DNA of 64,000 bases, taken from the NCBI GenBank assembly GCA_964526665.1, contig CAZGJL010000001.1, positions 61,298 to 125,297 on the forward strand, read 5' to 3'. The position numbers and the translations under genes were made by a program. The notes below the pieces were generated by a model that did not search any database, had not been told where the DNA came from, and worked only from the letters and a program-made list of their open reading frames with translations. Positions 1 to 64,000 of this stretch are shown one piece after another; within the stretch, counting starts at the first letter, position 1, and each line of letters starts with the position of its first letter. Origin of the DNA: an uncultured Candidatus Peribacteria bacterium (GTDB lineage: Bacteria; Patescibacteriota; Gracilibacteria; UBA4473).

Positions 1-1
1 A

Positions 2-748
2 GAAGCAATGCGTGAAATTTCAGGACGTCTTGAAGAGATGCCGGGTGAGGAAGGATATCCTGCTTACTTGGGGTCAAAAACAGCTCAGTTCTATGAGCGA
101 GCCGGAGCAGTTGATTGTATCGGTTCAGATGATCGACAAGGAGCATTAACTGTTATTGGGGCGGTATCACCTCCAGGAGGAGACCTCTCAGAACCAGTAT
201 CACAAAACACATTGCGTGTTACGAAAGCGTACTGGGGACTTGATGCACAATTGGCATACCAACGTCACTTCCCAGCCATTAACTGGTTGAAATCATACTC
301 ACTCTATCTTCCAAACTTGGATAAATACATGCGAGACAATGTTGCAGATGACTACTGGGATGTTCGTGCTGACGCAATGAGTATCTTGCAAGAAGAAAGT
401 AAATTAGAGGAAATCGTGCGATTGGTAGGACCAGAAGCACTAAGTTTCCGAGAAAAACTTATTCTTTTGACGGCAAAATCTATTCGTGAGGACTTCTTGT
501 ATCAAGACTCATTTAGTTCAGAAGACGCATATACAATGCCTACGAAGCAGTATCAAATGCTAAAAACAATTATTTCATTGTACAAAGAAGGACTTGTTCT
601 TGCTGATCGTGAAGAATTTGATTTCAAGAAGATCGAAAATCACCCAATGATTCATAAGATTGCGCAGGTAAAAACCTTCTCAAATGATGAGGTAAAAGCA
701 TACGAAGATTTACGAAACGAAATTATTCAACTGTTTGCTTCGTTATAA
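2..748 (+). CDS. atpA: V/A-type ATP synthase catalytic subunit A, C-terminal part (5' end lies outside the window)
   Basis: The frame is open to the window edge ([23 protein letters not shown]...[15 protein letters not shown]...RHFPAINWL), the hallmark sequence of V/A-type A subunits. TAA stop at 746-748 is followed by a hairpin terminator. Confidence 0.9.
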
Positions 749-775
749 TCATAAAAGTTAAATTAGGAAATAAAG

Positions 776-799
776 AACCCCGCTGAAGCGGGGTTTTTT
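776..799. terminator. Rho-independent terminator hairpin (CCCCGC-tgaa-GCGGGG + T6), possibly bidirectional between atpA and the convergent gene
   Basis: Perfect 6-bp GC stem followed by TTTTTT on the + strand, with an A-rich tract on the other side. It lies between two convergent stop codons. Confidence 0.75.
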
Positions 800-1445
800 A
801 GAGATTTTCTAAAAGTTCCTCATTTTCCCTCTCTTCATTTTTTCTTTGGTTTTCCTCAATTCTTTTATTTCTCGCCTGAGCTTCTTTACTTTTTTTGTCT
901 ATAAATTCATCTGCTTGTGATGAAAACTCATCCGCCATAGCTTCTATTCGTTGTAACATAATGGAAATAGTCTCATCTTCCTCCTTCATATTTATCGATT
1001 TATTGCCCGGTAAAAAAACCCGATCCCCAAGCTCAAGAACCGTGCGTTCCCCATCTTTAATAATATCTAGGCGTTTTCCCTTCCCTCCACTTGCATGTCC
1101 CTCTTTAAAATTATGTAAAGAGAATCCCATATCCTTACCTTCTCTGTCTTCAAATCTAAAGAGAGCAGCGATATTTACCAATTTTCCTTTTTCTGAATCA
1201 AATCTACTTGTAACTCCCCCCGACCCCATTTCATTTTTTATTCGCCCAAGTAGCGTTGATGGGCCCGATTTTAATGATTTTATTGTTTTTTCAATTTTTT
1301 CATACACTTCGTTAAACTTATTGACGTTTTTCTCTACCTGCGTTTCTAGTGATTCTGGAACAACTTCAGTTTGATCATTATGAACCTCGTTCCAAACAAA
1401 TCTTTTTTGTGGGAATGCCGTAGCCGATTTAAATAAATTTTTCAT
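798..1445 (-). CDS. hypothetical protein (215 aa, charged C-terminal coiled-coil-like tail)
   Basis: Long ORF with ATG start. The opposite-strand ORF 895..1374 is low-complexity shadow. No recognisable motif. Confidence 0.55.
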   Translation of the reverse strand: MKNLFKSATAFPQKRFVWNEVHNDQTEVVPESLETQVEKNVNKFNEVYEKIEKTIKSLKSGPSTLLGRIKNEMGSGGVTSRFDSEKGKLVNIAALFRFEDREGKDMGFSLHNFKEGHASGGKGKRLDIIKDGERTVLELGDRVFLPGNKSINMKEEDETISIMLQRIEAMADEFSSQADEFIDKKSKEAQARNKRIEENQRKNEERENEELLENL

Positions 1446-1611
1446 TTTTGTTTGGTGTTATTTTATAAAAAAATATATTGCATTATACCAAATAAATAAA
1501 TAAATAACAAGTAATATTCGTCATCAAAGGATTTTTCAATGGTCCTTTCCCAAGGACGCGTCCAAATGACATATGAACAAAGTTTTCCTCACTTGAGAAA
1601 GAAGTCCTTCG

Positions 1612-1633
1612 TCCCGCCTCAGCGGGGTTTTTT
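1612..1633 (+). terminator. Rho-independent terminator on + strand (CCCGC-ctca-GCGGG + T-run)
   Basis: GC hairpin followed by TTTTTT. No annotated + strand gene precedes it (see findings). Confidence 0.55.
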
Positions 1634-1638
1634 GTATT

Positions 1639-1673
1639 AAAAAAATCCCCTGCGTATCCGTAGATCGCAGGGG
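1639..1673 (-). terminator. Rho-independent terminator for the minus-strand gene ending at 1697
   Basis: CCCCTGCG-11nt-CGCAGGGG stem preceded on the + strand by A7, which is a U-run on the minus transcript. Confidence 0.7.
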
Positions 1674-1696
1674 ATGAGTGTGTTGTGTTTTTTAGA

Positions 1697-2275
1697 TTAA
1701 TGAATGCCTCCACAACGACCATTGTCCGAATTATTGTATAGGGTACATGTAAGAGTCTTTTTCGTTTTGTCTTCGTACGGAAGCATTGCTTTTAGCTTTC
1801 GCTCAATTGCATAGAAAAAATCAGAATCCTTTGTTTGAATGGTTTTATTTATTTCTATGCCAATTAGCTCTGCAAATTCTGAATAGCGAACGCTTGGAAG
1901 TTTCCACATAAAATTCGACATAAACCGGTCCAATCGATGATTTTTTACAGTAAGGTGATGGTAACCTGACAATCCCCATCCACCAGTACTATGCGGATAA
2001 ATTTGCTTCAAAAGGCGGTTGTCCTCCTCATTTGGAACACCTCCGTTTTTCATCTTTTGTCCTGATTTAGAAGAAAGAAATCGAAGAATTATTCCCGAAA
2101 ACGCAAGTGCCGATCTTTTAAAATTTTCTTCATCGAATTTCAGAAAGGGCTTCACGGTTTCCACAAGAGCTTTTTGTTCTATTAGGCGTTTGAGCCATTT
2201 TAATTCGTCCTCAACGTTTGCTAAGGCTTTCATTGGATCGGGATTTGTCCGATCTTTGTAAACTTGTTGTTTCAT
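1697..2275 (-). CDS. hypothetical protein (192 aa)
   Basis: ORF with ATG start followed by a terminator. No recognisable family motif. C-terminus is ...GRCGGIH. Confidence 0.55.
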   Translation of the reverse strand: MKQQVYKDRTNPDPMKALANVEDELKWLKRLIEQKALVETVKPFLKFDEENFKRSALAFSGIILRFLSSKSGQKMKNGGVPNEEDNRLLKQIYPHSTGGWGLSGYHHLTVKNHRLDRFMSNFMWKLPSVRYSEFAELIGIEINKTIQTKDSDFFYAIERKLKAMLPYEDKTKKTLTCTLYNNSDNGRCGGIH

Positions 2276-2338
2276 TTCTTTATTTTTTTAAAAGTTTAAC
2301 AATAATTAATTTCCAAGCTCCTACATTGAGCCACCAAG

Positions 2339-2581
2339 TTAATGAGTGGTTCCTCCTGAGCATGGTGCAGGAGTAAAATTTTCTCGAAATCCAATTTCTG
2401 CAAAAAATATTACCTTGAGAAATTGTCCAGCTTCCATCAAGCGCTCAATTGCTTCCGTTGAAAAATCTTCTATTTTAAATTCCGACGTCCGTGGTATTTT
2501 TTCAAAAGAGATTCTCTTAGAAGGGTTCGTAAGAATGATTTTCATACTTTCTTCAAAACATTTTTTTTGTTCTTCTGTCAT
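2339..2581 (-). CDS. hypothetical protein (80 aa)
   Basis: ORF immediately upstream of, and co-directional with, 1697..2275. C-terminus is ...APCSGGTTH. Confidence 0.4.
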   Translation of the reverse strand: MTEEQKKCFEESMKIILTNPSKRISFEKIPRTSEFKIEDFSTEAIERLMEAGQFLKVIFFAEIGFRENFTPAPCSGGTTH

Positions 2582-2734
2582 GATTTTTATTTTTAAAAAT
2601 TATACGACGGGACTATTCCCGGCCGCAGGCTCTCCTCTGTATCAAAAAGAAGAAACCACGACCTGGAATATTTTTTCGATATGTAAAAGAACACAACACT
2701 TAAAAAGTCTTTCAAGTATCTAAATATAGATCTC

Positions 2735-2761
2735 AAAAAACAAAAAACCGGCTTCGCCGGT
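2735..2761 (-). terminator. Rho-independent terminator for the TrpR-like gene
   Basis: ACCGGC-ttc-GCCGGT hairpin preceded by a long A-run on the + strand, which is a U-run on the minus transcript. Confidence 0.7.
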
Positions 2762-2790
2762 CAGACCTATTCATGAACTTTTGTAGAAAT

Positions 2791-3105
2791 TTATGTGTCA
2801 GATCCCACCGGCGAAACCGTATGAGAATGATGATGCAATCGATCAAGAACGAGCTGATATCCACCAAACTTTCCTTTGAGGAACTTAGAAACGCGGGCAA
2901 TCGTCGTCGAACTCATTCCTGTTTGTTTTTCAATTTTTACATATGAGTTCTTGGCAACCAAAAGCTGCGCCACTTCCCATCGTCGGGAAAATTCTCGAAT
3001 TTCTTCCTCCGTCAAAAGGTCCCGCAAAAACCGCCACGCCTCATCCTCATTTCGAAGGACAAGAAACGCCTGAAGCAGTTCGCGAACGTTTGAAGTATTT
3101 TTCAT
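2791..3105 (-). CDS. YerC/YecD-family TrpR-related DNA-binding protein
   Basis: About 100 aa with ...LLTEEEIREFSRRWEVAQLL...SYVKIEKQTGMSSTTIARVSKFL..., the typical TrpR/YerC helix-turn-helix layout. Confidence 0.75.
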   Translation of the reverse strand: MKNTSNVRELLQAFLVLRNEDEAWRFLRDLLTEEEIREFSRRWEVAQLLVAKNSYVKIEKQTGMSSTTIARVSKFLKGKFGGYQLVLDRLHHHSHTVSPVGSDT

Positions 3106-3207
3106 TTACACGAGCACTTTATTCAAGTAAAGTGTTTTTGTCAAACTTTTTTCGAGACCGGTCTCTCTTTTTTGAACACAAACCATAACTCTGCTAAAAT
3201 CCTCACG

Positions 3208-4506
3208 ATGGCAAAACTCAACACATCGACACCGAGCGGATTTCTTGAATTTTCTCCTGCGGAGCAGCGAGTTGTTCAGCACTGGAAAAAAACTATCGCA
3301 GAGATATTCGAAGCAAATGGATTTCCCATGCTTGAGACGCCTCTAGTGGAACGTTCTGAGAACTTTGAGGCCAAGGGAGGGAATCCCAAAGAAATCTACG
3401 TCTTGGACCGTCTACGACGCGAGGAGGCAGTTGATCAGGACAAAGATATTCGCGCTGTTCGTTTTGACCACACCGTCCCGTTGGCATTATACGTGGCACG
3501 ACATTTCAACGAGCTGGCGTTTCCATTCCGACGAAGCGTAATTGGTCCGGTGATGCGTGGAGAACGCGCACAAAAAGGACGATTCCGACAATTCGATCAA
3601 TGTGATATTGATGTGATTGGAAGTGAAAAATTAAGCTTGGCAAATGATGCACAGATGGTCGCGATCATCGCTCAGATTTTTGAGAAATTGATGCCTGAGC
3701 AAAAGTTTGTGATCCGCATTAATAATCGAAAGATTCTCACGGGATTTTTTGCTGCATTTAATGCCAATCCTGCTGAATTCAAAAAACTGCTCGACTTTCT
3801 CGATAACCTTGAAAAAAATCCGAACGCAAAACTTGCCGGACATCCCATTGAATTCCAAGAACGCATTTTGGAGTTTGTAGAAACGACGGGGACCGCTGAT
3901 GAAATTTTGGAGAAATTAAAAGATTTTTCCGATCATCCCGAGTTTGTCGAAGGAGCTGAAGAACTCGCGGAAGTGGTGAAAATATTGCGCGCCATGAAAG
4001 TTCCCGAAGATCAGTGGCAAATAGATTTACGCATTGCGCGAGGACTCGATTACTACACCGGAACGGTGTATGAAACCAATTTGGTTGGCTATGAAGGCCT
4101 TGGATCGGTTTGTAGTGGAGGACGATATGATGATTTGGCGAAAGTTTTCATGGGCAAAGATCTCCCTGGCGTGGGAATTTCTATTGGACTTACTCGCCTG
4201 CTATGGCAACTCTTTCAGGATGAAAACATTAAAAAGAGTCTCACTGACGCCGCCCTAAAAAAGAATCCCCATATTATAATCCTTTCTCGTGACAATTTAC
4301 TACTTGCAAGTAGCTTGCAACTCGGAGAAGAACTCCGATCAAAAGGCTTTTCTGTGGAAGTGTACATGGAAGATAAAAAAATTCAGAAGCAAATTGATTT
4401 CGCAAAGAAAATGGCAATTCCCTGTCGGGTAATCGTCGGAGAAAATGACACAATTGTAGAATGTGAAGACTTGGAACTAAAAGCACGAATTGAAAACTTG
4501 GTCTAA
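3208..4506 (+). CDS. hisS: histidyl-tRNA synthetase (class II)
   Basis: Class II HisRS motifs are present (GFLEFSPAE, RQFDQCDIDVIG, GGRYDDL, GISIGLTRL) with a C-terminal anticodon-binding domain. ATG at 3208 is preferred over the TTG at 3172. Confidence 0.9.
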   Translation: MAKLNTSTPSGFLEFSPAEQRVVQHWKKTIAEIFEANGFPMLETPLVERSENFEAKGGNPKEIYVLDRLRREEAVDQDKDIRAVRFDHTVPLALYVARHFNELAFPFRRSVIGPVMRGERAQKGRFRQFDQCDIDVIGSEKLSLANDAQMVAIIAQIFEKLMPEQKFVIRINNRKILTGFFAAFNANPAEFKKLLDFLDNLEKNPNAKLAGHPIEFQERILEFVETTGTADEILEKLKDFSDHPEFVEGAEELAEVVKILRAMKVPEDQWQIDLRIARGLDYYTGTVYETNLVGYEGLGSVCSGGRYDDLAKVFMGKDLPGVGISIGLTRLLWQLFQDENIKKSLTDAALKKNPHIIILSRDNLLLASSLQLGEELRSKGFSVEVYMEDKKIQKQIDFAKKMAIPCRVIVGENDTIVECEDLELKARIENLV

Positions 4507-4557
4507 ATAAAAAAGACCCACTTTGCGGTGAGCCTTCCTAGATTTTTTTAATGCTGT

Positions 4558-4896
4558 TTAATGAAAAAATAAAACACCATGATATATCCCTTCTGGACCA
4601 ATTCCATAACTAACCACGCAACGAATATACTTTTCTGAGAGTGTTATCTCGATTTTCCGGATTTGGATGCTTTCGGGAACAAATCCCAGCATTGCAGCCC
4701 GAAGGGAAATTGGCATCTTGAAATATGGAGTTTGAAGACCAAAGGGAACTATTTCCCCGCTTCTTTCTCCCACGATCAAGCTTTTAAAGAGTGGATGATC
4801 TTTTATTATTATCTCAATATTCCCACCCTTAAGTGAATCTTGTTCGGTAAAAGTTGCCGTTCCTTTGCCATTGATACATGTAACTAATTTTTTCAT
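4558..4896 (-). CDS. hypothetical protein (112 aa)
   Basis: Isolated ORF with ATG start. No recognisable motif. Confidence 0.45.
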   Translation of the reverse strand: MKKLVTCINGKGTATFTEQDSLKGGNIEIIIKDHPLFKSLIVGERSGEIVPFGLQTPYFKMPISLRAAMLGFVPESIQIRKIEITLSEKYIRCVVSYGIGPEGIYHGVLFFH

Positions 4897-5154
4897 GATT
4901 TAGATATTTTATAATTTATAAAGATTGATAACTCATCCTTGCCTATTTTTCTAAACAAAAAAGAGTCATCAATTTCTGTAACAGCATTTCAAAGATCCTG
5001 CTTCATATACATTTTGGATAAAAGTACAAGAAGACGAATGCTTAATAAGCCTTGTGGAGTATTTTGTCAATAACGACTCATCGCAAGGAAAAATTGTTCA
5101 ATTCCAGCGCGATAACTTAAAATTGCCGGCGACAGATAAAACTCCTCGCTTGAA

Positions 5155-5694
5155 ATGAGAGATTTCCCCCCTATAACCAAAATCCTGCTCGCTATAAATG
5201 TGATTATTTTTATAGCAAACCAAGTAGGAGCGCTTCCTTATACCGTTTCCTATCCGGGGATATACTCCATTGGAACTTTCCTTTCTCACTTTTCTCATGA
5301 ATCTTTGTGGCATCTGGCCTCAAATGTTATTGGAATCGTAATCGTTTCTCCGATTCTTGAAAAAAACTTAGGAATAAAGAAATATGTCGGACTCATTCTC
5401 TTCCTGTGGATGGCCCAAGTGGGGATTTTACCACATGTTTTGAACGCCCCAACTCTTGGGTTTTCCGGCATATTGATGGGGCTTTTTACGTATTTAGCGA
5501 TGTATTTGTGGTGGCTTGGAAAAGGAAATCCTTTGCAACGGCTTGGTCGAGACCTTTTGATTCTTGTGGGAATAAATATAGCCTTGCCGCTCATGGTGCC
5601 ACAGATATCCTTTATTGGACATGCTGTCGGAGCACTTCTGGGGCTCTTCGCCATTTCCGTTTCCGAGATTCTTCAACGTGCGAGGAAAAACTGA
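5155..5694 (+). CDS. rhomboid-family intramembrane serine protease
   Basis: Multi-TM protein with a GFSGILMG (GxSG) motif and a later GHAVGALLG His-containing helix. Confidence 0.8.
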   Translation: MRDFPPITKILLAINVIIFIANQVGALPYTVSYPGIYSIGTFLSHFSHESLWHLASNVIGIVIVSPILEKNLGIKKYVGLILFLWMAQVGILPHVLNAPTLGFSGILMGLFTYLAMYLWWLGKGNPLQRLGRDLLILVGINIALPLMVPQISFIGHAVGALLGLFAISVSEILQRARKN

Positions 5695-5795
5695 AACAAA
5701 TACCGCTCCTTTGGCGTATTAAAGCAGGAGTTTCCCTTGTTTTTTTTTGACAAAAATGATAAAATAATCAGAATTCTAAAAATTTATTATCAACG

Positions 5796-7442
5796 ATGAA
5801 ATCATTGCTACAACGTCTCAACCCAAAAAAGGTCGCCATAATCATTGGTGCGATCCTATTATTGCTCGTTCTCAACCGAATTTTGAGTAATCGAAACACA
5901 GAAGAGGTAAAACTCCCTGAGGAAAAAGTAAAACCAGTAACCATTATAGAATTTGGACATTGGTCTCCTGATGAACAACGGGAAATCACCGGAACTATTC
6001 TTTCTGGAACGGATATCGATGTCCGCGCAGAAGTGTCTGGAACGATTGAAAAAACATTTGCAACAATCGGAGATGCCGTGAAAGAGGGACAAATCCTTGC
6101 AACCTTTCAACGCAAGAACGATGCAACTCAAATCTCCTATGAGAACCTATTGCAACAATTGTCTGTGGCAAAAATTCAAGCTCAATCTTCTGTTCTTTCA
6201 GCTGAAATAGCGCTTGATACCACGCAGCAGAAACTTGAGCAAACAAGAATAAATGAATCACAGAACTATTCTCGAACATTTGATTTATTGAAAACACAGA
6301 CACGAAATGCTGAAAGTGTATTTCGAAGCATTGTTGATTGGGCGGATACCCTTCTCCTCGTATCAACTTCGGCAAGAGCAAATGTTAATTATGTTTCACA
6401 GCAAATCGGGAAAAACAACGCTATTATGCGACAAAAAAGCAAGAACCAGATTGAAGAAATTTTACGTGAACGAGACAGAATTGACCAAGAAAAATTGCCC
6501 AAAACAATGTCTGATGATGAGGTTTTAAATCTTGCGAAAAACCGATTACAGCTTTTACAACAGGCACAAAGCATCACATACTCGCTTCTTTCTCTTATTC
6601 AGGGAACGCCTATTACAAGATCTTTTTCTGCGACAAACAAGGCCTCATATGCAAGTGAAGCAAATGGTTCCGTTACTGCTATCGATACAATATCGCTTTC
6701 TCTCGAAACCCAAATTGAAGCAGCGAAATCTGAACAAGGACGAAATCGTCTCTCTGTTTTGGGTTCAGAAACCGCCGTACAAAATGCCGAATCCTCTTTG
6801 AATCTCACCCAAGCACAAGCTCAGTCACAAGTAACTCAGCTTGAGACGCAGCTCCGTCTCGCTCGAAATTCACAAAGCGATCTTACTATTCGTGCCCCAT
6901 TTAGTGGAGCTATTACCGGAAAAACTATTCTTCCTTTTGATCAAGTTCGATCAGGAGATTCTTTGTTCTCAATTGTTGGGGAAAAAGTAGATCCAAAAAT
7001 AACAGCAACTATTACGCGAGATGAACTCATGCGATTACAGAATACTCCTGATGGAGTAGATGCTGTATTTGAAGACGGAACTATTGTCACTCTTTCTGAA
7101 TCAGAAATAAGTGGAAAATTAGACTCTATTACACAAAAATTAAATGTCGACTTTCCGCTTAAGGAATTGCCAGAATCAAGTCTTGTCGGATCATTTGTTC
7201 GTATCCGCCTCCCCATTAACGGAGCGACGAACAACCTCCTTCCTATCTCTGCTGTATCATTTGAACCAGGTGGTGCAGAAGTATTACTCTTGAAGGATGG
7301 TGTAGGGAAAAGAACGAAAGTTGAAGCGGGGAAACTCGTTTCAAATGCAATAGAAATATGGGGCGGTCTTGAAGACGGCGACCAAGTAGTTCGATATCGT
7401 AGTCGAGCACATGCAGGAGAAAAAATTGAACTTCGCAAATAA
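5796..7442 (+). CDS. efflux RND periplasmic adaptor (HlyD/MFP family)
   Basis: N-terminal TM anchor, a long coiled-coil region, and beta-barrel motifs (IRAPFSGAITGK). Its stop overlaps the RND pump start (TAATG). Confidence 0.8.
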   Translation: MKSLLQRLNPKKVAIIIGAILLLLVLNRILSNRNTEEVKLPEEKVKPVTIIEFGHWSPDEQREITGTILSGTDIDVRAEVSGTIEKTFATIGDAVKEGQILATFQRKNDATQISYENLLQQLSVAKIQAQSSVLSAEIALDTTQQKLEQTRINESQNYSRTFDLLKTQTRNAESVFRSIVDWADTLLLVSTSARANVNYVSQQIGKNNAIMRQKSKNQIEEILRERDRIDQEKLPKTMSDDEVLNLAKNRLQLLQQAQSITYSLLSLIQGTPITRSFSATNKASYASEANGSVTAIDTISLSLETQIEAAKSEQGRNRLSVLGSETAVQNAESSLNLTQAQAQSQVTQLETQLRLARNSQSDLTIRAPFSGAITGKTILPFDQVRSGDSLFSIVGEKVDPKITATITRDELMRLQNTPDGVDAVFEDGTIVTLSESEISGKLDSITQKLNVDFPLKELPESSLVGSFVRIRLPINGATNNLLPISAVSFEPGGAEVLLLKDGVGKRTKVEAGKLVSNAIEIWGGLEDGDQVVRYRSRAHAGEKIELRK

Positions 7443-10400
7443 TGAGTGGATCTCTTTCTGATTTTTGGACCTTCTTTATTACTCGTTTTCGAGTAACACT
7501 TTTGGTTATTATCTTTGTTCTTACTGCGGGGTTTTATTCTTACAGTACGATTTCACGAGAAACAGAACCAACAGTAGACATTCCTATGGCAACGGTGACA
7601 ACCATTTGGCCGGGCGCCTCGGCAATGGATGTGGAAAAACTCGTCACCAATAAGCTCGAAACGGAAATCAAGAGTCTCGATAACGTGAAAGAATATACTT
7701 CTTCTTCTTTGTCTGGGGTTTCTCTTATTACCGTGGAATTTGAGGTAGATAGTGATAAGCAGGTGAATATTCAGAAACTGCGGGACAAAATTGATGATGC
7801 AACAAGAAAACTTCCGGGGACTCTCCCCGATAACCCAACCGTATCAGAGGTTTCCCTCTCAGATGTGGCCGTTGTAAATATTGCACTCTCTGGAGATTTC
7901 TCATGGTCAGAGCTCAAAAGATTTGCCGAAATTCTAGAAGATGAATTCTCCGGAATGGCAAACGTAAAAGATGTGATTCTCTCTGGAGTACCAGAAGATG
8001 AAATACATATTTCTGTGGATCCTAATAAATTGAATACACTTAATCTCAGTGTGTCAGAGGTGCTACAGGCGGTCCGTGGCGGGCACATAGATATGCCGCT
8101 AGGAATGATGGAAATCGATGGACAAGCTGTTGAGATTACAGCAAGAGCGGAATATGAAAATGCGCAAGATATTGCCAATGTTCCCATAACAGTAAAAAAT
8201 GGAACCACTCTCACTGTAGGAGACATCGGAGAGGTTCGTCGAGAATTTGAAAAATTTGAAATTGAAACATATCTCCAAAATGAAGGCGGCGTAGAACCGG
8301 CCGTAAAGATCGAGGTAACCAAGTCTGCTGAGTCAGGAAATGTCTTGGTCATGGTAGAAAACATGCTCAATCGAATGGAAGAGCTCAAGGTTCAAGAGGT
8401 GCTCCCTCGTTCTCTTAATACGTCTGTAACATATAACCGCGCCAATGAAATCCGAGATAGCTTGGATACGTTATTAAGAAGTGGAGGACAGACCGTTCTG
8501 CTTATTATGTTGGTTATGTTTATTTTTGTGGGATGGAGAGAATCTCTTCTCGCTTCGATTGTAATTCCTATGTCGATGCTCTCTGCCGTAATGGTGATGC
8601 AGATTACAGGAAGTACGTTTAATGGAATATCCCTCTTTGCTCTTGTGCTCGGACTCGGACTTCTAGTGGATAATGCCATCGTGATTGTAGAAGGAATGTC
8701 TGAGGCGATTAATGAACGAAATATGACACCCGAGGAAGCAGCAGAACATACTCTTAAAGTCTTTCGTTGGCCGCTCATCGCGGGAACGGCAACAACCGTA
8801 TGTGCCTTCTTGCCAATGACATTTTTTATTTCTGGGATTATGGGAGATTACGTTTCCGTGATTCCCAATACCGTAAATGCCATTTTGATTTCTGCATTAT
8901 TTGTGGCGCTATGGCTCCTGCCTTCTGTGGGGGTGCAGTTCATGAAGGCGTTTCCACCCAAAAAACATAATAAACGACGAGGAATTCATAAGGTTCAAGA
9001 TTGGTATGTGCGAAGCATGAAAAAGGTATTAGCAAAAAACCGCTATATCTTTGGAACTCTTGGTGCTGCTTTTTTGGCCCTGTTTTTCTCTCTTGGGTTA
9101 GTAATATCAAATCAGGTTCCAGTGGAAGTTTTTCCTTCCTCTGACATGCCTTTCTTCACCGCTGATTTTGAGTTTCCAACGGGAACAGATATTAGCGAAA
9201 CACGAGAACTTATTGAACCTATTTCAGAAAAATTACGACCTTTCTTGGGAATGCAATCAGATGGGGAAGTATGGATAAAAAGTTTCGTATTTACCGCTGG
9301 TAAATCTCAAGCATGGGGGCATCACCGAGGCTCTAGTCTGTCTGAAGGCCATGTTCTCGGACTCGGGGTATATCTAACCGATGTGAATGACCGAAACATA
9401 AAATCATACGATATTTTACCAGTGATTCGTAATGCTGTTTTACCAGCAATTCCTGAACACGTAGAAGCCAACTTTGCCGAGCTTCAGGCTGGACCTCCGA
9501 CAGGAGATGCTGCTATGTCTGTTCGCCTTGTGGGACCAGATTATGATCATCTTGAGGCACTCTCTCAAGACCTTCAGGATGAGATTGAAAAAATTGATGG
9601 GCCTCTAAATGTACGCGATGATAGTGCCGAAAGAACCTTCCAGGTTGCTTGGACATTTAATCGGGATGTATTAGCACGATTTGGTTTATCGCCTTCTACG
9701 GTGATGGAAACACTCCGAACAGGTGTGAATGGGACTACTGCCGTAAAAATCACTGAGGGGGACGAGGAGGTGGATGTGGTGGCACGTATAAACTGGGACG
9801 GAGACAGGAGGTGGGACAATCCCGATTCTCTGGATGTACTGAACCAAATTGTAATCAAAACTCCCTCTGGAAATTTTGTCTCACTTGAGCAAATTGCCAC
9901 TCCAGAATTGTCGTCTGAAGTATCTCTCCTGCGTCACAAAGACGGACTCCGAACACTTACCGTATTGGCTGATATGAAAGAGGGAATGCCCGTGTCAATA
10001 ATTCAAGCAAATCTTGATAATGCTATTAAACAACTTGATCGCCTCCCTGGAGAAATAATTGAAATGGGAGGAGACAGCGAAGAAGGAGATCGTCTCATGG
10101 GAGAAATGAGTATTGCGATGTCTGTCGCGGTTCTGTTGATTCTTGTAGTTCTCGTAACACAGTTCAATTCGTACTGGCAATCGTTTACCACACTAATAAT
10201 TGTTCCTCTCTCTCTTACGGGAGTATTTATAGGATTCTGGCTCCATGGATTAACTATTTCGTTTCCAACGATGATTGGTATTGTTTCTCTTGCGGGAATT
10301 ATCGTGAATGATGCCATTGTGCTCATTGATCATATAAACCAAAACCTTCGCAAGCACAAATTGCCATGGCGTGAGGCGTATATTGCGGCAGGGAAAAGTC

Positions 10401-10627
10401 GGCTTCAACCAATTTTCCTTACTTCAATTACAACAGTGGTAGGACTTTTGCCGCTCTCTCTTTCTGATGAGATGTGGGCCGGACTTGGGTTTGCAATAAT
10501 TTATGGAATGTCTCTCTCAACTATTCTTACTTTGCTCTTGGTTCCTTGTTTCCTTGGAGCAGGACAGATTATTGGAGAATGGTCTAGAAGGCACTGGAAA
10601 CGGTTTATGTGTTGGGTGACGTGTTGA
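7442..10627 (+). CDS. RND efflux transporter permease (AcrB/AcrD/AcrF family)
   Basis: 1061 aa with 12-TM architecture and two large periplasmic loops. Shows typical LGLLVDNAIVIVE and AGIIVNDAIVLIDH motifs. Confidence 0.9.
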   Translation: MSGSLSDFWTFFITRFRVTLLVIIFVLTAGFYSYSTISRETEPTVDIPMATVTTIWPGASAMDVEKLVTNKLETEIKSLDNVKEYTSSSLSGVSLITVEFEVDSDKQVNIQKLRDKIDDATRKLPGTLPDNPTVSEVSLSDVAVVNIALSGDFSWSELKRFAEILEDEFSGMANVKDVILSGVPEDEIHISVDPNKLNTLNLSVSEVLQAVRGGHIDMPLGMMEIDGQAVEITARAEYENAQDIANVPITVKNGTTLTVGDIGEVRREFEKFEIETYLQNEGGVEPAVKIEVTKSAESGNVLVMVENMLNRMEELKVQEVLPRSLNTSVTYNRANEIRDSLDTLLRSGGQTVLLIMLVMFIFVGWRESLLASIVIPMSMLSAVMVMQITGSTFNGISLFALVLGLGLLVDNAIVIVEGMSEAINERNMTPEEAAEHTLKVFRWPLIAGTATTVCAFLPMTFFISGIMGDYVSVIPNTVNAILISALFVALWLLPSVGVQFMKAFPPKKHNKRRGIHKVQDWYVRSMKKVLAKNRYIFGTLGAAFLALFFSLGLVISNQVPVEVFPSSDMPFFTADFEFPTGTDISETRELIEPISEKLRPFLGMQSDGEVWIKSFVFTAGKSQAWGHHRGSSLSEGHVLGLGVYLTDVNDRNIKSYDILPVIRNAVLPAIPEHVEANFAELQAGPPTGDAAMSVRLVGPDYDHLEALSQDLQDEIEKIDGPLNVRDDSAERTFQVAWTFNRDVLARFGLSPSTVMETLRTGVNGTTAVKITEGDEEVDVVARINWDGDRRWDNPDSLDVLNQIVIKTPSGNFVSLEQIATPELSSEVSLLRHKDGLRTLTVLADMKEGMPVSIIQANLDNAIKQLDRLPGEIIEMGGDSEEGDRLMGEMSIAMSVAVLLILVVLVTQFNSYWQSFTTLIIVPLSLTGVFIGFWLHGLTISFPTMIGIVSLAGIIVNDAIVLIDHINQNLRKHKLPWREAYIAAGKSRLQPIFLTSITTVVGLLPLSLSDEMWAGLGFAIIYGMSLSTILTLLLVPCFLGAGQIIGEWSRRHWKRFMCWVTC

Positions 10628-10641
10628 GTTAAAACTACAAA

Positions 10642-10660
10642 CTTCAGTCTTCAGTCTTCA
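10642..10660 (+). repeat. short tandem heptamer (CTTCAGT x 2.7)
   Basis: cttcagt cttcagt cttca read directly in the RND to tRNA-Thr spacer. Confidence 0.8.
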
Positions 10661-10664
10661 AATA

Positions 10665-10696
10665 TTAAACTTCCCTATTTGTAGTTTGAAGTTTTA
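10665..10696 (+). repeat. about 32-bp direct repeat, copy A (TTAAAC.TTCC..A.TTTGTAGTTTGAAGTTT)
   Basis: Near-identical to 11896..11927. The two copies bracket tRNA-Thr and rfbB. Confidence 0.7.
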
Positions 10697-10712
10697 TAAA
10701 TTGAAGTTTTAA

Positions 10713-10730
10713 GTCCCGACTTGTCGGGAC
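10713..10730 (-). terminator. hairpin immediately 3' of tRNA-Thr
   Basis: GTCCCGAC/GTCGGGAC inverted repeat located 3 nt after the tRNA CCA end on the minus strand. Confidence 0.5.
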
Positions 10731-10733
10731 GCC

Positions 10734-10809
10734 TGGAGCCGCCTTCGAGAATCGAACTCGAGGTCTCGTCCTTACCAAGGACGCGCTCTAGCCACTGAGC
10801 CAAGGCGGC
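10734..10809 (-). tRNA. tRNA-Thr (anticodon GGU), CCA encoded
   Basis: The reverse complement folds as a cloverleaf: acceptor GCCGCCT/AGGCGGC, anticodon stem CGTCC/GGACG with loop TTGGTAA, T-loop GTTCGATTC, and 3' TCCA. Confidence 0.9.
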
Positions 10810-10891
10810 GCAACGAGAAGGAGTGTACCGCGCTCTTTTAAAATTGCAATACCTGGTGGAAATTTTTTCAAAAAAAAGTACTATCCCTTCG

Positions 10892-11884
10892 ATGACACGA
10901 AAAATTCTCGTTACTGGTGGAGCAGGATTCATTGGATCCAACTTCGTTTACCACGCACTGGAAAACACGGATTGGGAGATTGTAAATCTAGACTTGCTGA
11001 CCTATGCAGGAAATCTTGAAAACCTTAGGGAGATAGAAAATGATCCACGATACACGTTTGAAAAGGGAGATATTGCTGATGCAAAATTCATTGAGGAATT
11101 ATTTGCCAAAGAAAAATTCGACGGAGTTATTAACTTCGCGGCAGAAACCCATGTTGATCGTTCAATTGAAGATTCTTCCCCGTTTATTCGAACAAATATA
11201 TTAGGAACTCACGTGCTTCTTGAAGCGTGTAGAAAGCATAATGTAAAACGCTACCACCAAGTTTCAACCGATGAAGTCTATGGAGATTTGGGAGATCCAC
11301 TTCCAGGAGAGGCGTTAAAGTTCTTTCACGAGAACACCCCTTTGGCCCCGAACTGCCCATACGCAGCCGCCAAAACTTCTGCTGATCTGTTAGTTAAATC
11401 ATGGCACCACACGTACGGATTACATGCGACAATTTCACGATGCAGTAATAACTACGGCCCATACCAGTTCCCCGAAAAATTGATCCCGTTCTTCTTATTC
11501 AAGGCAATGAACAATGAAACGTTGCCCATGTATGGAGACGGGAAAAATATCCGTGATTGGCTCTATGTTCGTGATCACTGCGAAGCCATTCGATTAATTT
11601 TTGAGAAATCTGAACCAGGAGAAATCTGGAATATCGGAGGACATAATGAAAAAACAAACTTGGAGATCACTGACATGATTTTGAAAGAAACCGGATCAAC
11701 TTCTCAGATGGAGTTTGTACCAGATCGAAAGGCACACGATCGTCGTTATGCGATTGATGCAAGCAAAATTGAACAAGGGCTCGGGTGGACACCCGCGCAT
11801 ACGTTTGAAGAAGCGCTCCCTCTTACTATTAAATGGTATCAAGACAATCAGGATTGGGTGGAAGGATGTAGAGAAAAGATCTAA
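10892..11884 (+). CDS. rfbB: dTDP-glucose 4,6-dehydratase
   Basis: MTRKILVTGGAGFIGSNF (Rossmann), YAAAKTSADLL (YxxxK), and RCSNNYGPYQFPEKLIP are typical of RfbB. ATG at 10892 is preferred over the upstream extension. Confidence 0.9.
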   Translation: MTRKILVTGGAGFIGSNFVYHALENTDWEIVNLDLLTYAGNLENLREIENDPRYTFEKGDIADAKFIEELFAKEKFDGVINFAAETHVDRSIEDSSPFIRTNILGTHVLLEACRKHNVKRYHQVSTDEVYGDLGDPLPGEALKFFHENTPLAPNCPYAAAKTSADLLVKSWHHTYGLHATISRCSNNYGPYQFPEKLIPFFLFKAMNNETLPMYGDGKNIRDWLYVRDHCEAIRLIFEKSEPGEIWNIGGHNEKTNLEITDMILKETGSTSQMEFVPDRKAHDRRYAIDASKIEQGLGWTPAHTFEEALPLTIKWYQDNQDWVEGCREKI

Positions 11885-11895
11885 AAAACTAAGAA

Positions 11896-11927
11896 TTAAA
11901 CATTCCAAATTTGTAGTTTGAAGTTTG
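11896..11927 (+). repeat. about 32-bp direct repeat, copy B
   Basis: ttaaacattccaaatttgtagtttgaagtttg matches copy A at 10665..10696 with about 4 mismatches. It is followed by a further degenerate unit, gaagattgtagtttgg. Confidence 0.7.
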
Positions 11928-12019
11928 AAGATTGTAGTTTGGTTTAAATTTCCATACACTTTTTGTTGGAGAATATTATTCAAGTAGGTACACTTTTGCT
12001 GACTTAATTTTTATACAAA

Positions 12020-12322
12020 ATGGCAGACAAAATTTACTGCGGAAACGGGAAAAAAATTACTACACGTTATGGAGACATGATGCGTTTGAGTATTTCTGAA
12101 AGCGATTTACAAGCACTCCAGGACAATCTCGACAATGGATGGGTAAATGTCAAAGTATGCGAGCGACGCGAACCAAGCCAGAGTGGGATGACTCACTACT
12201 TGCAAGTAGATGACTGGAAACCTGGACAAGATCGTGATGGAGACGCAGCAGCACCAGCAAAAAAAGCTCCTGCCAAGCCAGCTCAGACCGATGAGGTCAG
12301 CGCTGAGGATTTGCCGTTTTAG
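12020..12322 (+). CDS. hypothetical protein with Pro/Ala-rich linker and SSB-like acidic C-terminal tip (...SAEDLPF)
   Basis: 100-aa ORF with ATG start. A globular N-terminal region of about 70 aa is followed by DGDAAAPAKKAPAKPAQTDEVSAEDLPF. Confidence 0.6.
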   Translation: MADKIYCGNGKKITTRYGDMMRLSISESDLQALQDNLDNGWVNVKVCERREPSQSGMTHYLQVDDWKPGQDRDGDAAAPAKKAPAKPAQTDEVSAEDLPF

Positions 12323-12400
12323 TTTGAGGAACAAAAAAAGTGTATGTTTTGGGCGCATTAATTTGCGTCCTTTTTTTGTCTTATCTAGAATGTGAATCCA

Positions 12401-13765
12401 ATGGCAAAAGACAATCAACAATGGCTCTGTACCGAATGTGGAGAAGTGTTCGGAAAATGGATCGGACAATGCCCTTCTTGTGAGGCATGGAATACAATTA
12501 AAGAATTTCATGAAGCAAAAATCACAAGCGGCAAAACCGATCTTAGTAAGGGAAAAGACCTGACGCTAAGTCCGAACTTGAATTCGTCTCGGAATAAACT
12601 AAGTCCGGACTTAAGAATTTCAAGCGGAATCGCAGAAGTCGATCGTGTCCTCGGAGGAGGATTCTTCCCAGGGACATTAGCTTTGTTTGGTGGAGCTCCA
12701 GGAGTAGGGAAATCAACGCTAGCGCTTCAAATGTTTTTAGGAATCAAAGACGCACAATATTTCTCAGGAGAAGAGTCTGTAGAACAAGTGCTACATCGAG
12801 CTACTCGAATAAACCCGGGTTCGAACCCGGGTTCAATTTTTTCCACCAACTCTCTCGAAGATATTTGTCAGACTGTTGCAAAATCATCTCCTCCCCTCGC
12901 TGTCATTGATTCTATACAAATGATTGGCTCAGCTAATTCTAGCTTTGGACAATTGTCTCAAATAAAAGAAAATGCTGAGATTTTATTAAAACTCGCTAAA
13001 TCAACGGGAACAACCATTCTTGTGATTGGACATATAACCAAATCTGACGAGATCGCTGGACCAAAAGTTTTGGAACATGTTGTTGATGTAGTGCTGAGAT
13101 TAAACGGAGAAGGAAATAGCGAAGTTCGGGTACTCAGTTCTCCCAAAAACCGATTTGGAAGCACTCTTGAGGTAGGAGTCTTCGAAATGCGCGGAAACGG
13201 ATTAACTGAGCTGGCCAATCCGTCAGAATTCTTTCTTGCTGAACGAGCAGAAAACGCAGCAGGATCTTCTATCGCTGTTGTTCGGGAAGGATCACGAAAT
13301 TTCTTGTTAGAAATCCAGGCCCTTACCGTGCGAACCAATTTTGGACAACCACGACGAACCGCGCATGGAATTGGATTATCAAAATTACACCTCTTACTTG
13401 CGGTAGTAAGCAAATTCACTCCCTTCAAGTGCGGAGAATATGATGCCTACCTCAGTGTTGTCGGAGGAATGAAAATTATCGAGCCTGCTGCTGATTTATC
13501 CATTTGTGCTGCTATATTAAGTTCTCGTGCAGAGAGAGAGATTCCTGCCGATACGGTTATTCTTGGAGAAGTTGGCTTGAGCGGAGAAGTTCGCAGTGTT
13601 TCGCAACTAGAGGCACGATTAATTGAAGCCGAGAAACTGGGATTCAAGAGGGCTATTATTCCAACAACTCAAATGAAAAAGCTTTCCAATAAACTAAATA
13701 TTTCCTCTGTCGGAGTTCGCAATGTTGGAGAAATGGTAAAAGTAATTTTTGGCCAAGAAAAATAA
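12401..13765 (+). CDS. radA: DNA repair protein RadA/Sms
   Basis: N-terminal zinc ribbon (CTECGEVFGKWIGQCPSCEAWNT), Walker A (GAPGVGKST), the KNRFG motif, and a C-terminal Lon-like domain. Confidence 0.92.
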   Translation: MAKDNQQWLCTECGEVFGKWIGQCPSCEAWNTIKEFHEAKITSGKTDLSKGKDLTLSPNLNSSRNKLSPDLRISSGIAEVDRVLGGGFFPGTLALFGGAPGVGKSTLALQMFLGIKDAQYFSGEESVEQVLHRATRINPGSNPGSIFSTNSLEDICQTVAKSSPPLAVIDSIQMIGSANSSFGQLSQIKENAEILLKLAKSTGTTILVIGHITKSDEIAGPKVLEHVVDVVLRLNGEGNSEVRVLSSPKNRFGSTLEVGVFEMRGNGLTELANPSEFFLAERAENAAGSSIAVVREGSRNFLLEIQALTVRTNFGQPRRTAHGIGLSKLHLLLAVVSKFTPFKCGEYDAYLSVVGGMKIIEPAADLSICAAILSSRAEREIPADTVILGEVGLSGEVRSVSQLEARLIEAEKLGFKRAIIPTTQMKKLSNKLNISSVGVRNVGEMVKVIFGQEK

Positions 13766-13769
13766 CGTC

Positions 13770-14156
13770 TTATCTCTTTTCAAAATCCCTCCTCGCCCGC
13801 TTGTCCTTCTTGCTCGGCTTATTATCACCATATCGACCCAATATCTTCCGTGTGTCTCTTTTTTGTGCCGACGAAACCTTCTTGTACTCGGCTGCCATCT
13901 CAGCAAATCCAGGGGTCAAGTCTTCAAAAAATCCTTCCGCCGCCTCTTGTTTCCCTCGCTTTTCCAAAAACTGAATTACCTTATATTTCTTCGTCCCCGC
14001 AGGGAATATTACCGAAACCTCGTCCCCAATTTTCAAAATTTTAGACGGTTTCGCTTTTGTACTATTGATTAAAACATTTCCTGCGCGACAAAAGTCTCCC
14101 GCCTGCGTGCGCGATTTCGCCATCCATGTCGTCCAGATCCATTTATCGACACGCAT
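13770..14156 (-). CDS. S4-domain RNA-binding protein (Hsp15/RqcP-like)
   Basis: MRVDKWIWTTWMAKSRTQAGDFCRAGNVLINSTKAKPSKILKIGDEV is a classic S4 domain. The C-terminal tail is basic. Confidence 0.75.
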   Translation of the reverse strand: MRVDKWIWTTWMAKSRTQAGDFCRAGNVLINSTKAKPSKILKIGDEVSVIFPAGTKKYKVIQFLEKRGKQEAAEGFFEDLTPGFAEMAAEYKKVSSAQKRDTRKILGRYGDNKPSKKDKRARRDFEKR

Positions 14157-14157
14157 T

Positions 14158-14700
14158 TTATAAAGTTATCCAATATCGTCGCGTTTTTCCCGCAGGAAGC
14201 CCTTCCAGTTCTTCGTCCTTTCTCTCAATAATGTTTTCCAAAATTCCGCCGTTTTTTTCTATCACTCGAGCAGAGCCAAGATTGTCATCATCACAGGTAA
14301 GTAATATTTTTTCGAACCCCATTTCTTTTGCTTTCAATAACCCTAATTTTAATATTATTGATCCTACTCCCTTACGACGAATAGATGGACGAAGTCCGAA
14401 TCCGATGTGTCCTCCTGCTCGCAATAACCCTGGAGTATCACGATGCCTTATCCTGATCTCACCAAACCACTCATCCCCCTTCACTAGCCACCACGACGAG
14501 GCGGGCACTTTGCCCTCTTGAAGATTAATTCCCTGACTATCATCCCTCCTTTGTTGCAAAAAATCGGCAAATCCTTCTTCGCTAATCGGAGTTTTCCCCG
14601 CTTGTGTAAAAACCTTATCGGCATATTGTCTCTTTTCTTCCTGAGCCTCAAGAAAACTTCTCTTATAATGAGCTGATGGTGCCACTAATTGCAGTGTCAT
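14158..14700 (-). CDS. GNAT-family N-acetyltransferase
   Basis: IGFGLRPSIRRKGVGSIIL...GSARVIEKNGG matches GNAT motif A (R/Q-x-x-G-x-G/A). Confidence 0.8.
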   Translation of the reverse strand: MTLQLVAPSAHYKRSFLEAQEEKRQYADKVFTQAGKTPISEEGFADFLQQRRDDSQGINLQEGKVPASSWWLVKGDEWFGEIRIRHRDTPGLLRAGGHIGFGLRPSIRRKGVGSIILKLGLLKAKEMGFEKILLTCDDDNLGSARVIEKNGGILENIIERKDEELEGLPAGKTRRYWITL

Positions 14701-14701
14701 T

Positions 14702-17700
14702 TTAAAGACTTTTCAATTCTGCCCGCAATGTTTTCAGCTCTGCCTCCGCATCGGCCAATTGTTGCTGTGTTTGGGCTACTAAATGTTCTGGAGCTTTGTC
14801 CGTATATGCTTTGTTCGAGAGCCTTCCCTTTAGCCCTGAAACTGATTTCTCTAGCGTTACAATTTCATTTTCCAGTCGTTTCTTTTCTGCTCCTGCGTCA
14901 AACGGAACTTCTACAAAAATCTCCATTCCGTTGACGAGAACCATGGCTGCCCGCTCCGGCTTGGAAGCCTTTTCTGCAATTTTCACGTCCGAAAGATTGG
15001 CTAAAACTTTCATCACCTCGGTTGTTTCTTGCAAAGAATTCGCCTTCTTTCCTGCTGAAATTTTCACAGAAATTTTGTCTTTCGGGTTCAATTTCTTTTC
15101 AGCCCGAACTTTTCGAATCTCCGTTACAATCTCCTGCATTGACGCAAATAGCTCCGCAGATTCTTTGTCTTTGGACTTTACTGTTGGAAAGTTTTGCTCG
15201 ATTAAGAGTGATTCTTTGGGCCCCAACTCTTCCCATAACGTTTCTGTAATAAATGGTACCAATGGATGAGCAAGCTTCAGTACCTCAAGAAAGACTCCAT
15301 ATAAAAACACTGGGTTCTTGTCGACCTTCTGTGTTTCAAGAAACCAACTGCAGAACTCATCCCACACGAAGTGATAAATCTCGTCTCCCGCCGCTGATAT
15401 TTCATACTTTTCTAGTTTTTGCGACACACTTGCAGAAACTTCTGACAACCTATGTAGCAACCACTTCTCCGATAAAGAATTTGGAATTGCTTCCTTGTTT
15501 GTAGTTTGTAGATTGTAATTTGCCGTTTGGAGTTGTACAAACCGTCCCGCATTCCACATCTTATTTACGAAATTTCGATATCCAGTGATCTTTGCTTTTC
15601 CTAAAGGAATCGGATTTCCTGCTGTTGCTCCAATAACTAATGACAAGCGAACCGCGTCTGCTCCCACTTCAGAAATAACTTCCAGTGGATCGATTCCATT
15701 TCCCTTTGACTTCGACATTTTCTGTCCGCTTTCATCGCAAACCAAACCGTGCAAATACACCGTATGGAATGGATATTTTCCCGTTGCATAACGTCCAAAC
15801 ATAATCATTCGCGCTACCCAAAAGAACAAAATATCATGTCCTGTTTCCAAGACATCTGTCGGATAAAACTTCTCAAAGTCTGGTGTTTTGTCTGGCCAGC
15901 CAAGCGTTGAAAAGGGCCACAATGCAGAACTAAACCACGTATCGAGAGTGTCCTTATCTTGAGTTAAATTTTCTCCAACAGGATCAGCTAAAACCATCAA
16001 CTCCCGAATTTCTCCTTTTTTCCATTTCCATTCTGAACGAAATCGAACAAATTTCTCTTCGTCTTCACTTCGGCTGAAATGAAATATCGCGGCAGTAAAA
16101 TTCTTGTGCCCAATAACCAATGCGTCTTCTTCTTTTTTTAATCGTTCCACGACGTTCTGTGCTCGACGAGAAATGTCGATCAATTCTTCGTCTTTTATTC
16201 CATCAAGCTGAATCTCGAATGGTCCTTCACGCTTCAAGTCCGCTTTTCCTGCCAATTCACTACTTGTGAATTCCGCCAATTCTGGCCAAACTTCAAATGG
16301 AATATTTAATTCTGCGGCAATAATTTCTGCTGTCTGTTGTCCGCGTTTCGAGTCAGAACAAATAATTTTTTTAATACCCCTTCCTTGTACCGTGTCTGCA
16401 ATTTTACGGGCATCCTGCAATCCGTTATCTGTTAATGGATAATCTCCTCCGATAATTTTTTTTGCGTTTGCTTCGCTCTCTCCGTGTCGAGCAAAAAGAA
16501 TATTTTTCTCTACCGGAAGATGGATATTTTCGTCCTTGTCATACCAGACCGGGATTCGATGTCCCCACCAAATCTGACGACTAATACACCAGTCTCGCAG
16601 ATTATCAATCCACTGGAAATAAACCTTTTCAAACCGCTTCGGAACAATTTTCACATGATCCTCTCGCACAGCGTCCTGCATCAACTTCTTTAGTGTTGTT
16701 TTCTTGCCCGTAAATTTGTCGATAAATTCTTTTTCCACAGAAATAAACCATTGCGGTGACAACATTGGTTCCACGATTGTTCCTGAGCGATAACATTTCG
16801 GAACTCGGTTTGGATGGGGACGTTTTTCGAACAAAAGTCCTTTTTCTTCCAACAATTCTCCTGCTCGTTTTCGCGCTTCGTGTACGGGCATTCCTGCACA
16901 TGGCCCGGCAATATCTGTCATCGTCCCGGCGAAATCTATTTTTTGAATTAATGGTAAGTCAAGACGCTGCGCGAGCGCAAAATCGTCTGGAGAGTGCGAG
17001 GCTGAAATCGTCATTGCCCCTGTTCCAAACCCTGGATCAATAATTTCATCCGCAATTACCCAAAACTTCCGCGGCCCGGCATACGTTTCTGCAGTAAATT
17101 CTTCCCCCACGAGCGCTTCTCCGAGCACCACTTCTTTTATTTGAAAATCCTTCCTCAGCTGTGTGTGTGCGTCGTAATATTTCTTGGTAACAATACATTC
17201 TTTTCCTTCAGCATTTTCTGCTCGCACGTACTCCGCCTCCGGATGAACTACCACTGGAGAATCTGCACATTTGGTCTCTGTTCGAACCGTTCCAATAAGA
17301 AACGGACCACACCAAAATTCATAGAAATCTGCTTGATTGTCATCCCATTCCACCTCATCATCGGCTAAAACTGATTGCGCTCCCACAGACCAGTTCACCA
17401 TCCGATGTCCTCGAACGATTAAGTCGTCTTCATAGAGTTTTTTGAAAATGAAATTCACGGAAAAATTACGTTCAGAATCAAATGTGTAAGCCTCTCTTGT
17501 CCAATCAAGATGCGCTCCCATTTTTTTAATCTGATGGGTGATACGATCGTGTTTTTCTCCGGCAAACTTACGACACTCGGTCAAAAACTCCTCTCGTGTC
17601 ATTTCCTCTCGTGTTTTCATTCCCAAGTGTTTGAGTACTACATTCTCCGTAGCAATTGCTGCATGATCTGTTCCGGGAACCCAGAGCGTTTCATGCCCGG

Positions 17701-17905
17701 TCATTTTTTTGTACCGAATCAAAATATCTTCCACTGCCAACATCGCCGCATGTCCCAGGTGTAATTGCCCGGTCACATTCGGTGGTGGGAGCGGAATTGT
17801 ATAGGACTTTTTTTCGGAAGAGGCATCAGCGGTCATCACCCCTGCCTTTTCCCAAGCAGCGTAAATGACGTCCTCTGAGCCGTTATGATCGTAATTTTTT
17901 TCCAT
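14702..17905 (-). CDS. valS: valyl-tRNA synthetase carrying an internal histidine-phosphatase-like insertion (1067 aa)
   Basis: Shows PPPNVTGQLHLGH (HIGH), KMSKSKGN (KMSKS), WCISRQIWWGHRIP, LDTWFSSALWPFSTLGWP, and a C-terminal coiled coil. It is about 165-190 aa longer than typical bacterial ValRS because of the insert at aa 468-640. Confidence 0.95.
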   Translation of the reverse strand: MEKNYDHNGSEDVIYAAWEKAGVMTADASSEKKSYTIPLPPPNVTGQLHLGHAAMLAVEDILIRYKKMTGHETLWVPGTDHAAIATENVVLKHLGMKTREEMTREEFLTECRKFAGEKHDRITHQIKKMGAHLDWTREAYTFDSERNFSVNFIFKKLYEDDLIVRGHRMVNWSVGAQSVLADDEVEWDDNQADFYEFWCGPFLIGTVRTETKCADSPVVVHPEAEYVRAENAEGKECIVTKKYYDAHTQLRKDFQIKEVVLGEALVGEEFTAETYAGPRKFWVIADEIIDPGFGTGAMTISASHSPDDFALAQRLDLPLIQKIDFAGTMTDIAGPCAGMPVHEARKRAGELLEEKGLLFEKRPHPNRVPKCYRSGTIVEPMLSPQWFISVEKEFIDKFTGKKTTLKKLMQDAVREDHVKIVPKRFEKVYFQWIDNLRDWCISRQIWWGHRIPVWYDKDENIHLPVEKNILFARHGESEANAKKIIGGDYPLTDNGLQDARKIADTVQGRGIKKIICSDSKRGQQTAEIIAAELNIPFEVWPELAEFTSSELAGKADLKREGPFEIQLDGIKDEELIDISRRAQNVVERLKKEEDALVIGHKNFTAAIFHFSRSEDEEKFVRFRSEWKWKKGEIRELMVLADPVGENLTQDKDTLDTWFSSALWPFSTLGWPDKTPDFEKFYPTDVLETGHDILFFWVARMIMFGRYATGKYPFHTVYLHGLVCDESGQKMSKSKGNGIDPLEVISEVGADAVRLSLVIGATAGNPIPLGKAKITGYRNFVNKMWNAGRFVQLQTANYNLQTTNKEAIPNSLSEKWLLHRLSEVSASVSQKLEKYEISAAGDEIYHFVWDEFCSWFLETQKVDKNPVFLYGVFLEVLKLAHPLVPFITETLWEELGPKESLLIEQNFPTVKSKDKESAELFASMQEIVTEIRKVRAEKKLNPKDKISVKISAGKKANSLQETTEVMKVLANLSDVKIAEKASKPERAAMVLVNGMEIFVEVPFDAGAEKKRLENEIVTLEKSVSGLKGRLSNKAYTDKAPEHLVAQTQQQLADAEAELKTLRAELKSL

Positions 17906-18023
17906 TTAAAGTCGTACACGAAATCACCGGAAGTGTAGCGGTTTTTCTATGTTTTTCAATGAGAAATCCTCTTTCAGTTTTTCTTCAAATACACCGTCTG
18001 CGTTGGGAAAAAGAGAGGCCTCT

Positions 18024-18755
18024 TTAGCGCCTAAAAAATCCTCGCTTTGTTTTTGATTGTTGATTCTGAATTTCCTCTGCATGCCGAATCTGCCTTTTTG
18101 AATCTTGGAATCGAATCTTGGGACTAAAGAAATGATCTTCATTCATTTTGTAGTAGATATTAAATTTCACCTCACCTTCGTGATCAATCCCCCATGCATC
18201 TATATCCCAGTTTTCAGGAAATTTATTCAACAAACAACTCGCTACTTTTATTTTATTCGTAAGGACGTCTTGTCTCGTGTATCCGCCACTCACAGAAGGA
18301 TTGTTAATGTTTTGACTATTCTTGTACCAAGAAACTCCTTCTTTAATTGCCTGCACCAAAGAATTAATATTATTGAGTGCGTAAAGGTTGATTGGCTTAG
18401 TTGCTTCCTCCGTCTGCTTGAGGTTTCCCAACATTTCTAGTGCTTTATTCATATATTCCACGTAATCAACTTCTGATAAGGAGTCGTAGAGTTTTGAATA
18501 TTTCTGCTGAAATTCTTCTTCCATTCTCTCTACTTTCTCGTCCGAGAGTTCTGTTAATTCCTCTTTTGTCCAATGTGCATCTTTCCCCAAAAGTTTTGGG
18601 AAATCGCTATTCAACTCCTCCTTTTCTTCTAGGACCGACAAAACATTTTCATGATACGCCTCCTTAATCGCGCCAATATCGTCTTCCACAGCCCCTGACC
18701 CCTCGTTTTCAAGGGGACTAACGTCTTCCTGTATCACTTCTTTAGCTTTAATCAT
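18024..18755 (-). CDS. hypothetical protein (243 aa, acidic)
   Basis: Long ORF with ATG start. No recognisable motif. Confidence 0.5.
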   Translation of the reverse strand: MIKAKEVIQEDVSPLENEGSGAVEDDIGAIKEAYHENVLSVLEEKEELNSDFPKLLGKDAHWTKEELTELSDEKVERMEEEFQQKYSKLYDSLSEVDYVEYMNKALEMLGNLKQTEEATKPINLYALNNINSLVQAIKEGVSWYKNSQNINNPSVSGGYTRQDVLTNKIKVASCLLNKFPENWDIDAWGIDHEGEVKFNIYYKMNEDHFFSPKIRFQDSKRQIRHAEEIQNQQSKTKRGFFRR

Positions 18756-18810
18756 TAAAAGGAGAAATTATCTCCTAATAATACCACAAAATGCGCTCAA
18801 ATTCAATGTC

Positions 18811-19872
18811 CTAGTCCTTCTTTAAATACACCGTCTGTGTTGGGAAGGCCATCTCAATTTTTTCTTTTGTAAATCGCTCCAAAATTCCCAAATTAATCTC
18901 TTGTTGTGTTTCCATGTGATCATGTTTTTTTCCTGTAGAAACGTGATATACGGTAATAAATCCCAAACTTGAATCATCGAATGTATGAAAGTGCGTTCGG
19001 TTAAACTCTGCCATGTCCACCTTCTCTACAACCCCTTTTACAATATCTGGAATCATACGTAATTTCGCTGCCGACGTATCGTACGTTACTCCAAACTCAA
19101 ATTGTACCCGCCGTGTTTTAAGTTTTTTGAAATTTTGTACACGAGATTCCGTTAGTTCTTTGTTTGAAATCACGAGCTCTTCTCCACGTAATGCCTCGAT
19201 ACGCGTTGTTTTGAGGCCAATTTTTCTCACTATTCCCTCGTGTGTCCCCACGACAATGTAGTCTCCTACTTGGAAGGGTTTATCAAAGTAAATCGTGAAA
19301 CTGGAGAACAGGTCCCCCAAGATGCTCTGTGCCGCCAATGCGATAGCGATACCTCCAATTCCTAGTGACGCCGCAAGCGTAGTAATATCAAATCCTAAAT
19401 TATCAAGCACTAACAATATCCCAATAGACCAAAGCACAATATTAGCCACCAATTTCACCCCCTGCAAAGATGTTTTATTCTTCCCAATGGCTGACTTTGC
19501 TAGCCCAAAGGATACTATTTCCTGGGAAACCTTCAACATTTCATATGCAAACGAAACAATGAATATCCCACGGATAAAATTTTCAAGGGCCGGCGACAAA
19601 ACAAGAAAAAATTCTACCGTTACGAACAATGCCAAGAGCAAAAAGAATATATTAGAAACTCCTTTTACCACAGAAATAACGGCGTCGTCCCAGGTGGAAA
19701 CTGTTCTTTCTGCTATAACTGAAAACTTTCGCAAAAATATTCCGCGCACGATTCTTATCCCTAATAATATTACGAAAAACACCAGCAAGGCTGTTGCTAT
19801 CTGCCCTAGTGAGTGAGCTGCTATCTCATAATTCCACGACATCATGAGCCAATCTGGGAAATATTTTTCCAT
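18811..19872 (-). CDS. mechanosensitive ion channel (MscS family)
   Basis: N-terminal TM helices followed by PFQVGDYIVVGTHEGIVRKIGLKTTRIEALRGEELVISN, which is the MscS beta-domain signature. Confidence 0.85.
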   Translation of the reverse strand: MEKYFPDWLMMSWNYEIAAHSLGQIATALLVFFVILLGIRIVRGIFLRKFSVIAERTVSTWDDAVISVVKGVSNIFFLLLALFVTVEFFLVLSPALENFIRGIFIVSFAYEMLKVSQEIVSFGLAKSAIGKNKTSLQGVKLVANIVLWSIGILLVLDNLGFDITTLAASLGIGGIAIALAAQSILGDLFSSFTIYFDKPFQVGDYIVVGTHEGIVRKIGLKTTRIEALRGEELVISNKELTESRVQNFKKLKTRRVQFEFGVTYDTSAAKLRMIPDIVKGVVEKVDMAEFNRTHFHTFDDSSLGFITVYHVSTGKKHDHMETQQEINLGILERFTKEKIEMAFPTQTVYLKKD

Positions 19873-19919
19873 TTTCTTTGTTTTTTAGTACGCTGAGTAT
19901 ACTTATTTTAAGAAGAAAA

Positions 19920-20846
19920 ATGCAACACGAAAAACTCGTTATCATAGGTTCTGGTCCCGCTGGACTTACGGCTGCTATTTACGCTGCTCGCGCAGATTTA
20001 AACCCTTTGGTTTTGGAAGGGAAACAGCCAGGAGGGCAACTCATGGGAACAACCGAAATTGAAAATTGGCCAGGCGCAACCGAGGGATTAACCGGACCTA
20101 TTCTTATGAATAATCTCCGAGAGCAAGCAAAAAAGTTTGGTGCTCGAACGGAATTTAAATATGCAGAAAGGGTGGATTTCAGTAATCCAGACGAGCTGCG
20201 TCTTTGGATTGGTGAGGAAGAAATAACTGCTGACACCGTGATTATTGCCACTGGAGCAAGTGCTCGTTGGCTTGATTTAGGGAAAGGAGAAGAACGGTTT
20301 TGGGGGAAGGGGTACTCGGCTTGTGCCACATGCGACGGAGCCTTTTTCCGTGAAAAAACAGTGGCTGTAGTTGGAGGAGGAGACTCTGCCTGTGAGGAAT
20401 CCATGTTTTTGACAAAATTTGCTACAAAAGTATATCAGCTCGTCCGTCGTGATGAGATGCGAGCCAGTAAGCCAATGATTCAGCGAGTCATGGATAATCC
20501 CAAAATTGAAGTAATTTGGAATACCGCTCCAATAGACTTGAAAGGAGAAAATAAGCTTGAAGCAGTAGAATTAAAAGATCGAGTTTCTGGCGAAATGAAA
20601 GACCTGCCTATTGATGGCCTTTTCGTCGCCATTGGACACAATCCCAACACTGAGTTTTTGGGAGAACAAATCGAACTTGATCGGGGATTTATAAAAATCC
20701 ATGACCACACCAAGACAAATGTTCCAAGTGTATTCGTCGGAGGAGACGTCGCCGACCCACATTACAAACAAGCTGTCGTCGCGGCAGGAAGTGGATGCAA
20801 GGCTGCTCTTGATGTTGAGGCTTATTTATCGGAAAAAGAACAGTAA
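19920..20846 (+). CDS. trxB: thioredoxin-disulfide reductase
   Basis: Shows VIIGSGPAGLTAAIYAAR (FAD-binding), the redox-active CATCDG motif, and VVGGGDSACEE (NADPH-binding). Confidence 0.92.
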   Translation: MQHEKLVIIGSGPAGLTAAIYAARADLNPLVLEGKQPGGQLMGTTEIENWPGATEGLTGPILMNNLREQAKKFGARTEFKYAERVDFSNPDELRLWIGEEEITADTVIIATGASARWLDLGKGEERFWGKGYSACATCDGAFFREKTVAVVGGGDSACEESMFLTKFATKVYQLVRRDEMRASKPMIQRVMDNPKIEVIWNTAPIDLKGENKLEAVELKDRVSGEMKDLPIDGLFVAIGHNPNTEFLGEQIELDRGFIKIHDHTKTNVPSVFVGGDVADPHYKQAVVAAGSGCKAALDVEAYLSEKEQ

Positions 20847-20857
20847 TCCTGTTTCTC

Positions 20858-21382
20858 ATGAAAATCATTGACCTCACTCTTCCTCTTTACTCCGGAATAC
20901 CCCTCTATCCTGGTGATCCAGAAGTAGAGATCGAGCAACTTCAAACGCTTGAAAAAGATGGCTGGAATATGAAGCGAATTCATATAAATGGACATGATGG
21001 GACTCACGTAAATGTTCCTCGGCATTGTAAAAATGATGGGAAAACTCTTGATGACTACAAGGTTCAAGATTTCTGCGGGGAATGCGTTATATATGAATCT
21101 CTTGAAGATATTCAATCCAACCAAGGCGTTATTTTTAGACAAGACATAACAATGATCCTGGCTCAAGTTATTGTAAAAAAGAAGCCTCCCTTTATTGGCC
21201 TTTCTTCTGAATTTGAGATCGATGAAGACGTAGAGAAAATTTTACTCGGAAATGACATTATTTGTTTTGAGCGACTCGCAAACACAGAGAATCTTCCTAA
21301 AAGCTTCTTTTTTCATGGCGCTCCTTTGAAAATCAAAGAAGGTGACGGAAGCCCCGTCCGGGCTTATGCCACTATAAAATGA
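20858..21382 (+). CDS. cyclase-family protein (kynurenine formamidase-like)
   Basis: HINGHDGTHVNVPRH resembles the HxGTHxDxPxH cyclase/arylformamidase motif. Size is about 170 aa. Confidence 0.7.
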   Translation: MKIIDLTLPLYSGIPLYPGDPEVEIEQLQTLEKDGWNMKRIHINGHDGTHVNVPRHCKNDGKTLDDYKVQDFCGECVIYESLEDIQSNQGVIFRQDITMILAQVIVKKKPPFIGLSSEFEIDEDVEKILLGNDIICFERLANTENLPKSFFFHGAPLKIKEGDGSPVRAYATIK

Positions 21383-21549
21383 CCCCATCTCTTTGAGAAA
21401 TTCTCAGCAGTGACTTTGTGCATGAACAATTGAATGAGTTGATTTTCTCTAGAATAGTATTGATTGGAGGAAGAATGAGAAGGATATAACTGGATAAACG
21501 TATGATTTTGTGATACAATTCGGGGATAGGTATTATTTTATCCACTCCT

Positions 21550-22572
21550 ATGAACGAAGCCTCCGATCCCACGACCTCGAACAACCTGGAAAATAAGTAT
21601 GTTTCCTTTTTGAAAGAAAATTTTCCTGAACTCGCGGACAAGACGCGGGAGGAGGTTCTGAGTGTTTTGGGGGATGACAATGGAGAACTTATACAGTCCG
21701 AACCGCCGTCATCCGCAAAAGCGGAACAATATGAAGAAATTCTAAATGAAGCACCTTTCGATATTCAAGATGAAGTAAACTTTCAGTCGGCTACCAGCGT
21801 CCAGAAATTTACCCAAAATGCTGTAACAGCCATAGAAACAATAAACAAAATGCTCAGAGTCGAGGGGAAACCAGAACTCGACAGCACCCTCATCAACAAA
21901 CGCTTCGTTGAGGGATTCCTTTACAAAGGGTTTTTTAGAATTTTAAAGGACTCAAGGGGACCGGATCAACTAGATAAGAATATCGATATGCTCAAAAAAT
22001 ATTTCTTGGATGAAGCGAGTGGATTAAGCGAAAGCGATTTTGATTTTGATGAGGTACGGCAAGTACACGAAAAACTGCATGCATCCTTGCAAGAAGCCTC
22101 CCCAAATAATCCTAATGTTCTCCGGGGAACGTCAATAAAAGATTACAGTCGTCAAATAAGCAAAAAATATCATTCCTTTAGCAACGAAATATACGATGTT
22201 CCTCTCGATAAATATAAAAACTTTGAGGAATTCATACAAGACGATAAAAACAAAGAAATTATGCAATTTATACTTGAGTTTTTTATTCATGCTCAAGACT
22301 TTTTCGACTACTCCGGAAGGGGGGGGAAGCCCCCATTGAACTACAAGTTACTGAAAAAAGAGGGGAAAATTGACAACGACTTCTTTGATACCCCGGGCGG
22401 TGTCCCAAAAGAGGGGTTCCGATATGGATATATGGCCAACTCTAATACACTATCAAATAAAATCTATGCACTTTGTAATTTACTGGGAATTGAAAAATTA
22501 GAGGCATTTGTAAGGGACTATGCCATTTTGCCCTGGGACAAAGAAGCTGAAGACGTGAATAAAAAGGGGTAA
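21550..22572 (+). CDS. hypothetical protein (340 aa, acidic)
   Basis: Long ORF with ATG start. No recognisable motif. Confidence 0.55.
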   Translation: MNEASDPTTSNNLENKYVSFLKENFPELADKTREEVLSVLGDDNGELIQSEPPSSAKAEQYEEILNEAPFDIQDEVNFQSATSVQKFTQNAVTAIETINKMLRVEGKPELDSTLINKRFVEGFLYKGFFRILKDSRGPDQLDKNIDMLKKYFLDEASGLSESDFDFDEVRQVHEKLHASLQEASPNNPNVLRGTSIKDYSRQISKKYHSFSNEIYDVPLDKYKNFEEFIQDDKNKEIMQFILEFFIHAQDFFDYSGRGGKPPLNYKLLKKEGKIDNDFFDTPGGVPKEGFRYGYMANSNTLSNKIYALCNLLGIEKLEAFVRDYAILPWDKEAEDVNKKG

Positions 22573-22593
22573 TCCATTGAGAGATTTAGATAT

Positions 22594-24120
22594 CTATTCC
22601 TCCTTTCTCTCTCTATATTGAATAGCTTCTGCCACATGGGAAAGAGCAAGAGTTTCTTCCTTCTCCAGGTCTGCAATTGTTCGTGCTAGTTTCAAAATGC
22701 GGTAATAGGCCCGTCCAGATAGGTTCATTTGTGTTGCAGCCGAACGGAGGAGCTCTTTTGTCTGATCATCAATAGTGCAATATTTCTTTACTAACGGAGA
22801 TGTCATTTCAGAATTGTTGGAGATAGCTTCAGCAATGAATCGTTTTCCCTGAATATCCCTTGCACATTGAACTCTCTTGCGGACGATCTCTGAGGACTCT
22901 CCTGGTATTAGTCCAGATAATTTTTCAAACGAAATTCGAGGGACCTGAATATGTAAATCAATACGGTCTAGGAGTGGTCCCGAAATTTTCCCTCGATATC
23001 GAACGATATTATAAGGAGAGCAAGTACATTCTTTTTCTGTGTCTCCAAAAAACCCACACGGACACGGATTCATCGCACCAACTAACATAATTTGTGCGGG
23101 GAACAAACAGCTCCCCGAGCTTCGAGAAACGGTTACAATCCCATCTTCTAGTGGCTGTCGAAGTGTCTCCAGTGTTTTTTGATTAAACTCTGGTAGTTCA
23201 TCAAGAAAAAGTACTCCGCGATGAGCCAATGAAATTTCTCCTGGTCGTGGAGGATTTCCCCCGCCAACAATGGCCACGCTTGAGGCCGTGTGATGCACTG
23301 AGCGAAATGGTCGTTGCGACGCAATGGGCTGTTTTTCATCAATCAGCCCTGCAACCGAATGAACCTTTGTAATTTCCAATGCCTCGCCTATGGTCATCTG
23401 TGGCAAAATGGTTGAAAGCGCCTGTGCTAACATAGTTTTCCCTGATCCTGGCGGCCCAGACATTAATAAATTGTGTCCTCCTGCTGCAGCTATTTCTAGC
23501 GCCCGTTTCGCGTGCTCATTTCCTCTCACGTGGCAAAAATCGTAATCACTTCGTGGTACTGTGTTAAAAGATTTCAGTCCGGGGTACGGAGTTGCTTCTA
23601 TTTCAAGAACCCGCTGTAAATGATTGCATACTTCCTTTAGGTTTTTGGCTCCATATACAGGAATGTCTTTGATCAAAGAGGCCTCTGCCGCGTTTTCTGA
23701 TGGACAAAAAAACTCTGTAAATCCCCGATCTGCTGCACCTGCTGCCGTGGGGAGAATCCCGGGAATTGCTCGTAATTCTCCATCAAACCCCAGTTCTCCC
23801 AAAAACACCACCTCGTCTATATTTTGAGGCAATGTGATTTGCCCCGTTGCGTGCAAAATCCCCAGGGCAATGGGAAGATCAAATCGTGGACCATGTTTCT
23901 TTAAGTCTGCGGGAGCAAGATTCACCACTATTTGTTTTTGTGGAAAATGAAAATCCGAATTTTTTATAGCTGATTTCACCCTCTCTCGTGCTTCTTGAAT
24001 CGCCACATCCCCCAGTCCCACGATTGAAAACTTTGGCAAACCTCGATGAAGATCTACCTCAATAGAAACTTCTTCTGCGTTTAGTCCCAATAAGGTAAGT
24101 GTTTTTAATTTTGCAAGCAT
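22594..24120 (-). CDS. comM: YifB/ComM-family Mg-chelatase-like AAA+ ATPase
   Basis: N-terminal Lon-like domain, Walker A (GPPGSGKTMLA), Walker B (GVLFLDELPEF), and the C-terminal ChlI-like region. Confidence 0.9.
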   Translation of the reverse strand: MLAKLKTLTLLGLNAEEVSIEVDLHRGLPKFSIVGLGDVAIQEARERVKSAIKNSDFHFPQKQIVVNLAPADLKKHGPRFDLPIALGILHATGQITLPQNIDEVVFLGELGFDGELRAIPGILPTAAGAADRGFTEFFCPSENAAEASLIKDIPVYGAKNLKEVCNHLQRVLEIEATPYPGLKSFNTVPRSDYDFCHVRGNEHAKRALEIAAAGGHNLLMSGPPGSGKTMLAQALSTILPQMTIGEALEITKVHSVAGLIDEKQPIASQRPFRSVHHTASSVAIVGGGNPPRPGEISLAHRGVLFLDELPEFNQKTLETLRQPLEDGIVTVSRSSGSCLFPAQIMLVGAMNPCPCGFFGDTEKECTCSPYNIVRYRGKISGPLLDRIDLHIQVPRISFEKLSGLIPGESSEIVRKRVQCARDIQGKRFIAEAISNNSEMTSPLVKKYCTIDDQTKELLRSAATQMNLSGRAYYRILKLARTIADLEKEETLALSHVAEAIQYRERKEE

Positions 24121-24249
24121 CACTGCAGAGAGTGCCGCGTAAAAAAGAAATTTCAAGTCACGCCCTTCATCCCTTTTTAATTTCTGTATGCAAAATGCGA
24201 GACCGGTCTTGATTTTCTAAATATATAAATTTCCGCTACACTGCTGGCG

Positions 24250-25380
24250 ATGAAATTGGATTTTTCAAACATTGGCGTCCCGACAGAAAAGCTATTTGGT
24301 TCAGAAGAGGAACTTGCCAATGCGTTAAAGGGATTTGAAACAAAAAAACAAGAATTTCTTTCTGCTCTTGATGATCCGATCGACGCTTTGTCAAAGTTTG
24401 CACAAGACAAAAGGGAGGACTATGACACTGTTGTTGTCATAGGAATGGGAGGAAGCGCCCTCGGTGCACGGCTTTTGGCAGATTATTTTGATAATGAAAA
24501 ATTGCTCGTTCTCGATACACTCGACCCATATGCTGTAGAAAAGGTACTAAAATCCGTAAACATGGTGCGAACCCTCTGGGTTGTTGTCTCAAAATCGGGG
24601 AAAACCCTTGAAACAACCACTCTTCGAAATCTTCTTGCGCCAGGAATCCCGGCCAAAAACTGGGTTATCGTGAGTGAAAAAGACAGCGCTCTTTGGAAAT
24701 GGGCAGAAGAAAAAAAATGTCCTGCCTTTGAAATGCCACAAAATATTGGTGGGCGATTTTCAATTCTGACTTCTGTCGGGCTTCTTCCTGCTGCAATAGC
24801 CGGACTTCCTATTGATAAATTAATAAAAGGAGCACAAAAAATGCGAGGACAAGTCCTTTGCAAGGAGGTAGCAAAAAATCCTGCATGGCAGCTATCATGT
24901 GTTATCAAAACATTAAAACGAGAAAAAATAGTAAACTGGGCATATTGTTCTGCATTAAAAACCTTCGGTGCCTGGTGGACACAACTTTTTGCTGAATCCT
25001 TGGGGAAAAAGGGGAAGGGCCTTACTCCGGTTGCTGCAATGGGACCAACTGATCAGCATTCTTTGTTACAATTGATGACAGAAGGGGATGATAATTTTTT
25101 CAATATTTTTATAAAAGACAACTCTATTGAACGCTCCCCTTTGGGAAAAATCATGAATATAGAACTTCGTGCAACCACGCAATCACTTACCGAACTTGGT
25201 CGCCCCAATTGCACGCTTGAAATTCCAAACAGAAATGCCGACACGCTTGGACAACTCATTGTCCTTTGGGAAATGACCGTCGCGTTCCTGGGAGAACTGC
25301 GAGGAGTGAATGCTTTTGACCAACCAGGAGTTGAACGCGGGAAAATTCTGACGCAAGAGTTTTTAAAAGAAACAGAATAA
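24250..25380 (+). CDS. pgi: glucose-6-phosphate isomerase (short type)
   Basis: Shows IGMGGSALGARLL, VVSKSGKTLETT, GGRFSILTSVGLLPAA, and DQHSLLQL, which are PGI SIS-domain motifs. Confidence 0.85.
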   Translation: MKLDFSNIGVPTEKLFGSEEELANALKGFETKKQEFLSALDDPIDALSKFAQDKREDYDTVVVIGMGGSALGARLLADYFDNEKLLVLDTLDPYAVEKVLKSVNMVRTLWVVVSKSGKTLETTTLRNLLAPGIPAKNWVIVSEKDSALWKWAEEKKCPAFEMPQNIGGRFSILTSVGLLPAAIAGLPIDKLIKGAQKMRGQVLCKEVAKNPAWQLSCVIKTLKREKIVNWAYCSALKTFGAWWTQLFAESLGKKGKGLTPVAAMGPTDQHSLLQLMTEGDDNFFNIFIKDNSIERSPLGKIMNIELRATTQSLTELGRPNCTLEIPNRNADTLGQLIVLWEMTVAFLGELRGVNAFDQPGVERGKILTQEFLKETE

Positions 25381-25529
25381 ATTTTGGAGATAAATCTGTT
25401 GCTACGGCGGTACGAGCGTTTCGGTAAAACAAAAACCTCCTCCGAAGCTTGACAAATGTGGTGGTTTTGTCTATTTATTATCTGTGTTCGTTTTTTTCTT
25501 TTAGGAAAACTCGTTCCGTGCTCTTTTAC

Positions 25530-25543
25530 AATTCAATTTCAAT
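25530..25543 (+). repeat. AATTCAATTTCAAT motif, copy 1 (upstream of ORF 25604)
   Basis: Exact inverted partner at 26057..26070. A same-orientation-relative-to-gene copy lies at 30866..30880. Confidence 0.7.
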
Positions 25544-25603
25544 AATAATTCTCGTTTGCCGTGCTTGTTTTGGCGAATAGGACTAACGAGAATTACAATA
25601 AAT

Positions 25604-26056
25604 ATGAATATAAACCTAAATCAAGCTATCATGAAAAACAACGATCGATTTATTAATGATTTAAAGGAGCAACTAAAGAAATGTATTTCTCTGGTTGGCT
25701 TAAAGATTATTTTAGACCATGCTGATGCGTTTTCCCCGTCCCCGATGCAAATTGATGAGTTGCCAACAAATTTCTGTCAAGGGTTAATCGTGCTGGGAAC
25801 ATTAGATACTGGTGCTTTTGGTGTTTCCTTTTTAGAGACTGATTCTGAGAAACGTGTTCCTCCTGTTCTTTCAATCCGGGCAACTACCAAGATTTTTACC
25901 CGAAAAAACAGCACTGGAGACTATCCTTTTGTTGTCACAATTGATAACCCAGGAGAACAAAGCCGCATATTAAGAATTACGGATATAGAAATGATGAGGC
26001 GGTATGCTCGAGCATTTCGGATGCTCATTCAGAAGGTAAAAGAATTGACTCCGTAA
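25604..26056 (+). CDS. hypothetical protein (150 aa)
   Basis: ORF with internal ATG preferred over the TTG at 25556. It is bracketed by a 14-bp inverted repeat and followed by a terminator. Confidence 0.5.
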   Translation: MNINLNQAIMKNNDRFINDLKEQLKKCISLVGLKIILDHADAFSPSPMQIDELPTNFCQGLIVLGTLDTGAFGVSFLETDSEKRVPPVLSIRATTKIFTRKNSTGDYPFVVTIDNPGEQSRILRITDIEMMRRYARAFRMLIQKVKELTP

Positions 26057-26070
26057 ATTGAAATTGAATT
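26057..26070 (+). repeat. ATTGAAATTGAATT motif, copy 2 (inverted)
   Basis: Exact reverse complement of 25530..25543. Confidence 0.7.
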
Positions 26071-26082
26071 AAATAAGAGTAG

Positions 26083-26123
26083 ATCCTGACCCGTGTGTAA
26101 AACATTGGTCGGGATTTCTTTTT
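26083..26123 (+). terminator. Rho-independent terminator
   Basis: ATCCTGACC...GGTCGGGAT stem (one G-U pair) followed by TTCTTTTT. Confidence 0.6.
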
Positions 26124-26149
26124 GAAAAAAATCTGCTACGCTCCTCCTC

Positions 26150-27328
26150 GTGAAAACATATATCCTCGAACTCGGCCGTAATTGGACACTCTGTCACACA
26201 GAAGCTCTCGCACAATGTGAAGAGGTTCTTGCTAATAAATCACAGCGCCTGCTTCTTGCACAGAATTTGAAATTCAAAAATCCAAGAGATTTGCCGAAGG
26301 ACGAAGAGCAAATATTTCTAGATCGTCTGGGAGGATGTATCCGAATAGCTGAGGTGGTAGGAGAATTCCGTGAGAAATCAAAAATGATTGATGCTATCCA
26401 CGCGATGGTAAAAGCCGAACAGCCGGAAGGGAAGCCCAAGCTGGGTGTTTCTGGTTATGGAACAGGGAAAGGGTTTTTACCCAACTTTTTATCCGTTTTG
26501 AAACAAAAATTTGGAGAACTCCGCATTGAGAACGCAAAAGGAGAAAATATGACCTCTGGACAAGCTTTTGACCGAAAATTATTGAAAAAAGGATTCGAAT
26601 TTCTTGTGTGGCAAAACGGAGACTCATTCCTCTTGGGACGAACCCGCGCTATGCAAAATCTAAGAAATTATACGCTTCGAGATCGAAAAAAATCTTTTCG
26701 TGATGCAGAAATGGGGATGTTGCCACCAAAACTAGCGCAACAACTCATTAATTTTGCTTCTCCAAAGGAAAAGGATGTTGTAATTGACCCCTTTTGTGGA
26801 TCGGGAACCATTTGCAGCGAAGCAAGCATTTTTGGCTGGAAAACGGTGGGAAGCGACATGATGTCTGAACGAGTTACGGGAACAAAAGAAAACTTCCAAT
26901 TTCTTTCAGAAAAATTCCGTTATCCCGAAGAAAATGGTGAATTCTTCACTCGTGATGCGACTCAATTCCCTTGGGGAAAATATCCTGATGCCGTTGTCGC
27001 GACCGAAGCCTTCCTTGGGACAAATTTTACGCGACAACCAAATCGCGCACAGGCCGATGAACAAGCCCGTGAAGTATTGAGTATGTGGGATAAATTTTTG
27101 CAGAATGCGAAAAAAGATGGACCACGAAAAATCGCTTGCTGTCTCCCCAGATGGCACGTTCTCAGCGGAGATATCGATATTGTACAAAAATTTCTTGCCA
27201 GCGCTGCAAAGGTTGGGTACACTCCGCTCGCTCTTTTCGATGACAAAGATTCTTGTGTATACGGTCGCCCTGGCGCATACGTTTCCCGAGAAATAGTTGT
27301 TTTAAAAAAAGCATCCCACAAGGAGTAA
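26150..27328 (+). CDS. SAM-dependent methyltransferase, UPF0020/Trm11-like putative RNA methylase
   Basis: VIDPFCGSGTICSEA is SAM motif I. An N-terminal non-catalytic domain of about 190 aa precedes it. GTG start. Confidence 0.7.
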   Translation: MKTYILELGRNWTLCHTEALAQCEEVLANKSQRLLLAQNLKFKNPRDLPKDEEQIFLDRLGGCIRIAEVVGEFREKSKMIDAIHAMVKAEQPEGKPKLGVSGYGTGKGFLPNFLSVLKQKFGELRIENAKGENMTSGQAFDRKLLKKGFEFLVWQNGDSFLLGRTRAMQNLRNYTLRDRKKSFRDAEMGMLPPKLAQQLINFASPKEKDVVIDPFCGSGTICSEASIFGWKTVGSDMMSERVTGTKENFQFLSEKFRYPEENGEFFTRDATQFPWGKYPDAVVATEAFLGTNFTRQPNRAQADEQAREVLSMWDKFLQNAKKDGPRKIACCLPRWHVLSGDIDIVQKFLASAAKVGYTPLALFDDKDSCVYGRPGAYVSREIVVLKKASHKE

Positions 27329-27341
27329 TCCTTACCTACTC

Positions 27342-27416
27342 TCCCGAGTAGCTCAGTGGTAGAGCAGTTGGCTGTTAACCAACTTGTCGCCGGTTCAAAT
27401 CCGGCCTCGGGAGCCA
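27342..27416 (+). tRNA. tRNA-Asn (anticodon GUU), CCA encoded
   Basis: Acceptor TCCCGAG/CTCGGGA, D-arm AGCTCAGTGGTAGAGC, anticodon stem GTTGG/CCAAC with loop CTGTTAA, and T-arm GCCGGTTCAAATCCGGC. Confidence 0.92.
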
Positions 27417-28901
27417 TTCTTGCGTTTTAGACGCATTCAGCAATACATTAAACGGTTCAGCTAAGTCATAGACAAGCTTTCCGCCTTTTAGCTGTAAGTT
27501 CGAAGTCACAAGATTGAGAATCTTCTGTTGTTTGTCTTCAGAAGCCCCTGAAAAATACCGACAAGCGTTTTGAGCAAGGTCTAATACCATCAAACTTGCA
27601 TCAAGAAAATTATTATCCTGTGTGCTTGCATCCTTCATTTCTTCGTGAACATCCTGCTCTTCAGAACGAAACCGTGCGACAATTTTGTCGTATTCATCGG
27701 TCGTAATACGCCCATCAAGCCGATCAAGGTAGGATGTATCTTTTCGCTTTTTGATTTTCTCGAGTTCTAAATTCAACCGACTTAGGTTTTTTTGATAAAT
27801 TTCTGTTTCAGAACCATGTGTTTTTTTGAGTTCTAAGGTTACTTCGTCCAAAACATTCTGGGGCATAACCAACTTTTCCAATAAATCTGAAACTTGTGCT
27901 TGAAGTTTTTCAATTCGTATCGGTTTTTCTTGGCAATTTTCTTTCTGATTTGGACATCTACAATAACGAAACACTTTTCCGTTTGGCTTGATTGTCTCAT
28001 CAAGCGTAATACTAGATCCGCAAGAGCCACACTTGAGAATCCCTCGAAAAGAAAAATCTTTACTCGCATACTTCACGCTATTTCTATTTCGCCCTTCTCG
28101 AATATCAAAACACTTATCAAATATCCATTTTTCAACCAAAACAGGGTATCTGTGCGGATACAACTTTTCTTTGACCTTCATTTGCCCACAATAGAAAGGA
28201 TTCGCGATCATCTCTTGGATCTGTCCGTATGTTCTTTTTTTACCTGATTTCGGAGTCGTAAGACCATCTTTCCGCATTTCTTTTGCAATCATTTTGAACG
28301 TATAATTCCCTGTCGCATAAAGATCGAAAGATTTCTTTACCAAAGGAGCTCTTTCTTTGTCGAGAACAATATCCTTGCGACCATTTTCCAACGTCACATT
28401 TCTATATCCAAGAGGTGCAGGTCCACACCATTCGCCAAGTTCCCATTTCTTTTTGTTGGATCGTTTCACATTGTCCGAAAGTTGCAAAACATACATTTTC
28501 GCAAACATAACTGCCATATCCCAACGCATAATTTCAGAACTGTTTGAGTCTTTGTGTATGACAAGATTTTCTCGATTGAAGTGTAATTCAATCTTTCCTA
28601 CTTTTCTGAGAGCATCCAATTCTACAGATTCTTTGAAAGAACGTTGCAACCTGTCTACGGTGTCAGTAATAATTGCAATCGGCTCAGGACGGTCATTTAC
28701 AAGTTTGAGCAATTTCTCAAATTTCACTCTATTTTCTTTTGAAGAAGATTCCGTAAGTTCGTATGTTTTGAGTACTTCAAAATCAAGCTTCTTAGCATAT
28801 TGCTCTAGTCTACTTACTTGAGCAGGAATAGATGTTCCTTGTTCTTCTTGGTCTTTTGAAGACACTCGAGCGAGAATGATAGCGTTGGTACAATTGGTCA
28901 T
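27375..28901 (-). CDS. large serine recombinase (resolvase/invertase N-domain, recombinase domain, zinc ribbon, coiled coil)
   Basis: AIILARVSSKDQEEQG carries the catalytic Ser motif. DTVDRLQRS and CGSCGSS...YCRCPNQ form the zinc ribbon. The last 14 codons are antisense to tRNA-Asn. Confidence 0.88.
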   Translation of the reverse strand: MTNCTNAIILARVSSKDQEEQGTSIPAQVSRLEQYAKKLDFEVLKTYELTESSSKENRVKFEKLLKLVNDRPEPIAIITDTVDRLQRSFKESVELDALRKVGKIELHFNRENLVIHKDSNSSEIMRWDMAVMFAKMYVLQLSDNVKRSNKKKWELGEWCGPAPLGYRNVTLENGRKDIVLDKERAPLVKKSFDLYATGNYTFKMIAKEMRKDGLTTPKSGKKRTYGQIQEMIANPFYCGQMKVKEKLYPHRYPVLVEKWIFDKCFDIREGRNRNSVKYASKDFSFRGILKCGSCGSSITLDETIKPNGKVFRYCRCPNQKENCQEKPIRIEKLQAQVSDLLEKLVMPQNVLDEVTLELKKTHGSETEIYQKNLSRLNLELEKIKKRKDTSYLDRLDGRITTDEYDKIVARFRSEEQDVHEEMKDASTQDNNFLDASLMVLDLAQNACRYFSGASEDKQQKILNLVTSNLQLKGGKLVYDLAEPFNVLLNASKTQEWLPRPDLNRRQVG

Positions 28902-28951
28902 CGAGATAAATGTAAATGAATAAGTTCCGAATATCAAGAACGATTTTGGTA

Positions 28952-30106
28952 CTACTGAGGAAGTTTTAAATAATCAATATCATTTGTGGGTTCAAATTCT
29001 ACAAGTTGATCGTAAATAGCGTCATAGGTTGTGTATCGGTTATAAAATATTTTTTCGTTTTGAGAGACAAACTTTTTTAATCGCTGAAAAGAACGAGGAC
29101 AAAATCGTTTTGCAATCATGTCATGAAGTTTTCGATCGGAGTTTGTTTTTGATAATTCAAGCACAGCAAAAAGACTCAATGATTTTTGAAGTGTTATTTC
29201 TGGAATTTTCAGAACAGACTCGAATAAATCTATCGGTTTTCTACTCATAAGAGCACTCAATCGCACTTCTTCATGAATCTTGCACCAATAATCCAAAAGA
29301 ACATTTTGTGCGATCTCTCGGGTAAAAAGACCCTTGAACGTCAGATCTGCCTCTATGCGTAAATACTTGAGTAAGGCTTTCATCTTTCTTCGATCACAGA
29401 TACGCATTTCCATTCGCAAAACCTCAATAGGGATTGATTGTTTTCGTCGAATTTCATCAAAAATGTTCATTTGCCAATTAAACTTTTTATCCTTTTCCGA
29501 AGACCGTTTTTCTGGTTGAATCAAGTCTTGTACTTTGTCATAAAAAACCAAGCTATGGCTCTTTGCATAGTAATACAAAGCCTTCCCTTCATTTCGGAAA
29601 TCAGTTTTATTGAGATCAAGTCTACGAGTAAGATCTACTTTTGATATGTCAGAAATAAGAGCAGAAGCTGTTGTATGGTCCGTAAAACAGAAGTTTTTGG
29701 AATAATGAATCGTCGCTATGTCCGCAGTTCTTAATTTTTCGAGAGAAACATTTACCCACATTTCTTCTAATTTTTCCTTCAACTGGACAAGCACCGTTTC
29801 AAAATCAGATTCTTCAACCTCTTGAAAATTATTCCCATATAGTAATTTTGGCACAGAAAATTCGATTTTCATTTCAACATTAAACCCGCCTTCCCTTCCA
29901 AGCCTTTTTATAACCGTCAATCGTGGCTTATAGTTCTGATTTTCTTTGTCCCATTTGTTCGCATTCTGTACAGACTTCAAATTTGTCTGTCCGTTAAATG
30001 GAGTATAGGGAGCAGCAAAAAACCCCAAACAATTCGGTCTAAAAACATTGTAATTGGTAATCTGAAAATCAAATTGTTTTAGCTTTAGAATAACGGTATC
30101 AATCAT
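28952..30106 (-). CDS. rolling-circle replication initiator, filamentous-phage gene II/X-like
   Basis: MIDTVILKLKQF..., EMKIEFSVPKLLYGNNFQEV, IATIHYSKNF and VLRMEMRI parallel M13 gpII MIDMLVLRLPF, EIKASPAKVLQGHNVFG, ISRIDATF and LVRFEARI, in the same order. Confidence 0.65.
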   Translation of the reverse strand: MIDTVILKLKQFDFQITNYNVFRPNCLGFFAAPYTPFNGQTNLKSVQNANKWDKENQNYKPRLTVIKRLGREGGFNVEMKIEFSVPKLLYGNNFQEVEESDFETVLVQLKEKLEEMWVNVSLEKLRTADIATIHYSKNFCFTDHTTASALISDISKVDLTRRLDLNKTDFRNEGKALYYYAKSHSLVFYDKVQDLIQPEKRSSEKDKKFNWQMNIFDEIRRKQSIPIEVLRMEMRICDRRKMKALLKYLRIEADLTFKGLFTREIAQNVLLDYWCKIHEEVRLSALMSRKPIDLFESVLKIPEITLQKSLSLFAVLELSKTNSDRKLHDMIAKRFCPRSFQRLKKFVSQNEKIFYNRYTTYDAIYDQLVEFEPTNDIDYLKLPQ

Positions 30107-30185
30107 TTGCTATAAGTGGCTTAATTGAGTATTATGTATCTGGAAATTGGTCATCAACCCTTTCCATTTCTTACCTTCGGGCTCA

Positions 30186-30596
30186 TCAGGTGTTAAAACG
30201 CCTGATAATATCTTCAAAAGTGGGCTTGTCTAACATTCCCATTTTTTTTAGTAATCGTTTTTCATCATAAGAATTTGCTTGATCTAGCATTGCTTTTCCC
30301 ATTTTGTTTCTAAAAAAAGTTGAAACGGTAAATGTCCCTGTATATTTAGAATTACTGGTCAAAGGAATTCCCAAAAATCTTTGATTATTAAACTTCTTGA
30401 GGACCAATACAGGTCTTTGAAATGTTTCATTTTTTCCATAAACTTCAGTCCCAACGCCATGTCCTATTGAGGTAAGCCATACTTCCCGCTCTTTGAAGTT
30501 TATTTTTCGTTCTAAAAAGTGAAGCTTTTGAGCGAATAATGACCATTGAATAAGTCTTTTTGCATTTTTTGCTCGAGAAAAACCGTTATTCATCAC
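30186..30596 (-). CDS. PemK/MazF-family toxin-like protein
   Basis: REVWLTSIGHGVGTEVYGKNETFQRPVLVLKKF...LGIPLTSN...AMLDQANSYDEKRL follows the MazF pattern (G.E..g.RPvlVl...v.P.TS...v..dQ.r..d..Rl). Confidence 0.6.
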   Translation of the reverse strand: MMNNGFSRAKNAKRLIQWSLFAQKLHFLERKINFKEREVWLTSIGHGVGTEVYGKNETFQRPVLVLKKFNNQRFLGIPLTSNSKYTGTFTVSTFFRNKMGKAMLDQANSYDEKRLLKKMGMLDKPTFEDIIRRFNT

Positions 30597-30738
30597 TTGA
30601 AGGGGTTATTGAATAATTCGATAACCGCTCTTCCAATTGTTTTTCTTTCTTAATTTCCCAAAGCACTTTAAAAAACTCGACCAAGTTTTGTTTGGCTTCG
30701 GGTGTAAGAACGAAATTGTCTTGAGGAAAATCAGTCAT
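30586..30738 (-). CDS. putative antitoxin (50 aa) overlapping the MazF-like start
   Basis: Small ORF whose 3' end overlaps the toxin start by 11 nt. Assigned by position only. Confidence 0.35.
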   Translation of the reverse strand: MTDFPQDNFVLTPEAKQNLVEFFKVLWEIKKEKQLEERLSNYSITPSSDE

Positions 30739-30865
30739 CAATGCGTTCCTCTGAACACCAATCAAAACAGTCAAGCCCCTTTATCAATTCATAGACAAGC
30801 AATTCCCTCAATTTATTGTCTATTACAAAGAATCCAATCAAAAAAAATCAACTTGCTTCATCTAA

Positions 30866-30880
30866 TTTGAAATTGAATTA
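30866..30880 (-). repeat. AATTCAATTTCAAA motif, copy 3 (upstream of the TA operon)
   Basis: On the minus strand it reads ataattcaatttcaaatta. It shares the 13-mer AATTCAATTTCAA with 25530..25542. Confidence 0.65.
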
Positions 30881-30902
30881 TAAACAGAAACACCAAGATT
30901 TC

Positions 30903-31832
30903 TTAAAAATGGTGTTCTAGTTGGTGTTTTGTTCGTAAGTCAGACCGCATACACGAGAAAGTATTTTGGAAAACAATATTATCTTCTGCATCTTGCGTGA
31001 ATAAATTCGTTTTCAAGTGTTTAGAAACCTTTTTTTCAATCTTGCTCTTTTGGGCATTGATAGATCGAATACTTGTTTTGAAAGTAATAGCAAGGGATGC
31101 TGTATCTGTACCCTTTTCAAGTCCTTCTCTTCCGAATCTTCTTTGATAAATAAGATCAACAATTTCTCTTTGCATTTTTGAAAGAGTCTCTAAGTTTTTG
31201 AATTGATCTGCTCCCTGATTTCCCAAAAGAAGACACGAAGGATCTCTTTTTTGATTGTGTTTGAAACGAAAACAAATATCACGATCAATTTCTAAGTCTG
31301 TCGACCGCTTCCTTTTCAGTTCGTTTTCATAGTTTCCTTGCGGATCATTATGAGCGACACTTGCCAAATTTCTTTTGAGTAATTCCAAGTCTTCAAGAGA
31401 AACTTCTAGGCGATATTCAAAAGCACTATTCAAAAACTCAGCAAATCCCTGATCTGACCAACAATTTCCTTCTTTCCGTAACATTTCAAGAATACTATTT
31501 GCCGCATCGGCGTTGATAGTCTTTGATTTATTTTCATCCAAAAGAAATGAGAGCTCTTCTCGTATCGTTTTGAGGCTTTCAGGCGTTTCTTTTGGCAGAA
31601 GCACGTCAAGGTCATTGATGACCTCAGAAGCCCTCTGAAACGAAATGGTCGTCAAATTTCCACGAAATTTTATCTGCTTCAGCTTTGAGAAGTCTTGAAA
31701 CAAGACAAACAACAAAATAAAGGCATCATTTACTCTACCTATTTCAAATCCTTCTTCTGTTTGAAAAACTGATTTCTTAAAAAAAGATTCTACCGCCTGT
31801 ACAGAAATTGGAAGCGTATAGAGTTTATTCAC
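30903..31832 (-). CDS. hypothetical protein with C-terminal LuxR/sigma70-region-4-like HTH (309 aa)
   Basis: LSKMQREIVDLIYQRRFG...GTDTASLAITFKTSIRSINAQKSKIEKKV resembles a LuxR-type HTH. The N-terminal 200 aa is unrecognisable. Confidence 0.5.
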   Translation of the reverse strand: MNKLYTLPISVQAVESFFKKSVFQTEEGFEIGRVNDAFILLFVLFQDFSKLKQIKFRGNLTTISFQRASEVINDLDVLLPKETPESLKTIREELSFLLDENKSKTINADAANSILEMLRKEGNCWSDQGFAEFLNSAFEYRLEVSLEDLELLKRNLASVAHNDPQGNYENELKRKRSTDLEIDRDICFRFKHNQKRDPSCLLLGNQGADQFKNLETLSKMQREIVDLIYQRRFGREGLEKGTDTASLAITFKTSIRSINAQKSKIEKKVSKHLKTNLFTQDAEDNIVFQNTFSCMRSDLRTKHQLEHHF

Positions 31833-32233
31833 GCAACCATTTTGCCAAAACCCTCAGTCAAAAGCAATTCTGGCGGAATCAGGTTATGCCCTGAGTGGTT
31901 TTGAGATACTCGAAAGTTAAAGACGCTACGCCCCGATTCTTTAAATGGAATTATTCTAAAGCTTGTTTCGTTTTCATAACACCGAACACGGATTGATTGT
32001 ACTTTCTTCGGATCAAGAGCAAATCCTTCTGGCAAGACATGAGCATACGCTTGATGAAATTTATCGGGTTCAAAAGTGCTTGGATTGATAAGCTGAATAC
32101 CGAACCTCTCTTGAATCTGACTTCTTATTTCCTGCTCTGTTTGTTCTGTTTCTGTAAATTCAAAAAGGCTCTCTGACGGTTGTTCGTCAGCTACAATTAT
32201 TTCCTTATCTGTTACGGAGTCGAGTAAAGACAT
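31829..32233 (-). CDS. hypothetical protein (134 aa)
   Basis: ORF whose stop overlaps the downstream start by 4 bp (translational coupling). It lies 38 bp downstream of the S-subunit gene. Confidence 0.5.
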   Translation of the reverse strand: MSLLDSVTDKEIIVADEQPSESLFEFTETEQTEQEIRSQIQERFGIQLINPSTFEPDKFHQAYAHVLPEGFALDPKKVQSIRVRCYENETSFRIIPFKESGRSVFNFRVSQNHSGHNLIPPELLLTEGFGKMVA

Positions 32234-32270
32234 CCTGCCATTATAGCAGATTTAAAGAAGAAATTCAATC

Positions 32271-33740
32271 CTAATATTCTAAACGGATTTCAATTGGCTC
32301 TTCCATTACAATTTTATGAACTAAGTCTTCTAATTGTTCACGAAGTGAAAATATCTCCATATTGAGCTGAAAAATACCAGCTTCAGCATTTCTTGTTTTT
32401 TCTTTTTCGAGATAATTCTCAAGAGTTAAGTTTATATTTTTCTCAATTGGGCTGTAATACAAATTTGAAACTTCTTGTTGTTTTTTTTCTGAAAAACTAG
32501 GAAATTTTAGAAAAGCAAAATCATAAGATTTCATCTCTTTCATTTTTGACCCTATCGCCACACAACCACATAATTTTCTATAAGTTTTTGAATTTAATAG
32601 GCAGGTGATAAATAATTTTTCTGTTTTTGAATAATCTTTAATTTGATATAAACCTTGGTTATGTTGCCCTAATCCAAGAGTTTCAACTTCATAAAAACAC
32701 GTAATACCAACATATTCCCCCTTTTTCCCTTTTGACGTTCTATTGATAATAAGGATACAATCTTTTGATAAATTATTTTTTGTATCCATGTTTATTGTCG
32801 TTGAAGGTTGATAATTTCCTTCATCTGTAATCAGCGTTGGGGTAACCCATTTATATTTTTTATTTTGAGGATCAAATATTCTAATTTTAGGAGTTGATCC
32901 ACTTTTAAATTTATCAAGTGGTATTTGGAAATATCCATCTTTATAATTTCTTATCAAAAAATCAATTTCCTTAAATTCTCTCTCATAAATCCCTGTATCC
33001 AGCCTTGTCTCTTCTTTAATCTCGCTAATTCTCGGATAGCCATAGCTAAAACTTTCTGCTTTTTGATTTTCTTTGAGTTCTTTTTCTATCAGTTCATCGA
33101 TCTGGTTGTTTTTTAGTTTTATTTGTTCTTCTTTGTCGATGATATTTTGCACCACAAGAGAGGCAAACTCTTCTACTTTTTCAGGATTTTTGTTATTTGC
33201 GATTGTAGGGAATGGGATTTTAAAATTTAAAATTTGATGTGGTAAAAATTCTGAAATTGTTCCCCCGTGAGAAACCGTCTTTGCGTAATCTACAAGTAAT
33301 TTTGATTTTAAAAATGCTAAACAATAAAAAAGGAGTGTATTATTGATTTTAACAGCGTACATATTGTTGCTGTGTATAATATTCTCGTTATTTTTAATGT
33401 TCAAAAATGATATTTTCTGAACACTTCCTCTAGTTGCAAAAAAGATCCAATTACCATTTTCCAATTTATAAGAGAATGGTTTTGTACTTGCTACCTCCGA
33501 AAGATTAGTCTTAAAAAATTGTTCTTCAGAGGAGGAAATTTTCAACATTTTAAAATCACTTTTTACAGTAACCTGAACAGGATTTTTCCCCAAAAAAGAT
33601 TCTTCCCTGAGGTCTTCTATTGTTTTCCCATTTTTATTTTTAATAAATATATGATGATATTTTGAAGACGCAAAAGCATACTGTTTCTCAAGTATTTCAC
33701 TTTTCCTTACCGATTTTGGTTTAATAATATAACTTTTCAT
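32271..33740 (-). CDS. restriction-modification specificity (S) subunit, two target-recognition domains
   Basis: 489 aa. Two repeats of the conserved S-subunit junction (FKIPFPT...EEQIKLKNNQIDELIEKEL and LKFPSFSEKKQQEV...) are each followed by a coiled helix. It starts 2 bp after the MTase-nuclease gene. Confidence 0.7.
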   Translation of the reverse strand: MKSYIIKPKSVRKSEILEKQYAFASSKYHHIFIKNKNGKTIEDLREESFLGKNPVQVTVKSDFKMLKISSSEEQFFKTNLSEVASTKPFSYKLENGNWIFFATRGSVQKISFLNIKNNENIIHSNNMYAVKINNTLLFYCLAFLKSKLLVDYAKTVSHGGTISEFLPHQILNFKIPFPTIANNKNPEKVEEFASLVVQNIIDKEEQIKLKNNQIDELIEKELKENQKAESFSYGYPRISEIKEETRLDTGIYEREFKEIDFLIRNYKDGYFQIPLDKFKSGSTPKIRIFDPQNKKYKWVTPTLITDEGNYQPSTTINMDTKNNLSKDCILIINRTSKGKKGEYVGITCFYEVETLGLGQHNQGLYQIKDYSKTEKLFITCLLNSKTYRKLCGCVAIGSKMKEMKSYDFAFLKFPSFSEKKQQEVSNLYYSPIEKNINLTLENYLEKEKTRNAEAGIFQLNMEIFSLREQLEDLVHKIVMEEPIEIRLEY

Positions 33741-33742
33741 AG

Positions 33743-35911
33743 TTAATCCATTTGTGATAAATGAAAAGCGTCTTTAATTTCTTCTTCTTGTCTTTGTAAA
33801 AACTCTTTCCATTCGCTTTGCATTGCCGAAAAATCCTCATTTAGTTTTCCTGTTTTCTCAAAAGTCTCTTCATTGATAATATATTGCGGAGCAAAATGAA
33901 CCGATCGTTTAACCGTCTTTACTTCATAACCAATATTTTGAATTTCTTTTACAAATACTTCGTAATCCGCATGAAGCAAATTCTGTTCGTTTTTCTTTGG
34001 TTTGTAGGCAATGATAACTGTTGTTGCAACTCCTGTTTCTCCAAAAGTATTGCTCGGTAAATCAAAAGTTCCGACAATTCTCATTTTAGACAAAAACCAT
34101 TTACGGATATTTTGCCATTCTTTGATACTTGCTATCGAATTAGAAAGAACAATCGCCATTCTTCCACCATCCTCAAGACACTTGTAAGCATTCTCTAAAA
34201 ACAAAACTCCCATATCCATTGAGTTTGGATATTTTTTATTTCCTTTCGCGTCTAAATCTGATTTTTCCTTAAATGTTTCGTAAAGCTCAACCGTTTCCTT
34301 GGGCAAATCCCATTTTCCATTTGCCCCCGTTTTTAAGTCTCTTCCTTTTCCAAAAGGGGGATTTGTCGCAATCATTTTAAATTTTTTCAAATCTTTACTT
34401 GAATCAGAAAGATGATTCCAGCTTATTGGATTATAATTTTTTGTAGTAAATTCGCCTTCTTTAAGCACACTTCCTCCTTGCAGAAGTTTCTGCGAAAGTG
34501 AATTCATTTGCTCAAGGACTGCTCCACCATCTCCATTGAGGACAAGATTAAGTTCCGCAAGCTTAAGATTGCTTCCCTCGAGATCAAAACCGTAAAAATT
34601 ACTCGCATTTGGTGGAAAATCAGGCTCTTCTCTGTGGGAATGACGAAAAGCCATTGCAGGAAAATCACAAATTCCACAACAAGGATCGCAAAGTTCTTCT
34701 CCTTTGATAGGATTTAAAAGTCGAATCATATTTTTTACCACAGGAATTGGCGTAAAAAATTGTCCCTTGTCTGCTTTTTGTTGTTCACTTCCAAAGTTAT
34801 TGAAAATGATTTGATTAAAACTTTCATTTTTAGCTTTAAGAATTGCCCTTTGCTGAAAAGTCTCAACAAGCGCGACAAGAAATTTCTCATCATTGCTTTT
34901 TGAGGGTCTAAATTCAGCATCGTACATAAACATCCTTTTTTCTCTGCCAAGAACCTTTGGATATTCTTTTTGGGCTTCCTTATAGAGATTGTTTATTCTT
35001 TCACGAAAACTTGTTTCAGCCAGTCCGTCTTTTCTTTTTTCGCCTGGAAGAATATAAAACTCTAAAAATGATTTATCTCTTTTGCTTCTTTTTTCATCAA
35101 AAACTTTGAGCGTTAAAAATTCAACAATCATTTCACGAAGAGGACTTTCTGGGCGAATACTGTCATTGGCTCTTTTCAATGAGTTCATTAAATCATTAAA
35201 ATTTGCTTCATCTATGGCATCAAGAGAATCAAGCTTTAATTTTGCGAGATCAGAAATACTTTCATTGTTCTCTATAAAATCTTGCTGACTTGGAAGATCA
35301 ACAAGTAAATCCCTTTTTTCTAAATTCCAACCAATTATTCCATCTTGTTGTAATTCATTTGTTTCGTTAAATCTTCTAATTTCAGAATTTCCAATTTTTT
35401 TGAAAAGCAAAATGTCTGAATGATCGTCAAAGTAAACCCCGAAAATTCTATCTTGCGAAGTATTGAGCTCCATTGCCGAACGAAGTTGATTCTCAATGGC
35501 ACTTTCAACAGATTTATTGTTTTTCTTTGTTTCAAAAATCACGAGAACATTTTGACGAATCTTTGCAAAGTTTTTACTCGATTTTGCTTGCTCATAATCT
35601 TGTAACCAATCTTTATTTTTGAAAACAACAATATCAGGATTAAGACTTTTTCCACCATTTCCTTTGGGAAAACCAAATTCAACACAAATATATTCTTTAT
35701 TATACATTCCACTTTGCACCATAGCCCACACAAAACGGGCTCGAATATATTCTTCACTAAAGACATTTTTTGTGTCCCTTGTTTTGGCATTAGAACAGAA
35801 AGATTCAACTTGAAGCTCGGTTTGATACCATTTTCGATCTATGTTTTCGAGTTCTGAATATTTTTCATCAAACTCTGCCAAATACGAACTGAATATTTTA
35901 GAATTGATCAT
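33743..35911 (-). CDS. fused PD-(D/E)xK endonuclease and gamma-class N6-adenine DNA methyltransferase (BcgI-like type IIB/IIG RM subunit)
   Basis: N-terminal ...VEFGF...NPDIVVF...VIFETKK (E78/D93/E127-x-K129). MTase motifs are GQFFTP, ELCDPCCGICDF (motif I) and IATNPPFG (motif IV). No helicase/HsdR is nearby. Confidence 0.8.
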   Translation of the reverse strand: MINSKIFSSYLAEFDEKYSELENIDRKWYQTELQVESFCSNAKTRDTKNVFSEEYIRARFVWAMVQSGMYNKEYICVEFGFPKGNGGKSLNPDIVVFKNKDWLQDYEQAKSSKNFAKIRQNVLVIFETKKNNKSVESAIENQLRSAMELNTSQDRIFGVYFDDHSDILLFKKIGNSEIRRFNETNELQQDGIIGWNLEKRDLLVDLPSQQDFIENNESISDLAKLKLDSLDAIDEANFNDLMNSLKRANDSIRPESPLREMIVEFLTLKVFDEKRSKRDKSFLEFYILPGEKRKDGLAETSFRERINNLYKEAQKEYPKVLGREKRMFMYDAEFRPSKSNDEKFLVALVETFQQRAILKAKNESFNQIIFNNFGSEQQKADKGQFFTPIPVVKNMIRLLNPIKGEELCDPCCGICDFPAMAFRHSHREEPDFPPNASNFYGFDLEGSNLKLAELNLVLNGDGGAVLEQMNSLSQKLLQGGSVLKEGEFTTKNYNPISWNHLSDSSKDLKKFKMIATNPPFGKGRDLKTGANGKWDLPKETVELYETFKEKSDLDAKGNKKYPNSMDMGVLFLENAYKCLEDGGRMAIVLSNSIASIKEWQNIRKWFLSKMRIVGTFDLPSNTFGETGVATTVIIAYKPKKNEQNLLHADYEVFVKEIQNIGYEVKTVKRSVHFAPQYIINEETFEKTGKLNEDFSAMQSEWKEFLQRQEEEIKDAFHLSQMD

Positions 35912-35972
35912 CGTGCTTAAATTTACTCTTTTTCAGTTTTTTTTCTATCCTTATTTTGTCCTTATTCAAAAA

Positions 35973-36125
35973 ATGCAAATACCTCCCAAAGCAATCGCCG
36001 AATTTAAAGCCCTTTGGAAAAAGGAATTTGGAGAAGAACTTTCAGACGAAAAAGCCACATCTGAGGCAAGAGATCTATTGACTCTGACAAGATTGGCTTC
36101 AGGAGAAAAGAATGTTTTGCCATAA
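35973..36125 (+). CDS. small hypothetical protein (50 aa)
   Basis: ATG-initiated part of ORF 35841..36125, divergent from the RM operon and upstream of mrr. Confidence 0.3.
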   Translation: MQIPPKAIAEFKALWKKEFGEELSDEKATSEARDLLTLTRLASGEKNVLP

Positions 36126-36164
36126 AGAACTATCCAAAAAATAAATTCCTTTTAGAATGAAGAC

Positions 36165-37052
36165 ATGGAATTACCAAAATGGCACGAAACATTTATCGCT
36201 TGTCTTGAAGTTTTAAAAGATGAAAAACTCTTACATTATGCTGAATTGGCACAACGTGTAAGAGATGAGCACTACTCACGCCTTCCCGAAGAATTATTAC
36301 GAAAAAAAACAAAAAGCGGACAGCCCACGATCATCAATCGTATTGGATGGGCAAAGTCAGGACTCAAAAATGCAGGATATATTTCTTCTCCCGAAAGAGG
36401 ATTTGTACAGATTACAAAGAAGGGAATTGAAACGCTTGCAAAAGGAATCCTGACTCTGAAAGAGCTAAATGCTCAGCCCGAAATAATTGCATACAAAAAA
36501 GAACTCGAAGCTTCAAAAGAATCTGAAGAAGATATTTTTATTGAAAGTGCCTCTCCCCAAGACTTGATCGATTCAGGGTTTACAAAGATAGAATCCGAAA
36601 TAAAAAAGGATTTACTCGAAAAATTAAAGACTATTGATCCTTATTATTTTGAGAAAGTGATTCTCCTTCTTTTGGAAAAAATGGGATATGGAGATTTCAT
36701 TGAAACAAAAAAATCTGGCGATGGCGGAATTGATGGGATTATCAATCAAGATAAATTGGGACTTGAGAAAATTTATATGCAAGCGAAACGATTTCGTGAC
36801 AATAAAGTTCATGAAACCGATATTCGCAACTTTATCGGTGCAATGAGTGGCGATACTCAAAAGGGCGTTTTCGTTACAACCTCCTCTTTTGATTCAGGGG
36901 CAATCAATAAGGCAAAAGAAGCTCGTCATTCTATAATTTGTATTGATGGCATCCGATTAGCAGATCTCATGCACCAATATAATGTCGGAGTACAAGTAAA
37001 AGACGTATATGAGGTCAAAGAGTTGGATGAAGATTTCTTTGAAGCGGGTTAA
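36165..37052 (+). CDS. mrr: Mrr-family type IV (modification-dependent) restriction endonuclease
   Basis: Mrr N-terminal winged helix (...INRIGWAKSGLKNAGYISSPERGFVQITKKG) and the Mrr catalytic domain (FEKVILLLLEKMGYG...GDGGIDG...IYMQAKR...GVFVTTSSF). Confidence 0.88.
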   Translation: MELPKWHETFIACLEVLKDEKLLHYAELAQRVRDEHYSRLPEELLRKKTKSGQPTIINRIGWAKSGLKNAGYISSPERGFVQITKKGIETLAKGILTLKELNAQPEIIAYKKELEASKESEEDIFIESASPQDLIDSGFTKIESEIKKDLLEKLKTIDPYYFEKVILLLLEKMGYGDFIETKKSGDGGIDGIINQDKLGLEKIYMQAKRFRDNKVHETDIRNFIGAMSGDTQKGVFVTTSSFDSGAINKAKEARHSIICIDGIRLADLMHQYNVGVQVKDVYEVKELDEDFFEAG

Positions 37053-37252
37053 AATACAACTTCCCAAACCTTATAATTTCTTTGCGATGCTGGGTTCTAA
37101 ATAAAAATGGAATGCTGAGCCATTTTAACGCTCATAGAGCGGTTTTTTAAAGATTCCCCCTATTTAAAAAAATCAAAGCATTTTAATAACTCTTCTTTAC
37201 GCGTCCGCTCCTCTGGATTAAGATTTCCCTGAAGAAATTTAAAACATTTATC

Positions 37253-38134
37253 ATGGACACAACAAAGCCCTCTTCAGCTCATCCCTTTGCTAAAAAAATA
37301 TTAAAGCTGTCGGGGGGGATTATTGTTGTTATTGGATGGATTATTGCTGTCCTGGCAACAGGAGAGTTTCTTGGGAACTTCGTTGTTCCTTTCTTTTCTG
37401 AATCAGGCCTTAACGAGCCAACTTTCTTGATGATCTCCGTTCCGTTGCTAATGGCGCTGACAGCGAGTCTCTGCATAATGCTGGGGCGCCGAGTAAGGAC
37501 TCTCGTTGACGCTTCCATGGCAAAATACTTTCTTATTCTTCTCTTCCCTACCTCCCTCTTTCTGTTTTTGGGAATTTTGGCAAACACAGATTTTATTGTC
37601 GGGATTATTATTCTTCTTTTCCTATCGATTTTCTCTGGAATGTATGCTTTTAAAGTTTGCACGAAAGATTCGTCTTTTTCCGATACATTACATCACCCCG
37701 AATACACCTTGAATAAAAAAGGATGGATTCTCTTTTTCATTGCATCAATTCTTTTCCTTGCTGTGGCCTGCTTTGTTGACCTTTATCGTCTTAATAACAA
37801 AGGCTTCTCGCTCCCTGAAGGAGTTTCTGTACAAGAATTTATCGAAAAAGCTGTACTCGAAGCCGAAGCCGACTTTCCCGAGGAAGTATCTGAGAATCTT
37901 TCTGTTACGGGTATGACGACTGAACCAGGAGTTCTTCAATACCATTATTCCATGGGCCTGCTCGATCCCGAAAACGCCAATTACATAAAAGATACTTTAA
38001 TATCTAATGCTTGCAAATACTCCATGATTCGATTTCTTCTTGAACAAGAAATCACTGTGAAGTATTTATTTGTAGTAGATAATTCTGAACAAAATTTTAT
38101 TGTTTCTGTTATAGAAGCAGACTGTTTAAGGTAA
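37253..38134 (+). CDS. hypothetical membrane protein (5-6 TM plus a C-terminal soluble domain)
   Basis: Long hydrophobic segments in the first 180 aa. No recognisable motif. Confidence 0.55.
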   Translation: MDTTKPSSAHPFAKKILKLSGGIIVVIGWIIAVLATGEFLGNFVVPFFSESGLNEPTFLMISVPLLMALTASLCIMLGRRVRTLVDASMAKYFLILLFPTSLFLFLGILANTDFIVGIIILLFLSIFSGMYAFKVCTKDSSFSDTLHHPEYTLNKKGWILFFIASILFLAVACFVDLYRLNNKGFSLPEGVSVQEFIEKAVLEAEADFPEEVSENLSVTGMTTEPGVLQYHYSMGLLDPENANYIKDTLISNACKYSMIRFLLEQEITVKYLFVVDNSEQNFIVSVIEADCLR

Positions 38135-38358
38135 AAGGGTTCTCTTCTGAGGTCGCTACACTCATAAAACTACGCAAACTTCAGCTCTAATAAGCCCTAA
38201 CTCCTGTTTCCAACTAGTATGATTCTCTAATGGAACGATATAATGTTTGCGCTTATTATTGTAAGACAGTAAGGTTCGCACGTAGAAAGAAGAGAGGGAG
38301 CCATTTAGAAAATTAAACACCTCGTTTTTCGGGATTTTTTCAGTATAAAAAATTGCCC

Positions 38359-38386
38359 TTGCTTTTTTTAAAAACATTTGTATGAT
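38359..38386 (+). promoter_or_regulatory. candidate sigma70-type promoter of cspA (TTGCTT-16-TATGAT) with about 90-nt leader
   Basis: Hexamers read directly. Long 5' UTRs are typical of csp genes. Confidence 0.35.
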
Positions 38387-38476
38387 CGTTGCATCCAATA
38401 GGTAGCGTTTATAGGGTTTTATACAAATTCCAACAACACAACACTTAGCGGAATTTAATTTTTAACCCTTCATAAA

Positions 38477-38674
38477 ATGAAAGGTACAATCAAAAAAGTC
38501 CTTAACGGATTTGGATTCATCGCACCAGAAGATGAATCAAAAGACATTTTCTTTCACGCAAATGACCTCAATGAGGTTGCGTTTGAGAGCCTAAGCGAAG
38601 GTGACATGGTCACTTTTGAAATAGGTGAGTCCGACAAAGGACCAAAAGCAGAAATGGTTTCTCTTGCAGAGTAA
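38477..38674 (+). CDS. cspA: cold-shock protein (CspA family)
   Basis: KGTIKKVLNGFGFIAPEDESKDIFFHANDL contains RNP1-like GFGFI and RNP2-like FFH. Length is 65 aa. Confidence 0.92.
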   Translation: MKGTIKKVLNGFGFIAPEDESKDIFFHANDLNEVAFESLSEGDMVTFEIGESDKGPKAEMVSLAE

Positions 38675-38698
38675 TAAATCCACAATGTTTTCTAAAAA

Positions 38699-38723
38699 GG
38701 CCCCTGAAAATGGGGTCTTTTTT
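38699..38723. terminator. bidirectional Rho-independent terminator between cspA and the convergent ATPase gene
   Basis: GGCCCC-tgaaaa-TGGGGTC flanked by A5 upstream and T6 downstream. Confidence 0.7.
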
Positions 38724-38763
38724 AATATGCGTTTTCGCTATATAAGAATCTCAAAAGTGAAGA

Positions 38764-41256
38764 TTATTTCTTTTTCTTTGGATCCCCGTCTTTCTTTTTT
38801 TCTCCTTTAGGCGGTTCTTTCTCTTCATTTTTCCGTTTATTCTCCTCTGGACGAGCCCATCGAATAATTTTGTCTTCTACGACTGACCGCGGCGTAGCAT
38901 ATCGTTGTCGTGAAAAATTCCGAACTTTTGTCATCCGCATAACAGGATCTTCCTCGCTTTCAATTTTTGGTGGAGGCAATGCGTCTCCAGAAAAAACCTC
39001 GCTGGTAATCCCGTCCACCATTATGCGGTTGTATACCTTGTATTTTGGCAATCCTGCTAAGCTTGCTGGCAAAATCCGTTCTTCATCAAATTGTTCTGAT
39101 AAAACCTTGGCATCATCAATTCCCACCTGAAAGGAAATAAGCGATCCCACATTCCCAAACACCGCTGCACATACCTCCTCTGACATTTGTGCGATATACT
39201 GATTTGCCATAGTCAAATTCAGTTTATACTTACGTGCTTCTGACAAAATCGTAGCAAATGAGTCTGTCGCAAAATTTTGAAACTCATCTACGTACAAATA
39301 AAAATCTTTTCGTTCTTCTTGTGGGATATCCGCGCGACTCATGGCATCAAGCTGAAACTTAGTAATAAGAAGCGATCCCAGCATCGAGGAATTATCTTCC
39401 CCTAGTTTTCCCTTTGAGAGATTCGCGATTATAATTTTCCCGGTATCCATCGCAAAACGAATATCAAGAGACGACTTGGGTTGTCCTACAATATTTCGAA
39501 TTACTGGGGTTGAAAGAAATTGCCCCACCTTGTTTTGAATCGGACCCACTGCTTCTGCTAATTTTTGTGGTGCCAATGCACTAAATTCTGTTTCCCAAAA
39601 ACTTCGCACCATTGGATCTTCAACATAGTGGAGAATTTTGTATCGATAATTCTTATCTACCAACATACGAGTAATCCCCAACATTGTCGTATCTGGAGCC
39701 TCTACAAGAGCCAAAACAGTGTTTCGCAAAAAGTGTTCTAGCCGTGGACCCCATGAATCAATATTCAGCTTTTTAATCACTCCAATAAGCCCGGAAGCAA
39801 CCAGCCCTCTTTGTTCTGCGTTTTTCCCTTCTAATAAATTAAACGCAAGAGGGAACTCTCGATCTGCAGGATCAAAGAGAATTACATCGTTCGTTCGGTG
39901 CTTGGGAACGAGCTGCATCACTGCTTCTGCGAGATCTCCATGTGGATCAATTATCGCTACTCCTTTCCCTGCCATGATATCTGAATAAATCATATTCTCC
40001 ATGAGAGTAGATTTCCCCATTCCTGTTTTCCCGATTACATATACATGACGCCGTCGATCATCTGGACGAAGTCCGTATTCATCTTTCTGAAGACGGAAAT
40101 TTGTTTTCCCAACAAGCGTTACATCTTTTTCATCACTTCCTGGCAAATTTGCCGGCGGTTCAAGTTTTGGGGCGTTTACCCACTGAATTCGAGCCGTAGA
40201 AACGCTTTGGGTGGGCAAATGGAACATGGTTGCCAATTCTTCTTGAGACAGCACAAATGGCTTATCTGGTCGTCGTGCGACAATATTTCGAAATATTCGA
40301 GAATTCTTTCCTTCTTGTACGTTTCGAATAGTGAAATAATTTAATTGTGGCTGTGAAAACTGCTGGAATGTTCCGGCAATTTCTCGGAGTTTTGCCTCCG
40401 CGTGCAAAGACTCTTCGTCTGAATGAATATACGCCGCTTGAATATTTACAGCAAAAGCCTGACGAGAAATCTTATCATACGAAGCTCCATACACTGTCTC
40501 TCTGTCATGCCGTCCGGAAGAAGTCCTCTCGTCCACCTCACCTTCTGTTTCATCTGATCTGTCTCGAGATACGTCTGAGGAAAGAGATTTGCTGCTCCAA
40601 AGAAAAAACGCATGACATATAAACCAAAACGGAGATCTCCAAAGTCGCGTTGATCTATCAGGAGAAATTCGAATCCATTGATACATTTTTCGAAACCATT
40701 TCCATTGCCATACTCCCGTGCGAAAAAATCGACGAAGAGTTTTTTCTGCTACCTCGTTCCATCGCTTCCCAACAGGGGAAACCACCCACTGAATTACTGC
40801 AACGTCTCCTCTCGCGTGTAGGGTTGAAAGAGAAGATGTAATAGCTCCAAGCGGATCTTCAAACACGCGAGTTGTAGTGTCTTCAAACTGTGGATATCGC
40901 TTGAAGGGGAATACCCATGGTTCTTTTGGTTCCAAAGAAACGGAAAGAACTTTTTTGTTGGCAATAAGTTTCGTTGTAAAGAAATTACGAACCGTCTCAA
41001 TTTCTACTTCCGGATATTGTGCAAAAATCTGAGAGGAAACAAGCGTTCGTAAGTGCGTTGGCACTGCAACGTAAAAATAAATCATCCCATCCATGCTCGC
41101 TATTTCAAAACTTACTGATTCTTTTTTCCCGCTTCGCATTGCACGCAAAATCAATCCATGCAGACTGGCTAGGATTTGCTCAAATGCAACCGGCCCTTTT
41201 TCGTTCAGTTTTGGAACGGAAAGGCGAAGCACGATGCGAGAATTTTTGTTCGTCAT
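38764..41256 (-). CDS. TraD/VirD4/TrwB-like (FtsK-HerA superfamily) P-loop ATPase with a large N-terminal domain of unknown function
   Basis: Walker A VIGKTGMGKST and Walker B FYLYVDEFQNF. Start moved to MTNKNSRIVLRLSVPKL (ATG at 41256), because the longer ORF overlaps the upstream gene and is low-complexity. Confidence 0.78.
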   Translation of the reverse strand: MTNKNSRIVLRLSVPKLNEKGPVAFEQILASLHGLILRAMRSGKKESVSFEIASMDGMIYFYVAVPTHLRTLVSSQIFAQYPEVEIETVRNFFTTKLIANKKVLSVSLEPKEPWVFPFKRYPQFEDTTTRVFEDPLGAITSSLSTLHARGDVAVIQWVVSPVGKRWNEVAEKTLRRFFRTGVWQWKWFRKMYQWIRISPDRSTRLWRSPFWFICHAFFLWSSKSLSSDVSRDRSDETEGEVDERTSSGRHDRETVYGASYDKISRQAFAVNIQAAYIHSDEESLHAEAKLREIAGTFQQFSQPQLNYFTIRNVQEGKNSRIFRNIVARRPDKPFVLSQEELATMFHLPTQSVSTARIQWVNAPKLEPPANLPGSDEKDVTLVGKTNFRLQKDEYGLRPDDRRRHVYVIGKTGMGKSTLMENMIYSDIMAGKGVAIIDPHGDLAEAVMQLVPKHRTNDVILFDPADREFPLAFNLLEGKNAEQRGLVASGLIGVIKKLNIDSWGPRLEHFLRNTVLALVEAPDTTMLGITRMLVDKNYRYKILHYVEDPMVRSFWETEFSALAPQKLAEAVGPIQNKVGQFLSTPVIRNIVGQPKSSLDIRFAMDTGKIIIANLSKGKLGEDNSSMLGSLLITKFQLDAMSRADIPQEERKDFYLYVDEFQNFATDSFATILSEARKYKLNLTMANQYIAQMSEEVCAAVFGNVGSLISFQVGIDDAKVLSEQFDEERILPASLAGLPKYKVYNRIMVDGITSEVFSGDALPPPKIESEEDPVMRMTKVRNFSRQRYATPRSVVEDKIIRWARPEENKRKNEEKEPPKGEKKKDGDPKKKK

Positions 41257-41344
41257 ATTCACGAAATAGTGTACGCATTTAAAAGAAAAAAACAACGACC
41301 CCGCACTGCAGGGCCGCTGAATATTTTGTACTATTGTGAGAAAA

Positions 41345-42298
41345 CTATCCGCAACTTGCGTCTGAGTTTGCTCCTGATCCTTCCCATCCAAATCCTGCTG
41401 CTGGTGCTGTCGGTGACAACTCCGCTTCGCATTCTTCTGGTTGAGTTTCAAAAGAAGAACAAATCAGCTTTAACAAACTTGCTGCATCACGTCCAGATTG
41501 GACCTTTGCTCCATTGATAACCAATGATGGTGATCCCTGAACTCCGTATTCTTTATTTTCTGCATCATGAGTCATGAATTTAGGAAATCGGCCATTGAGC
41601 CATGATTCCTTGTTTTCAAGGTTCGCAGTAATATTAAATTCTGCGTCTGCTGCTGCTGTACATGAGGCCAATGCTCCTCTATCAATTTCTAGCTCTGCCA
41701 AACAAGTCTCTCCTGCTGTTACTCCTCCGTCTGTTCCGAGGAAGCACTCAAGATATGGCATGATTTTATCGTTCTGATCTTTATCAATACAATACTGGTT
41801 CAATTGCTCGTTTACTTCTTTTGCTGCATGCATTGCGTAGTTCACAAATTTCAAATTGAAATCAATCGTCTCTCCTAATTGTTTCACCACTGGAATAATT
41901 CCTTTTTCCATCTGTGTTCCAAATGGACAGTGACTCATAATAAAAAGATCCACTACTGGTTTCTCTGATTTTGAAACCTCTGCTAATGGTGGAGCCTCTG
42001 CCGCTGGCGCGTTTTCTTTTTCTGCTGTCATTTTGTCGATCTCCATCACGCTTGGGAAAAATACTTCTCCGTCGCCAGACATATACGAAACAATCTCTTT
42101 TCCGCCTGCGTCTACTGTAATCTTAAACATGCCGTTCTCTTGCTCAACTTCTTTAATAGTTGCTGTTGTCCCTGGAGACATCAACACTGTGTTAATGAAG
42201 CTCAATGCGCGCTCTTCCGCTGCGTCTTCTGTCATTTGTGTGCATCCTGCAAGAAATAATACGCTCATTGCAAGAGCCACTCCGGTAATTTTTTTCAT
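41345..42298 (-). CDS. lipoprotein with a thioredoxin-fold (DsbA/GILT-like) C-terminal domain
   Basis: Lipobox MSVLFLAGC. The later segment VDLFIMSHCPFGTQ...YLECFL resembles thiol-oxidoreductase-fold proteins. Confidence 0.6.
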   Translation of the reverse strand: MKKITGVALAMSVLFLAGCTQMTEDAAEERALSFINTVLMSPGTTATIKEVEQENGMFKITVDAGGKEIVSYMSGDGEVFFPSVMEIDKMTAEKENAPAAEAPPLAEVSKSEKPVVDLFIMSHCPFGTQMEKGIIPVVKQLGETIDFNLKFVNYAMHAAKEVNEQLNQYCIDKDQNDKIMPYLECFLGTDGGVTAGETCLAELEIDRGALASCTAAADAEFNITANLENKESWLNGRFPKFMTHDAENKEYGVQGSPSLVINGAKVQSGRDAASLLKLICSSFETQPEECEAELSPTAPAAGFGWEGSGANSDASCG

Positions 42299-42312
42299 TT
42301 TAGGGGGATATT

Positions 42313-42340
42313 AAAAAATCCTTGTGACAGTACACATGGA
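42313..42340 (-). terminator. candidate terminator after purQ
   Basis: The minus strand reads TCCATGTG-tactgt-CACAAGGA (one mismatch) followed by T6. Confidence 0.45.
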
Positions 42341-42373
42341 CGAAGAAAAAGACAAATTTTTTTGCAACCCTAA

Positions 42374-43183
42374 TTATTTCCCTGAAAAATATTCCACTGC
42401 ATTCTTGAAAATCTGAAGATTCTCGGTCCATTCCGGGATTTCTTTGCCTTCGCGAAGAAGTCTTTCTTTTGCCAAAGTGAAGTCTGGACGATTGCTAAAC
42501 CAAAGCCCTCGTTCTGGATGGGGCATCAATCCCATTATGCGTCCGCTTGAATCACATACAGCGGCAATATCGCGCTGTGCTCCGTTTGGATTTACGGGGA
42601 ACTTCCCATCGGCGGGAGCACCCTTTTCGTCCACATAGGTGAAGGCGATTTGATCATTTTTTTCCAGTGCATCGAGTCCTTCTTCTGGAAGAAAGAAATT
42701 TCCTTCTCCGTGTGCAACGGGAAGAAAAAGTTTGTCGATTCCTTTTGTCCACACGCATTTCTCTGATTGATTTTTCAAATGAACGTATCGGCACACAAAC
42801 CGGTTAGAAGTGTTTTTGAGCAATCCCGCTTGCCGTTCTCCGTATTTGTCATCTAACGCCGGCACCAATCCAAGTGCCACCAAAACCTGAAACCCATTAC
42901 AGATCCCGAGCGTCAAAGTGTCTCGTTTCACAAACTCGAGAATTTGTTTCCCAATTCGATCCTGCAAGAGATTTGAAAGGGCTTTCCCTGATCCGGTATG
43001 ATCTCCGAATGAGAACCCCCCGGGAACAACCAATATCTGTGCTTCTTCAAGCATTTTTGGGCTTTCAATTAAATCAGTTACATGCACATATTTGGCGTCT
43101 GCCCCCGCTTGGTTGAAGGCAAATATTGTTTCTGCCTCGGAATTGATTCCGTATCCGCCGAGAACGATTACTGATGGTTTCAT
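42374..43183 (-). CDS. purQ: phosphoribosylformylglycinamidine synthase, glutaminase subunit
   Basis: Class I amidotransferase with GICNGFQVL (nucleophile elbow) and MPHPER. It lies directly downstream of purL. Confidence 0.92.
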   Translation of the reverse strand: MKPSVIVLGGYGINSEAETIFAFNQAGADAKYVHVTDLIESPKMLEEAQILVVPGGFSFGDHTGSGKALSNLLQDRIGKQILEFVKRDTLTLGICNGFQVLVALGLVPALDDKYGERQAGLLKNTSNRFVCRYVHLKNQSEKCVWTKGIDKLFLPVAHGEGNFFLPEEGLDALEKNDQIAFTYVDEKGAPADGKFPVNPNGAQRDIAAVCDSSGRIMGLMPHPERGLWFSNRPDFTLAKERLLREGKEIPEWTENLQIFKNAVEYFSGK

Positions 43184-43185
43184 TC

Positions 43186-46104
43186 CTAAAAAGATTTAAA
43201 AGTATCGTGATACGCTTTTGACAGCTTCTCTACTGAAAGAGTTTCAAGTCCCGCAATAACCAAATCTGAACCCGCGACTTCTCCAATCTCTGCTGCTTCT
43301 GGGAAGAGCTTCTGGAGTTCGTCCACGTTGTGTGGCGCAACTGAAACGAGGAATCGTGATTTTGATTCTGACCAGAGTGCTGTTGGTAAGTCCTCAGAAA
43401 CTTGCGCCAAATCAATATGCGCTCCGTTTTGTGATGCTATACAAGATTTTGCTAATGCCGTCGCCAATCCTCCCTGCCACACGTGCTGAGATGATGCGAG
43501 CAAGCCGCTCTGATGCGCAGTGAACATTCGATCGTAACGATCTTTTGATTCTTCAGCTTTCAAAGCCGGAACAACTGAGTCGTCTAATTCTTTCATATTA
43601 CTAAATTCCGAACCGCCGAATTCGGCGTTCGTTTCTCCGATGACAAAAATCTTATCTCCGAGTCCTTTCCAGTCGATTGTTTGAACGGCTGTTGCGTCCG
43701 GGATCACGCTCAGGGTTGAGATCAAAAGTGTCGGTGGAACAGATATTTTTATTTCATTATCATCTGCATCAAATCCGCGGAAATCGTTGAACATTGAGTC
43801 TTTCCCCGAAATGTACGGCGTTCCGTACACCGTTGCCACGTCGTAGCAAGCCTTAGCTGTTTCCACGAGCTGGCCCAAACGATTTGTTTCGTCACTACTA
43901 CACCAGCAGAAATTGTCCATAATCGCCATGTGGTCTACGTTCGCTCCTGCTGCAACCGCCGCCGCAACTGCGTCATCAATCGTTGCCGCCGCCATTGCGT
44001 ACGGATTCATATTTGTCATTCGTGGGTTCAGTGCGTGAGATGTCACCACTGCTTTTTTTGATGTTAGAACCGGGCGTGTCACCGCTGCCGATCCATTTAC
44101 TCGTCCCACTCCTTGAAAAGGTTTAATAACGCTTCCTCCCAAAACCTCATGATCATACTGCTGAGAAATCCATTGATTCGAAGTAATGTTTGGTCGTTTT
44201 AGCATTTCGACTAAATCCGAAGCTTCCGCAGAAACAACTGCTGTCGTGCTCAATTCTGATTGCTTCCAATCGGCTTTGAGCTGCTCCCGCGGCCATCCTG
44301 TTGCCAAAAAGTTGAGAGAAAGATCGAAGATTGTTTTCCCGTTCCAGAGAATCTTTCCGCGTCCGCTATCAGTAAATTTCCCTAATATTGTTGCCTCCAC
44401 TCCGTGTTTTTTGAAGATCGCGAGAAACGCGTTTGCTTTGTCATACGGAACAGAAAAGGTCATTCGTTCCTGAGATTCGGAAATCCAAATCTGCCATGGT
44501 TCAAGGTTGGGATACTTCAGTGGAACACGTTCCAAATGAACCTCAAATCCTCCCGCCTCATCTCCCAGTTCCCCGATAGTTCCCGAAATTCCCCCCGCTC
44601 CACAATCGTGAACTGAGTTGATAAATCCGCCTTCACGGAGATCATAAATAACGGCATCTGATAGTTTTTTCTGAGTAATCGGATCTCCGATTTGTACCGC
44701 TGTTGCAGGACTTCCTTCGTCCAATGCTTCTGAACTAAACGTAGCTCCGTGAATCCCGTCCATTCCTACGCGACCTCCGGTAACGATAATTGCGTCGCCG
44801 GGTTTGGCTGCCTTTTCGCTTGAATCTGTGCCCTCTAGTATTCGTGGGATCAGTCCGATCGTTCCCGCAAACACAAGAGGTTTTCCGACATATCCGTCGT
44901 CAAAATAAGTGAACCCCAGTGGCGTTGGAATCCCTGATTGATTTCCTCCTTCGTTCACTCCTTCTACCACTCCGTCCAAGATTTCTCGTGGCTGAAGAAT
45001 TGGATTTGATTTATTTCGTCCGCGATAAAGATCGAACTCTTTTCGTGGATCTGCTGTACAAAATCCATATCGGTTAATCACTGGCTTTGATCCACGACCA
45101 TATCCAATACAATCACGATTCACTCCCACGATTCCTGTCATTGCTCCTCCCAATGGGTCAAGCGCAGAAGGGGAGTTATGTGTTTCCATTTTGTCTGATA
45201 CAGACCATTCGTCGTCGAATACGATTCCTCCTGAGTTGTCCGAGAAAACTGAAATACAAAAGTCGTCATCTCCTTTCTTTTTACGAATATCTACTGTTGC
45301 CTGACGAATAAAGGTTTTGAAAATTCCTCCGTCGTGCTCATTTATGGGATTGGCAAAAATCGTGTGTCGACAGTGCTCTGACCACGTCTGCGCAATTGAT
45401 TCTAGTTCAATATCGTATGGATTTCGTCCCTCTTCCCGGAAATAATCACGAATCGTGTGCAGGTAGAGAAGTGAAAGCGCCAATGGTCCACGACGCACTC
45501 CGTCTGGTCCCGCAATCCCCTTTTTCCCAAGTAATGCGAGTTCTTCGTCTGGGATCTCTAAATCCACTTCCATCGGAGCGGCCGGCCTATGAAGTTTTAC
45601 TTCGGGAGCGAGAATGTCCATCCCGTTGTCTGCTTGAAATTCCTCTTGTGATTTCACTGAGATTCTCTGAATAAGTGGATTTGCAAATAGTCGACCAATC
45701 GCTTGGGCCTGCTCTTCCTTCAATGTTCCTGAAACGTACAAAACTACTGACCCATATGCGTTTTCATGTGGCACATCAAACCCTATTCCAAATTTGTTTT
45801 CCATTGATTCCACCACGGTTGATCCCACGTTATCCGTCACCCCGGGGAGAAACCCGATCTCAATAGCCCAATCAAATTCTCGATACACATCCGGCTCGTC
45901 AATATTAAATGATTCATACACCGGATTGGTAAGCATTTCGCCAACCCGCTCTTGTTCGGCTGGTTTAAATTTCCGAACAATCGTATATACATCCGTCGTC
46001 GCTAAATCCGTAATCAGGAAGCCCGCGGCCTGAATTTTTGTTTGAAAACTCGCTGCGCGGTTATCCTGCACGGTATTCTCGATCTCGATGCGAAAGGCGT
46101 TCAT
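43186..46104 (-). CDS. purL: phosphoribosylformylglycinamidine synthase subunit PurL (long form with N-terminal extension)
   Basis: Shows WSEHCRHTIF, ETHNSPSALDP, duplicated AIR-synthase-like domains, and DCGAGGISG. Confidence 0.92.
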   Translation of the reverse strand: MNAFRIEIENTVQDNRAASFQTKIQAAGFLITDLATTDVYTIVRKFKPAEQERVGEMLTNPVYESFNIDEPDVYREFDWAIEIGFLPGVTDNVGSTVVESMENKFGIGFDVPHENAYGSVVLYVSGTLKEEQAQAIGRLFANPLIQRISVKSQEEFQADNGMDILAPEVKLHRPAAPMEVDLEIPDEELALLGKKGIAGPDGVRRGPLALSLLYLHTIRDYFREEGRNPYDIELESIAQTWSEHCRHTIFANPINEHDGGIFKTFIRQATVDIRKKKGDDDFCISVFSDNSGGIVFDDEWSVSDKMETHNSPSALDPLGGAMTGIVGVNRDCIGYGRGSKPVINRYGFCTADPRKEFDLYRGRNKSNPILQPREILDGVVEGVNEGGNQSGIPTPLGFTYFDDGYVGKPLVFAGTIGLIPRILEGTDSSEKAAKPGDAIIVTGGRVGMDGIHGATFSSEALDEGSPATAVQIGDPITQKKLSDAVIYDLREGGFINSVHDCGAGGISGTIGELGDEAGGFEVHLERVPLKYPNLEPWQIWISESQERMTFSVPYDKANAFLAIFKKHGVEATILGKFTDSGRGKILWNGKTIFDLSLNFLATGWPREQLKADWKQSELSTTAVVSAEASDLVEMLKRPNITSNQWISQQYDHEVLGGSVIKPFQGVGRVNGSAAVTRPVLTSKKAVVTSHALNPRMTNMNPYAMAAATIDDAVAAAVAAGANVDHMAIMDNFCWCSSDETNRLGQLVETAKACYDVATVYGTPYISGKDSMFNDFRGFDADDNEIKISVPPTLLISTLSVIPDATAVQTIDWKGLGDKIFVIGETNAEFGGSEFSNMKELDDSVVPALKAEESKDRYDRMFTAHQSGLLASSQHVWQGGLATALAKSCIASQNGAHIDLAQVSEDLPTALWSESKSRFLVSVAPHNVDELQKLFPEAAEIGEVAGSDLVIAGLETLSVEKLSKAYHDTFKSF

Positions 46105-46192
46105 AAACGGAGGGAAAGTACGCCCGTAGTGTAGTCATTTTGATATTTTTGGCAATGAAAAATGTCTCCAACTGCCACGCCAAAAATATATT

Positions 46193-46224
46193 AAAAAAAG
46201 ATGCGCAAGTTAGACCTGCGCATC
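46193..46224 (-). terminator. Rho-independent terminator on the minus strand, about 90 nt upstream of the purL start
   Basis: The minus strand reads GATGCGCA-ggtctaact-TGCGCATC followed by T7. Confidence 0.75.
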
Positions 46225-46554
46225 AATATAAAGTCACCGATACTTCCCAATTTAACGCATCTGCTATCCAATTACGATGACCTTGTAGCCTCCAGGCGGA
46301 GGCGAAAAAAGCGGAAGGAAACCCAATTAAAAAGAAGTTATAAAAAACTCTTTCGTTTTTAAGAACGTATACATGTCCATGAACACAAGCCTCGACTCGC
46401 GAAACTTATGATCATGGACAAAAAGGAATATATGGTGACAAAGAACCGCTTCCGAGCCGAAGGAATCACAAGTGATGTCCGTGCAACTACGATGAAGCTA
46501 CATATTGTCTAATTGTTTTGTGACAAAATGTCAAGAGCTTCTTTTGCAAAACGG

Positions 46555-48024
46555 TTATTCTGCGCGTTGAAATAAAATTTCTGCTTCGCCAACTTTCTCC
46601 CCGTCTCCAATCATTTTCCACATCTTCGGTGCAGCTTCTGGGAGCAACGTCTCGGACATTTTCGCAATCGTCTCCAGGTGAAGCAAGAGTCGAGCAAAGA
46701 CCTGTGTTGCCACTTCCGGATCCACCTTAAATAGCTTCCACGGCTCCTTTTCGTTTAATAATAAATTCGCCTTATTCATTTCATGAAACATTTCTTCAAT
46801 TGCTGCTCGCAACGATTTATCTTCCATAAATTGATGAAACAGCGCCATATCATTTTCAACAGCCTGTCTTTCTTTTGCCATCGTTACCCATTCTCCTTTT
46901 TCTGAATTCATTGGGTCCCATGCGGGCTTCTTCCCTTCTAAAAACTTATGAATCAGAACGGTCACTCTATTAAAAAGATTCCCGATTCCTCCCGCTAATT
47001 TTTTATTATACAGGTCGTGAAACTGTTCTTGGGAAAAATCTCCATCGTTCCCAAACTCAAACGAAGAAAGCAGACCAAGTCGCACTCCATCGTTTCCATA
47101 TTTCATCGCCAAATCAAGAGGAGAAATCACGTTCCCAAGAGACTTGCTCATCTTCTCTCCATCAACAGTAAAAAACCCATGCGCGTATTCTTCTGCGGGC
47201 GTAGAAATCCCTGCCGACATCAGCATCGCCGGCCAAATCACACAGTGAAATCGTGTAATGTCTTTCCCCAGTAAATGAAGCGTATTGTCCCAAAACTCTT
47301 CACTCGGACAGGCTGATCGATAATTAATGAGCGCGTCAAACCATACATAAATTTTGTGACTTTTGTCCCAGGGAAGAGGAATCCCGAACTCGGCATTTTC
47401 ACGACTAATAGAAATGTCTTCAAGTCCGGACTTGATAAAAGAAAGCACTTCGTTGCGACGCTTTTCTGGTTCGAGAAGCTTTGGGTTTTTCTCAAATAAT
47501 TCCAACAACTGGTCCTGATATTTCGAAAGCCGAAAGAAATAGTTGTCTTCTTCAACCCTATTCGGCGCCTTCTTGTGATGCGGACAATGCCCGTTTTCAT
47601 CAACCTCTGAAGCCTTCAGGAACGCTTCGCACCCCGTACAATATAATCCCTCATATTTCCCTTTATAAATATCTCCTTTCCCATGAATCGTGGTCAAAAT
47701 TTCATGCACTGTTTCATGGTGTCGTTCTTCGGTTGTACGAATGAAATCATCAAAATCTATACCGATTTCTTCCCATGTTTCTTTCCACCGTGCAGCAATG
47801 GCGTCCAAATATGGCATAACTTCTTCTCCTGCTGCCGCCGCGGCGTCTACTGTTTTCTGGGAATTTTCATCTGTTCCCGTAAGGAAAAATACGTTTTCTT
47901 TCCCCAGCTTCTGTCGCCAATAACGAGCCAATGTGTCGGCTGCAAGCGTACAATAGGCGTGTCCAATATGTGGCACATCGTTTACATAATAAATTGGAGT
48001 CGTTATAAATTTTTTCATTCTCAT
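46555..48024 (-). CDS. metG: methionyl-tRNA synthetase (short form)
   Basis: PIYYVNDVPHIGHAYC (HIGH) and KMSKSLGN (KMSKS). Start placed at MRMKKFITTP, since the upstream extension lacks homology-like sequence. Confidence 0.92.
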   Translation of the reverse strand: MRMKKFITTPIYYVNDVPHIGHAYCTLAADTLARYWRQKLGKENVFFLTGTDENSQKTVDAAAAAGEEVMPYLDAIAARWKETWEEIGIDFDDFIRTTEERHHETVHEILTTIHGKGDIYKGKYEGLYCTGCEAFLKASEVDENGHCPHHKKAPNRVEEDNYFFRLSKYQDQLLELFEKNPKLLEPEKRRNEVLSFIKSGLEDISISRENAEFGIPLPWDKSHKIYVWFDALINYRSACPSEEFWDNTLHLLGKDITRFHCVIWPAMLMSAGISTPAEEYAHGFFTVDGEKMSKSLGNVISPLDLAMKYGNDGVRLGLLSSFEFGNDGDFSQEQFHDLYNKKLAGGIGNLFNRVTVLIHKFLEGKKPAWDPMNSEKGEWVTMAKERQAVENDMALFHQFMEDKSLRAAIEEMFHEMNKANLLLNEKEPWKLFKVDPEVATQVFARLLLHLETIAKMSETLLPEAAPKMWKMIGDGEKVGEAEILFQRAE

Positions 48025-48167
48025 TTTTTTACAAAACCCCCGGTTCTTACGTCCGGAATCATTTGTTTTACAGGCAAAAGAATGCCCCATGACGAAAAAG
48101 ATGTCAATTCTTTGATGCTGTGACAAAAAGACGTTTCTCTCTATAAAATATCTCGCCAAAACACCAA

Positions 48168-48839
48168 TTATTCCGCCTTATCGACCAAGATATATCCATA
48201 TCCTCGTACTGTTTGAAGCATTTTAGCGTCATCTCCTAGCTTTTTTCGAATGGCACGAATATGCACGTCCACGACATTTGATCGCATGTCTAATATGTCG
48301 CCCCATACTCGTTCACTGAGGTCTGCTCGAGAAATAACAATGTTTTTGCTCGATAAAAAGGCAAAAAGCATTTGAAATTCTCTTTTGGAAATCGGAAGCA
48401 ATTCCTGCCGCGAATGGACTTCTTTTTTCTCAAGATTCATTACGATTGGTCCACACGCTAATATATTGTGTTTCTTTTCAAGCCGACGACGCATCAATGC
48501 TCTTGTCCGTGCCACGAACTCTGAAAGTGAAAAATTTTTTACTAAATAATCATCTGCCCCGAGATCCAATCCGCGAATTCTGTCCTCTACCCGACCATAC
48601 GCCGAAACGATAAGTACGAGCGAGGTATTCCCCGCCGCTCTTAAGTGACGCAAAAGCGATAACCCCGACATCCCTGGCAATCCAAGATCCAATATCACGA
48701 GGTCGAAGCTTTGTTCTTTTGCAATACTCAATGCTTTCTCTCCGGAATGGGCAACGACACAATCAAATTTTTCCCCACGCAAGGCCTGCTCCATCAAAGA
48801 CGCCATTCTGGGATCATCATCGACAATAAGGGCTCTCAT
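48168..48839 (-). CDS. OmpR/PhoB-family response regulator
   Basis: Receiver domain (MRALIVDDD...DLVILDLGLPGMSG...KN) with a winged-helix C-terminal domain (...VDVHIRAIRKKL...TVRGYGYIL). Confidence 0.9.
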   Translation of the reverse strand: MRALIVDDDPRMASLMEQALRGEKFDCVVAHSGEKALSIAKEQSFDLVILDLGLPGMSGLSLLRHLRAAGNTSLVLIVSAYGRVEDRIRGLDLGADDYLVKNFSLSEFVARTRALMRRRLEKKHNILACGPIVMNLEKKEVHSRQELLPISKREFQMLFAFLSSKNIVISRADLSERVWGDILDMRSNVVDVHIRAIRKKLGDDAKMLQTVRGYGYILVDKAE

Positions 48840-48988
48840 AGTTTTCTCTTTTACGAATTAATCCATGCTCTCTCTTTTGCATCAAAACCATAGCATGCTT
48901 AGATTAAATTTTAATGAAAAATTCCACTTATTTTCAAAAAAAATAAAAAGTTGCCGATAAACATTGAAATAACTACCATAAAAGCAGA

Positions 48989-49543
48989 ATGCAGCTTCAG
49001 AAAACTGGCTTTCAAAAATCATCATTTCTTTTCCTTTCTCAAAATTTACGAAAACTCGCTTTTGAGGACAAGGTTTCATTATATGCTCACCTGGGGACAC
49101 TCATTGCTTGTTTTTTTCCTTGGGCATCACTCAATCCTCTGTACGGTCCCGTGGTATTCATGAATGCTTTTTCTGGTGCCTCCTGGCTTATCGGATCGAT
49201 TGTCTTTTGTCTTTCTCTTTTTTCTGTTGCCATCTTTGTAGATGAATTGCTAGAAAAAAAGCTCCTTCAGTTTCGTCTCCCTCGAACAACTATTCTGGGG
49301 GCGATGAGCGGTCAATCCCTTTTGTTACAGCTTTGCGCGTGGTCTGTACTATATTCGGTTGGTGCAGGATATGCTGGTATAGAATTCCGCTTCGGCCTTG
49401 CTGCTTGTTTATTGTTACAAATTGTGGCACTTGTCGCTGCCTGGCTCAAAGAACGGTCATCAAAGAAAGAAGAGGCGAAAGAGTTTTTTCAGTTGCCAAC
49501 TCATCAAAAATCAGGAGAATCCTCTACGCATCCCCACCAATAA
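48989..49543 (+). CDS. hypothetical membrane protein (4-5 TM)
   Basis: Hydrophobic ORF whose stop overlaps the next start (TAATG). Confidence 0.5.
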   Translation: MQLQKTGFQKSSFLFLSQNLRKLAFEDKVSLYAHLGTLIACFFPWASLNPLYGPVVFMNAFSGASWLIGSIVFCLSLFSVAIFVDELLEKKLLQFRLPRTTILGAMSGQSLLLQLCAWSVLYSVGAGYAGIEFRFGLAACLLLQIVALVAAWLKERSSKKEEAKEFFQLPTHQKSGESSTHPHQ

Positions 49544-49887
49544 TGACTGACTCCAATTCCTTTCTTCACGAAGCACAACAGGCTGGCCGCGCAAGCGGAA
49601 AGCTCGAAATTGATAATCTCGATGAGGCCATTGGCGCCATCACACACATTATTGATGAAGACGTAGCAACTCAATACAAAGAAACAGAAGAAGAGGCTTG
49701 GCCACGCGCAACCATGACTGTGTACTGTCACGATTGCCGAGCTATTGTTCCTGCGGGAATTGGAAAGACGCTTCGGGGAAATGCTCGAACTGTATGTGGA
49801 AATTGTCATAGCAAAAAAATATCTATGGGCCGAGAAGAGGCGCTTCGGAGTTTTTATCATCTTGCCAAGGCAGAAGACAAGGAATAA
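49543..49887 (+). CDS. hypothetical zinc-ribbon protein (114 aa)
   Basis: CHDC...17 aa...CGNC four-Cys motif. Its ATG overlaps the upstream stop. Confidence 0.45.
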   Translation: MTDSNSFLHEAQQAGRASGKLEIDNLDEAIGAITHIIDEDVATQYKETEEEAWPRATMTVYCHDCRAIVPAGIGKTLRGNARTVCGNCHSKKISMGREEALRSFYHLAKAEDKE

Positions 49888-49972
49888 TCGTTTTCTTTCA
49901 GGAAAACATACACCGAAAACAAATAAGATAGAGCGCTTATAGAGCGTGTTTCAAATTTTGTTAAAAAAAGTT

Positions 49973-50001
49973 TTGACACATGTGTATGCACTGCGTATGC
50001 T
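49973..50001 (+). promoter_or_regulatory. candidate lexA promoter TTGACA-17-TATGCT with a 10-bp palindrome ACACATGTGT (49976..49985) overlapping the -35
   Basis: Hexamers and palindrome read directly. The -10 ends 9 nt before the lexA ATG. Confidence 0.45.
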
Positions 50002-50010
50002 TCTGTGTGC

Positions 50011-50637
50011 ATGAACAAAAATACACAATCGTTAACGCCAAAAGAACAAGACGCTCTCCTTGAATCAAGACAGGCAACGCGTCTTCTTGGTAGATTTCCT
50101 TCTGTCCGGGAACTTATGATTGCTATGGAATACCGATCTCCACGATCTGCGGCTGTTCTTCTTGAGCGGCTCGAAAAAAAAGGGTATTTAGAGCGAGACA
50201 AGTTCAATCGTCTTCGTGTTTCCCCTGAACCAGAGCTATCCATTGCCGCTGACACTATAGATATTCCTGTTGTGGGAAGTGTTTGCTGTGGGACTCCTGA
50301 TTGGGCAGAGCAAAACATTGAAAGTTACGTAAAAGTAAGTACGCGAATCGCTCCACGTGATCGACAACACTTTTTTCTCCGTGCAAAAGGAGATTCTATG
50401 AATGAGGCGGGGATTGAACACTCCGATCTTGTTCTCGTTCGAGTGCAGGGATCTGCAAGCGAGGGCGATCGAGTAGTGGCACTCATTGATGACGAGGCCA
50501 CTATAAAAGAATTCCGTCGCCGAGGAGATGTTGTTGTTCTTATGCCTCGATCAACAAATCCAAATCATCAGCCAATTCTTGTTTCTGACCAGCTTCATAT
50601 TCAGGGCGTGGTCGTTACGGCAATTCCAACTTTGTAA
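50011..50637 (+). CDS. lexA: LexA repressor (S24 peptidase)
   Basis: N-terminal winged HTH (FPSVRELMIAMEYRSPRSAAVLLERLEKKGYL) and an S24 domain with GDSM (Ser) and ATIKEF (Lys). The cleavage-site region reads VGSVCCGTP. Confidence 0.88.
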   Translation: MNKNTQSLTPKEQDALLESRQATRLLGRFPSVRELMIAMEYRSPRSAAVLLERLEKKGYLERDKFNRLRVSPEPELSIAADTIDIPVVGSVCCGTPDWAEQNIESYVKVSTRIAPRDRQHFFLRAKGDSMNEAGIEHSDLVLVRVQGSASEGDRVVALIDDEATIKEFRRRGDVVVLMPRSTNPNHQPILVSDQLHIQGVVVTAIPTL

Positions 50638-50893
50638 TTTTTTAAATACACACAAATGACCTATTCCGCTCCAAAAAGAAGAGACATTCGAGTTCGATCA
50701 ACTCAAAAAATATTACAACCCGTCTCTGGCAATACACACGTTCATCCGACGGAACAACAGCAATATGAAATGAACTTTGATGTTTCTTCCACTGTTCATT
50801 TGCGTACATCGCTACAACAAGAAAATAAAACTTCTTTAAGCGATTTAATAAACAGCTAAAGATCTCTCTTGTAAAATTTAACACTCATATAAA

Positions 50894-51898
50894 ATGGCAA
50901 CAGTAGACCCAAAAAAAGCAGCTCTTCAATCAGCTCTCACCCAGATTGAAAAAAATTTCGGGAAAGGCGCTATTATGCGCATGGGAGACCACGATCGCCC
51001 AAAAATTGAAACCGTTAGTTCTGGTGCAACATCCATTGATTTAGCCCTTGGTGGAGGATGGCCCCGGGGTCGTGTTGTAGAAATATATGGACCAGAAAGC
51101 TCGGGAAAAACAACTCTTTGTCTTCACGCGGCAGCAGAATTTCAAAAAAAAGGTGGCACTGTTGCCTTTGTAGATGCTGAGCACGCACTCGATCCTGCTT
51201 ATGCTGAAAAGGTAGGGATAAATGTAGACGATCTCCTTCTTTCCCAACCAGATTCCGGGGAACAGGCCCTTGAAATTGTAGAAGCGCTTGTGCGTTCTGG
51301 TGCCGTAGATCTTATTGTGATTGACTCTGTTGCCGCTCTTACTCCGCGTGCAGAAATTGAGGGAGCTATGGGTGACGCACAAATGGGGCTCCAGGCTCGA
51401 CTCATGAGCCAGGCCCTCCGGAAGCTCACAGGAATTACTAGCAAAACAAATACGACGATTATTTTTATCAATCAGATCCGTATGAAAATTGGGGTTATGT
51501 TTGGAAATCCTGAAACCACAACAGGGGGAAACGCGCTAAAGTTCTATGCCTCACTCCGTGTAGAAGTGCGAAAGGGAGGGAAAATTGAATCAGGAACAGG
51601 TGACGAAAAAGAGGCCCACGGAAATATCATGCGCGTTAAGGTCGTAAAAAATAAAGTAGCTCCCCCGTTTCGTACCGCAGAAGTTGATATTATGTTCAAT
51701 GAGGGGATTTCCAAGACTTCAGATCTCCTTGAAATCGCTGTGCGATATGAGGTTATAGAAAAATCTGGGGCATTCTATTCTTATGGAGAGGTCAAACTTG
51801 GACAGGGGAAACAAAAGGCCGTTGAGTTCTTAAAAGAAAACCCAAAGGTGGTAAAAGAAATTGATGCCATCCTGCGCAAAAAGTTTGAGAAAAAATAA
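50894..51898 (+). CDS. recA: recombinase RecA
   Basis: [21 protein letters not shown] (Walker A), IVIDSVAAL, and the L1/L2 loop regions. Typical length. Confidence 0.97.
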
Positions 51899-51916
51899 TA
51901 TAGATCCCAAATAAAT

Positions 51917-51950
51917 GAAATTCTCCTGAGTTCTTGGGGGAATTTCTTTT
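51917..51950 (+). terminator. Rho-independent terminator after recA
   Basis: GAAATTCTCC...GGGGAATTTC stem (one mismatch) followed by TTTT. Confidence 0.6.
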
Positions 51951-52003
51951 GCGTTAGACGAAAAAACCTGTGTACACTGGGGTACAACTTTCTCTAAGAT
52001 ATT

Positions 52004-52582
52004 ATGTTTGAACTTTCACCGCTTCCGTTTGAAAAAGATGCCTTCGAGCCACATATTTCCGCTCGCACATTTGAATTCCATCACGGGAAACATCATGACG
52101 GATATGTAACAAAGGTAAATGCTATGACCGAGGGAACCCCCCAGTCCGACTGGTCTCTTGAGCAAATTATCACTGATCCACACACTGATGCTGGATTATT
52201 TAACAATGCCGCACAGGCATGGAACCATGAGTTCTTTTGGAATTGTTTATCTCCACAAAAAATGGCGCCTCTCGGAGATATCGCAGACATGATCGCTTTG
52301 CAGTGGGGTGATTTTGAATCTTTTTCCGAAGAATTTGTAAAAGCCGGCGCCGGACAATTTGGGGCTGGATGGGTGTGGCTCGTACACAATGGCGAGGAAC
52401 TAGAAATTCGCGCAACGGCAAATGCAGAAACGCCATTGACTAATGGTGCACGCCCTCTTTTGGTTTGTGATGTTTGGGAGCACGCCTATTATCTCGACTA
52501 CCAAAATCGTAGACCTGATTTCTTAAAGGTTTTCATTGAGGAATTGGCAAATTGGGAATGGGCCAATCAGCAGCTCAATTAG
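52004..52582 (+). CDS. sodA: Fe/Mn superoxide dismutase
   Basis: LPFEKDAFEPHISARTFEFHHGKHH, AAQAWNHEFFW, and DVWEHAYYLDYQNRRP are canonical Fe/Mn-SOD motifs. Confidence 0.93.
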   Translation: MFELSPLPFEKDAFEPHISARTFEFHHGKHHDGYVTKVNAMTEGTPQSDWSLEQIITDPHTDAGLFNNAAQAWNHEFFWNCLSPQKMAPLGDIADMIALQWGDFESFSEEFVKAGAGQFGAGWVWLVHNGEELEIRATANAETPLTNGARPLLVCDVWEHAYYLDYQNRRPDFLKVFIEELANWEWANQQLN

Positions 52583-52639
52583 GCGCTGATATTAATACCG
52601 TTGCTCCTTTCTTTTTTTAAGGATTTCTCTTGACAAACA

Positions 52640-52987
52640 ATGTTATTGGTGCAAAAAAAGAAGATGATGGATGTTTTAAAAAAGAGGGAGCGCCTAGCCG
52701 AAACAAGCTCGCAACGTGCAGAGCGTATCCGTCTTAACGTAACCGCGGTAGCGACGGTTGTTGTGCTGACGGCGTGGCTGGTGGGACTAATAGCGGGGGG
52801 CTCTTCTGATCGCCCCACTTCTGTAACCACCAAAGAAGTTCCACCCGAGACAACTTTACCTATCTCCCCTTTCTCAGACACAGAAAAAAATACGCCGAAA
52901 TGCGACTCCTCCATCTCTGCAGACTCTTCTCGGCAAGGTAACTACTTTTCCAAAAAATCAATCCTCGGGGATTCTTCCCCAGAATAA
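52640..52987 (+). CDS. hypothetical membrane-anchored protein (115 aa)
   Basis: One TM segment (VTAVATVVVLTAWLVGLIAGG) followed by a Ser/Pro/Thr-rich tail. The coding call is weak. Confidence 0.4.
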   Translation: MLLVQKKKMMDVLKKRERLAETSSQRAERIRLNVTAVATVVVLTAWLVGLIAGGSSDRPTSVTTKEVPPETTLPISPFSDTEKNTPKCDSSISADSSRQGNYFSKKSILGDSSPE

Positions 52988-52991
52988 TTCT

Positions 52992-53453
52992 TTATTTAAC
53001 TCGCTCTTTTGCTTTTTCCTCTAGAAACACCCGAGCAATTCCCGCATCGATCATTTTCTCCCAGCAGCTTTCACAACACCACCAGTGACCCCACAGGTAT
53101 AAATCTGCTCCCCCGGCATCATGCCCATTTTTTTTGACGTCCCGAAGAGCTTGTTGCTCTGCGTGAAATTTTGGCGAACAGCCATAACATGTCCAATACC
53201 CTTTTCCTGATGGTACAGAAAAAATCCCTCTCAGTCCTTTTCGCACACAACCAATCTGTTTGTGGAAAAGAGAATGATTTGCGCCTCGTCCTATAATTGC
53301 GCCCTCTTTCACCACAACCGCTCCCGTCGGATGACCTCGGTCCGTAGACAAAACTTCGGATGATTTTCGTGCCTCAACCATAAATTCGTCCTCTGCAGAA
53401 ACATATAAAATGTCCCACCCCAGTGGTAAATATGGCAATTCTTTCGTTTTCAT
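52992..53453 (-). CDS. comEB: dCMP deaminase (ComEB/cytidine-deoxycytidylate deaminase family)
   Basis: Zinc motifs HAEQQAL and CCESC (PCxxC-type). Length 153 aa. Confidence 0.85.
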   Translation of the reverse strand: MKTKELPYLPLGWDILYVSAEDEFMVEARKSSEVLSTDRGHPTGAVVVKEGAIIGRGANHSLFHKQIGCVRKGLRGIFSVPSGKGYWTCYGCSPKFHAEQQALRDVKKNGHDAGGADLYLWGHWWCCESCWEKMIDAGIARVFLEEKAKERVK

Positions 53454-54100
53454 TATTTTTGTTTTTTCAGCTGCCCTAGCTGCCCCGTTCGTATCAACTC
53501 CAGTTCCTCGTCCGCGTCACATTTTCCGTCTAGTCCATTTGCTTTTGCTCCTTCATATTTTGCCGGTTGGGCACCATGACGCATTGCGTCTTCTTTTTGC
53601 AAGCTGCTAGCAAGTTTCTGAAACACGATCTGACAAACCCGTTCTCCTGGATAAATACGAATTATTTGTGATGTTGTTTTATTTAAAATAGGGATCATTA
53701 AGTGCCCCGAATAATGGGCGTCTACGATTCCCGTGAGATCGACTGAAAGTCCTCGACGATTTACTGAACTTCGTGGATATAGCACGCCCATTAAATCATC
53801 TGATCGCAAAGATACTTTTTCAAGGGTGCTCGCAATTACTGATTCCCCGGGCGCAAGCTCGAAGAACTGTCCCGGCTCCAACTCAATTTTTTCAAAATTA
53901 TCCGCCACGCTTTGTGTTACGTCTACAGTCAAAACTTCTCGCCCTCTGTCTGTAATCTTCCAGATTTTCGGTAAATAAAAGGTTGTCCCTAGTCGCAGAT
54001 CTACGGCGTGCGGCTGATCTTGATATTTATCTAGCGTTGGCTCAAAAATTAATTTTTCCTCGGCGATAAGTTTCCCGATTTCGTGTCGTGTTAAAATCAT
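53453..54100 (-). CDS. dUTPase/dCTP-deaminase-superfamily protein, probably a nucleotide pyrophosphatase rather than a deaminase
   Basis: Dcd-like N-terminus (AVDLRLG), PRSSVNRRGL, and GIVDAHYSGHLMIPILN. The position of the E. coli Dcd catalytic Glu138 (IVLEFYN) is Pro (codon 53690..53692). Confidence 0.75.
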   Translation of the reverse strand: MILTRHEIGKLIAEEKLIFEPTLDKYQDQPHAVDLRLGTTFYLPKIWKITDRGREVLTVDVTQSVADNFEKIELEPGQFFELAPGESVIASTLEKVSLRSDDLMGVLYPRSSVNRRGLSVDLTGIVDAHYSGHLMIPILNKTTSQIIRIYPGERVCQIVFQKLASSLQKEDAMRHGAQPAKYEGAKANGLDGKCDADEELELIRTGQLGQLKKQK

Positions 54101-54603
54101 TTTTTCACAGAATACCAAAGTGCGAGCGTATTTTCCCCGATTTTTTCAAATTTTTCAAGAGACAATTCTAAATCCATCTCCGGCGCAAAAACTCCCAGCC
54201 CCGAACCAAATACCAGTGGAGAAACCGTCACAATCAGTTCGTCTATCAATCTCTCTTGGGCAAAAAGCGAGTTTATCGTTGTCCCTCCTGCCAGAACCGG
54301 ATTCTCAAGTCCCAGGGATTGCAGTTTTTTCAAAATGCTTTGCGGGCAGAGAGATGTAAATACCAGGTTTTCTTCCTTTTCGTCCCATTCTCCGGCGTCT
54401 CGTGACATAACAACCGAAAGACGCCCAGGCAAAACTCCTGGCAAGGTTTCGAAAGTTGTTCTCCCAAAAATCATCACTCCTGATTCTTTTGTTCGTGCAC
54501 GAAAAAACTTCTTATCCGCTGACTCTGTCCAGTCGGGAAAGTGGTTCGAATCTTTTGCAATTCGACCATCTAGCGTCTGTGCCATTAAGAGTGAAACTTT
54601 CAT
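54097..54603 (-). CDS. RibD C-terminal domain / dihydrofolate-reductase-family protein
   Basis: MKVSLLMAQTLDGRIA...MIFGRTTFETL...VLAGGTTINSLF...DELIVTVSPLVFG is the PF01872-like pattern. Its stop overlaps the next start (ATGA). Confidence 0.75.
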   Translation of the reverse strand: MKVSLLMAQTLDGRIAKDSNHFPDWTESADKKFFRARTKESGVMIFGRTTFETLPGVLPGRLSVVMSRDAGEWDEKEENLVFTSLCPQSILKKLQSLGLENPVLAGGTTINSLFAQERLIDELIVTVSPLVFGSGLGVFAPEMDLELSLEKFEKIGENTLALWYSVKK

Positions 54604-54661
54604 CAGCCGCACCGTAGCAGAAAAGTTGATTTTCCCAAAAATTTCCGGCACCGTATGAACG

Positions 54662-55537
54662 ATGACAACCCTTTCTCCCGCTCTCAAAAAAAAACTTCTG
54701 CAATTTCAGCGCAGCGAACGCACTGAAGCAATTGTATACGAACGTCTTGCCTGCTTGGCAAAGGGAGAAAATAATAAAAAACTTCTGAAGCAAATTGCTG
54801 CCGATGAACTCCGTCATGCAGAATTTTGGCGCGAAGCGGCTGGAGGAGAACAGACAAATGGTAACCTCTTTCGTGCTCGTTGGTGGAGTTTCATTGCTCG
54901 CGTCTTTGGGATTACCTTCGGACTCCGTCTTATGGAAAAAGGCGAAGAACATGCGCAAAAGATCTATGCCGGCGTAAGCAAATCTGTCCCGGGTGTTGAT
55001 GCCGTTATTGCGGATGAGGAAGCACACGAACAAAAACTTATCGGACTATTGGATGAAAAAAAACTAGAGTACGTCGGCTCTATTGTTTTGGGATTAAATG
55101 ACGCGCTCGTTGAACTGACGGGGGCGTTAGCCGGATTCTCTTTCGCGCTTCAAAATACCCGCCTCATCGCTCTTCTCGGAGTTATCACTGGTGTCGCGGC
55201 AACCCTATCCATGGCCGCAAGCGAATATTTGGCCAATCGGGCCGAGGGAAATAGCGATGCGTTTACCGCTTCTCTCTATACGGGAGTCGCATATTTAATT
55301 ACTGTTATCCTTTTGGTCGCCCCTTATTTCGTGTTTAAAAATTATCTCCACGCCCTCGGAACGATGCTCGTCGTCGTTGTCGCAGTAATTGCCATATTTA
55401 CCTTTTATCTCTCTGTGGCGAAGAATGAAAAATTCTGGCACCGCTTCGGAGAGATGGCTCTCATTAGCCTTGGTGTTGCCGCATTATCCTTCGGGATTGG
55501 GGTTGCCGCACGGTTGTGGCTCGGAATTGAGGTTTAA
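54662..55537 (+). CDS. VIT1/CCC1-family iron/manganese transporter with N-terminal ferritin-like (erythrin) domain
   Basis: ERTEAIVYERLA...ADELRHAEFW...EEAHEQ (di-iron-like helices), then GSIVLGLNDALVELTGALAG and the TM bundle. Confidence 0.85.
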   Translation: MTTLSPALKKKLLQFQRSERTEAIVYERLACLAKGENNKKLLKQIAADELRHAEFWREAAGGEQTNGNLFRARWWSFIARVFGITFGLRLMEKGEEHAQKIYAGVSKSVPGVDAVIADEEAHEQKLIGLLDEKKLEYVGSIVLGLNDALVELTGALAGFSFALQNTRLIALLGVITGVAATLSMAASEYLANRAEGNSDAFTASLYTGVAYLITVILLVAPYFVFKNYLHALGTMLVVVVAVIAIFTFYLSVAKNEKFWHRFGEMALISLGVAALSFGIGVAARLWLGIEV

Positions 55538-55594
55538 AAAGTAAAAAGCCCCACTTGTAAAATGGAGGCTTGGTTTTGTTTTGGGGAGCACTAA

Positions 55595-55969
55595 CTAGTC
55601 TATGATTTTTAATATTCTCCCCCATTCCTCCTTGGGATAGGCGGACACCGCATCATAAAAGGATGCATTGCCCGCAAGGAAGGAGCTGAAGTCTTCCCAC
55701 TCTTCTTTCTTCGTGTCAGCCGGAATCTCGTAATAGTAAAGATCAACTCCGTCCGCCTCCATGTTCTTCCGCAGCAAGAGGATTTCTCCTTCTTCCAATT
55801 GGGCCAAAATTTCCGATAATGAAGGAATTTCTGTTTCCCTATCCCTGCGAAAAAACAGTTCCCGTAACAAGCTTCTTTGAAATGGCGAGGGGTCCGTGCG
55901 TCGCCAAAAAACAACTCTTTCTCTTCTCATAATGTGAATATTTTTATAAGAAAGTTCTCCTGAAAACAA
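55595..55969 (-). CDS. hypothetical protein (about 110-124 aa)
   Basis: ORF with no recognisable motif. The start is uncertain (an internal MRRERV is possible). Confidence 0.4.
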   Translation of the reverse strand: MFSGELSYKNIHIMRRERVVFWRRTDPSPFQRSLLRELFFRRDRETEIPSLSEILAQLEEGEILLLRKNMEADGVDLYYYEIPADTKKEEWEDFSSFLAGNASFYDAVSAYPKEEWGRILKIID

Positions 55970-56138
55970 AAAGATCTTGGTCGAACCAAGGATCTTTCCT
56001 TTTGGGGAACCTCCTTGGTTACATGCTCCCTTTTTAGAGAGTTTTTATTTTTTGTCAACCAGTAATCTGCCCCCGGGATACCCGTCGTTCATACTCACTC
56101 CTTCGCCCTCATGTCGACTCTTTTTGTGTTTCTTCTCT

Positions 56139-56681
56139 CTACCTGCTCGCTTTTCTGTAAAGCTGCAAAAACACTTCTTTTGAAAGCTTGTGTTCTTTGA
56201 GTTCTTCTTCTATTTGGTCTCGCGCTGCCCCCTGTGCAATTCTTTCTTTTATCCACTCCGCTAGCTGCTCTTCATATCCGCTTTGTAAAACGATTCCGTG
56301 AGACTGCCTGCTGCCGTCTGTGGACCCCATTTTCCATATCGCCCAAACGTTAGCAGGGGGAACAAGCTGGAGATAGGCAAGATAGCTGGGTTTCCCGCAA
56401 TAACTAGCCACTCTCACCCAGAAGAAAAGTTTAAATGCCACGAATACAATGAATAGAGGGCCAATGGGATTCTCGGGGAAAAGGAAAAGCACCCCCACGG
56501 CAGAGGCAATTGCCGTTAACCAAAAAAGAAACCCCAGGCCTACCCGCCCGCCGAGGATTAAAATGTTACAAAAGGGGAAATACATAAAAATGCTGTCCGC
56601 TTTTAATCCAATCAATATTCTTATTGTGCCAAGCCAGTAAATCCCTCCCAAGATCCACCATATCCAATCCGTTCCTTCCAT
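56139..56681 (-). CDS. hypothetical membrane protein, tandem paralogue 1
   Basis: About 50% identity by eye to 56761..57342 (YWLGTIRILI, SIFMY.P, FWL.AIAS, YLAYLQL.P, WAIW.MGS, IAQG). Confidence 0.6.
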   Translation of the reverse strand: MEGTDWIWWILGGIYWLGTIRILIGLKADSIFMYFPFCNILILGGRVGLGFLFWLTAIASAVGVLFLFPENPIGPLFIVFVAFKLFFWVRVASYCGKPSYLAYLQLVPPANVWAIWKMGSTDGSRQSHGIVLQSGYEEQLAEWIKERIAQGAARDQIEEELKEHKLSKEVFLQLYRKASR

Positions 56682-56760
56682 TTTTTAATTTTTTATAAAA
56701 CAGTCGACACTCTTCCAACGATTCCTGCGGATTATACTTCCTTCTTCGCGCTCGTGTCCA

Positions 56761-57342
56761 CTATTTTTGTGTTTCTTCTGCCTCCTCTGTCGCTCTTTTA
56801 TAAAGCGCCAAAAACGCGGCTTCTGAAAGACTATAATCTTTGAGCTGTTCTCTCATTTTATTTTGTCCTACCCCTTGCGCGATGCTTTCCTTCATCCACT
56901 GCACCACCCTCACTTCATAATCTCTTCGCAAAACTTTCTCGTGACCGTGCTTCTCTCTAACGATTGAGCCCATTTCCCAAATTGCCCAAAGGTTAACAAT
57001 CGGAATAAGTTGAAGGTAGGCAAGATACGTTGGCTTTTTACAAAAATTTGCCACTCTTACCAAAAACAAAAGCGCAAACACTGCCCCAATAATGACTGGA
57101 CCCCAGGTGGTAGCGAATAAATTTGCCGGGAAAAGATAAACTATCCCCAAAGAGGAGGCGATTGCTATTAGCCAAAAAATAATCCCAAACCCCGCCCTTC
57201 TCCCGAGCATCAAAAGGTTAAAAAGAGGAAGATACATAAAAATACTACTTGCCCCTAGATTAATCAATATTCTAATGGTCCCCAGCCAATAAATCCCCAC
57301 TATCGCGATCACTCCCCACGATATACATTGTGTTGTTTCCAT
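56761..57342 (-). CDS. hypothetical membrane protein, tandem paralogue 2
   Basis: See paralogue 1. It has the same TM layout and the same C-terminal amphipathic helix. Confidence 0.6.
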   Translation of the reverse strand: METTQCISWGVIAIVGIYWLGTIRILINLGASSIFMYLPLFNLLMLGRRAGFGIIFWLIAIASSLGIVYLFPANLFATTWGPVIIGAVFALLFLVRVANFCKKPTYLAYLQLIPIVNLWAIWEMGSIVREKHGHEKVLRRDYEVRVVQWMKESIAQGVGQNKMREQLKDYSLSEAAFLALYKRATEEAEETQK

Positions 57343-57357
57343 TTTTTATTGTATTAA

Positions 57358-58212
57358 TTATAAAACAATAGACATTCTCCCTAGTGACTCTTGTGGTTCG
57401 TATTTTGACTTCAGTTGTTCAAAACACTCCCGTACCAATTCCTCCGAGTCGTCGTCTCCTTTTTCTGCTCTATCAAAAGCATTTTTTGGACACTTAAAAG
57501 GAATAACTCCTGACAAACATTCGCGAGCAATAATCTCTTTTGCTTGATCGAAATGAATGTCGTAAATATGTGCGTTAGATATTGAAATCGTGAGAAACCC
57601 AACCCCGGCGCCCAGTTTTTCTGCGAGAAAATGCGCCAACAGAGCAAACCCCGCCGTATCATGCGGGTTCCCGAGCATCATGTCATTTGATCGAATCACC
57701 AGATGAAGATGCAGCTTCCCTCCAATAATTTGTACCGTAAAAGTATATGGGCACGGAACATTCTTCTTTTTTGTTCCGCTTGATAATCCGTCATCTGCCG
57801 GATCCCACATAAGGATTACTCCGTGTCGAGAGCTTGGGTCTTTGGACAAAAGTTGTACCAATCCGTCCACTTGATCGCGACCAAAGTGCTTCCTCCATCT
57901 ATATCCATACGCCGACTCCACGCAGTTGTTTTCTTCTGCAAAGTCATCCCATATTTTTGTGAATTTCTGCAAAAACTCAAGGTTCTTTCCTCCCATAAGA
58001 AACCATACTTGTTCGGCAATAAAAACTTTTAACGGGATTTTTCTTAGAGTAAGCAAGGGAAATCCTTTCGCTAAATCAAACTTCATCGTCATCCCCGGAA
58101 GAGATTTACACACGTGTCCCGTGCGCTCGTTCACCTCTTCAAAGCCATGCTCCATGATCTCTCTAAGCAATTTCTGATACTGCACATCAAATTGATTTTT
58201 CATCATCCTCAT
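57358..58212 (-). CDS. thymidylate-synthase-family (ThyA-fold) pyrimidine-nucleotide C5-transferase with Asp at the base-specificity position
   Basis: Aligns without gaps to E. coli ThyA from Cys146 to Asn177: VPCPYTFTVQIIGGKLHLHLVIRSNDMMLGNPHD versus [47 protein letters not shown] and AHIY are conserved. Start is at M10 or M13 of the ORF. Confidence 0.85.
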   Translation of the reverse strand: MRMMKNQFDVQYQKLLREIMEHGFEEVNERTGHVCKSLPGMTMKFDLAKGFPLLTLRKIPLKVFIAEQVWFLMGGKNLEFLQKFTKIWDDFAEENNCVESAYGYRWRKHFGRDQVDGLVQLLSKDPSSRHGVILMWDPADDGLSSGTKKKNVPCPYTFTVQIIGGKLHLHLVIRSNDMMLGNPHDTAGFALLAHFLAEKLGAGVGFLTISISNAHIYDIHFDQAKEIIARECLSGVIPFKCPKNAFDRAEKGDDDSEELVRECFEQLKSKYEPQESLGRMSIVL

Positions 58213-58232
58213 TTTGACGTAGAATCCTGGCG

Positions 58233-58442
58233 ATGACAACTCAAAAAATCACCGGAGACGAAACAATTGGAGAAATCATGATGATGAAGTCCTCTGCGGG
58301 AGAAATCCTTTTTGATGCGGGCCTTGGGTGTGCCATGTGCCCCCATGCACAAGTGGAAAGCCTAAAGGAGGGGTGTATGGCCCACGGATTTGATGACGAA
58401 GAAACAACATGCCTTATTCATGACCTTAATAACGCCGAATGA
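58233..58442 (+). CDS. DUF1858-type small redox-disulfide-domain protein
   Basis: ITGDETIGEIM...FDAGLGCAMCPHAQVESLKEGCMAHGFDDEE matches the hybrid-cluster-protein-associated redox disulfide domain pattern (Gm.C.gCp......E.l.eA...HG.d). Confidence 0.65.
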   Translation: MTTQKITGDETIGEIMMMKSSAGEILFDAGLGCAMCPHAQVESLKEGCMAHGFDDEETTCLIHDLNNAE

Positions 58443-59644
58443 AAACAATCTTCCTCGCCGCCGGGAAAAGCAGTCGCATGGAGCCCCTTTCTGATAAAAA
58501 TTTTTTAGAGTTTTGTGGCGAACCTCTTCTTATAAAATTACTGAAAAACGCCGAAAATGGTGGGCTTAAAAATTTCATAATTGTTGCAAACAAGGAAAAT
58601 AGAGAAAAAATTGAAAACACCTTGCAAAAATTTTCTTTTACGGCTGATGTAGTGATTCAAGAGGAACAAAAAGAGGGAATGGCGGGAGGCGTTTTGACGG
58701 GATTGCAAGCATGTGACCCCGAGGAAGAAGTGGTTTTGCTTGGAGGAAATGACGCAATTGACCCCGCTATTTATAAAGAGCTCTTAAGTGTTGGGGGAAA
58801 GGCTGATGGTGCTCTTGTAGCAAAATCCATTGATAAATATTTCCCGGGTGGGTATTTGCAAATAACTGGTAAAAAAATAACGACAATAATTGAGAAACCC
58901 GGAGAAGGAAATGAGACATCGAGTTTGGTGAATATTGTTGCCCATTATTTTAAAAAATGTGGAGACCTAAAAGGAAAACTGATCGCTCTTGATCTTTTGA
59001 AGTCTGGGGACGCATATGAACAAGCACTCCAGGTGTTGCTTGAAACGCGAGAGTTTCATGTGGTTGAGTATGCTGGTGAATGGCACGCAATAAAGTACCC
59101 ACATCATGTTTTAGAAATGCAGGAGTATTGGCTCTCCCTGCTGCCAAAAGAAAACGAGATTCATCCCTCTGTTGTAATTTCTGACACGGCGCGTATTCAT
59201 GGTGAGCAAGTATATATAAAAGAGGGGGTTAAGATTTTTGATAACGCGGTTGTGTGTGGCCCCTGTTTTATAGGGAAAAATTCTGTTATCGGAAACAACG
59301 CCCTTGTTCGTGAATCAAATATTGGGGAAAAAAACGAAATTGGGTTTTGCAGTGAGATTGCAAGAAGTTTTTTGTCTCAAGGCGCGTCGGCACATCACGC
59401 GTACATTGGAGACTCTATTATTGATAAAAATGTAAATTTTGGAGCATTTTCTTGTACCGCAAACCTCCGGTTGGACAAAAAAGATGTAAAATATCTCATA
59501 AAAGAAGAGCGTGTAAGCTCCGGGAGAACGAAGCTGGGGGCTATTATCGGAGAAGGTTCGCAGATAGGAATTCATGCGATGTTAATGCCTGGGTGCAAGA
59601 TTGACGCAAATAGTTTTATAGCGCCAGGAGTTGTTCAAAAGTGA
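58439..59644 (+). CDS. sugar-phosphate nucleotidyltransferase with C-terminal left-handed beta-helix (GlmU/GMPP-like)
   Basis: MKTIFLAAGKSSRM is the NTP-transferase G-loop. Hexapeptide repeats occupy the last 150 aa. Start overlaps the upstream stop (ATGA). Confidence 0.8.
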   Translation: MKTIFLAAGKSSRMEPLSDKNFLEFCGEPLLIKLLKNAENGGLKNFIIVANKENREKIENTLQKFSFTADVVIQEEQKEGMAGGVLTGLQACDPEEEVVLLGGNDAIDPAIYKELLSVGGKADGALVAKSIDKYFPGGYLQITGKKITTIIEKPGEGNETSSLVNIVAHYFKKCGDLKGKLIALDLLKSGDAYEQALQVLLETREFHVVEYAGEWHAIKYPHHVLEMQEYWLSLLPKENEIHPSVVISDTARIHGEQVYIKEGVKIFDNAVVCGPCFIGKNSVIGNNALVRESNIGEKNEIGFCSEIARSFLSQGASAHHAYIGDSIIDKNVNFGAFSCTANLRLDKKDVKYLIKEERVSSGRTKLGAIIGEGSQIGIHAMLMPGCKIDANSFIAPGVVQK

Positions 59645-60115
59645 TGAGTTTTGCTCTTTTTGTAATAAAAAAAGAAAACACATATTCACATAAAAGTTTT
59701 ATTTTTAATGAAATTGTTTTTTACAACGAGGTGGTATTATTTTTTAATAAACCATAAAAAGAATTATTTATTAACCTTGTTCACACAAGTTTTCCACAAT
59801 TTTAAAACTTACACAGAAACTTTTTTCATTTCATATTTTATTAGCTCTATATATAGAAAAACTAAGAATACTTTTTTTAATAATTTATTAAATTTATCCA
59901 TTTTTATACTTCACAAATAATAAGTAAAACTACTCCTTTCGCTTTAATTAAATATTTCTACATCTTTTCTCTAATATTAACTATTTATATATATTAATTA
60001 ATAACTAATAAAGTAAGAGAGGATTGTTGATTGTTTTTTATTCTTTAAAATTATTTTCTTACAAGAAACTTAGATATGAATATTTTTTACATATCAAAAA
60101 AAAGTCCAAAAAAAG

Positions 60116-60143
60116 TTGACGAACGATGTGAATTTCATAATAT
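60116..60143 (+). promoter_or_regulatory. candidate rpoC promoter TTGACG-16-TAATAT
   Basis: Hexamers read directly, about 120 nt upstream of the rpoC ATG. Confidence 0.35.
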
Positions 60144-60262
60144 CGCGAAGCAAATTAGCTTGATATACATTACATTCAAGCAATTCTCCGAAAAAAAAGG
60201 CGCCCCAGAGCGGATTTCGCCTTATTTGAGGACACTTCATTTTCTCTTTTTATTCACATTAT

Positions 60263-63200
60263 ATGAAGAAAGATTTTACACCGGCATTCGAGTCTGAAAA
60301 AGAATTTCACGCAATATCACTCTCTATAGCATCACCAGAAGACATACTTTCTTGGTCTCATGGAGAAGTAACAAAACCAGAAACAATTAATTATCGAACC
60401 CAAAAACCAGAAGCAGATGGTTTGTTTTGTGAAAAAATATTTGGACCAGTAAAAAATTGGGAATGTGCGTGTGGGAAATATAAACGAATTCGTTATAAAG
60501 GAATTGTGTGTGAGAAATGTGGAGTAGAGGTGATTCATTCTTCTGTTCGTCGTGAACGAATGGGACATATTAAATTAGCTGTTCCAGTAACTCATCCTTG
60601 GTTCTTGCGATCAACTCCATCAAAAATAGGACTTCTTTTGAATTTACCAGTTAGAAAACTAGAATTAGTGGTTTATTTTGCGGCATATATTGTTGTAGAA
60701 GTAGACGATGAAGCACAGGTAGAAGAAGTATTAAAACTAGAACAAGAATATAAGAAAATTATAGAAACACTAAAAGAAGAAAATGCCACGGCGATAAAAG
60801 CAGCGAAGTCGGCGGTGAAGAAAAATGAGATGTCAGAGAAAGAATATAGTGAATTTGAAGTAGAATTGGTACAAAAGCTAGAAGAAGTGTCTGAGAATTT
60901 CAAGCTAGCAAAAGAAGAGTTGAAAATAATTAAAGTTGGAGAAGTTCTTTCAGAAATTCAGTATAGAGAAATTTCTATGAAATTTGGACACGTGTTCCGC
61001 GCAGGAATTGGAGCAGATGCTATTCGTGAAATTATTCAACACATAAATCTTCCTAAATTTGTTGAGGAGTTGGTTGGAGAACTTAAAAATTCAACAGGGC
61101 AGAAACAGAAAAAATTAGTAAAACGAATCAAGTTAGTGAAATCACTAATAAAAAACAAAACAAAGCCAGAATGGATGATTATGACAGTTATTCCTGTTAT
61201 TTCTCCGGACCTACGTCCAATGGTTCAGCTAGACGGAGGGCGTTTCGCTACATCAGACTTAAATGATTTATATCGACGAGTTATTAATAGAAATGCTCGT
61301 TTGAAAAAATTAATACAACTTGGGGCACCAGAAATTATTTGTCGAAACGAAAAACGAATGCTTCAGGAAGCAGTTGATATTTTGATATCAAATTCTTCTC
61401 GATCAACTCGATCAGGGATGAATTACACACAACGAAGAAAACTAAAATCGTTGTCAGATATGTTGAAGGGAAAACAGGGGCGTTTTCGCCAAAACCTTCT
61501 TGGAAAACGTGTAGATTACTCAGGACGATCAGTAATTGTAGTAGGACCAACGCTAGAACTTAATGAATGTGGTTTGCCGAAAAAAATTACCCTTGAGCTT
61601 TTTAAGCCATTCGTAATCGCAAAACTTATTGAATTCGAATTAGCGTTCAATGTGAAATCAGCAGAAAAGATGATTCGAGAAGGAGAATCGGTGGTATGGG
61701 ACATATTAGCGGAAGTAATTGAGGGGAAATATGTGCTCTTGAATCGTGCTCCGACATTGCACCGACTAGGAATACAGGCCTTTCGTCCACGTCTTGTGGA
61801 AGGAAAAGCAATCCGATTACATCCATTGGTGTGTGCAGCATATAATGCGGACTTCGATGGTGATCAAATGGCAGTATATCTTCCGCTTTCAAAACTGGCA
61901 CAGGAAGAGGCTCGCGACATTATGTGTTCGTCAAAAAACCTTCTCAAGCCTTCTTCGGGAGACCCAATTATTAATCCCTCACAAGACATGGTGTTGGGGT
62001 GTTACTTTTTGACACAGGAATTTGAAGGGAAACCAGGAAGCGGGAAATCCTTTGTGTCGGCAGAAGAAGCAATTTTGGCATATGATGCAGGGAAAATACA
62101 CCTACAAGCCCCTATTAAAGCTCGTACAGAAAACGGAACATTGGACACAACGGTAGGGCGATTAATTTTCAACGAAATTATTCCATCAGAAATTGGGTAT
62201 CAAAACAAATCGTTTGGGAAAAAAGAGCTCAGTACTCTTTTGGCAGAAACATTCTTGAAATCAACAGTAGAGGCTACAGCAAAATTAGCAGATGATATTA
62301 AAGATCTTGGATTTGAATTTGCAACAAAATCAGGGATTTCAATTTCAGCATTTGACCTGTTGGAGTCACCCAAGCGAGATATTGTAATCGACGATGCGAA
62401 TAAACTTATTTTAACAATTAATAAACACTATCAGCGGGGTCTTTCTACTGACGATGAGCGATATAACAACACGATTAAGCTTTGGTCACGAGTGAAAGTA
62501 GAAGTAACAGAAGAAATGATTCTGCAATATGGACCAGAAAACGATATTTTTTATCAGATTAATTCCGGTGCGCGTGGTAACTGGGGACAGGTGACGCAAA
62601 TCGCGGGAATGAAAGGATTGGTATCAAGTCCATCAGGACGAACAATTGAGCTTCCAATTCGATCAAACCTAAAAAGAGGGTTCTCAATTCTTGAATACTT
62701 CAATGCGACGCATGGTGGACGTAAAGGAAAATCAGATACAGCGCTGAAAACAGCGGAGGCGGGATATCTTACCCGACGACTCGTTGACTCAGGACAAGAC
62801 GTGGTAGTACACGAAGAAGACTGCGGAACAGATATCGGGAAAACTATTTCTCGCGCAGATTCCGCAAGACTAGGAATGGATTTCGAGAGACGTATTCGCG
62901 GACGAGCACTTTTGGAAGACGTAAAAGCAAAAGGAAAAGTTCTTCTCAAAAAAGGATCAATTCTTACAAGAGAGGCAATAGATGTTTTAGCAGAAAAACA
63001 AATAGAAGAGGTAACAGTTCGATCAGTAATGTACTGTCGAACGAGAAACGGAGTATGTCAGAAATGTTATGGATACGATCTAGGAAACAATAAAGTGGTA
63101 GCGTTTGGAACGCCCGTGGGGATTATTGCGGCTCAATCAATTGGTGAGCCAGGAACGCAGCTAACGATGCGTACTTTCCACATGGGAGGAGTTGCCACGG

Positions 63201-64000
63201 AGGGGCTATCAATGACACAGGGACTGTCTCGTGTGGAAGAACTTCTCGAGGCTCGTTCTCCATCGAATCCAGCACTTCTATCAGAAATTTCAGGAAAAGT
63301 TTCCGTTAAGAAAGGGAGAAATGATTCAAAAATTACCATCGACGCAGAAAAAGCAGAAGACGATGAGTATCGATTGCAATACGAGATGGAAGCCGTGGTG
63401 GAAAAGGGAGACATCATAAAAGAACGCCAAGTGATCGCTCGTTCAACAGAAACAAAAGACACGATCCGAGCACGATGTGCGGGGAAGGTGCTTTCTACAA
63501 ACGACGGGATTCTTATTGTTCGACAAGATGAGGCCGCAAAAAAACAATATACTATTTCTTCTCGATCAACAATATTGGTTCATGACGGAGACAGCGTGAA
63601 AAAAGGAGACCTTCTTACGAACGGACACATCGATCTTCGTCAGCTAATGGATCTTACTTCGATTGAAAAAGCTCAAGCATACATACTCCATGAGGTGCAG
63701 GACATTTACGCATCACAAGGACAAGATATTGACGAGAAACACATTGAGATTATCGTAAAACAAATGGCATCGAAGGTTCGTGTTATTGACTCGGGGGACT
63801 CAGACTGGGTTATTGGAGAAATCCATGATGTTATCGAGTGTGAAAGAGAAAACATTGGGTTGCGAAAAAAGAAAAAGAAAGAAGTTCGAGTCGAGCGTCT
63901 CTTGTTGGGACTAACTCGTATTGCGCTATGGACAGACTCATGGCTCAGTGCGGCATCTTTCCAGGAGACAATTCGTGCTCTTGTAAACGCTTCTGTTGAG
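60263..64000 (+). CDS. rpoC: DNA-directed RNA polymerase subunit beta' (N-terminal 1246 aa; 3' end lies outside the window)
   Basis: Manual translation is open from ATG 60263 to the window end. It shows the zinc finger [52 protein letters not shown] (catalytic), and [13 protein letters not shown]. It is absent from the ORF track only because no stop lies in the window. Confidence 0.97.

What the first reader, a model, noticed from the sequence alone, without database searches (positions are those of the whole stretch)
15986..16504. Histidine-phosphatase (PGAM/cofactor-dependent mutase-like) domain embedded inside valyl-tRNA synthetase
Seen in sequence: between WWGHRIPVWY (aa 446-455) and QDKDTLDTWFSS (from aa 649) the ValRS ORF carries about 193 aa. 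E. coli ValRS has about 28 aa at this position.

The insert begins ILFARHGESEANAKK... (R473-H474-G475, with Asn at +7, i.e. the RHGxxxxN signature). It later contains ...ALVIGHKNF (His600), matching the second catalytic His (SHG/GHxx motif) of the histidine phosphatase superfamily. The reading frame is continuous and the flanking synthetase motifs (HIGH, KMSKS, editing domain) are intact.

Established knowledge: this loop is a known variable site; some ValRS, for example Thermus, carry a small Zn module here. I am not aware of an aaRS with a phosphatase/mutase domain at this position.

Inference: this would couple tRNA charging or editing with a phospho-ester chemistry, for example on nucleotide, tRNA-end or alarmone-like substrates.
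Basis: partly seen in the sequence, partly recalled or inferred. Interest (0 to 1): 0.72.

Follow-up and report, generated by a model that had tools for sequence, protein, structure and literature searches.

The report
Swappable phosphatase cassette inside valyl-tRNA synthetase
The essential enzyme that loads valine onto tRNA here carries a complete, apparently active histidine-phosphatase domain in a surface hairpin, and related uncultured CPR bacteria (Gracilibacteria/Peregrinibacteria group) swap, stack and lose such cassettes in both their valine and isoleucine tRNA synthetases, a pattern I could not find described in the literature.

Summary
The valS ORF (14702-17905, minus strand, 1067 aa) has 193 aa (aa 456-648; window 15962-16540) between WWGHRIPVWY and QDKDTLDTWFSS. 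This insert is a branch-1 histidine phosphatase: Pfam PF00300 scores 90 bits against a cutoff of 21.7, the AF2 model has pLDDT 90, and Foldseek matches PFKFB, RosC, CobC and PGAM. The full catalytic set is present (R473, H474, N480, R521, E545, H600). The ValRS motifs are intact and the gene sits at the orthologous chromosomal locus.

The feature is not unique to this window. PF00300 is present in 72 of the top 120 ValRS relatives and 107 of 120 IleRS relatives from this CPR clade. Copies occur at several hairpin or loop sites, in arrays of 1-4 mutually divergent cassettes. Some IleRS also carry GNAT, HAD, P-loop kinase or DUF559 domains.

Presence is highly labile: at least 26 changes on 112 tips, and insert and core distances are uncoupled. 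Two co-occurring strains with 97-98% identical flanking DNA carry either the phosphatase or a Cys4 zinc knuckle.

The insert's dN equals that of the ValRS core, so it is under selection.

The substrate is unknown. My best guess is a tethered phosphomonoesterase acting on a phosphorylated tRNA end, nucleotide or synthetase-bound ligand. It is not a phosphoglycerate mutase, SixA or CobC equivalog. No literature description was found.

The parts
14702..17905 (-). valS ORF, 1067 aa, TAA stop. A housekeeping class Ia valyl-tRNA synthetase that carries the insert.
   Evidence: tRNA-synt_1 E = 1.5e-127, Anticodon_1, Val_tRNA-synt_C; 1GAX E = 1e-155; conserved synteny.
16541..17905 (-). ValRS N-terminal part (aa 1-455): first half of the Rossmann fold with HLGH (17750-17761), the CP1 editing domain and CP2, ending in WWGHRIPVWY (16541-16570).
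15962..16540 (-). Inserted cassette (aa 456-648, 193 aa) at the tip of the CP3 hairpin. It consists of stalk residues DKDENIHLPVEKN, the His_Phos domain, and LADPVGENLT.
   Evidence: insert-less relatives keep WYDEKGEI...NLxQD. DNA-level cassette boundaries in L025/L026.
16055..16501 (-). His_Phos_1 (PF00300) core, aa 469-617.
   Evidence: 90.3 bits. AF2 pLDDT 90.1, pTM 0.87. Foldseek probability 1.0 to 9mmh, PFKFB2/3, RosC, PGAM1, CobC, Rv3214.
16481..16489 (-). R473-H474-G475. H474 is the predicted phospho-acceptor nucleophile.
   Evidence: H in 86/86 domain copies, R in 70/70 first copies.
16343..16345 (-). R521, the second phosphate-pocket arginine.
   Evidence: 70/70 first copies; pairs with the Arg of the bisphosphatase 'mkRtiqTAE' stretch in the printed alignment. 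I identify that Arg as Fru-2,6-BPase Arg307 from memory of the rat-liver numbering.
16271..16273 (-). E545, the predicted general acid.
   Evidence: pairs with the Glu of bisphosphatase 'lnEidag' (Glu327 by rat-liver numbering, from memory). E or D in 60 of the 74 copies that keep the R-H-R-H core (86 copies in all).
16106..16108 (-). H600, the second catalytic histidine (VIGHKNF).
   Evidence: pairs with the His of bisphosphatase 'vicHqav'; His392 by rat-liver numbering, from memory; 60/70 first copies, Asn in one clade.
16193..16234 (-). Low-confidence segment aa 558-571. It occupies the position of the substrate-specificity region of histidine phosphatases.
   Evidence: pLDDT below 50. The role of this region in the superfamily is from established knowledge and was not tested.
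14705..15961 (-). ValRS C-terminal part (aa 649-1067): QDKDTLDTWFSS, the second half of the Rossmann fold with KMSKS (15707-15721), the anticodon-binding domain and the coiled-coil arm.
16700..16723 (-). Second docking site (aa ~395-402), a small hairpin at the start of CP2. It is empty in this window but holds a His_Phos or DUF559 domain in relatives.

Best explanation
This is the organism's housekeeping valyl-tRNA synthetase, and its CP3 hairpin carries an autonomous branch-1 histidine-phosphatase cassette at the tip. In relatives the same hairpin is plain or is a Cys4 zinc knuckle.

Shown:
- The domain is real, well folded and has the complete catalytic set.
- It is under purifying selection as strong as the synthetase core.
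- It belongs to a clade-wide set of cassettes nested in ValRS and IleRS of Gracilibacteria/Peregrinibacteria-type CPR bacteria.
- These cassettes are gained, lost, replaced by unrelated alleles, moved between loop sites and stacked in arrays.
- One allelic swap between co-occurring strains has sharp DNA boundaries and no flanking repeats.

Inferred:
- Cassettes are exchanged by homologous recombination that uses the highly conserved synthetase sequence as flanking homology.
- The domain works by the standard histidine-phosphatase mechanism. H474 attacks a phosphomonoester held by R473, R521 and H600, E545 protonates the leaving group, and the phospho-histidine is then hydrolysed.
- It acts as a tethered accessory enzyme on a phosphorylated ligand that visits class Ia synthetases.
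- My preferred candidate is a tRNA 3' end carrying a 2'/3'-phosphate or pyrophosphate left by a ribotoxin or a tRNA-pyrophosphorylating toxin, which would make the tRNA chargeable again. A phosphorylated nucleotide or adenylate-like inhibitor is the second candidate.

My sub-probabilities: real nested domain in a functional ValRS 0.97; exchangeable cassette system 0.9; catalytically active 0.75; acts on a synthetase-associated ligand 0.4; specifically tRNA-end healing 0.2. The overall confidence of 0.55 refers to the statement up to and including 'catalytically active, exchangeable accessory phosphatase cassette'. It does not cover the specific substrate.
For: Domain identity.

Catalytic residues: R473, H474 and R521 are invariant in 70/70 first copies. 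The full R-H-N-R-E-H signature is present in the window and in 44/70 first copies.

Selection: dN is 0.097 in the insert and 0.093 in the core between the window and L001, with synonymous sites saturated.

Functional ValRS: the motifs are intact, the full-length model has pLDDT 87.7 and pTM 0.81 with confident stalk linkers, and the locus is orthologous.

Cassette behaviour:
- Site-1 lengths fall into discrete classes, and a second site exists.
- At least 26 state changes occur on 112 tips.
- Core and insert distances correlate at Spearman rho = 0.11, and sister genes carry unrelated cassettes.
- Tandem copies are as divergent from each other as random family members, and each is nearest to a cassette in another ValRS.
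- L025 and L026 come from the same sample, have the same synteny and 97-98% identical flanks, but carry 584 nt of His_Phos versus 71 nt of Zn knuckle.
- There are a 109-aa remnant at site 1 in P0114 and apparent deletion scars in P0070 and P0085.

Link to class Ia synthetases rather than a random host:
- All 24 large proteins (>520 aa) among the best 150 of 1.84 billion representatives that I classified by Pfam or by membership of the call-5/58 lists are ValRS or IleRS, or consist of His_Phos repeats only. A few 520-580-aa two-copy hits were not classified.
- IleRS copies form a different subfamily, so there were at least two recruitments.
- One IleRS carries HAD phosphatase domains instead, and five carry P-loop kinase (AAA_33/AAA_18) domains, four of them alongside His_Phos hits. 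This points to phosphoryl-transfer chemistry as the recurrent theme.
Against: - No substrate is identified. The domain matches no functional equivalog, and its closest structures are small-molecule phosphatases, not RNA or protein phosphatases.
- To my knowledge, no histidine-phosphatase-superfamily enzyme is known to dephosphorylate RNA 3' ends.
- I could not obtain model coordinates, so whether the pocket faces the synthetic site or the tRNA path is untested.
- Cassettes sit at several different sites in ValRS and IleRS, which argues against a precise geometric coupling.
- Many close relatives do without the cassette, so it is dispensable.
- One clade lacks both the acid and the second His, so catalysis is not universally retained.
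- GNAT and DUF559 insertions in the same proteins are not explained by an end-healing model.
- There are no PADLOC hits.
Confidence: 0.55

Rival explanations
1. Hitch-hiking housekeeping phosphatase. An ordinary broad-specificity metabolic phosphatase (PhoE/CobC-like, for example for nucleotide or sugar-phosphate salvage) is nested in a highly expressed essential gene only for expression or for horizontal spread. There is no mechanistic link to aminoacylation.
For: About 20 free-standing ~178-aa proteins belong to the same subfamily, and ~420-aa standalone tandem pairs are common. The best structural neighbours are small-molecule phosphatases. Insertion at several different sites suggests that geometry is unimportant. 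A standalone relative sits beside HAD hydrolases, not translation genes.
Against: Every large host I classified among the strongest hits is ValRS or IleRS and nothing else. Two phosphatase subfamilies, plus a non-homologous HAD phosphatase, were each recruited into class Ia synthetases. A stable metabolic function predicts stable inheritance, not the observed rapid turnover and allele replacement.
Confidence: 0.2
2. Phosphate-binding module with little or no catalysis. The domain replaces the Zn knuckle as a structural or ligand-binding element, for example gripping a tRNA backbone or 5' phosphate, or a phosphorylated partner.
For: The invariant residues are those of the phosphate pocket (R473, H474, R521). 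The acid and the second His are lost together in one clade of about 10 proteins that nevertheless retain the domain. The cassette alternates with another CP3 module, the Zn knuckle.
Against: The window's copy and 44/70 first copies keep the complete catalytic signature, including the nucleophile and the acid. A nucleophilic His is not needed for binding alone. Arrays of 2-4 divergent copies are hard to explain by a single binding role.
Confidence: 0.12
3. Built-in protein phosphatase. It would reverse inhibitory phosphorylation of the synthetase itself, for example Hip-type kinase toxins that phosphorylate the KMSKS-loop serine of class I synthetases. That toxin mechanism is recalled from knowledge of HipA/GltX and HipT/TrpS.
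For: The superfamily includes protein phosphatases such as SixA, PGAM5 and Sts (my own knowledge; SixA is a weak hit). The sites mapped in detail lie between CP2 and the start of the anticodon-binding domain, on either side of KMSKS in sequence: ValRS sites 1 and 2, and IleRS P0302 about 70 aa after KMSKS. The other IleRS sites were placed only roughly from Pfam coordinates. Rapid turnover fits a conflict system.
Against: No kinase toxin for ValRS or IleRS is known, and none was seen in the window (one search covers only some of the ORFs). The SixA equivalog score is far below cutoff (33.8 against 74.5). The structural neighbours are small-molecule enzymes.
Confidence: 0.08
4. Selfish or neutral in-frame insertion. 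Cassettes spread because they are embedded between universally conserved sequences that act as recombination arms, possibly helped by DUF559 nuclease-like inserts. They give the host no benefit.
For: The distribution is patchy, alleles are swapped, and remnants and deletion scars exist. DUF559/REase-like domains are inserted in-frame in the same genes. The insert's GC content is slightly lower than the rest of valS.
Against: The insert's dN equals that of the essential core while synonymous sites are saturated. Pocket residues stay invariant although cassettes share only about 26-37% identity. There are no intein-type junction residues, and no nuclease lies within the cassette itself.
Confidence: 0.08
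5. Assembly or gene-calling artefact: a chimeric contig, or a fusion of two separate genes.
For: Only that the window comes from an uncultured-type genome and read data cannot be inspected.
Against: The reading frame is continuous. Identical architecture appears in more than 70 independent assemblies, including a closed 962-kb chromosome. The composition is similar to the rest of the gene. The ValRS halves flank the domain exactly at a hairpin.
Confidence: 0.01

Closest known systems
Histidine phosphatase superfamily, branch 1 phosphatases (PFKFB fructose-2,6-bisphosphatase domain, CobC alpha-ribazole phosphatase, PhoE, Rv3214, RosC, riboflavin-pathway HFP 9mmh)
   Same: They share the fold, the RHG nucleophile motif, the two-Arg/two-His pocket and the Glu acid. 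The best sequence and structural matches are mostly phosphatases rather than mutases, although PGAM structures also match.
   Different: This domain is nested inside a synthetase hairpin instead of being free-standing or terminally fused. It reaches no equivalog cutoff. It is only about 17-27% identical to the listed solved structures. Its substrate is unknown.
Zinc-knuckle CP3 module of Thermus ValRS/IleRS, and the variable CP3 subdomain of IleRS (PMC7191050)
   Same: It occupies the same insertion point, between the WWGH-IP strand and DTWFSS. CP3 is described as topologically variable among IleRSs and as bearing a Zn motif in Thermus IleRS. Ten of the 112 relatives scored carry a Cys4 knuckle at this site.
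   Different: Here the roughly 25-aa module is replaced by a 193-aa enzyme domain, and in relatives by arrays of up to 3-4 such domains.
IleRS with an embedded N-acetyltransferase domain (NCBIfam NF040702 'ileS_w_GNAT')
   Same: It is a curated precedent for a class Ia synthetase carrying an extra enzymatic domain. GNAT domains co-occur with His_Phos in 14 of the 16 GNAT-bearing IleRS relatives listed.
   Different: It involves a different enzyme class and a different synthetase. I found no curated model or paper for a phosphatase-bearing ValRS or IleRS.
Bifunctional RNase H / acid phosphatase Rv2228c (NCBIfam NF005567)
   Same: A CobC-like histidine phosphatase is fused to a nucleic-acid enzyme. 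It gives a weak sequence hit.
   Different: That fusion is terminal, not an internal insertion. The partner is unrelated, and the score is far below cutoff (35.8 against 326).
RNA end-healing enzymes (T4 and bacterial polynucleotide kinase-phosphatase). This is a functional analogy recalled from memory, not a homology claim.
   Same: They combine a phosphatase with a P-loop (AAA_33-type) kinase. Four of the listed IleRS relatives carry both a His_Phos and an AAA_33/AAA_18 domain.
   Different: The phosphatase folds differ (HAD or metallophosphoesterase in the known healers). No ligase partner was seen, and no RNA substrate has been shown.
Inteins
   Same: Both are in-frame insertions in conserved essential genes with a patchy distribution.
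   Different: There is no Cys/Ser/Thr at the N-junction, and no His-Asn followed by a nucleophile at the C-junction. The junction residues are D456 and T648|Q649. There are no Hint or homing-endonuclease domains in the cassette. The domain is expected to remain in the mature protein.

Membership tests
Histidine phosphatase superfamily, branch 1 (Pfam PF00300) | Profile score above the curated gathering threshold | tested here: met
   90.3 bits for the excised insert and 85.6 bits within the whole protein, against a cutoff of 21.7.
Histidine phosphatase superfamily, branch 1 (Pfam PF00300) | RHG motif with the nucleophilic His at the end of strand 1 | tested here: met
   R473-H474-G475 follows strand E465-473. 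His is present in 86/86 copies.
Histidine phosphatase superfamily, branch 1 (Pfam PF00300) | Second Arg, second His and an acidic proton donor completing the pocket | tested here: met
   R521, H600 and E545 pair with the Arg, His and Glu of the fructose-2,6-bisphosphatase alignment (Arg307/His392/Glu327 by rat-liver numbering, from memory).
Histidine phosphatase superfamily, branch 1 (Pfam PF00300) | Alpha/beta/alpha fold matching solved members | tested here: met
   AF2 pLDDT 90.1. Foldseek probability 1.0 and TM 0.62-0.70 to PFKFB, RosC, PGAM, CobC and Rv3214.
Histidine phosphatase superfamily, branch 1 (Pfam PF00300) | Phosphatase activity through a phospho-histidine intermediate | not testable with these tools
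   Needs an enzyme assay with an H474A control.
Cofactor-dependent phosphoglycerate mutase (dPGM) | Equivalog-level sequence match | tested here: not met
   NF038349 56.8 bits against a cutoff of 225; GpmB 47.1 against 261; TIGR01258 21.4 against 81.7.
Phosphohistidine phosphatase SixA | Equivalog-level match (TIGR00249) | tested here: not met
   33.8 bits against a cutoff of 74.5, covering only the N-terminal ~80 residues.
Alpha-ribazole phosphatase CobC | Equivalog-level match (TIGR03162 / NF011580) | tested here: not met
   54.1 bits against 162.9, and 53.8 against 250.
Valyl-tRNA synthetase (class Ia) | Catalytic, anticodon-binding and ValRS-specific C-terminal arm domains, with HIGH and KMSKS motifs | tested here: met
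   (tRNA-synt_1, Anticodon_1, Val_tRNA-synt_C; HLGH 49-52; KMSKS 729-733); 1GAX E = 1e-155.
Valyl-tRNA synthetase (class Ia) | Aminoacylation and editing activity retained despite the insert | not testable with these tools
   Indirect support only: invariant core columns, a confident full-length model and the orthologous locus. The editing-site motif deviates from Thermus across the whole clade.
Intein | Nucleophile (C/S/T) at the first insert residue, and His-Asn followed by C/S/T at the C-terminal junction | tested here: not met
   The insert starts at D456 and ends ...NLT648 followed by Q649. No Hint domain appears in Pfam.
Known anti-phage defence proteins (PADLOC-DB) | Match to any defence-system model | tested here: not met
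   no hits for the insert, the whole ValRS, or the two neighbouring genes tested.

The most novel reading that the evidence does not exclude
The connective-peptide hairpins of class Ia synthetases (ValRS and IleRS) in Gracilibacteria/Peregrinibacteria-type CPR bacteria work as in-frame 'cassette docks'. The system would be integron-like but operate at the protein-domain level. Diverse accessory enzymes (histidine and HAD phosphatases, P-loop kinases, GNATs, nuclease-like DUF559) are stacked and exchanged between strains by recombination, with the universally conserved synthetase sequence serving as portable homology arms. The phosphatase cassettes would act as synthetase-resident antidotes that reverse toxin- or phage-inflicted phosphorylation or pyrophosphorylation of tRNA 3' ends, or of the synthetase itself.
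Probability: 0.2. Interest if true: 0.92.

Novelty: new variant of a known kind. Interest (0 to 1): 0.78.

Why it matters
Extra domains on aminoacyl-tRNA synthetases are best known from eukaryotes, where they add regulatory functions, and they are usually stable lineage markers. This case differs in three ways:
- A catalytic phosphatase sits inside the catalytic body of a bacterial synthetase.
- It recurs in two paralogous synthetases through independent recruitments.
- It behaves as a fast-turnover, stackable cassette that differs even between co-occurring strains.

If the phosphatase acts on tRNA ends, adenylate-like inhibitors or the synthetase itself, it would be a new kind of translation-apparatus self-protection. 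If it does not, it would still show that universally conserved genes can act as vehicles for horizontal exchange of accessory domains in genome-reduced, largely uncultured bacteria.

Either way it provides a concrete, testable set of proteins: the same ValRS scaffold with a phosphatase, with a zinc knuckle, or with a plain hairpin.

Tried and rejected
- **Genome scan with the insert alignment.** The search for related loci on A2 failed because no stretch was conserved enough. I used the whole ValRS instead, so the taxonomic survey of insert-bearing genomes rests on source labels and is incomplete.
- **Complementary distribution.** I tested whether the phosphatase sits in either ValRS or IleRS but not both. 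Pairing genes by shared contig length shows many genomes with both, some with only one, and one with neither, so I rejected this.
- **The GNAT gene directly downstream of valS as part of the system.** It is present only in the window and in L004. It is absent from the closest genome, L001. It is not BLAST-similar to the GNATs embedded in IleRS, and it has no NCBIfam or PADLOC hit. I therefore report it only as a passing observation.
- **Intein or self-splicing element.** Rejected on the junction residues.
- **Recent tandem duplication as the origin of the multi-copy arrays.** Rejected, because within-protein copies are as divergent as random family members.
- **A phage or defence-island link.** tblastn against 50,697 phage records gave only weak generic hits. 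The BFVD fold search gave only generic viral histidine phosphatases. PADLOC gave none.
- **Absolute dN/dS.** Synonymous sites between the window and L001 are saturated (pS about 0.72), so only the comparison of dN between insert and core is usable.
- **Four-state parsimony count.** One search returned the same number as the binary count, which I do not trust. Only the binary HP versus non-HP count is used.
- **Literature.** Ten full-text searches found no description of the fusion.


Full report
**1. The observation**

The window contains one long ORF on the minus strand, 14702..17905, encoding 1067 aa.
- WWGHRIPVWY = aa 446-455
- the RHG motif = R473-H474-G475, with N480
- ALVIGHKNF contains H600
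- QDKDTLDTWFSS starts at aa 649
- HLGH = aa 49-52 and KMSKS = aa 729-733

The segment between the two ValRS motifs is 193 aa, at window 15962-16540. Pfam finds tRNA-synt_1, Anticodon_1 and Val_tRNA-synt_C, and in between them His_Phos_1 (PF00300). The excised insert scores E = 1.7e-25 and 90.3 bits against a gathering cutoff of 21.7.

A sequence search of the PDB gives fructose-2,6-bisphosphatase domains at E = 4e-11, followed by CobC, PhoE and SixA. In the printed alignment the RHG, Arg, Glu and His positions pair with R473/H474, R521, E545 and H600. I equate these with bisphosphatase Arg257/His258, Arg307, Glu327 and His392 from memory of the rat-liver numbering.

GC content and skew across the gene show no discontinuity.

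**2. Structure**

An AF2 model of the full protein, built from a 66-sequence alignment, has mean pLDDT 87.7 and pTM 0.81.
- The insert is confident throughout except aa 558-571.
- The 10-residue blocks that contain the two stalk segments score 90-93. I read this as a rigid beta-stalk rather than a floppy tether, but no PAE was available to confirm it.

The insert modelled alone has pLDDT 90.1 and pTM 0.87. Foldseek against the PDB gives probability 1.0 and TM 0.62-0.70 to several histidine phosphatases:
- a riboflavin-pathway histidine-family phosphatase (9mmh)
- PFKFB2/3 bisphosphatase domains
- RosC
- PGAM1
- Rv3214
- CobC

NCBIfam places the insert in no functional equivalog: dPGM 56.8 against a cutoff of 225, CobC 54.1 against 162.9, SixA 33.8 against 74.5.

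**3. Where it sits**

The alignment to Thermus ValRS (1GAX) places the site at the CEDC...Zn-knuckle region, about residues 417-445. In IleRS nomenclature this is the CP3 subdomain, which lies between CP2 and the second half of the Rossmann fold. CP3 is described as topologically variable among IleRSs and zinc-bearing in Thermus IleRS (PMC7191050).

Insert-less relatives keep the pattern 'WYDEKGEI...NLxQD'. The domain is therefore grafted onto the tip of a beta-hairpin.

**4. It is a clade-wide feature**

PF00300 is recorded in 72 of the 120 best ValRS homologues. Where a source gives a name, they are labelled Gracilibacteria, Peregrinibacteria or Peribacteria. The closest genome is a closed 962-kb 'Candidatus Gracilibacteria' chromosome, with 87% identical ValRS. 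The synteny MscS-valS-S4-RadA is conserved there, so this is the housekeeping valS at its normal locus.

An HMM built from the insert shows the following:
- Site-1 lengths fall into discrete classes: 15-35 aa (no domain), 189-222 aa (one copy, 59 proteins), 381-432 aa (two copies, or one copy plus an unknown ~215 aa) and 598 aa (three copies).
- A second docking site lies about 60 aa upstream, at the tip of a small hairpin at the start of CP2 (Q residues ~395-402). Seven proteins have a copy there.

P0142 carries four copies. P0114 retains a 109-aa remnant at site 1.

**5. Conservation and selection**

Across 86 copies, H474 is invariant. In the 70 first copies, R473 and R521 are also invariant. 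The full R-H-N-R-E-H signature is found in the window and in 44/70 first copies.

One clade of about 10 proteins has Ser or Ala at the acid position and Asn in place of the second His, but keeps the R-H-R pocket.

Between the window and L001, synonymous sites are saturated (pS about 0.72). Nonsynonymous divergence is 0.097 in the insert and 0.093 in the essential core. The cassette is therefore under purifying selection comparable to the synthetase itself.

**6. Cassette dynamics**

On a neighbour-joining tree of the insert-masked ValRS core (112 tips), presence or absence of the domain needs at least 26 changes. Shuffled states need 35.6 on average, with a minimum of 28.

Among the 112 proteins, site 1 is a phosphatase in 66, a plain hairpin in 35, a Cys4 zinc knuckle in 10 and a remnant in 1. 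Two plain hairpins (P0070 and P0085) look like deletion scars, because they keep the 'IHL...P.G.DLTQ' edges of the cassette.

Core and insert distances are almost uncorrelated (Spearman rho = 0.11). Sister genes carry unrelated cassettes, for example P0019 and P0026 at core distance 0.08 and insert distance 0.74.

Copies within one array are as divergent from each other (0.55-0.82) as random family members (median 0.70). Each is nearest to a cassette in a different ValRS, including across site 1 and site 2. The arrays are therefore stacks of distinct cassettes, not recent duplications.

The clearest case is P0064 against P0080:
- The two contigs come from the same metagenome (ERZ25074195), at 4.6x and 20x coverage.
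- They have identical gene order.
- The flanking DNA is 97.3% and 98.3% identical.
- 584 nt encoding the phosphatase in one contig is replaced by 71 nt encoding a Cys4 knuckle in the other.
- The boundaries are sharp and there are no flanking repeats.

This is an allelic polymorphism between co-occurring strains. It is most simply explained by homologous recombination using the conserved synthetase flanks, which is an inference.

**7. It is also in IleRS, together with other enzymes**

An exhaustive profile search of 1.84 billion representative proteins found 439 hits below 1e-30. The best 150 comprise:
- ValRS
- free-standing proteins of about 178 aa
- free-standing tandem pairs of about 420 aa
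- a set of large proteins that Pfam identifies as tRNA-synt_1 + Anticodon_1 + DUF5915

I recall that DUF5915 is the C-terminal domain of type-2 IleRS. That these proteins are IleRS is supported by the source names and by the ileS equivalog hit for P0302 (895 bits against a cutoff of 621). They carry 2-3 His_Phos copies, at the site homologous to ValRS site 1 and at other loops.

A homologue search with one such IleRS shows PF00300 in 107/120, GNAT domains in 16, AAA_33/AAA_18/Zeta-toxin-type P-loop kinases in 5, DUF559 in 5, HAD phosphatase in 1 and an alpha/beta hydrolase in 1.

IleRS-embedded copies cluster with the standalone tandem pairs. ValRS-embedded copies cluster with the ~178-aa singles. 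That implies at least two independent recruitments.

- Both carry the domain in at least seven genomes, including the 962-kb chromosome closest to the window.
- Only IleRS carries it in four genomes.
- Only ValRS carries it in one genome.
- Neither carries it in one genome.

In the 962-kb genome the IleRS cassette lies about 70 aa after KMSKS. It is only 32-34% identical to the ValRS cassette.

All 24 large hosts (>520 aa) among the top 150 that I classified are ValRS, IleRS or His_Phos-only repeat proteins. A few 520-580-aa two-copy hits were not classified.

**8. Mechanism**

Shown:
- It is a complete, well-folded histidine-phosphatase domain under selection.
- It sits on a hairpin stalk of an otherwise intact, orthologous ValRS.
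- It belongs to an exchangeable cassette family that is specific, so far, to ValRS and IleRS.

Inferred from the superfamily's established chemistry: H474 attacks a phosphomonoester held by R473, R521 and H600, E545 protonates the leaving group, and the phospho-histidine is then hydrolysed.

What the substrate is remains open. Three facts point to phosphoryl-transfer chemistry being selected in the context of these synthetases:
- Two phosphatase subfamilies were recruited into two class Ia synthetases.
- A non-homologous HAD phosphatase occupies IleRS in one relative.
- P-loop kinases accompany the phosphatase in some IleRS.

The rapid turnover and the stacking of divergent cassettes resemble conflict or resistance modules more than core metabolism.

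My preferred guess, at about 0.2, is removal of a blocking 2'/3'-phosphate or pyrophosphate from tRNA 3' ends. Alternatives are a phosphorylated nucleotide or inhibitor, the synthetase's own phosphorylated loop, or no coupling at all.

Against any tight coupling:
- The cassettes occupy several different sites.
- Many close relatives lack them.
- One clade has probably lost catalysis.
- The nearest solved structures are small-molecule enzymes.
- To my knowledge, no member of this superfamily is known to act on RNA ends.

I could not access model coordinates to test the orientation of the pocket.

**9. Novelty**

Ten full-text searches found no description of a phosphatase-bearing ValRS or IleRS. 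The architecture does exist in public databases. JGI's automated annotation names one such IleRS 'isoleucyl-tRNA synthetase/phosphohistidine phosphatase SixA/...GNAT'. NCBI curates a model for IleRS with a GNAT domain, NF040702.

I therefore rate this as a new variant of a known kind, namely domain accretion in synthetases. The cassette-exchange behaviour is the most novel aspect.

**10. Verdict**

The 'mutase' label and the implied uniqueness are not.
- Interest 0.78.

Noticed in passing
window 14158-14700 (-): A 180-aa GNAT acetyltransferase (Acetyltransf_3/Acetyltransf_1) starts 2 nt downstream of valS and is probably co-transcribed. It is present in L004 (50% identity) but absent from the closest genome, L001. 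It is not BLAST-similar to the GNAT domains embedded in IleRS relatives, and it has no NCBIfam or PADLOC match.
   Followed up: partly
window valS aa 294-308 (about 16982-17026, -): The editing-domain motif reads GTGAMTISASHSPDD, against GTGALKVTPAHDPLD in Thermus ValRS. Thermus K270 and D276 correspond to T299 and S305 here, while H304 and D308 are invariant. The deviation is shared by the whole clade, with or without the insert. I recall these Thermus residues as lining the threonine-editing pocket. The functional consequence is unknown.
   Followed up: partly
relatives P0071 (aa 442-548), P0059, and IleRS P0300, P0313, P0314, P0364, P0365: DUF559 / REase_MTES_1575 nuclease-like domains are inserted in-frame in ValRS (at the CP2 hairpin site in P0071) and in IleRS of the same clade. 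They may act as homing-type elements that promote cassette mobility.
   Followed up: partly
relatives P0067 (aa ~472-687), P0093 (aa ~699-915), P0108 (aa ~703-916): About 215 extra residues next to the His_Phos copy at site 1 have no Pfam match. This may be an uncharacterised cassette type.
   Followed up: no
IleRS relatives P0348, P0349, P0365, P0370, P0371, P0373, P0338: Other enzyme domains are embedded in IleRS: two HAD phosphatase domains in P0348, which has no His_Phos; AAA_33/AAA_18/Zeta-toxin-like P-loop kinase domains in P0349, P0365, P0370, P0371 and P0373; an alpha/beta hydrolase in P0338; and a Y1 transposase-like hit in P0371.
   Followed up: partly
L027 (contig carrying the standalone homologue P0122): The genes around the free-standing 178-aa phosphatase are called as many tiny ORFs of 34-69 aa. 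This suggests a genome using an alternative genetic code (UGA as a sense codon) that was mis-called with the standard code.
   Followed up: no
window 38764-41451 (-) and 33743-35911 (-): One ORF is a TraG/VirD4/HerA-like coupling ATPase (DUF87, TrwB_AAD_bind, TraG-D_C). The other is an Eco57I-type N6 DNA methylase. Together they may mark a mobile or defence-related region about 16-24 kb from valS.
   Followed up: no
window 18024-18755 (-): A 243-aa ORF lies immediately upstream of valS, between valS and the MscS gene. It has no Pfam or PADLOC hit, and tblastn did not find it in L001 or L004, although the flanking genes are conserved there.
   Followed up: partly
window long ORFs (whole window): Stop codons of reading frames longer than 250 aa are TAA 20, TAG 6 and TGA 2, and long ORFs stay intact under table 11. 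The organism therefore uses the standard code, although its relatives are labelled Gracilibacteria, some of which recode UGA.
   Followed up: partly

Follow-up and report, generated by a model that had tools for sequence, protein, structure and literature searches.

The window (the whole stretch of 64,000 nucleotides that was analysed) encodes a ThyA homologue which carries Asp at the position of Asn177 in E. coli ThyA. Judged by its sequence, this protein has about an even chance of being a housekeeping dCMP C5-methyltransferase of the kind found in phage Xp12, which would serve a route from dCTP via dCMP and 5-methyl-dCMP to dTMP. The specificity that we infer for the enzyme is drawn from its residues and from phage relatives with 35-38% identity. 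Its gene clusters with those of a dihydrofolate reductase (DHFR), a dCTP-deaminase-like (DCD-like) protein and a dCMP-type deaminase (Table 1), and this clustering is conserved across many CPR lineages. A search of the literature available to us found no description of an Asp-type ThyA in CPR.

In published mutagenesis and phage surveys, the residue at position 177 of ThyA is treated as a switch between dUMP and dCMP, with H147 as the second most discriminating position, and the mutations N177D and N229D shift ThyA towards dCMP (PMC8670742). In the protein studied here, LGNPHD pairs gap-free with LGVPFN in HMMER alignments to solved ThyA structures; Asp185 hence corresponds to E. coli N177, and the same correspondence was reproduced by MAFFT alignments with E. 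coli ThyA. This bears out the original prediction, which had located the Asp at the Asn177 position. The recomputed coordinates also match it for the Asp codon itself, for the catalytic Cys154 (TGC, 57751..57753) and for the replacements of R127 by His (His130, 57823..57825) and of H147 by Pro (Pro155, 57748..57750).

Table 1. Positions of the ThyA homologue, its diagnostic codons and the neighbouring genes in the window.
Feature	Position	Strand	Basis
ThyA-family enzyme, Asp-177 (cytosine) type, predicted dCMP C5-methyltransferase	57358..58212	-	PF00303, E = 5.7e-56
Asp185 codon (GAT), opposite E. coli ThyA Asn177 (pyrimidine specificity determinant)	57658..57660	-	HMMER and MAFFT alignments
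N-V-P-C-P codons: Asn151 (L143 position), catalytic Cys154 (C146), Pro155 (H147)	57748..57762	-	Alignment
Dihydrofolate reductase, 168 aa	54097..54603	-	PF00186 and PF01872; gene call in L001
dCTP-deaminase-like protein without the catalytic Glu, 215 aa; predicted dNTP pyrophosphatase, possibly dCTPase	53453..54100	-	PF22769, TIGR02274
Divergent dCMP-type zinc deaminase, 153 aa; candidate 5-methyl-dCMP (or dCMP) deaminase	52992..53453	-	PF00383, E = 2.8e-12

The open reading frame of the ThyA homologue comprises 284 aa counted from the ATG, with an alternative TTG start at 58239. The protein belongs to the TS superfamily by its PF00303 match, its TS fold and the position of Cys154 opposite C146, and an AlphaFold2 model (pLDDT 88.6) shows a full-length TS fold with a TM-score of 0.78-0.85 against E. 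coli TS. It has in common with canonical ThyA (EC 2.1.1.45) the fold, the dimer-type architecture, a hydrophobic C-terminus, which ends in an invariant, TS-like ...IVL, and the coupling to DHFR. The canonical residues Cys146, R21, E58, W80, Y94, R126, R166, S167, D169, H207 and Y209 are kept. In contrast, Asn177 is absent, and His147, Gln165 and Leu143 are replaced by Pro, Ile and Asn, respectively. Beyond N177D, H147P and R127H, which the original prediction had pointed out, the coupled changes W83F, L143N and Q165I as well as two loop indels separate the protein from canonical ThyA. In E. coli numbering, the resulting signature reads F83/H127/N143/C146/P147/I165/S167/D169/D177.

The Asp at the N177 position was found in all 120 close homologues (70-100% identity) and at 67 of 67 genome loci, and hence without exception in 187 relatives. 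The loci come from genomes that represent species, and the titles of most of these name CPR/Patescibacteria lineages. The Asp, invariant in both sets, is a fixed residue and neither a chance variant nor a private substitution. The motif RSND..LG.PHD is likewise present in each of the 120 homologues, and (K/A)N(V/I)PCP surrounds the catalytic Cys at 66 of the 67 loci, the remaining match being a fragment which does not cover the motif. The coupled residue set as a whole is kept over the deep divergence of CPR represented by these loci.

The position of the enzyme relative to canonical ThyA was assessed by profile scores, a tree and single residues. All nine CPR enzymes compared score 40-70 bits more on an HMM of phage Asp-type enzymes than on a canonical ThyA HMM; for the query the margin is moderate (279 versus 239.5 bits). 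In a neighbour-joining tree, which carries no bootstrap support values, the CPR sequences form one group within the Asp clade. When 150 representatives at 50% identity are ranked by score, almost all of the nearest belong to the D177/N143/P147/F83 type, and canonical N177/L143/H147 proteins do not turn up until the score has dropped below about 148 bits. Of 12 residues near the pyrimidine C5 (those within 6 Å, as listed in PMC13326640), the query matches Xp12 TS at 10, T4 gp42 at 8 and E. coli ThyA at 6. The specificity position is occupied by Asp rather than Asn, and the query groups apart from dUMP-specific ThyA, among the Asp-type enzymes, which was the outcome expected from the original prediction.

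An ordinary TS which methylates dUMP, or dUMP together with dCMP, in spite of its Asp is nevertheless an alternative, although we rate it as unlikely. The cluster would then be a canonical dTMP operon, in which the deaminase and a dUTPase or the DCD-like pyrophosphatase supply dUMP, TS converts it to dTMP, DHFR recycles the folate and Tmk phosphorylates the product; each of the neighbours has its place in this canonical scheme. The overall fold and the C-terminus are TS-like, and the protein lies above the cut-off of the NCBIfam thymidylate synthase model TIGR03284 (143 versus 108 bits). On the canonical ThyA profile, the CPR enzymes reach about 195-240 bits, far above the phage methylases with about 145-150 bits; they are therefore intermediate and could, to judge from these scores, retain activity on dUMP. 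Furthermore, dTMP is indispensable to a reduced genome, and no other TS came to light: neither thyX nor a second thyA was found in 1.1 Mb of CPR DNA from partial genomes; the original prediction had proposed such a search for the rest of the genome. The same 1.1 Mb contains a canonical dut at nine loci of the Uhrbacteria type, in each case as the gene immediately upstream of TS. Against an ordinary TS stand the dCMP preference of the N177D and N229D mutants, and the fact that the characterised natural Asp-177 members in the cited literature use cytosine nucleotides (T4 gp42, MilA, Xp12 TS, RB69 gp48 and five of seven metagenomic enzymes). In addition, W83F, L143N, H147P, Q165I and the indels are shared with Xp12.

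The likeness to the phage dCMP methylases speaks for a dCMP C5-methyltransferase. For the TS of Xp12 and for five of seven other (metagenomic) Asp-type enzymes, formation of 5mdC in vivo has been reported (bioRxiv 10.1101/2024.12.05.627091). The enzymes of Xp12, PaMx74 and Mallos equal the query at D177, N143, P147, F83, S167 and D169, and around the catalytic Cys the query has KKNVPCP where Xp12 and Mallos have QKNVPCP and PaMx74 has QRNVPCP. The stretches AYGYRWRxHFGRDQ and WDPAxDGL....KNVPCP are common to the query and Xp12 and include the two indels by which both depart from E. coli ThyA. Identity to the Xp12-type enzymes is only 35-36%, and the query is set apart from them by its His residues at R127 and at position 176 and by its Asn at position 168. 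The Asp-type clustering, the Xp12 signature with its indels and the partner families known from 5mC phages thus support, at the level of sequence, the earlier suggestion of a cytosine nucleotide as substrate.

Other members of the superfamily direct Asp-type enzymes to different products, and the marker residues for these are known. Asp or Glu at position 143 marks hydroxymethylases, Asn169 marks 5-hydroxy-dCMP synthases of the RB69 gp48 type, and a bulky Leu at position 143 is said to exclude water (PMC13326640). A product of this sort (5-hydroxymethyl-dCMP, 5-hydroxy-dCMP or hmCMP), destined for a nucleoside natural product or a modified base, appears very improbable for the query. It would be in line with the Asp at the specificity position and the RSND motif, both shared with the dCMP hydroxymethylase T4 gp42, and the resemblance of IRSNDMMLGNPHD to NMRSNDVVFGFRND of T4 gp42, pointed out beforehand, holds against the real T4 sequence. 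Position 143 is also occupied by the polar Asn rather than by Leu, and the deaminase of Uhrbacteria-type loci carries a fused domain with a weak likeness to Nuc_deoxyrib_tr, the family of the hmCMP glycosidase MilB (PMC4081090). However, T4 gp42 is only 20% identical to the query, has Asp143 and Thr147, and is devoid of the TS C-terminal segment and of a link to DHFR. The acidic marker at position 143 is absent from the query (Asn151, as in the Xp12 methylase), and so is the Asn169 of the RB69 gp48 type, where the query retains Asp177, equivalent to E. coli D169. MilA, the CMP hydroxymethylase of the mildiomycin pathway, is another ThyA homologue encoded by a cell, and it too has Asp at position 177. 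In TS numbering it carries Ala167, Lys126 and Asp143 in place of Ser, Arg and Asn, and the residues Ala167 and Lys126 associated with ribose tolerance are thus missing from the query (Ser175, Arg129). The MilA gene is located in an antibiotic cluster, the query gene in a deoxynucleotide cluster, and glycosyltransferase or antibiotic-pathway genes were not found nearby. The coupling to DHFR points to the production of dihydrofolate; hydroxymethylases produce none.

These comparisons narrow the original prediction, which had left open both dCMP or CMP as substrate and a methyl or hydroxymethyl group as the modification. Ser167 and Arg126, which are of the deoxy type, favour dCMP and disfavour CMP. 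Asn143, Asp169, the full TS fold with its invariant ...IVL and the adjacent or overlapping DHFR genes favour methyl over hydroxymethyl or hydroxy. DHFR lies within 10 kb of the TS gene at 42 of the 67 loci; it directly adjoins the TS gene at loci L004 and L023 and overlaps it by 4 bases at L054 and L055.

The neighbouring dCMP-type deaminase which had been predicted is indeed present, and at 36 of the 67 loci a deaminase lies no more than 10 kb from TS. It carries the zinc motifs HAE at residue 97 and CxxC at residue 127, and H-x-E and C-x-x-C are kept in 13 aligned members. The top solved-structure matches of the family profile are the dCMP deaminases 4p9c, 2hvv and 2w4l. Kinship with the phage 5mC deaminases was considered and rejected: the profile matches generic dCMP deaminases only, and tblastn detected no relative in the phage collection.

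The DCD-like protein passes TIGR02274 (102 bits versus a cut-off of 92.8) despite the loss of the catalytic Glu. In an alignment with Dcd of M. tuberculosis and E. coli, its MIPILN is positioned opposite TLELSN/VLEFYN, which puts Pro137 (codon 53690..53692) at the site of E. coli E138. Pro occupies this site in 36 of 36 DCD-like matches covering it, a 37th being a C-terminal fragment, and the Glu is kept in halovirus DCDs that served for control. The idea that this neighbour is a dCTP deaminase supplying dUMP was accordingly rejected. Uhrbacteria-type clusters contain both the Pro variant and a canonical Dut, so that a different substrate is probable for the former. Of two further comparators, T4 gp56 has a different fold and gave no alignment, and the haloarchaeal virus pairs of “dCTP deaminase” and “thymidylate synthase”, which are the best phage matches of the DCD-like protein, consist of ThyX and a genuine Glu-containing DCD and were of use only as a control. 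A Tmk-family kinase with an N-terminal extension adjoins the module at 19 loci, and a weak match with 25% identity was found at a twentieth. An SHMT gene is situated just outside the window.

The same kind of module is known from phages. In Xp12, PaMx74 and Mallos, it consists of a hydrolase or NTP pyrophosphatase, the Asp-type TS, a dCMP deaminase and DHFR, and the clustering with DHFR and a dCMP-type deaminase is common to the Xp12-type and the query genes. The partner pyrophosphatase has a DCD/dUTPase fold in the query cluster and is MazG- or HAD-like in Xp12-type phages. On phage-like contigs, too, an Asp-type TS is accompanied by a deaminase and a Dut/DCD-like gene; one such contig has a fusion of a deaminase with an Asp-type TS beside a Pro-variant DCD-like gene. 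The phage route to dTTP through the 5mC-selective deaminase (mSCD-B5 / Xp12 5-methyl-dCTP deaminase), whose gene adjoins that of the Asp-type TS as in the CPR cluster, follows the same logic as the one proposed here, with cytosine being methylated first and deaminated afterwards. The phage 5mC-selective deaminase, however, works on the triphosphate and not on the monophosphate (bioRxiv 10.1101/2024.12.05.627091), whereas the CPR protein represents a separate, divergent branch of dCMP deaminases with 5-methyl-dCMP as candidate substrate. The families of the partners are thus those of the 5mC-phage modules, in keeping with the earlier proposal of a modified-base or an indirect dTMP pathway, but the canonical reaction order fits them equally well; therefore only the active-site signature separates the two readings.

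If the ThyA homologue is a dCMP C5-methyltransferase, the pathway may proceed as follows. The Glu-less DCD-like protein would hydrolyse dCTP to dCMP. Cys154 of the ThyA homologue would then attack C6 of dCMP while Asp185 binds N3 and N4 of the cytosine, and the methylene group of 5,10-methylene-THF would be transferred and reduced, yielding 5-methyl-dCMP and dihydrofolate. The cofactor would be regenerated by the co-clustered DHFR and the SHMT. Finally, the dCMP-type deaminase would convert 5-methyl-dCMP to dTMP, to be taken onward by thymidylate kinase. Thymidylate would thereby be made in reverse order, by methylation before deamination, and dUMP would be bypassed.

The 5-methyl-dCMP from such a methylase might also be phosphorylated and incorporated into DNA, with 5mC replacing much or all of the cytosine as in Xp12 and PaMx74; in that case, dCTP would be depleted by the Glu-less DCD-like enzyme, and a share of the pool would be channelled to thymidine by the deaminase. 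We regard this extension as improbable. The correspondence of all four functions to the 5mC-phage module speaks for it, as do the probably different substrate of the DCD-like Pro variant and the extended Tmk-family kinase beside the module. On the other hand, a gene for a restriction enzyme of the Mrr family is present in the window (36165..37052), and the E. coli member of this family attacks methylated DNA. We also know of no cellular organism with wholesale replacement of cytosine by 5mC. In E. coli, entry of 5mdC into DNA needed a co-expressed promiscuous phage dNMP kinase (bioRxiv 10.1101/2024.12.05.627091), and none is evident in the window.

The setting of the locus is cellular and of a housekeeping nature. 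The Xp12-type gene is carried by phages, whereas the query gene lies on a bacterial chromosome beside rpoC and ribosomal protein genes. The Asp-type TS gene is found next to rpoC/rpsL/rpsG on a 1.33-Mb chromosome and beside rplA in another lineage. A prophage or phage origin was ruled out by this homologue together with the flanking genes recA, lexA, metG, purL, sodA, rpoC and rpsL/rpsG. No close relative emerged when IMG/VR was scanned by pattern. An alternative genetic code, considered for the ORF-poor 3′ end of the window, was dismissed, as the missing ORF is rpoC running past the window end. A search against Rfam yielded nothing relevant.

To our knowledge, dUMP methylation by ThyA or ThyX is treated as the universal cellular route to thymidylate, and methylation of dCMP followed by deamination is documented only in phages which replace C with 5mC. 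In its widest form, which we consider a long shot, the proposal would mean that a large part of CPR has no dUMP-dependent TS and makes dTMP only via 5-methyl-dCMP, and that in at least some lineages 5-methyl-dCTP enters the chromosome as the first cellular case of pre-replicative 5mC substitution. Should the proposed dCMP route hold across these CPR lineages, a third, uracil-free route to dTMP would exist in cellular life, and a systematic annotation error would be exposed, as current profiles name these genes “thymidylate synthase” and “dCTP deaminase”. Pre-replicative 5mC in CPR DNA would become possible, with a bearing on methylome analysis, restriction biology and symbiont-host interactions. 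A hint at the source of the phage dCMP methylases, or at transfer in the opposite direction, would also be gained.

The solved structures closest to the ThyA homologue are bacterial ThyA proteins with approximately 30-35% identity. Alignments to these structures as well as MAFFT alignments with E. coli ThyA reproduced the residues named in the original prediction, with Asp185 (GAT, 57658..57660) opposite Asn177, Cys154 (57751..57753) opposite C146, Pro155 opposite H147, and His130 opposite R127. Since R21, E58, W80, Y94, R126, R166, S167, D169, H207 and Y209 are all kept, the catalytic apparatus is intact. Along its entire length, the AlphaFold2 model (pLDDT 88.6) can be superimposed on E. coli ThyA, the TM-score being 0.78-0.85. 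The extreme C-terminus (...IVL) is invariant across the family; in ThyA, reductive methyl transfer involves a C-terminus that is conserved and closes.

Features of the window with their coordinates
Feature	Position	Strand	Remarks
Valyl-tRNA synthetase	14702..17905	minus	
Likely integrated island	27342..37052		
tRNA-Asn	27342..27416		
Large serine recombinase	27375..28937		island
MazF/PemK toxin	30186..30596		island
Type IIG-like N6 DNA methylase/Eco57I protein	33743..35911		island
Mrr restriction endonuclease	36165..37052		island
dCMP-type deaminase	52992..53453	minus	H-x-E and C-x-x-C zinc motifs kept
DCD-like gene	53453..54100	minus	Pro variant
DHFR	54097..54603	minus	same strand as TS gene
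Small membrane protein	56139..56681	minus	180 aa; no Pfam match
Small membrane protein	56761..57342	minus	193 aa; no Pfam match
Asp-type ThyA homologue (TS gene)	57358..58212	minus	284 aa; Pfam Thymidylat_synt, E = 5.7e-56
DUF1858 protein and nucleotidyltransferase/hexapeptide-repeat protein	58233..59644	plus	69 aa and 401 aa

The source organism is a cell and not a virus. The window harbors recA, metG, purL/purQ, sodA, hisS, valS and two tRNA genes, the parent contig (160 kb) runs on into rpoC, rpsL, rpsG and glyA, and a homologue with 77% identity adjoins rpoC on a circular chromosome of 1.33 Mb. A pattern scan of IMG/VR found no close relative. The motif RSND..LG.PHD is present in all 120 of 120 database homologues with 70-100% identity. 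A GTDB scan with one genome per species yielded 67 loci with a homologue of the TS gene, and Asp occupies position 177 in every one of them (67/67). The catalytic Cys is embedded in (K/A)N(V/I)PCP in 66 loci, the remaining one being a fragment which ends short of the Cys. Judging from these sequences, Asp at position 177 is not due to chance. Going by the record titles, 52 of the 67 loci come from named Candidate Phyla Radiation (CPR)/Patescibacteria lineages, namely Gracilibacteria/Altimarinota, Peribacteria, Uhrbacteria, Kaiserbacteria, Saccharibacteria, Paceibacterota and Parcubacteria, while ten records bear the title Gammaproteobacteria and one Thiotrichaceae. Since the two Gammaproteobacteria-titled sequences in the tree (L055 and L078) cluster with Uhrbacteria sequences, such titles may be wrong labels, or the genes may have been transferred.

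An exhaustive search covering 1.84 billion representative proteins revealed that the nearest relatives almost all carry Asp177 together with Phe83, Gln/His/Arg127, Asn143 and Pro147; canonical proteins with Asn177, Leu143, His147 and Trp83 appear only below approximately 148 bits. Reference sequences of the phages Xp12, PaMx74 and Mallos and of T4 gp42 were taken from annotated phage records. Nearly all Asp177 sequences form one clade in a neighbour-joining tree; within it the CPR enzymes form one group, and T4 gp42 lies near the base. Of two profile HMMs, the one made from 56 phage-type Asp enzymes gives the query 279.2 bits and the one made from 21 canonical enzymes gives it 239.5 bits; eight other CPR enzymes also favour the Asp-type profile, by approximately 40-70 bits. 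Clustering with dUMP-specific ThyA, which the original prediction had named as speaking against dCMP (or CMP) as substrate, was seen neither in the tree nor in the HMM scores or the representative-protein search. Two Asp177/Leu143 outliers (P0243 and P0246) are placed among canonical sequences in the tree; they have Trp/Phe83 and keep Arg127 but carry Pro147, as if they had switched to the Asp type independently and more recently. P0121 (L007 10001..11401) is an Asp-type enzyme of 466 aa with an N-terminal extension of 188 aa without Pfam match, and its contig also carries murD and an aminoacyl-tRNA synthetase gene. Further TS fusions involve a deaminase (P0143), a MazG-like PRA-PH (P0221) and an HNH domain (P0144).

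In Xp12 and PaMx74, C is replaced by 5mC, and the Xp12 TS as well as five of seven other Asp-type enzymes made 5mdC in vivo (bioRxiv 10.1101/2024.12.05.627091). Over the twelve residues within 6 Å of C5 listed in a 2026 paper (PMC13326640), identity to the query amounts to 10/12 for Xp12 TS, 8/12 for T4 gp42 and 6/12 for E. coli ThyA. Two indel-bearing segments, AYGYRWR-x-HFGRDQ and WDPAxDGL....KNVPCP, are common to the query and Xp12, whereas E. coli ThyA has a longer WPTPDGRHIDQ loop and a shorter WNVGELDKMALAPCH, respectively. An acidic residue at position 143 marks hydroxymethylases (T4, MilA) and Asn at position 169 marks 5-hydroxy-dCMP synthases (PMC13326640). At 143 the query has Asn, in common with the Xp12, PaMx74 and Mallos methylases, and its Asp169 is retained; a product with another cytosine modification appears highly improbable. 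According to published work, the CMP preference of MilA rests on Ala in position TS-167 and Lys in position TS-126, where the query has the deoxy-type residues Ser and Arg. In many loci a DHFR gene adjoins the TS gene, with a 4-base overlap in L054 and L055, which fits a TS enzyme producing dihydrofolate. The best-supported reading of the sequences is that of a dCMP C5-methyltransferase with a housekeeping role in the cell.

Within 10 kb of the TS gene, DHFR is found in at least 42, the dCTP-deaminase-like (DCD-like) gene in at least 37 and the deaminase in at least 36 of the 67 loci, these counts being minimum values since many loci lie on short contigs. With 102 bits, the DCD-like protein exceeds the cut-off (92.8) of the curated NCBIfam TIGR02274 'dCTP deaminase', so automated annotation will call it a deaminase despite the missing catalytic residue. 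Pro stands where Dcd and DCD-DUT enzymes carry the catalytic Glu, also in 36 of 36 DCD-like relatives whose match covers the site, while genuine halovirus DCDs, used as control, retain the Glu. Its motifs (PRSS..., GIVDAHYSGHLMIPILN) are dUTPase-like. Besides the DCD-like gene, Uhrbacteria-type loci have genes for a canonical dUTPase and for a thymidylate kinase immediately upstream of TS. Because the canonical dUTPase coexists with it there, the Pro variant is unlikely to be just the dUTPase of the cell; we predict it to be a dCTP pyrophosphatase. At nine loci (L060, L061, L067, L069, L071, L073, L074, L077 and L078) the dUTPase (31-39% identity to E. coli Dut) lies approximately 100-500 bases upstream of TS; the thymidylate kinase located beyond the dUTPase has an N-terminal extension of approximately 70 aa, and together with the other genes they constitute a six-gene deoxypyrimidine cluster.

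The best match of the deaminase family is to dCMP deaminases, but distant. The Uhrbacteria-type deaminase (L054 15465..16442; L055 11327..12250) is approximately 150 aa longer, and its extra domain in L054 weakly matches (24.5 bits, below cut-off) the nucleoside 2-deoxyribosyltransferase family, to which dNMP N-glycosidases also belong. The hmCMP glycosidase MilB is also counted among this family (PMC4081090). The tandem paralogous membrane-protein genes, whose products share an N-terminal YWLGTIRILI and a similar C-terminal helix, split the TS gene from the DHFR, DCD-like and deaminase genes; in relatives such as L023, TS to deaminase is contiguous. Divergently upstream, the DUF1858 and nucleotidyltransferase/hexapeptide genes occupy this place in 21-23 of the 67 loci.

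A matching functional set, namely a hydrolase or NTP pyrophosphatase, TS(Asp), dCMP deaminase and DHFR, is carried by Xp12, PaMx74 and Mallos. On phage-like contigs, the companions of TS(Asp) are a gene with dUTPase fold and a deaminase gene, and one such contig has a deaminase::TS(Asp) fusion adjoining a Pro-variant DCD-like gene. Deaminase and TS co-localise on 70% of modified-cytosine contigs versus 6% of unmodified ones (bioRxiv 10.1101/2024.12.05.627091). In the cell, dCTP would be converted to dCMP, the query enzyme would methylate dCMP to 5-methyl-dCMP, deamination would then lead to dTMP, and the folate would be recycled by DHFR and SHMT. We consider the case for this reverse-order route to dTMP evenly balanced. 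The order of methylation and deamination is not fixed by gene context because a canonical dUMP route, too, consists of these six families (pyrophosphatase, Dut, deaminase, TS, DHFR and Tmk), and only the active-site signature and the phylogenetic affinity of the TS separate the two. A dUMP-using ThyA would fit these genes equally, and dual specificity is possible since the CPR enzymes are more ThyA-like than the phage methylases in their HMM scores; with signature and affinity being of the Asp type and not of dUMP-specific ThyA, either enzyme is rather unlikely.

If the query methylates dCMP, 5mC might also enter the DNA, which seems quite improbable: a weak argument against wholesale 5mC DNA is the presence of an Mrr-family endonuclease gene in the window, and the need for a phage dNMP kinase for 5mdC incorporation in E. 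coli (bioRxiv 10.1101/2024.12.05.627091) is another weak counter-argument. The Mrr gene belongs to a likely integrated island adjoining tRNA-Asn, which also holds several ORFs without family match; the GC content is 0.31-0.36 at 28-36 kb versus approximately 0.42 elsewhere in the window. Outside the island, the valyl-tRNA synthetase has a His_Phos_1 histidine-phosphatase domain inserted at residues 469-610, a combination also recorded in a related 828-kb genome (L005 20633 onward).

Asp-type ThyA homologues and a methylate-then-deaminate route are already known in phages (PMC8670742, PMC13326640, bioRxiv 10.1101/2024.12.05.627091), and MilA-type enzymes are known from published work on antibiotic pathways. 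In the literature searched, no account was found in which the conserved chromosomal "thyA" of CPR bacteria is an Asp-type ThyA; one review mentions ThyA solely as a phylogenetic marker for CPR. The sequences thus point to a known type of enzyme whose role here is new, being cellular and apparently essential, and which appears to be misannotated by current profiles.
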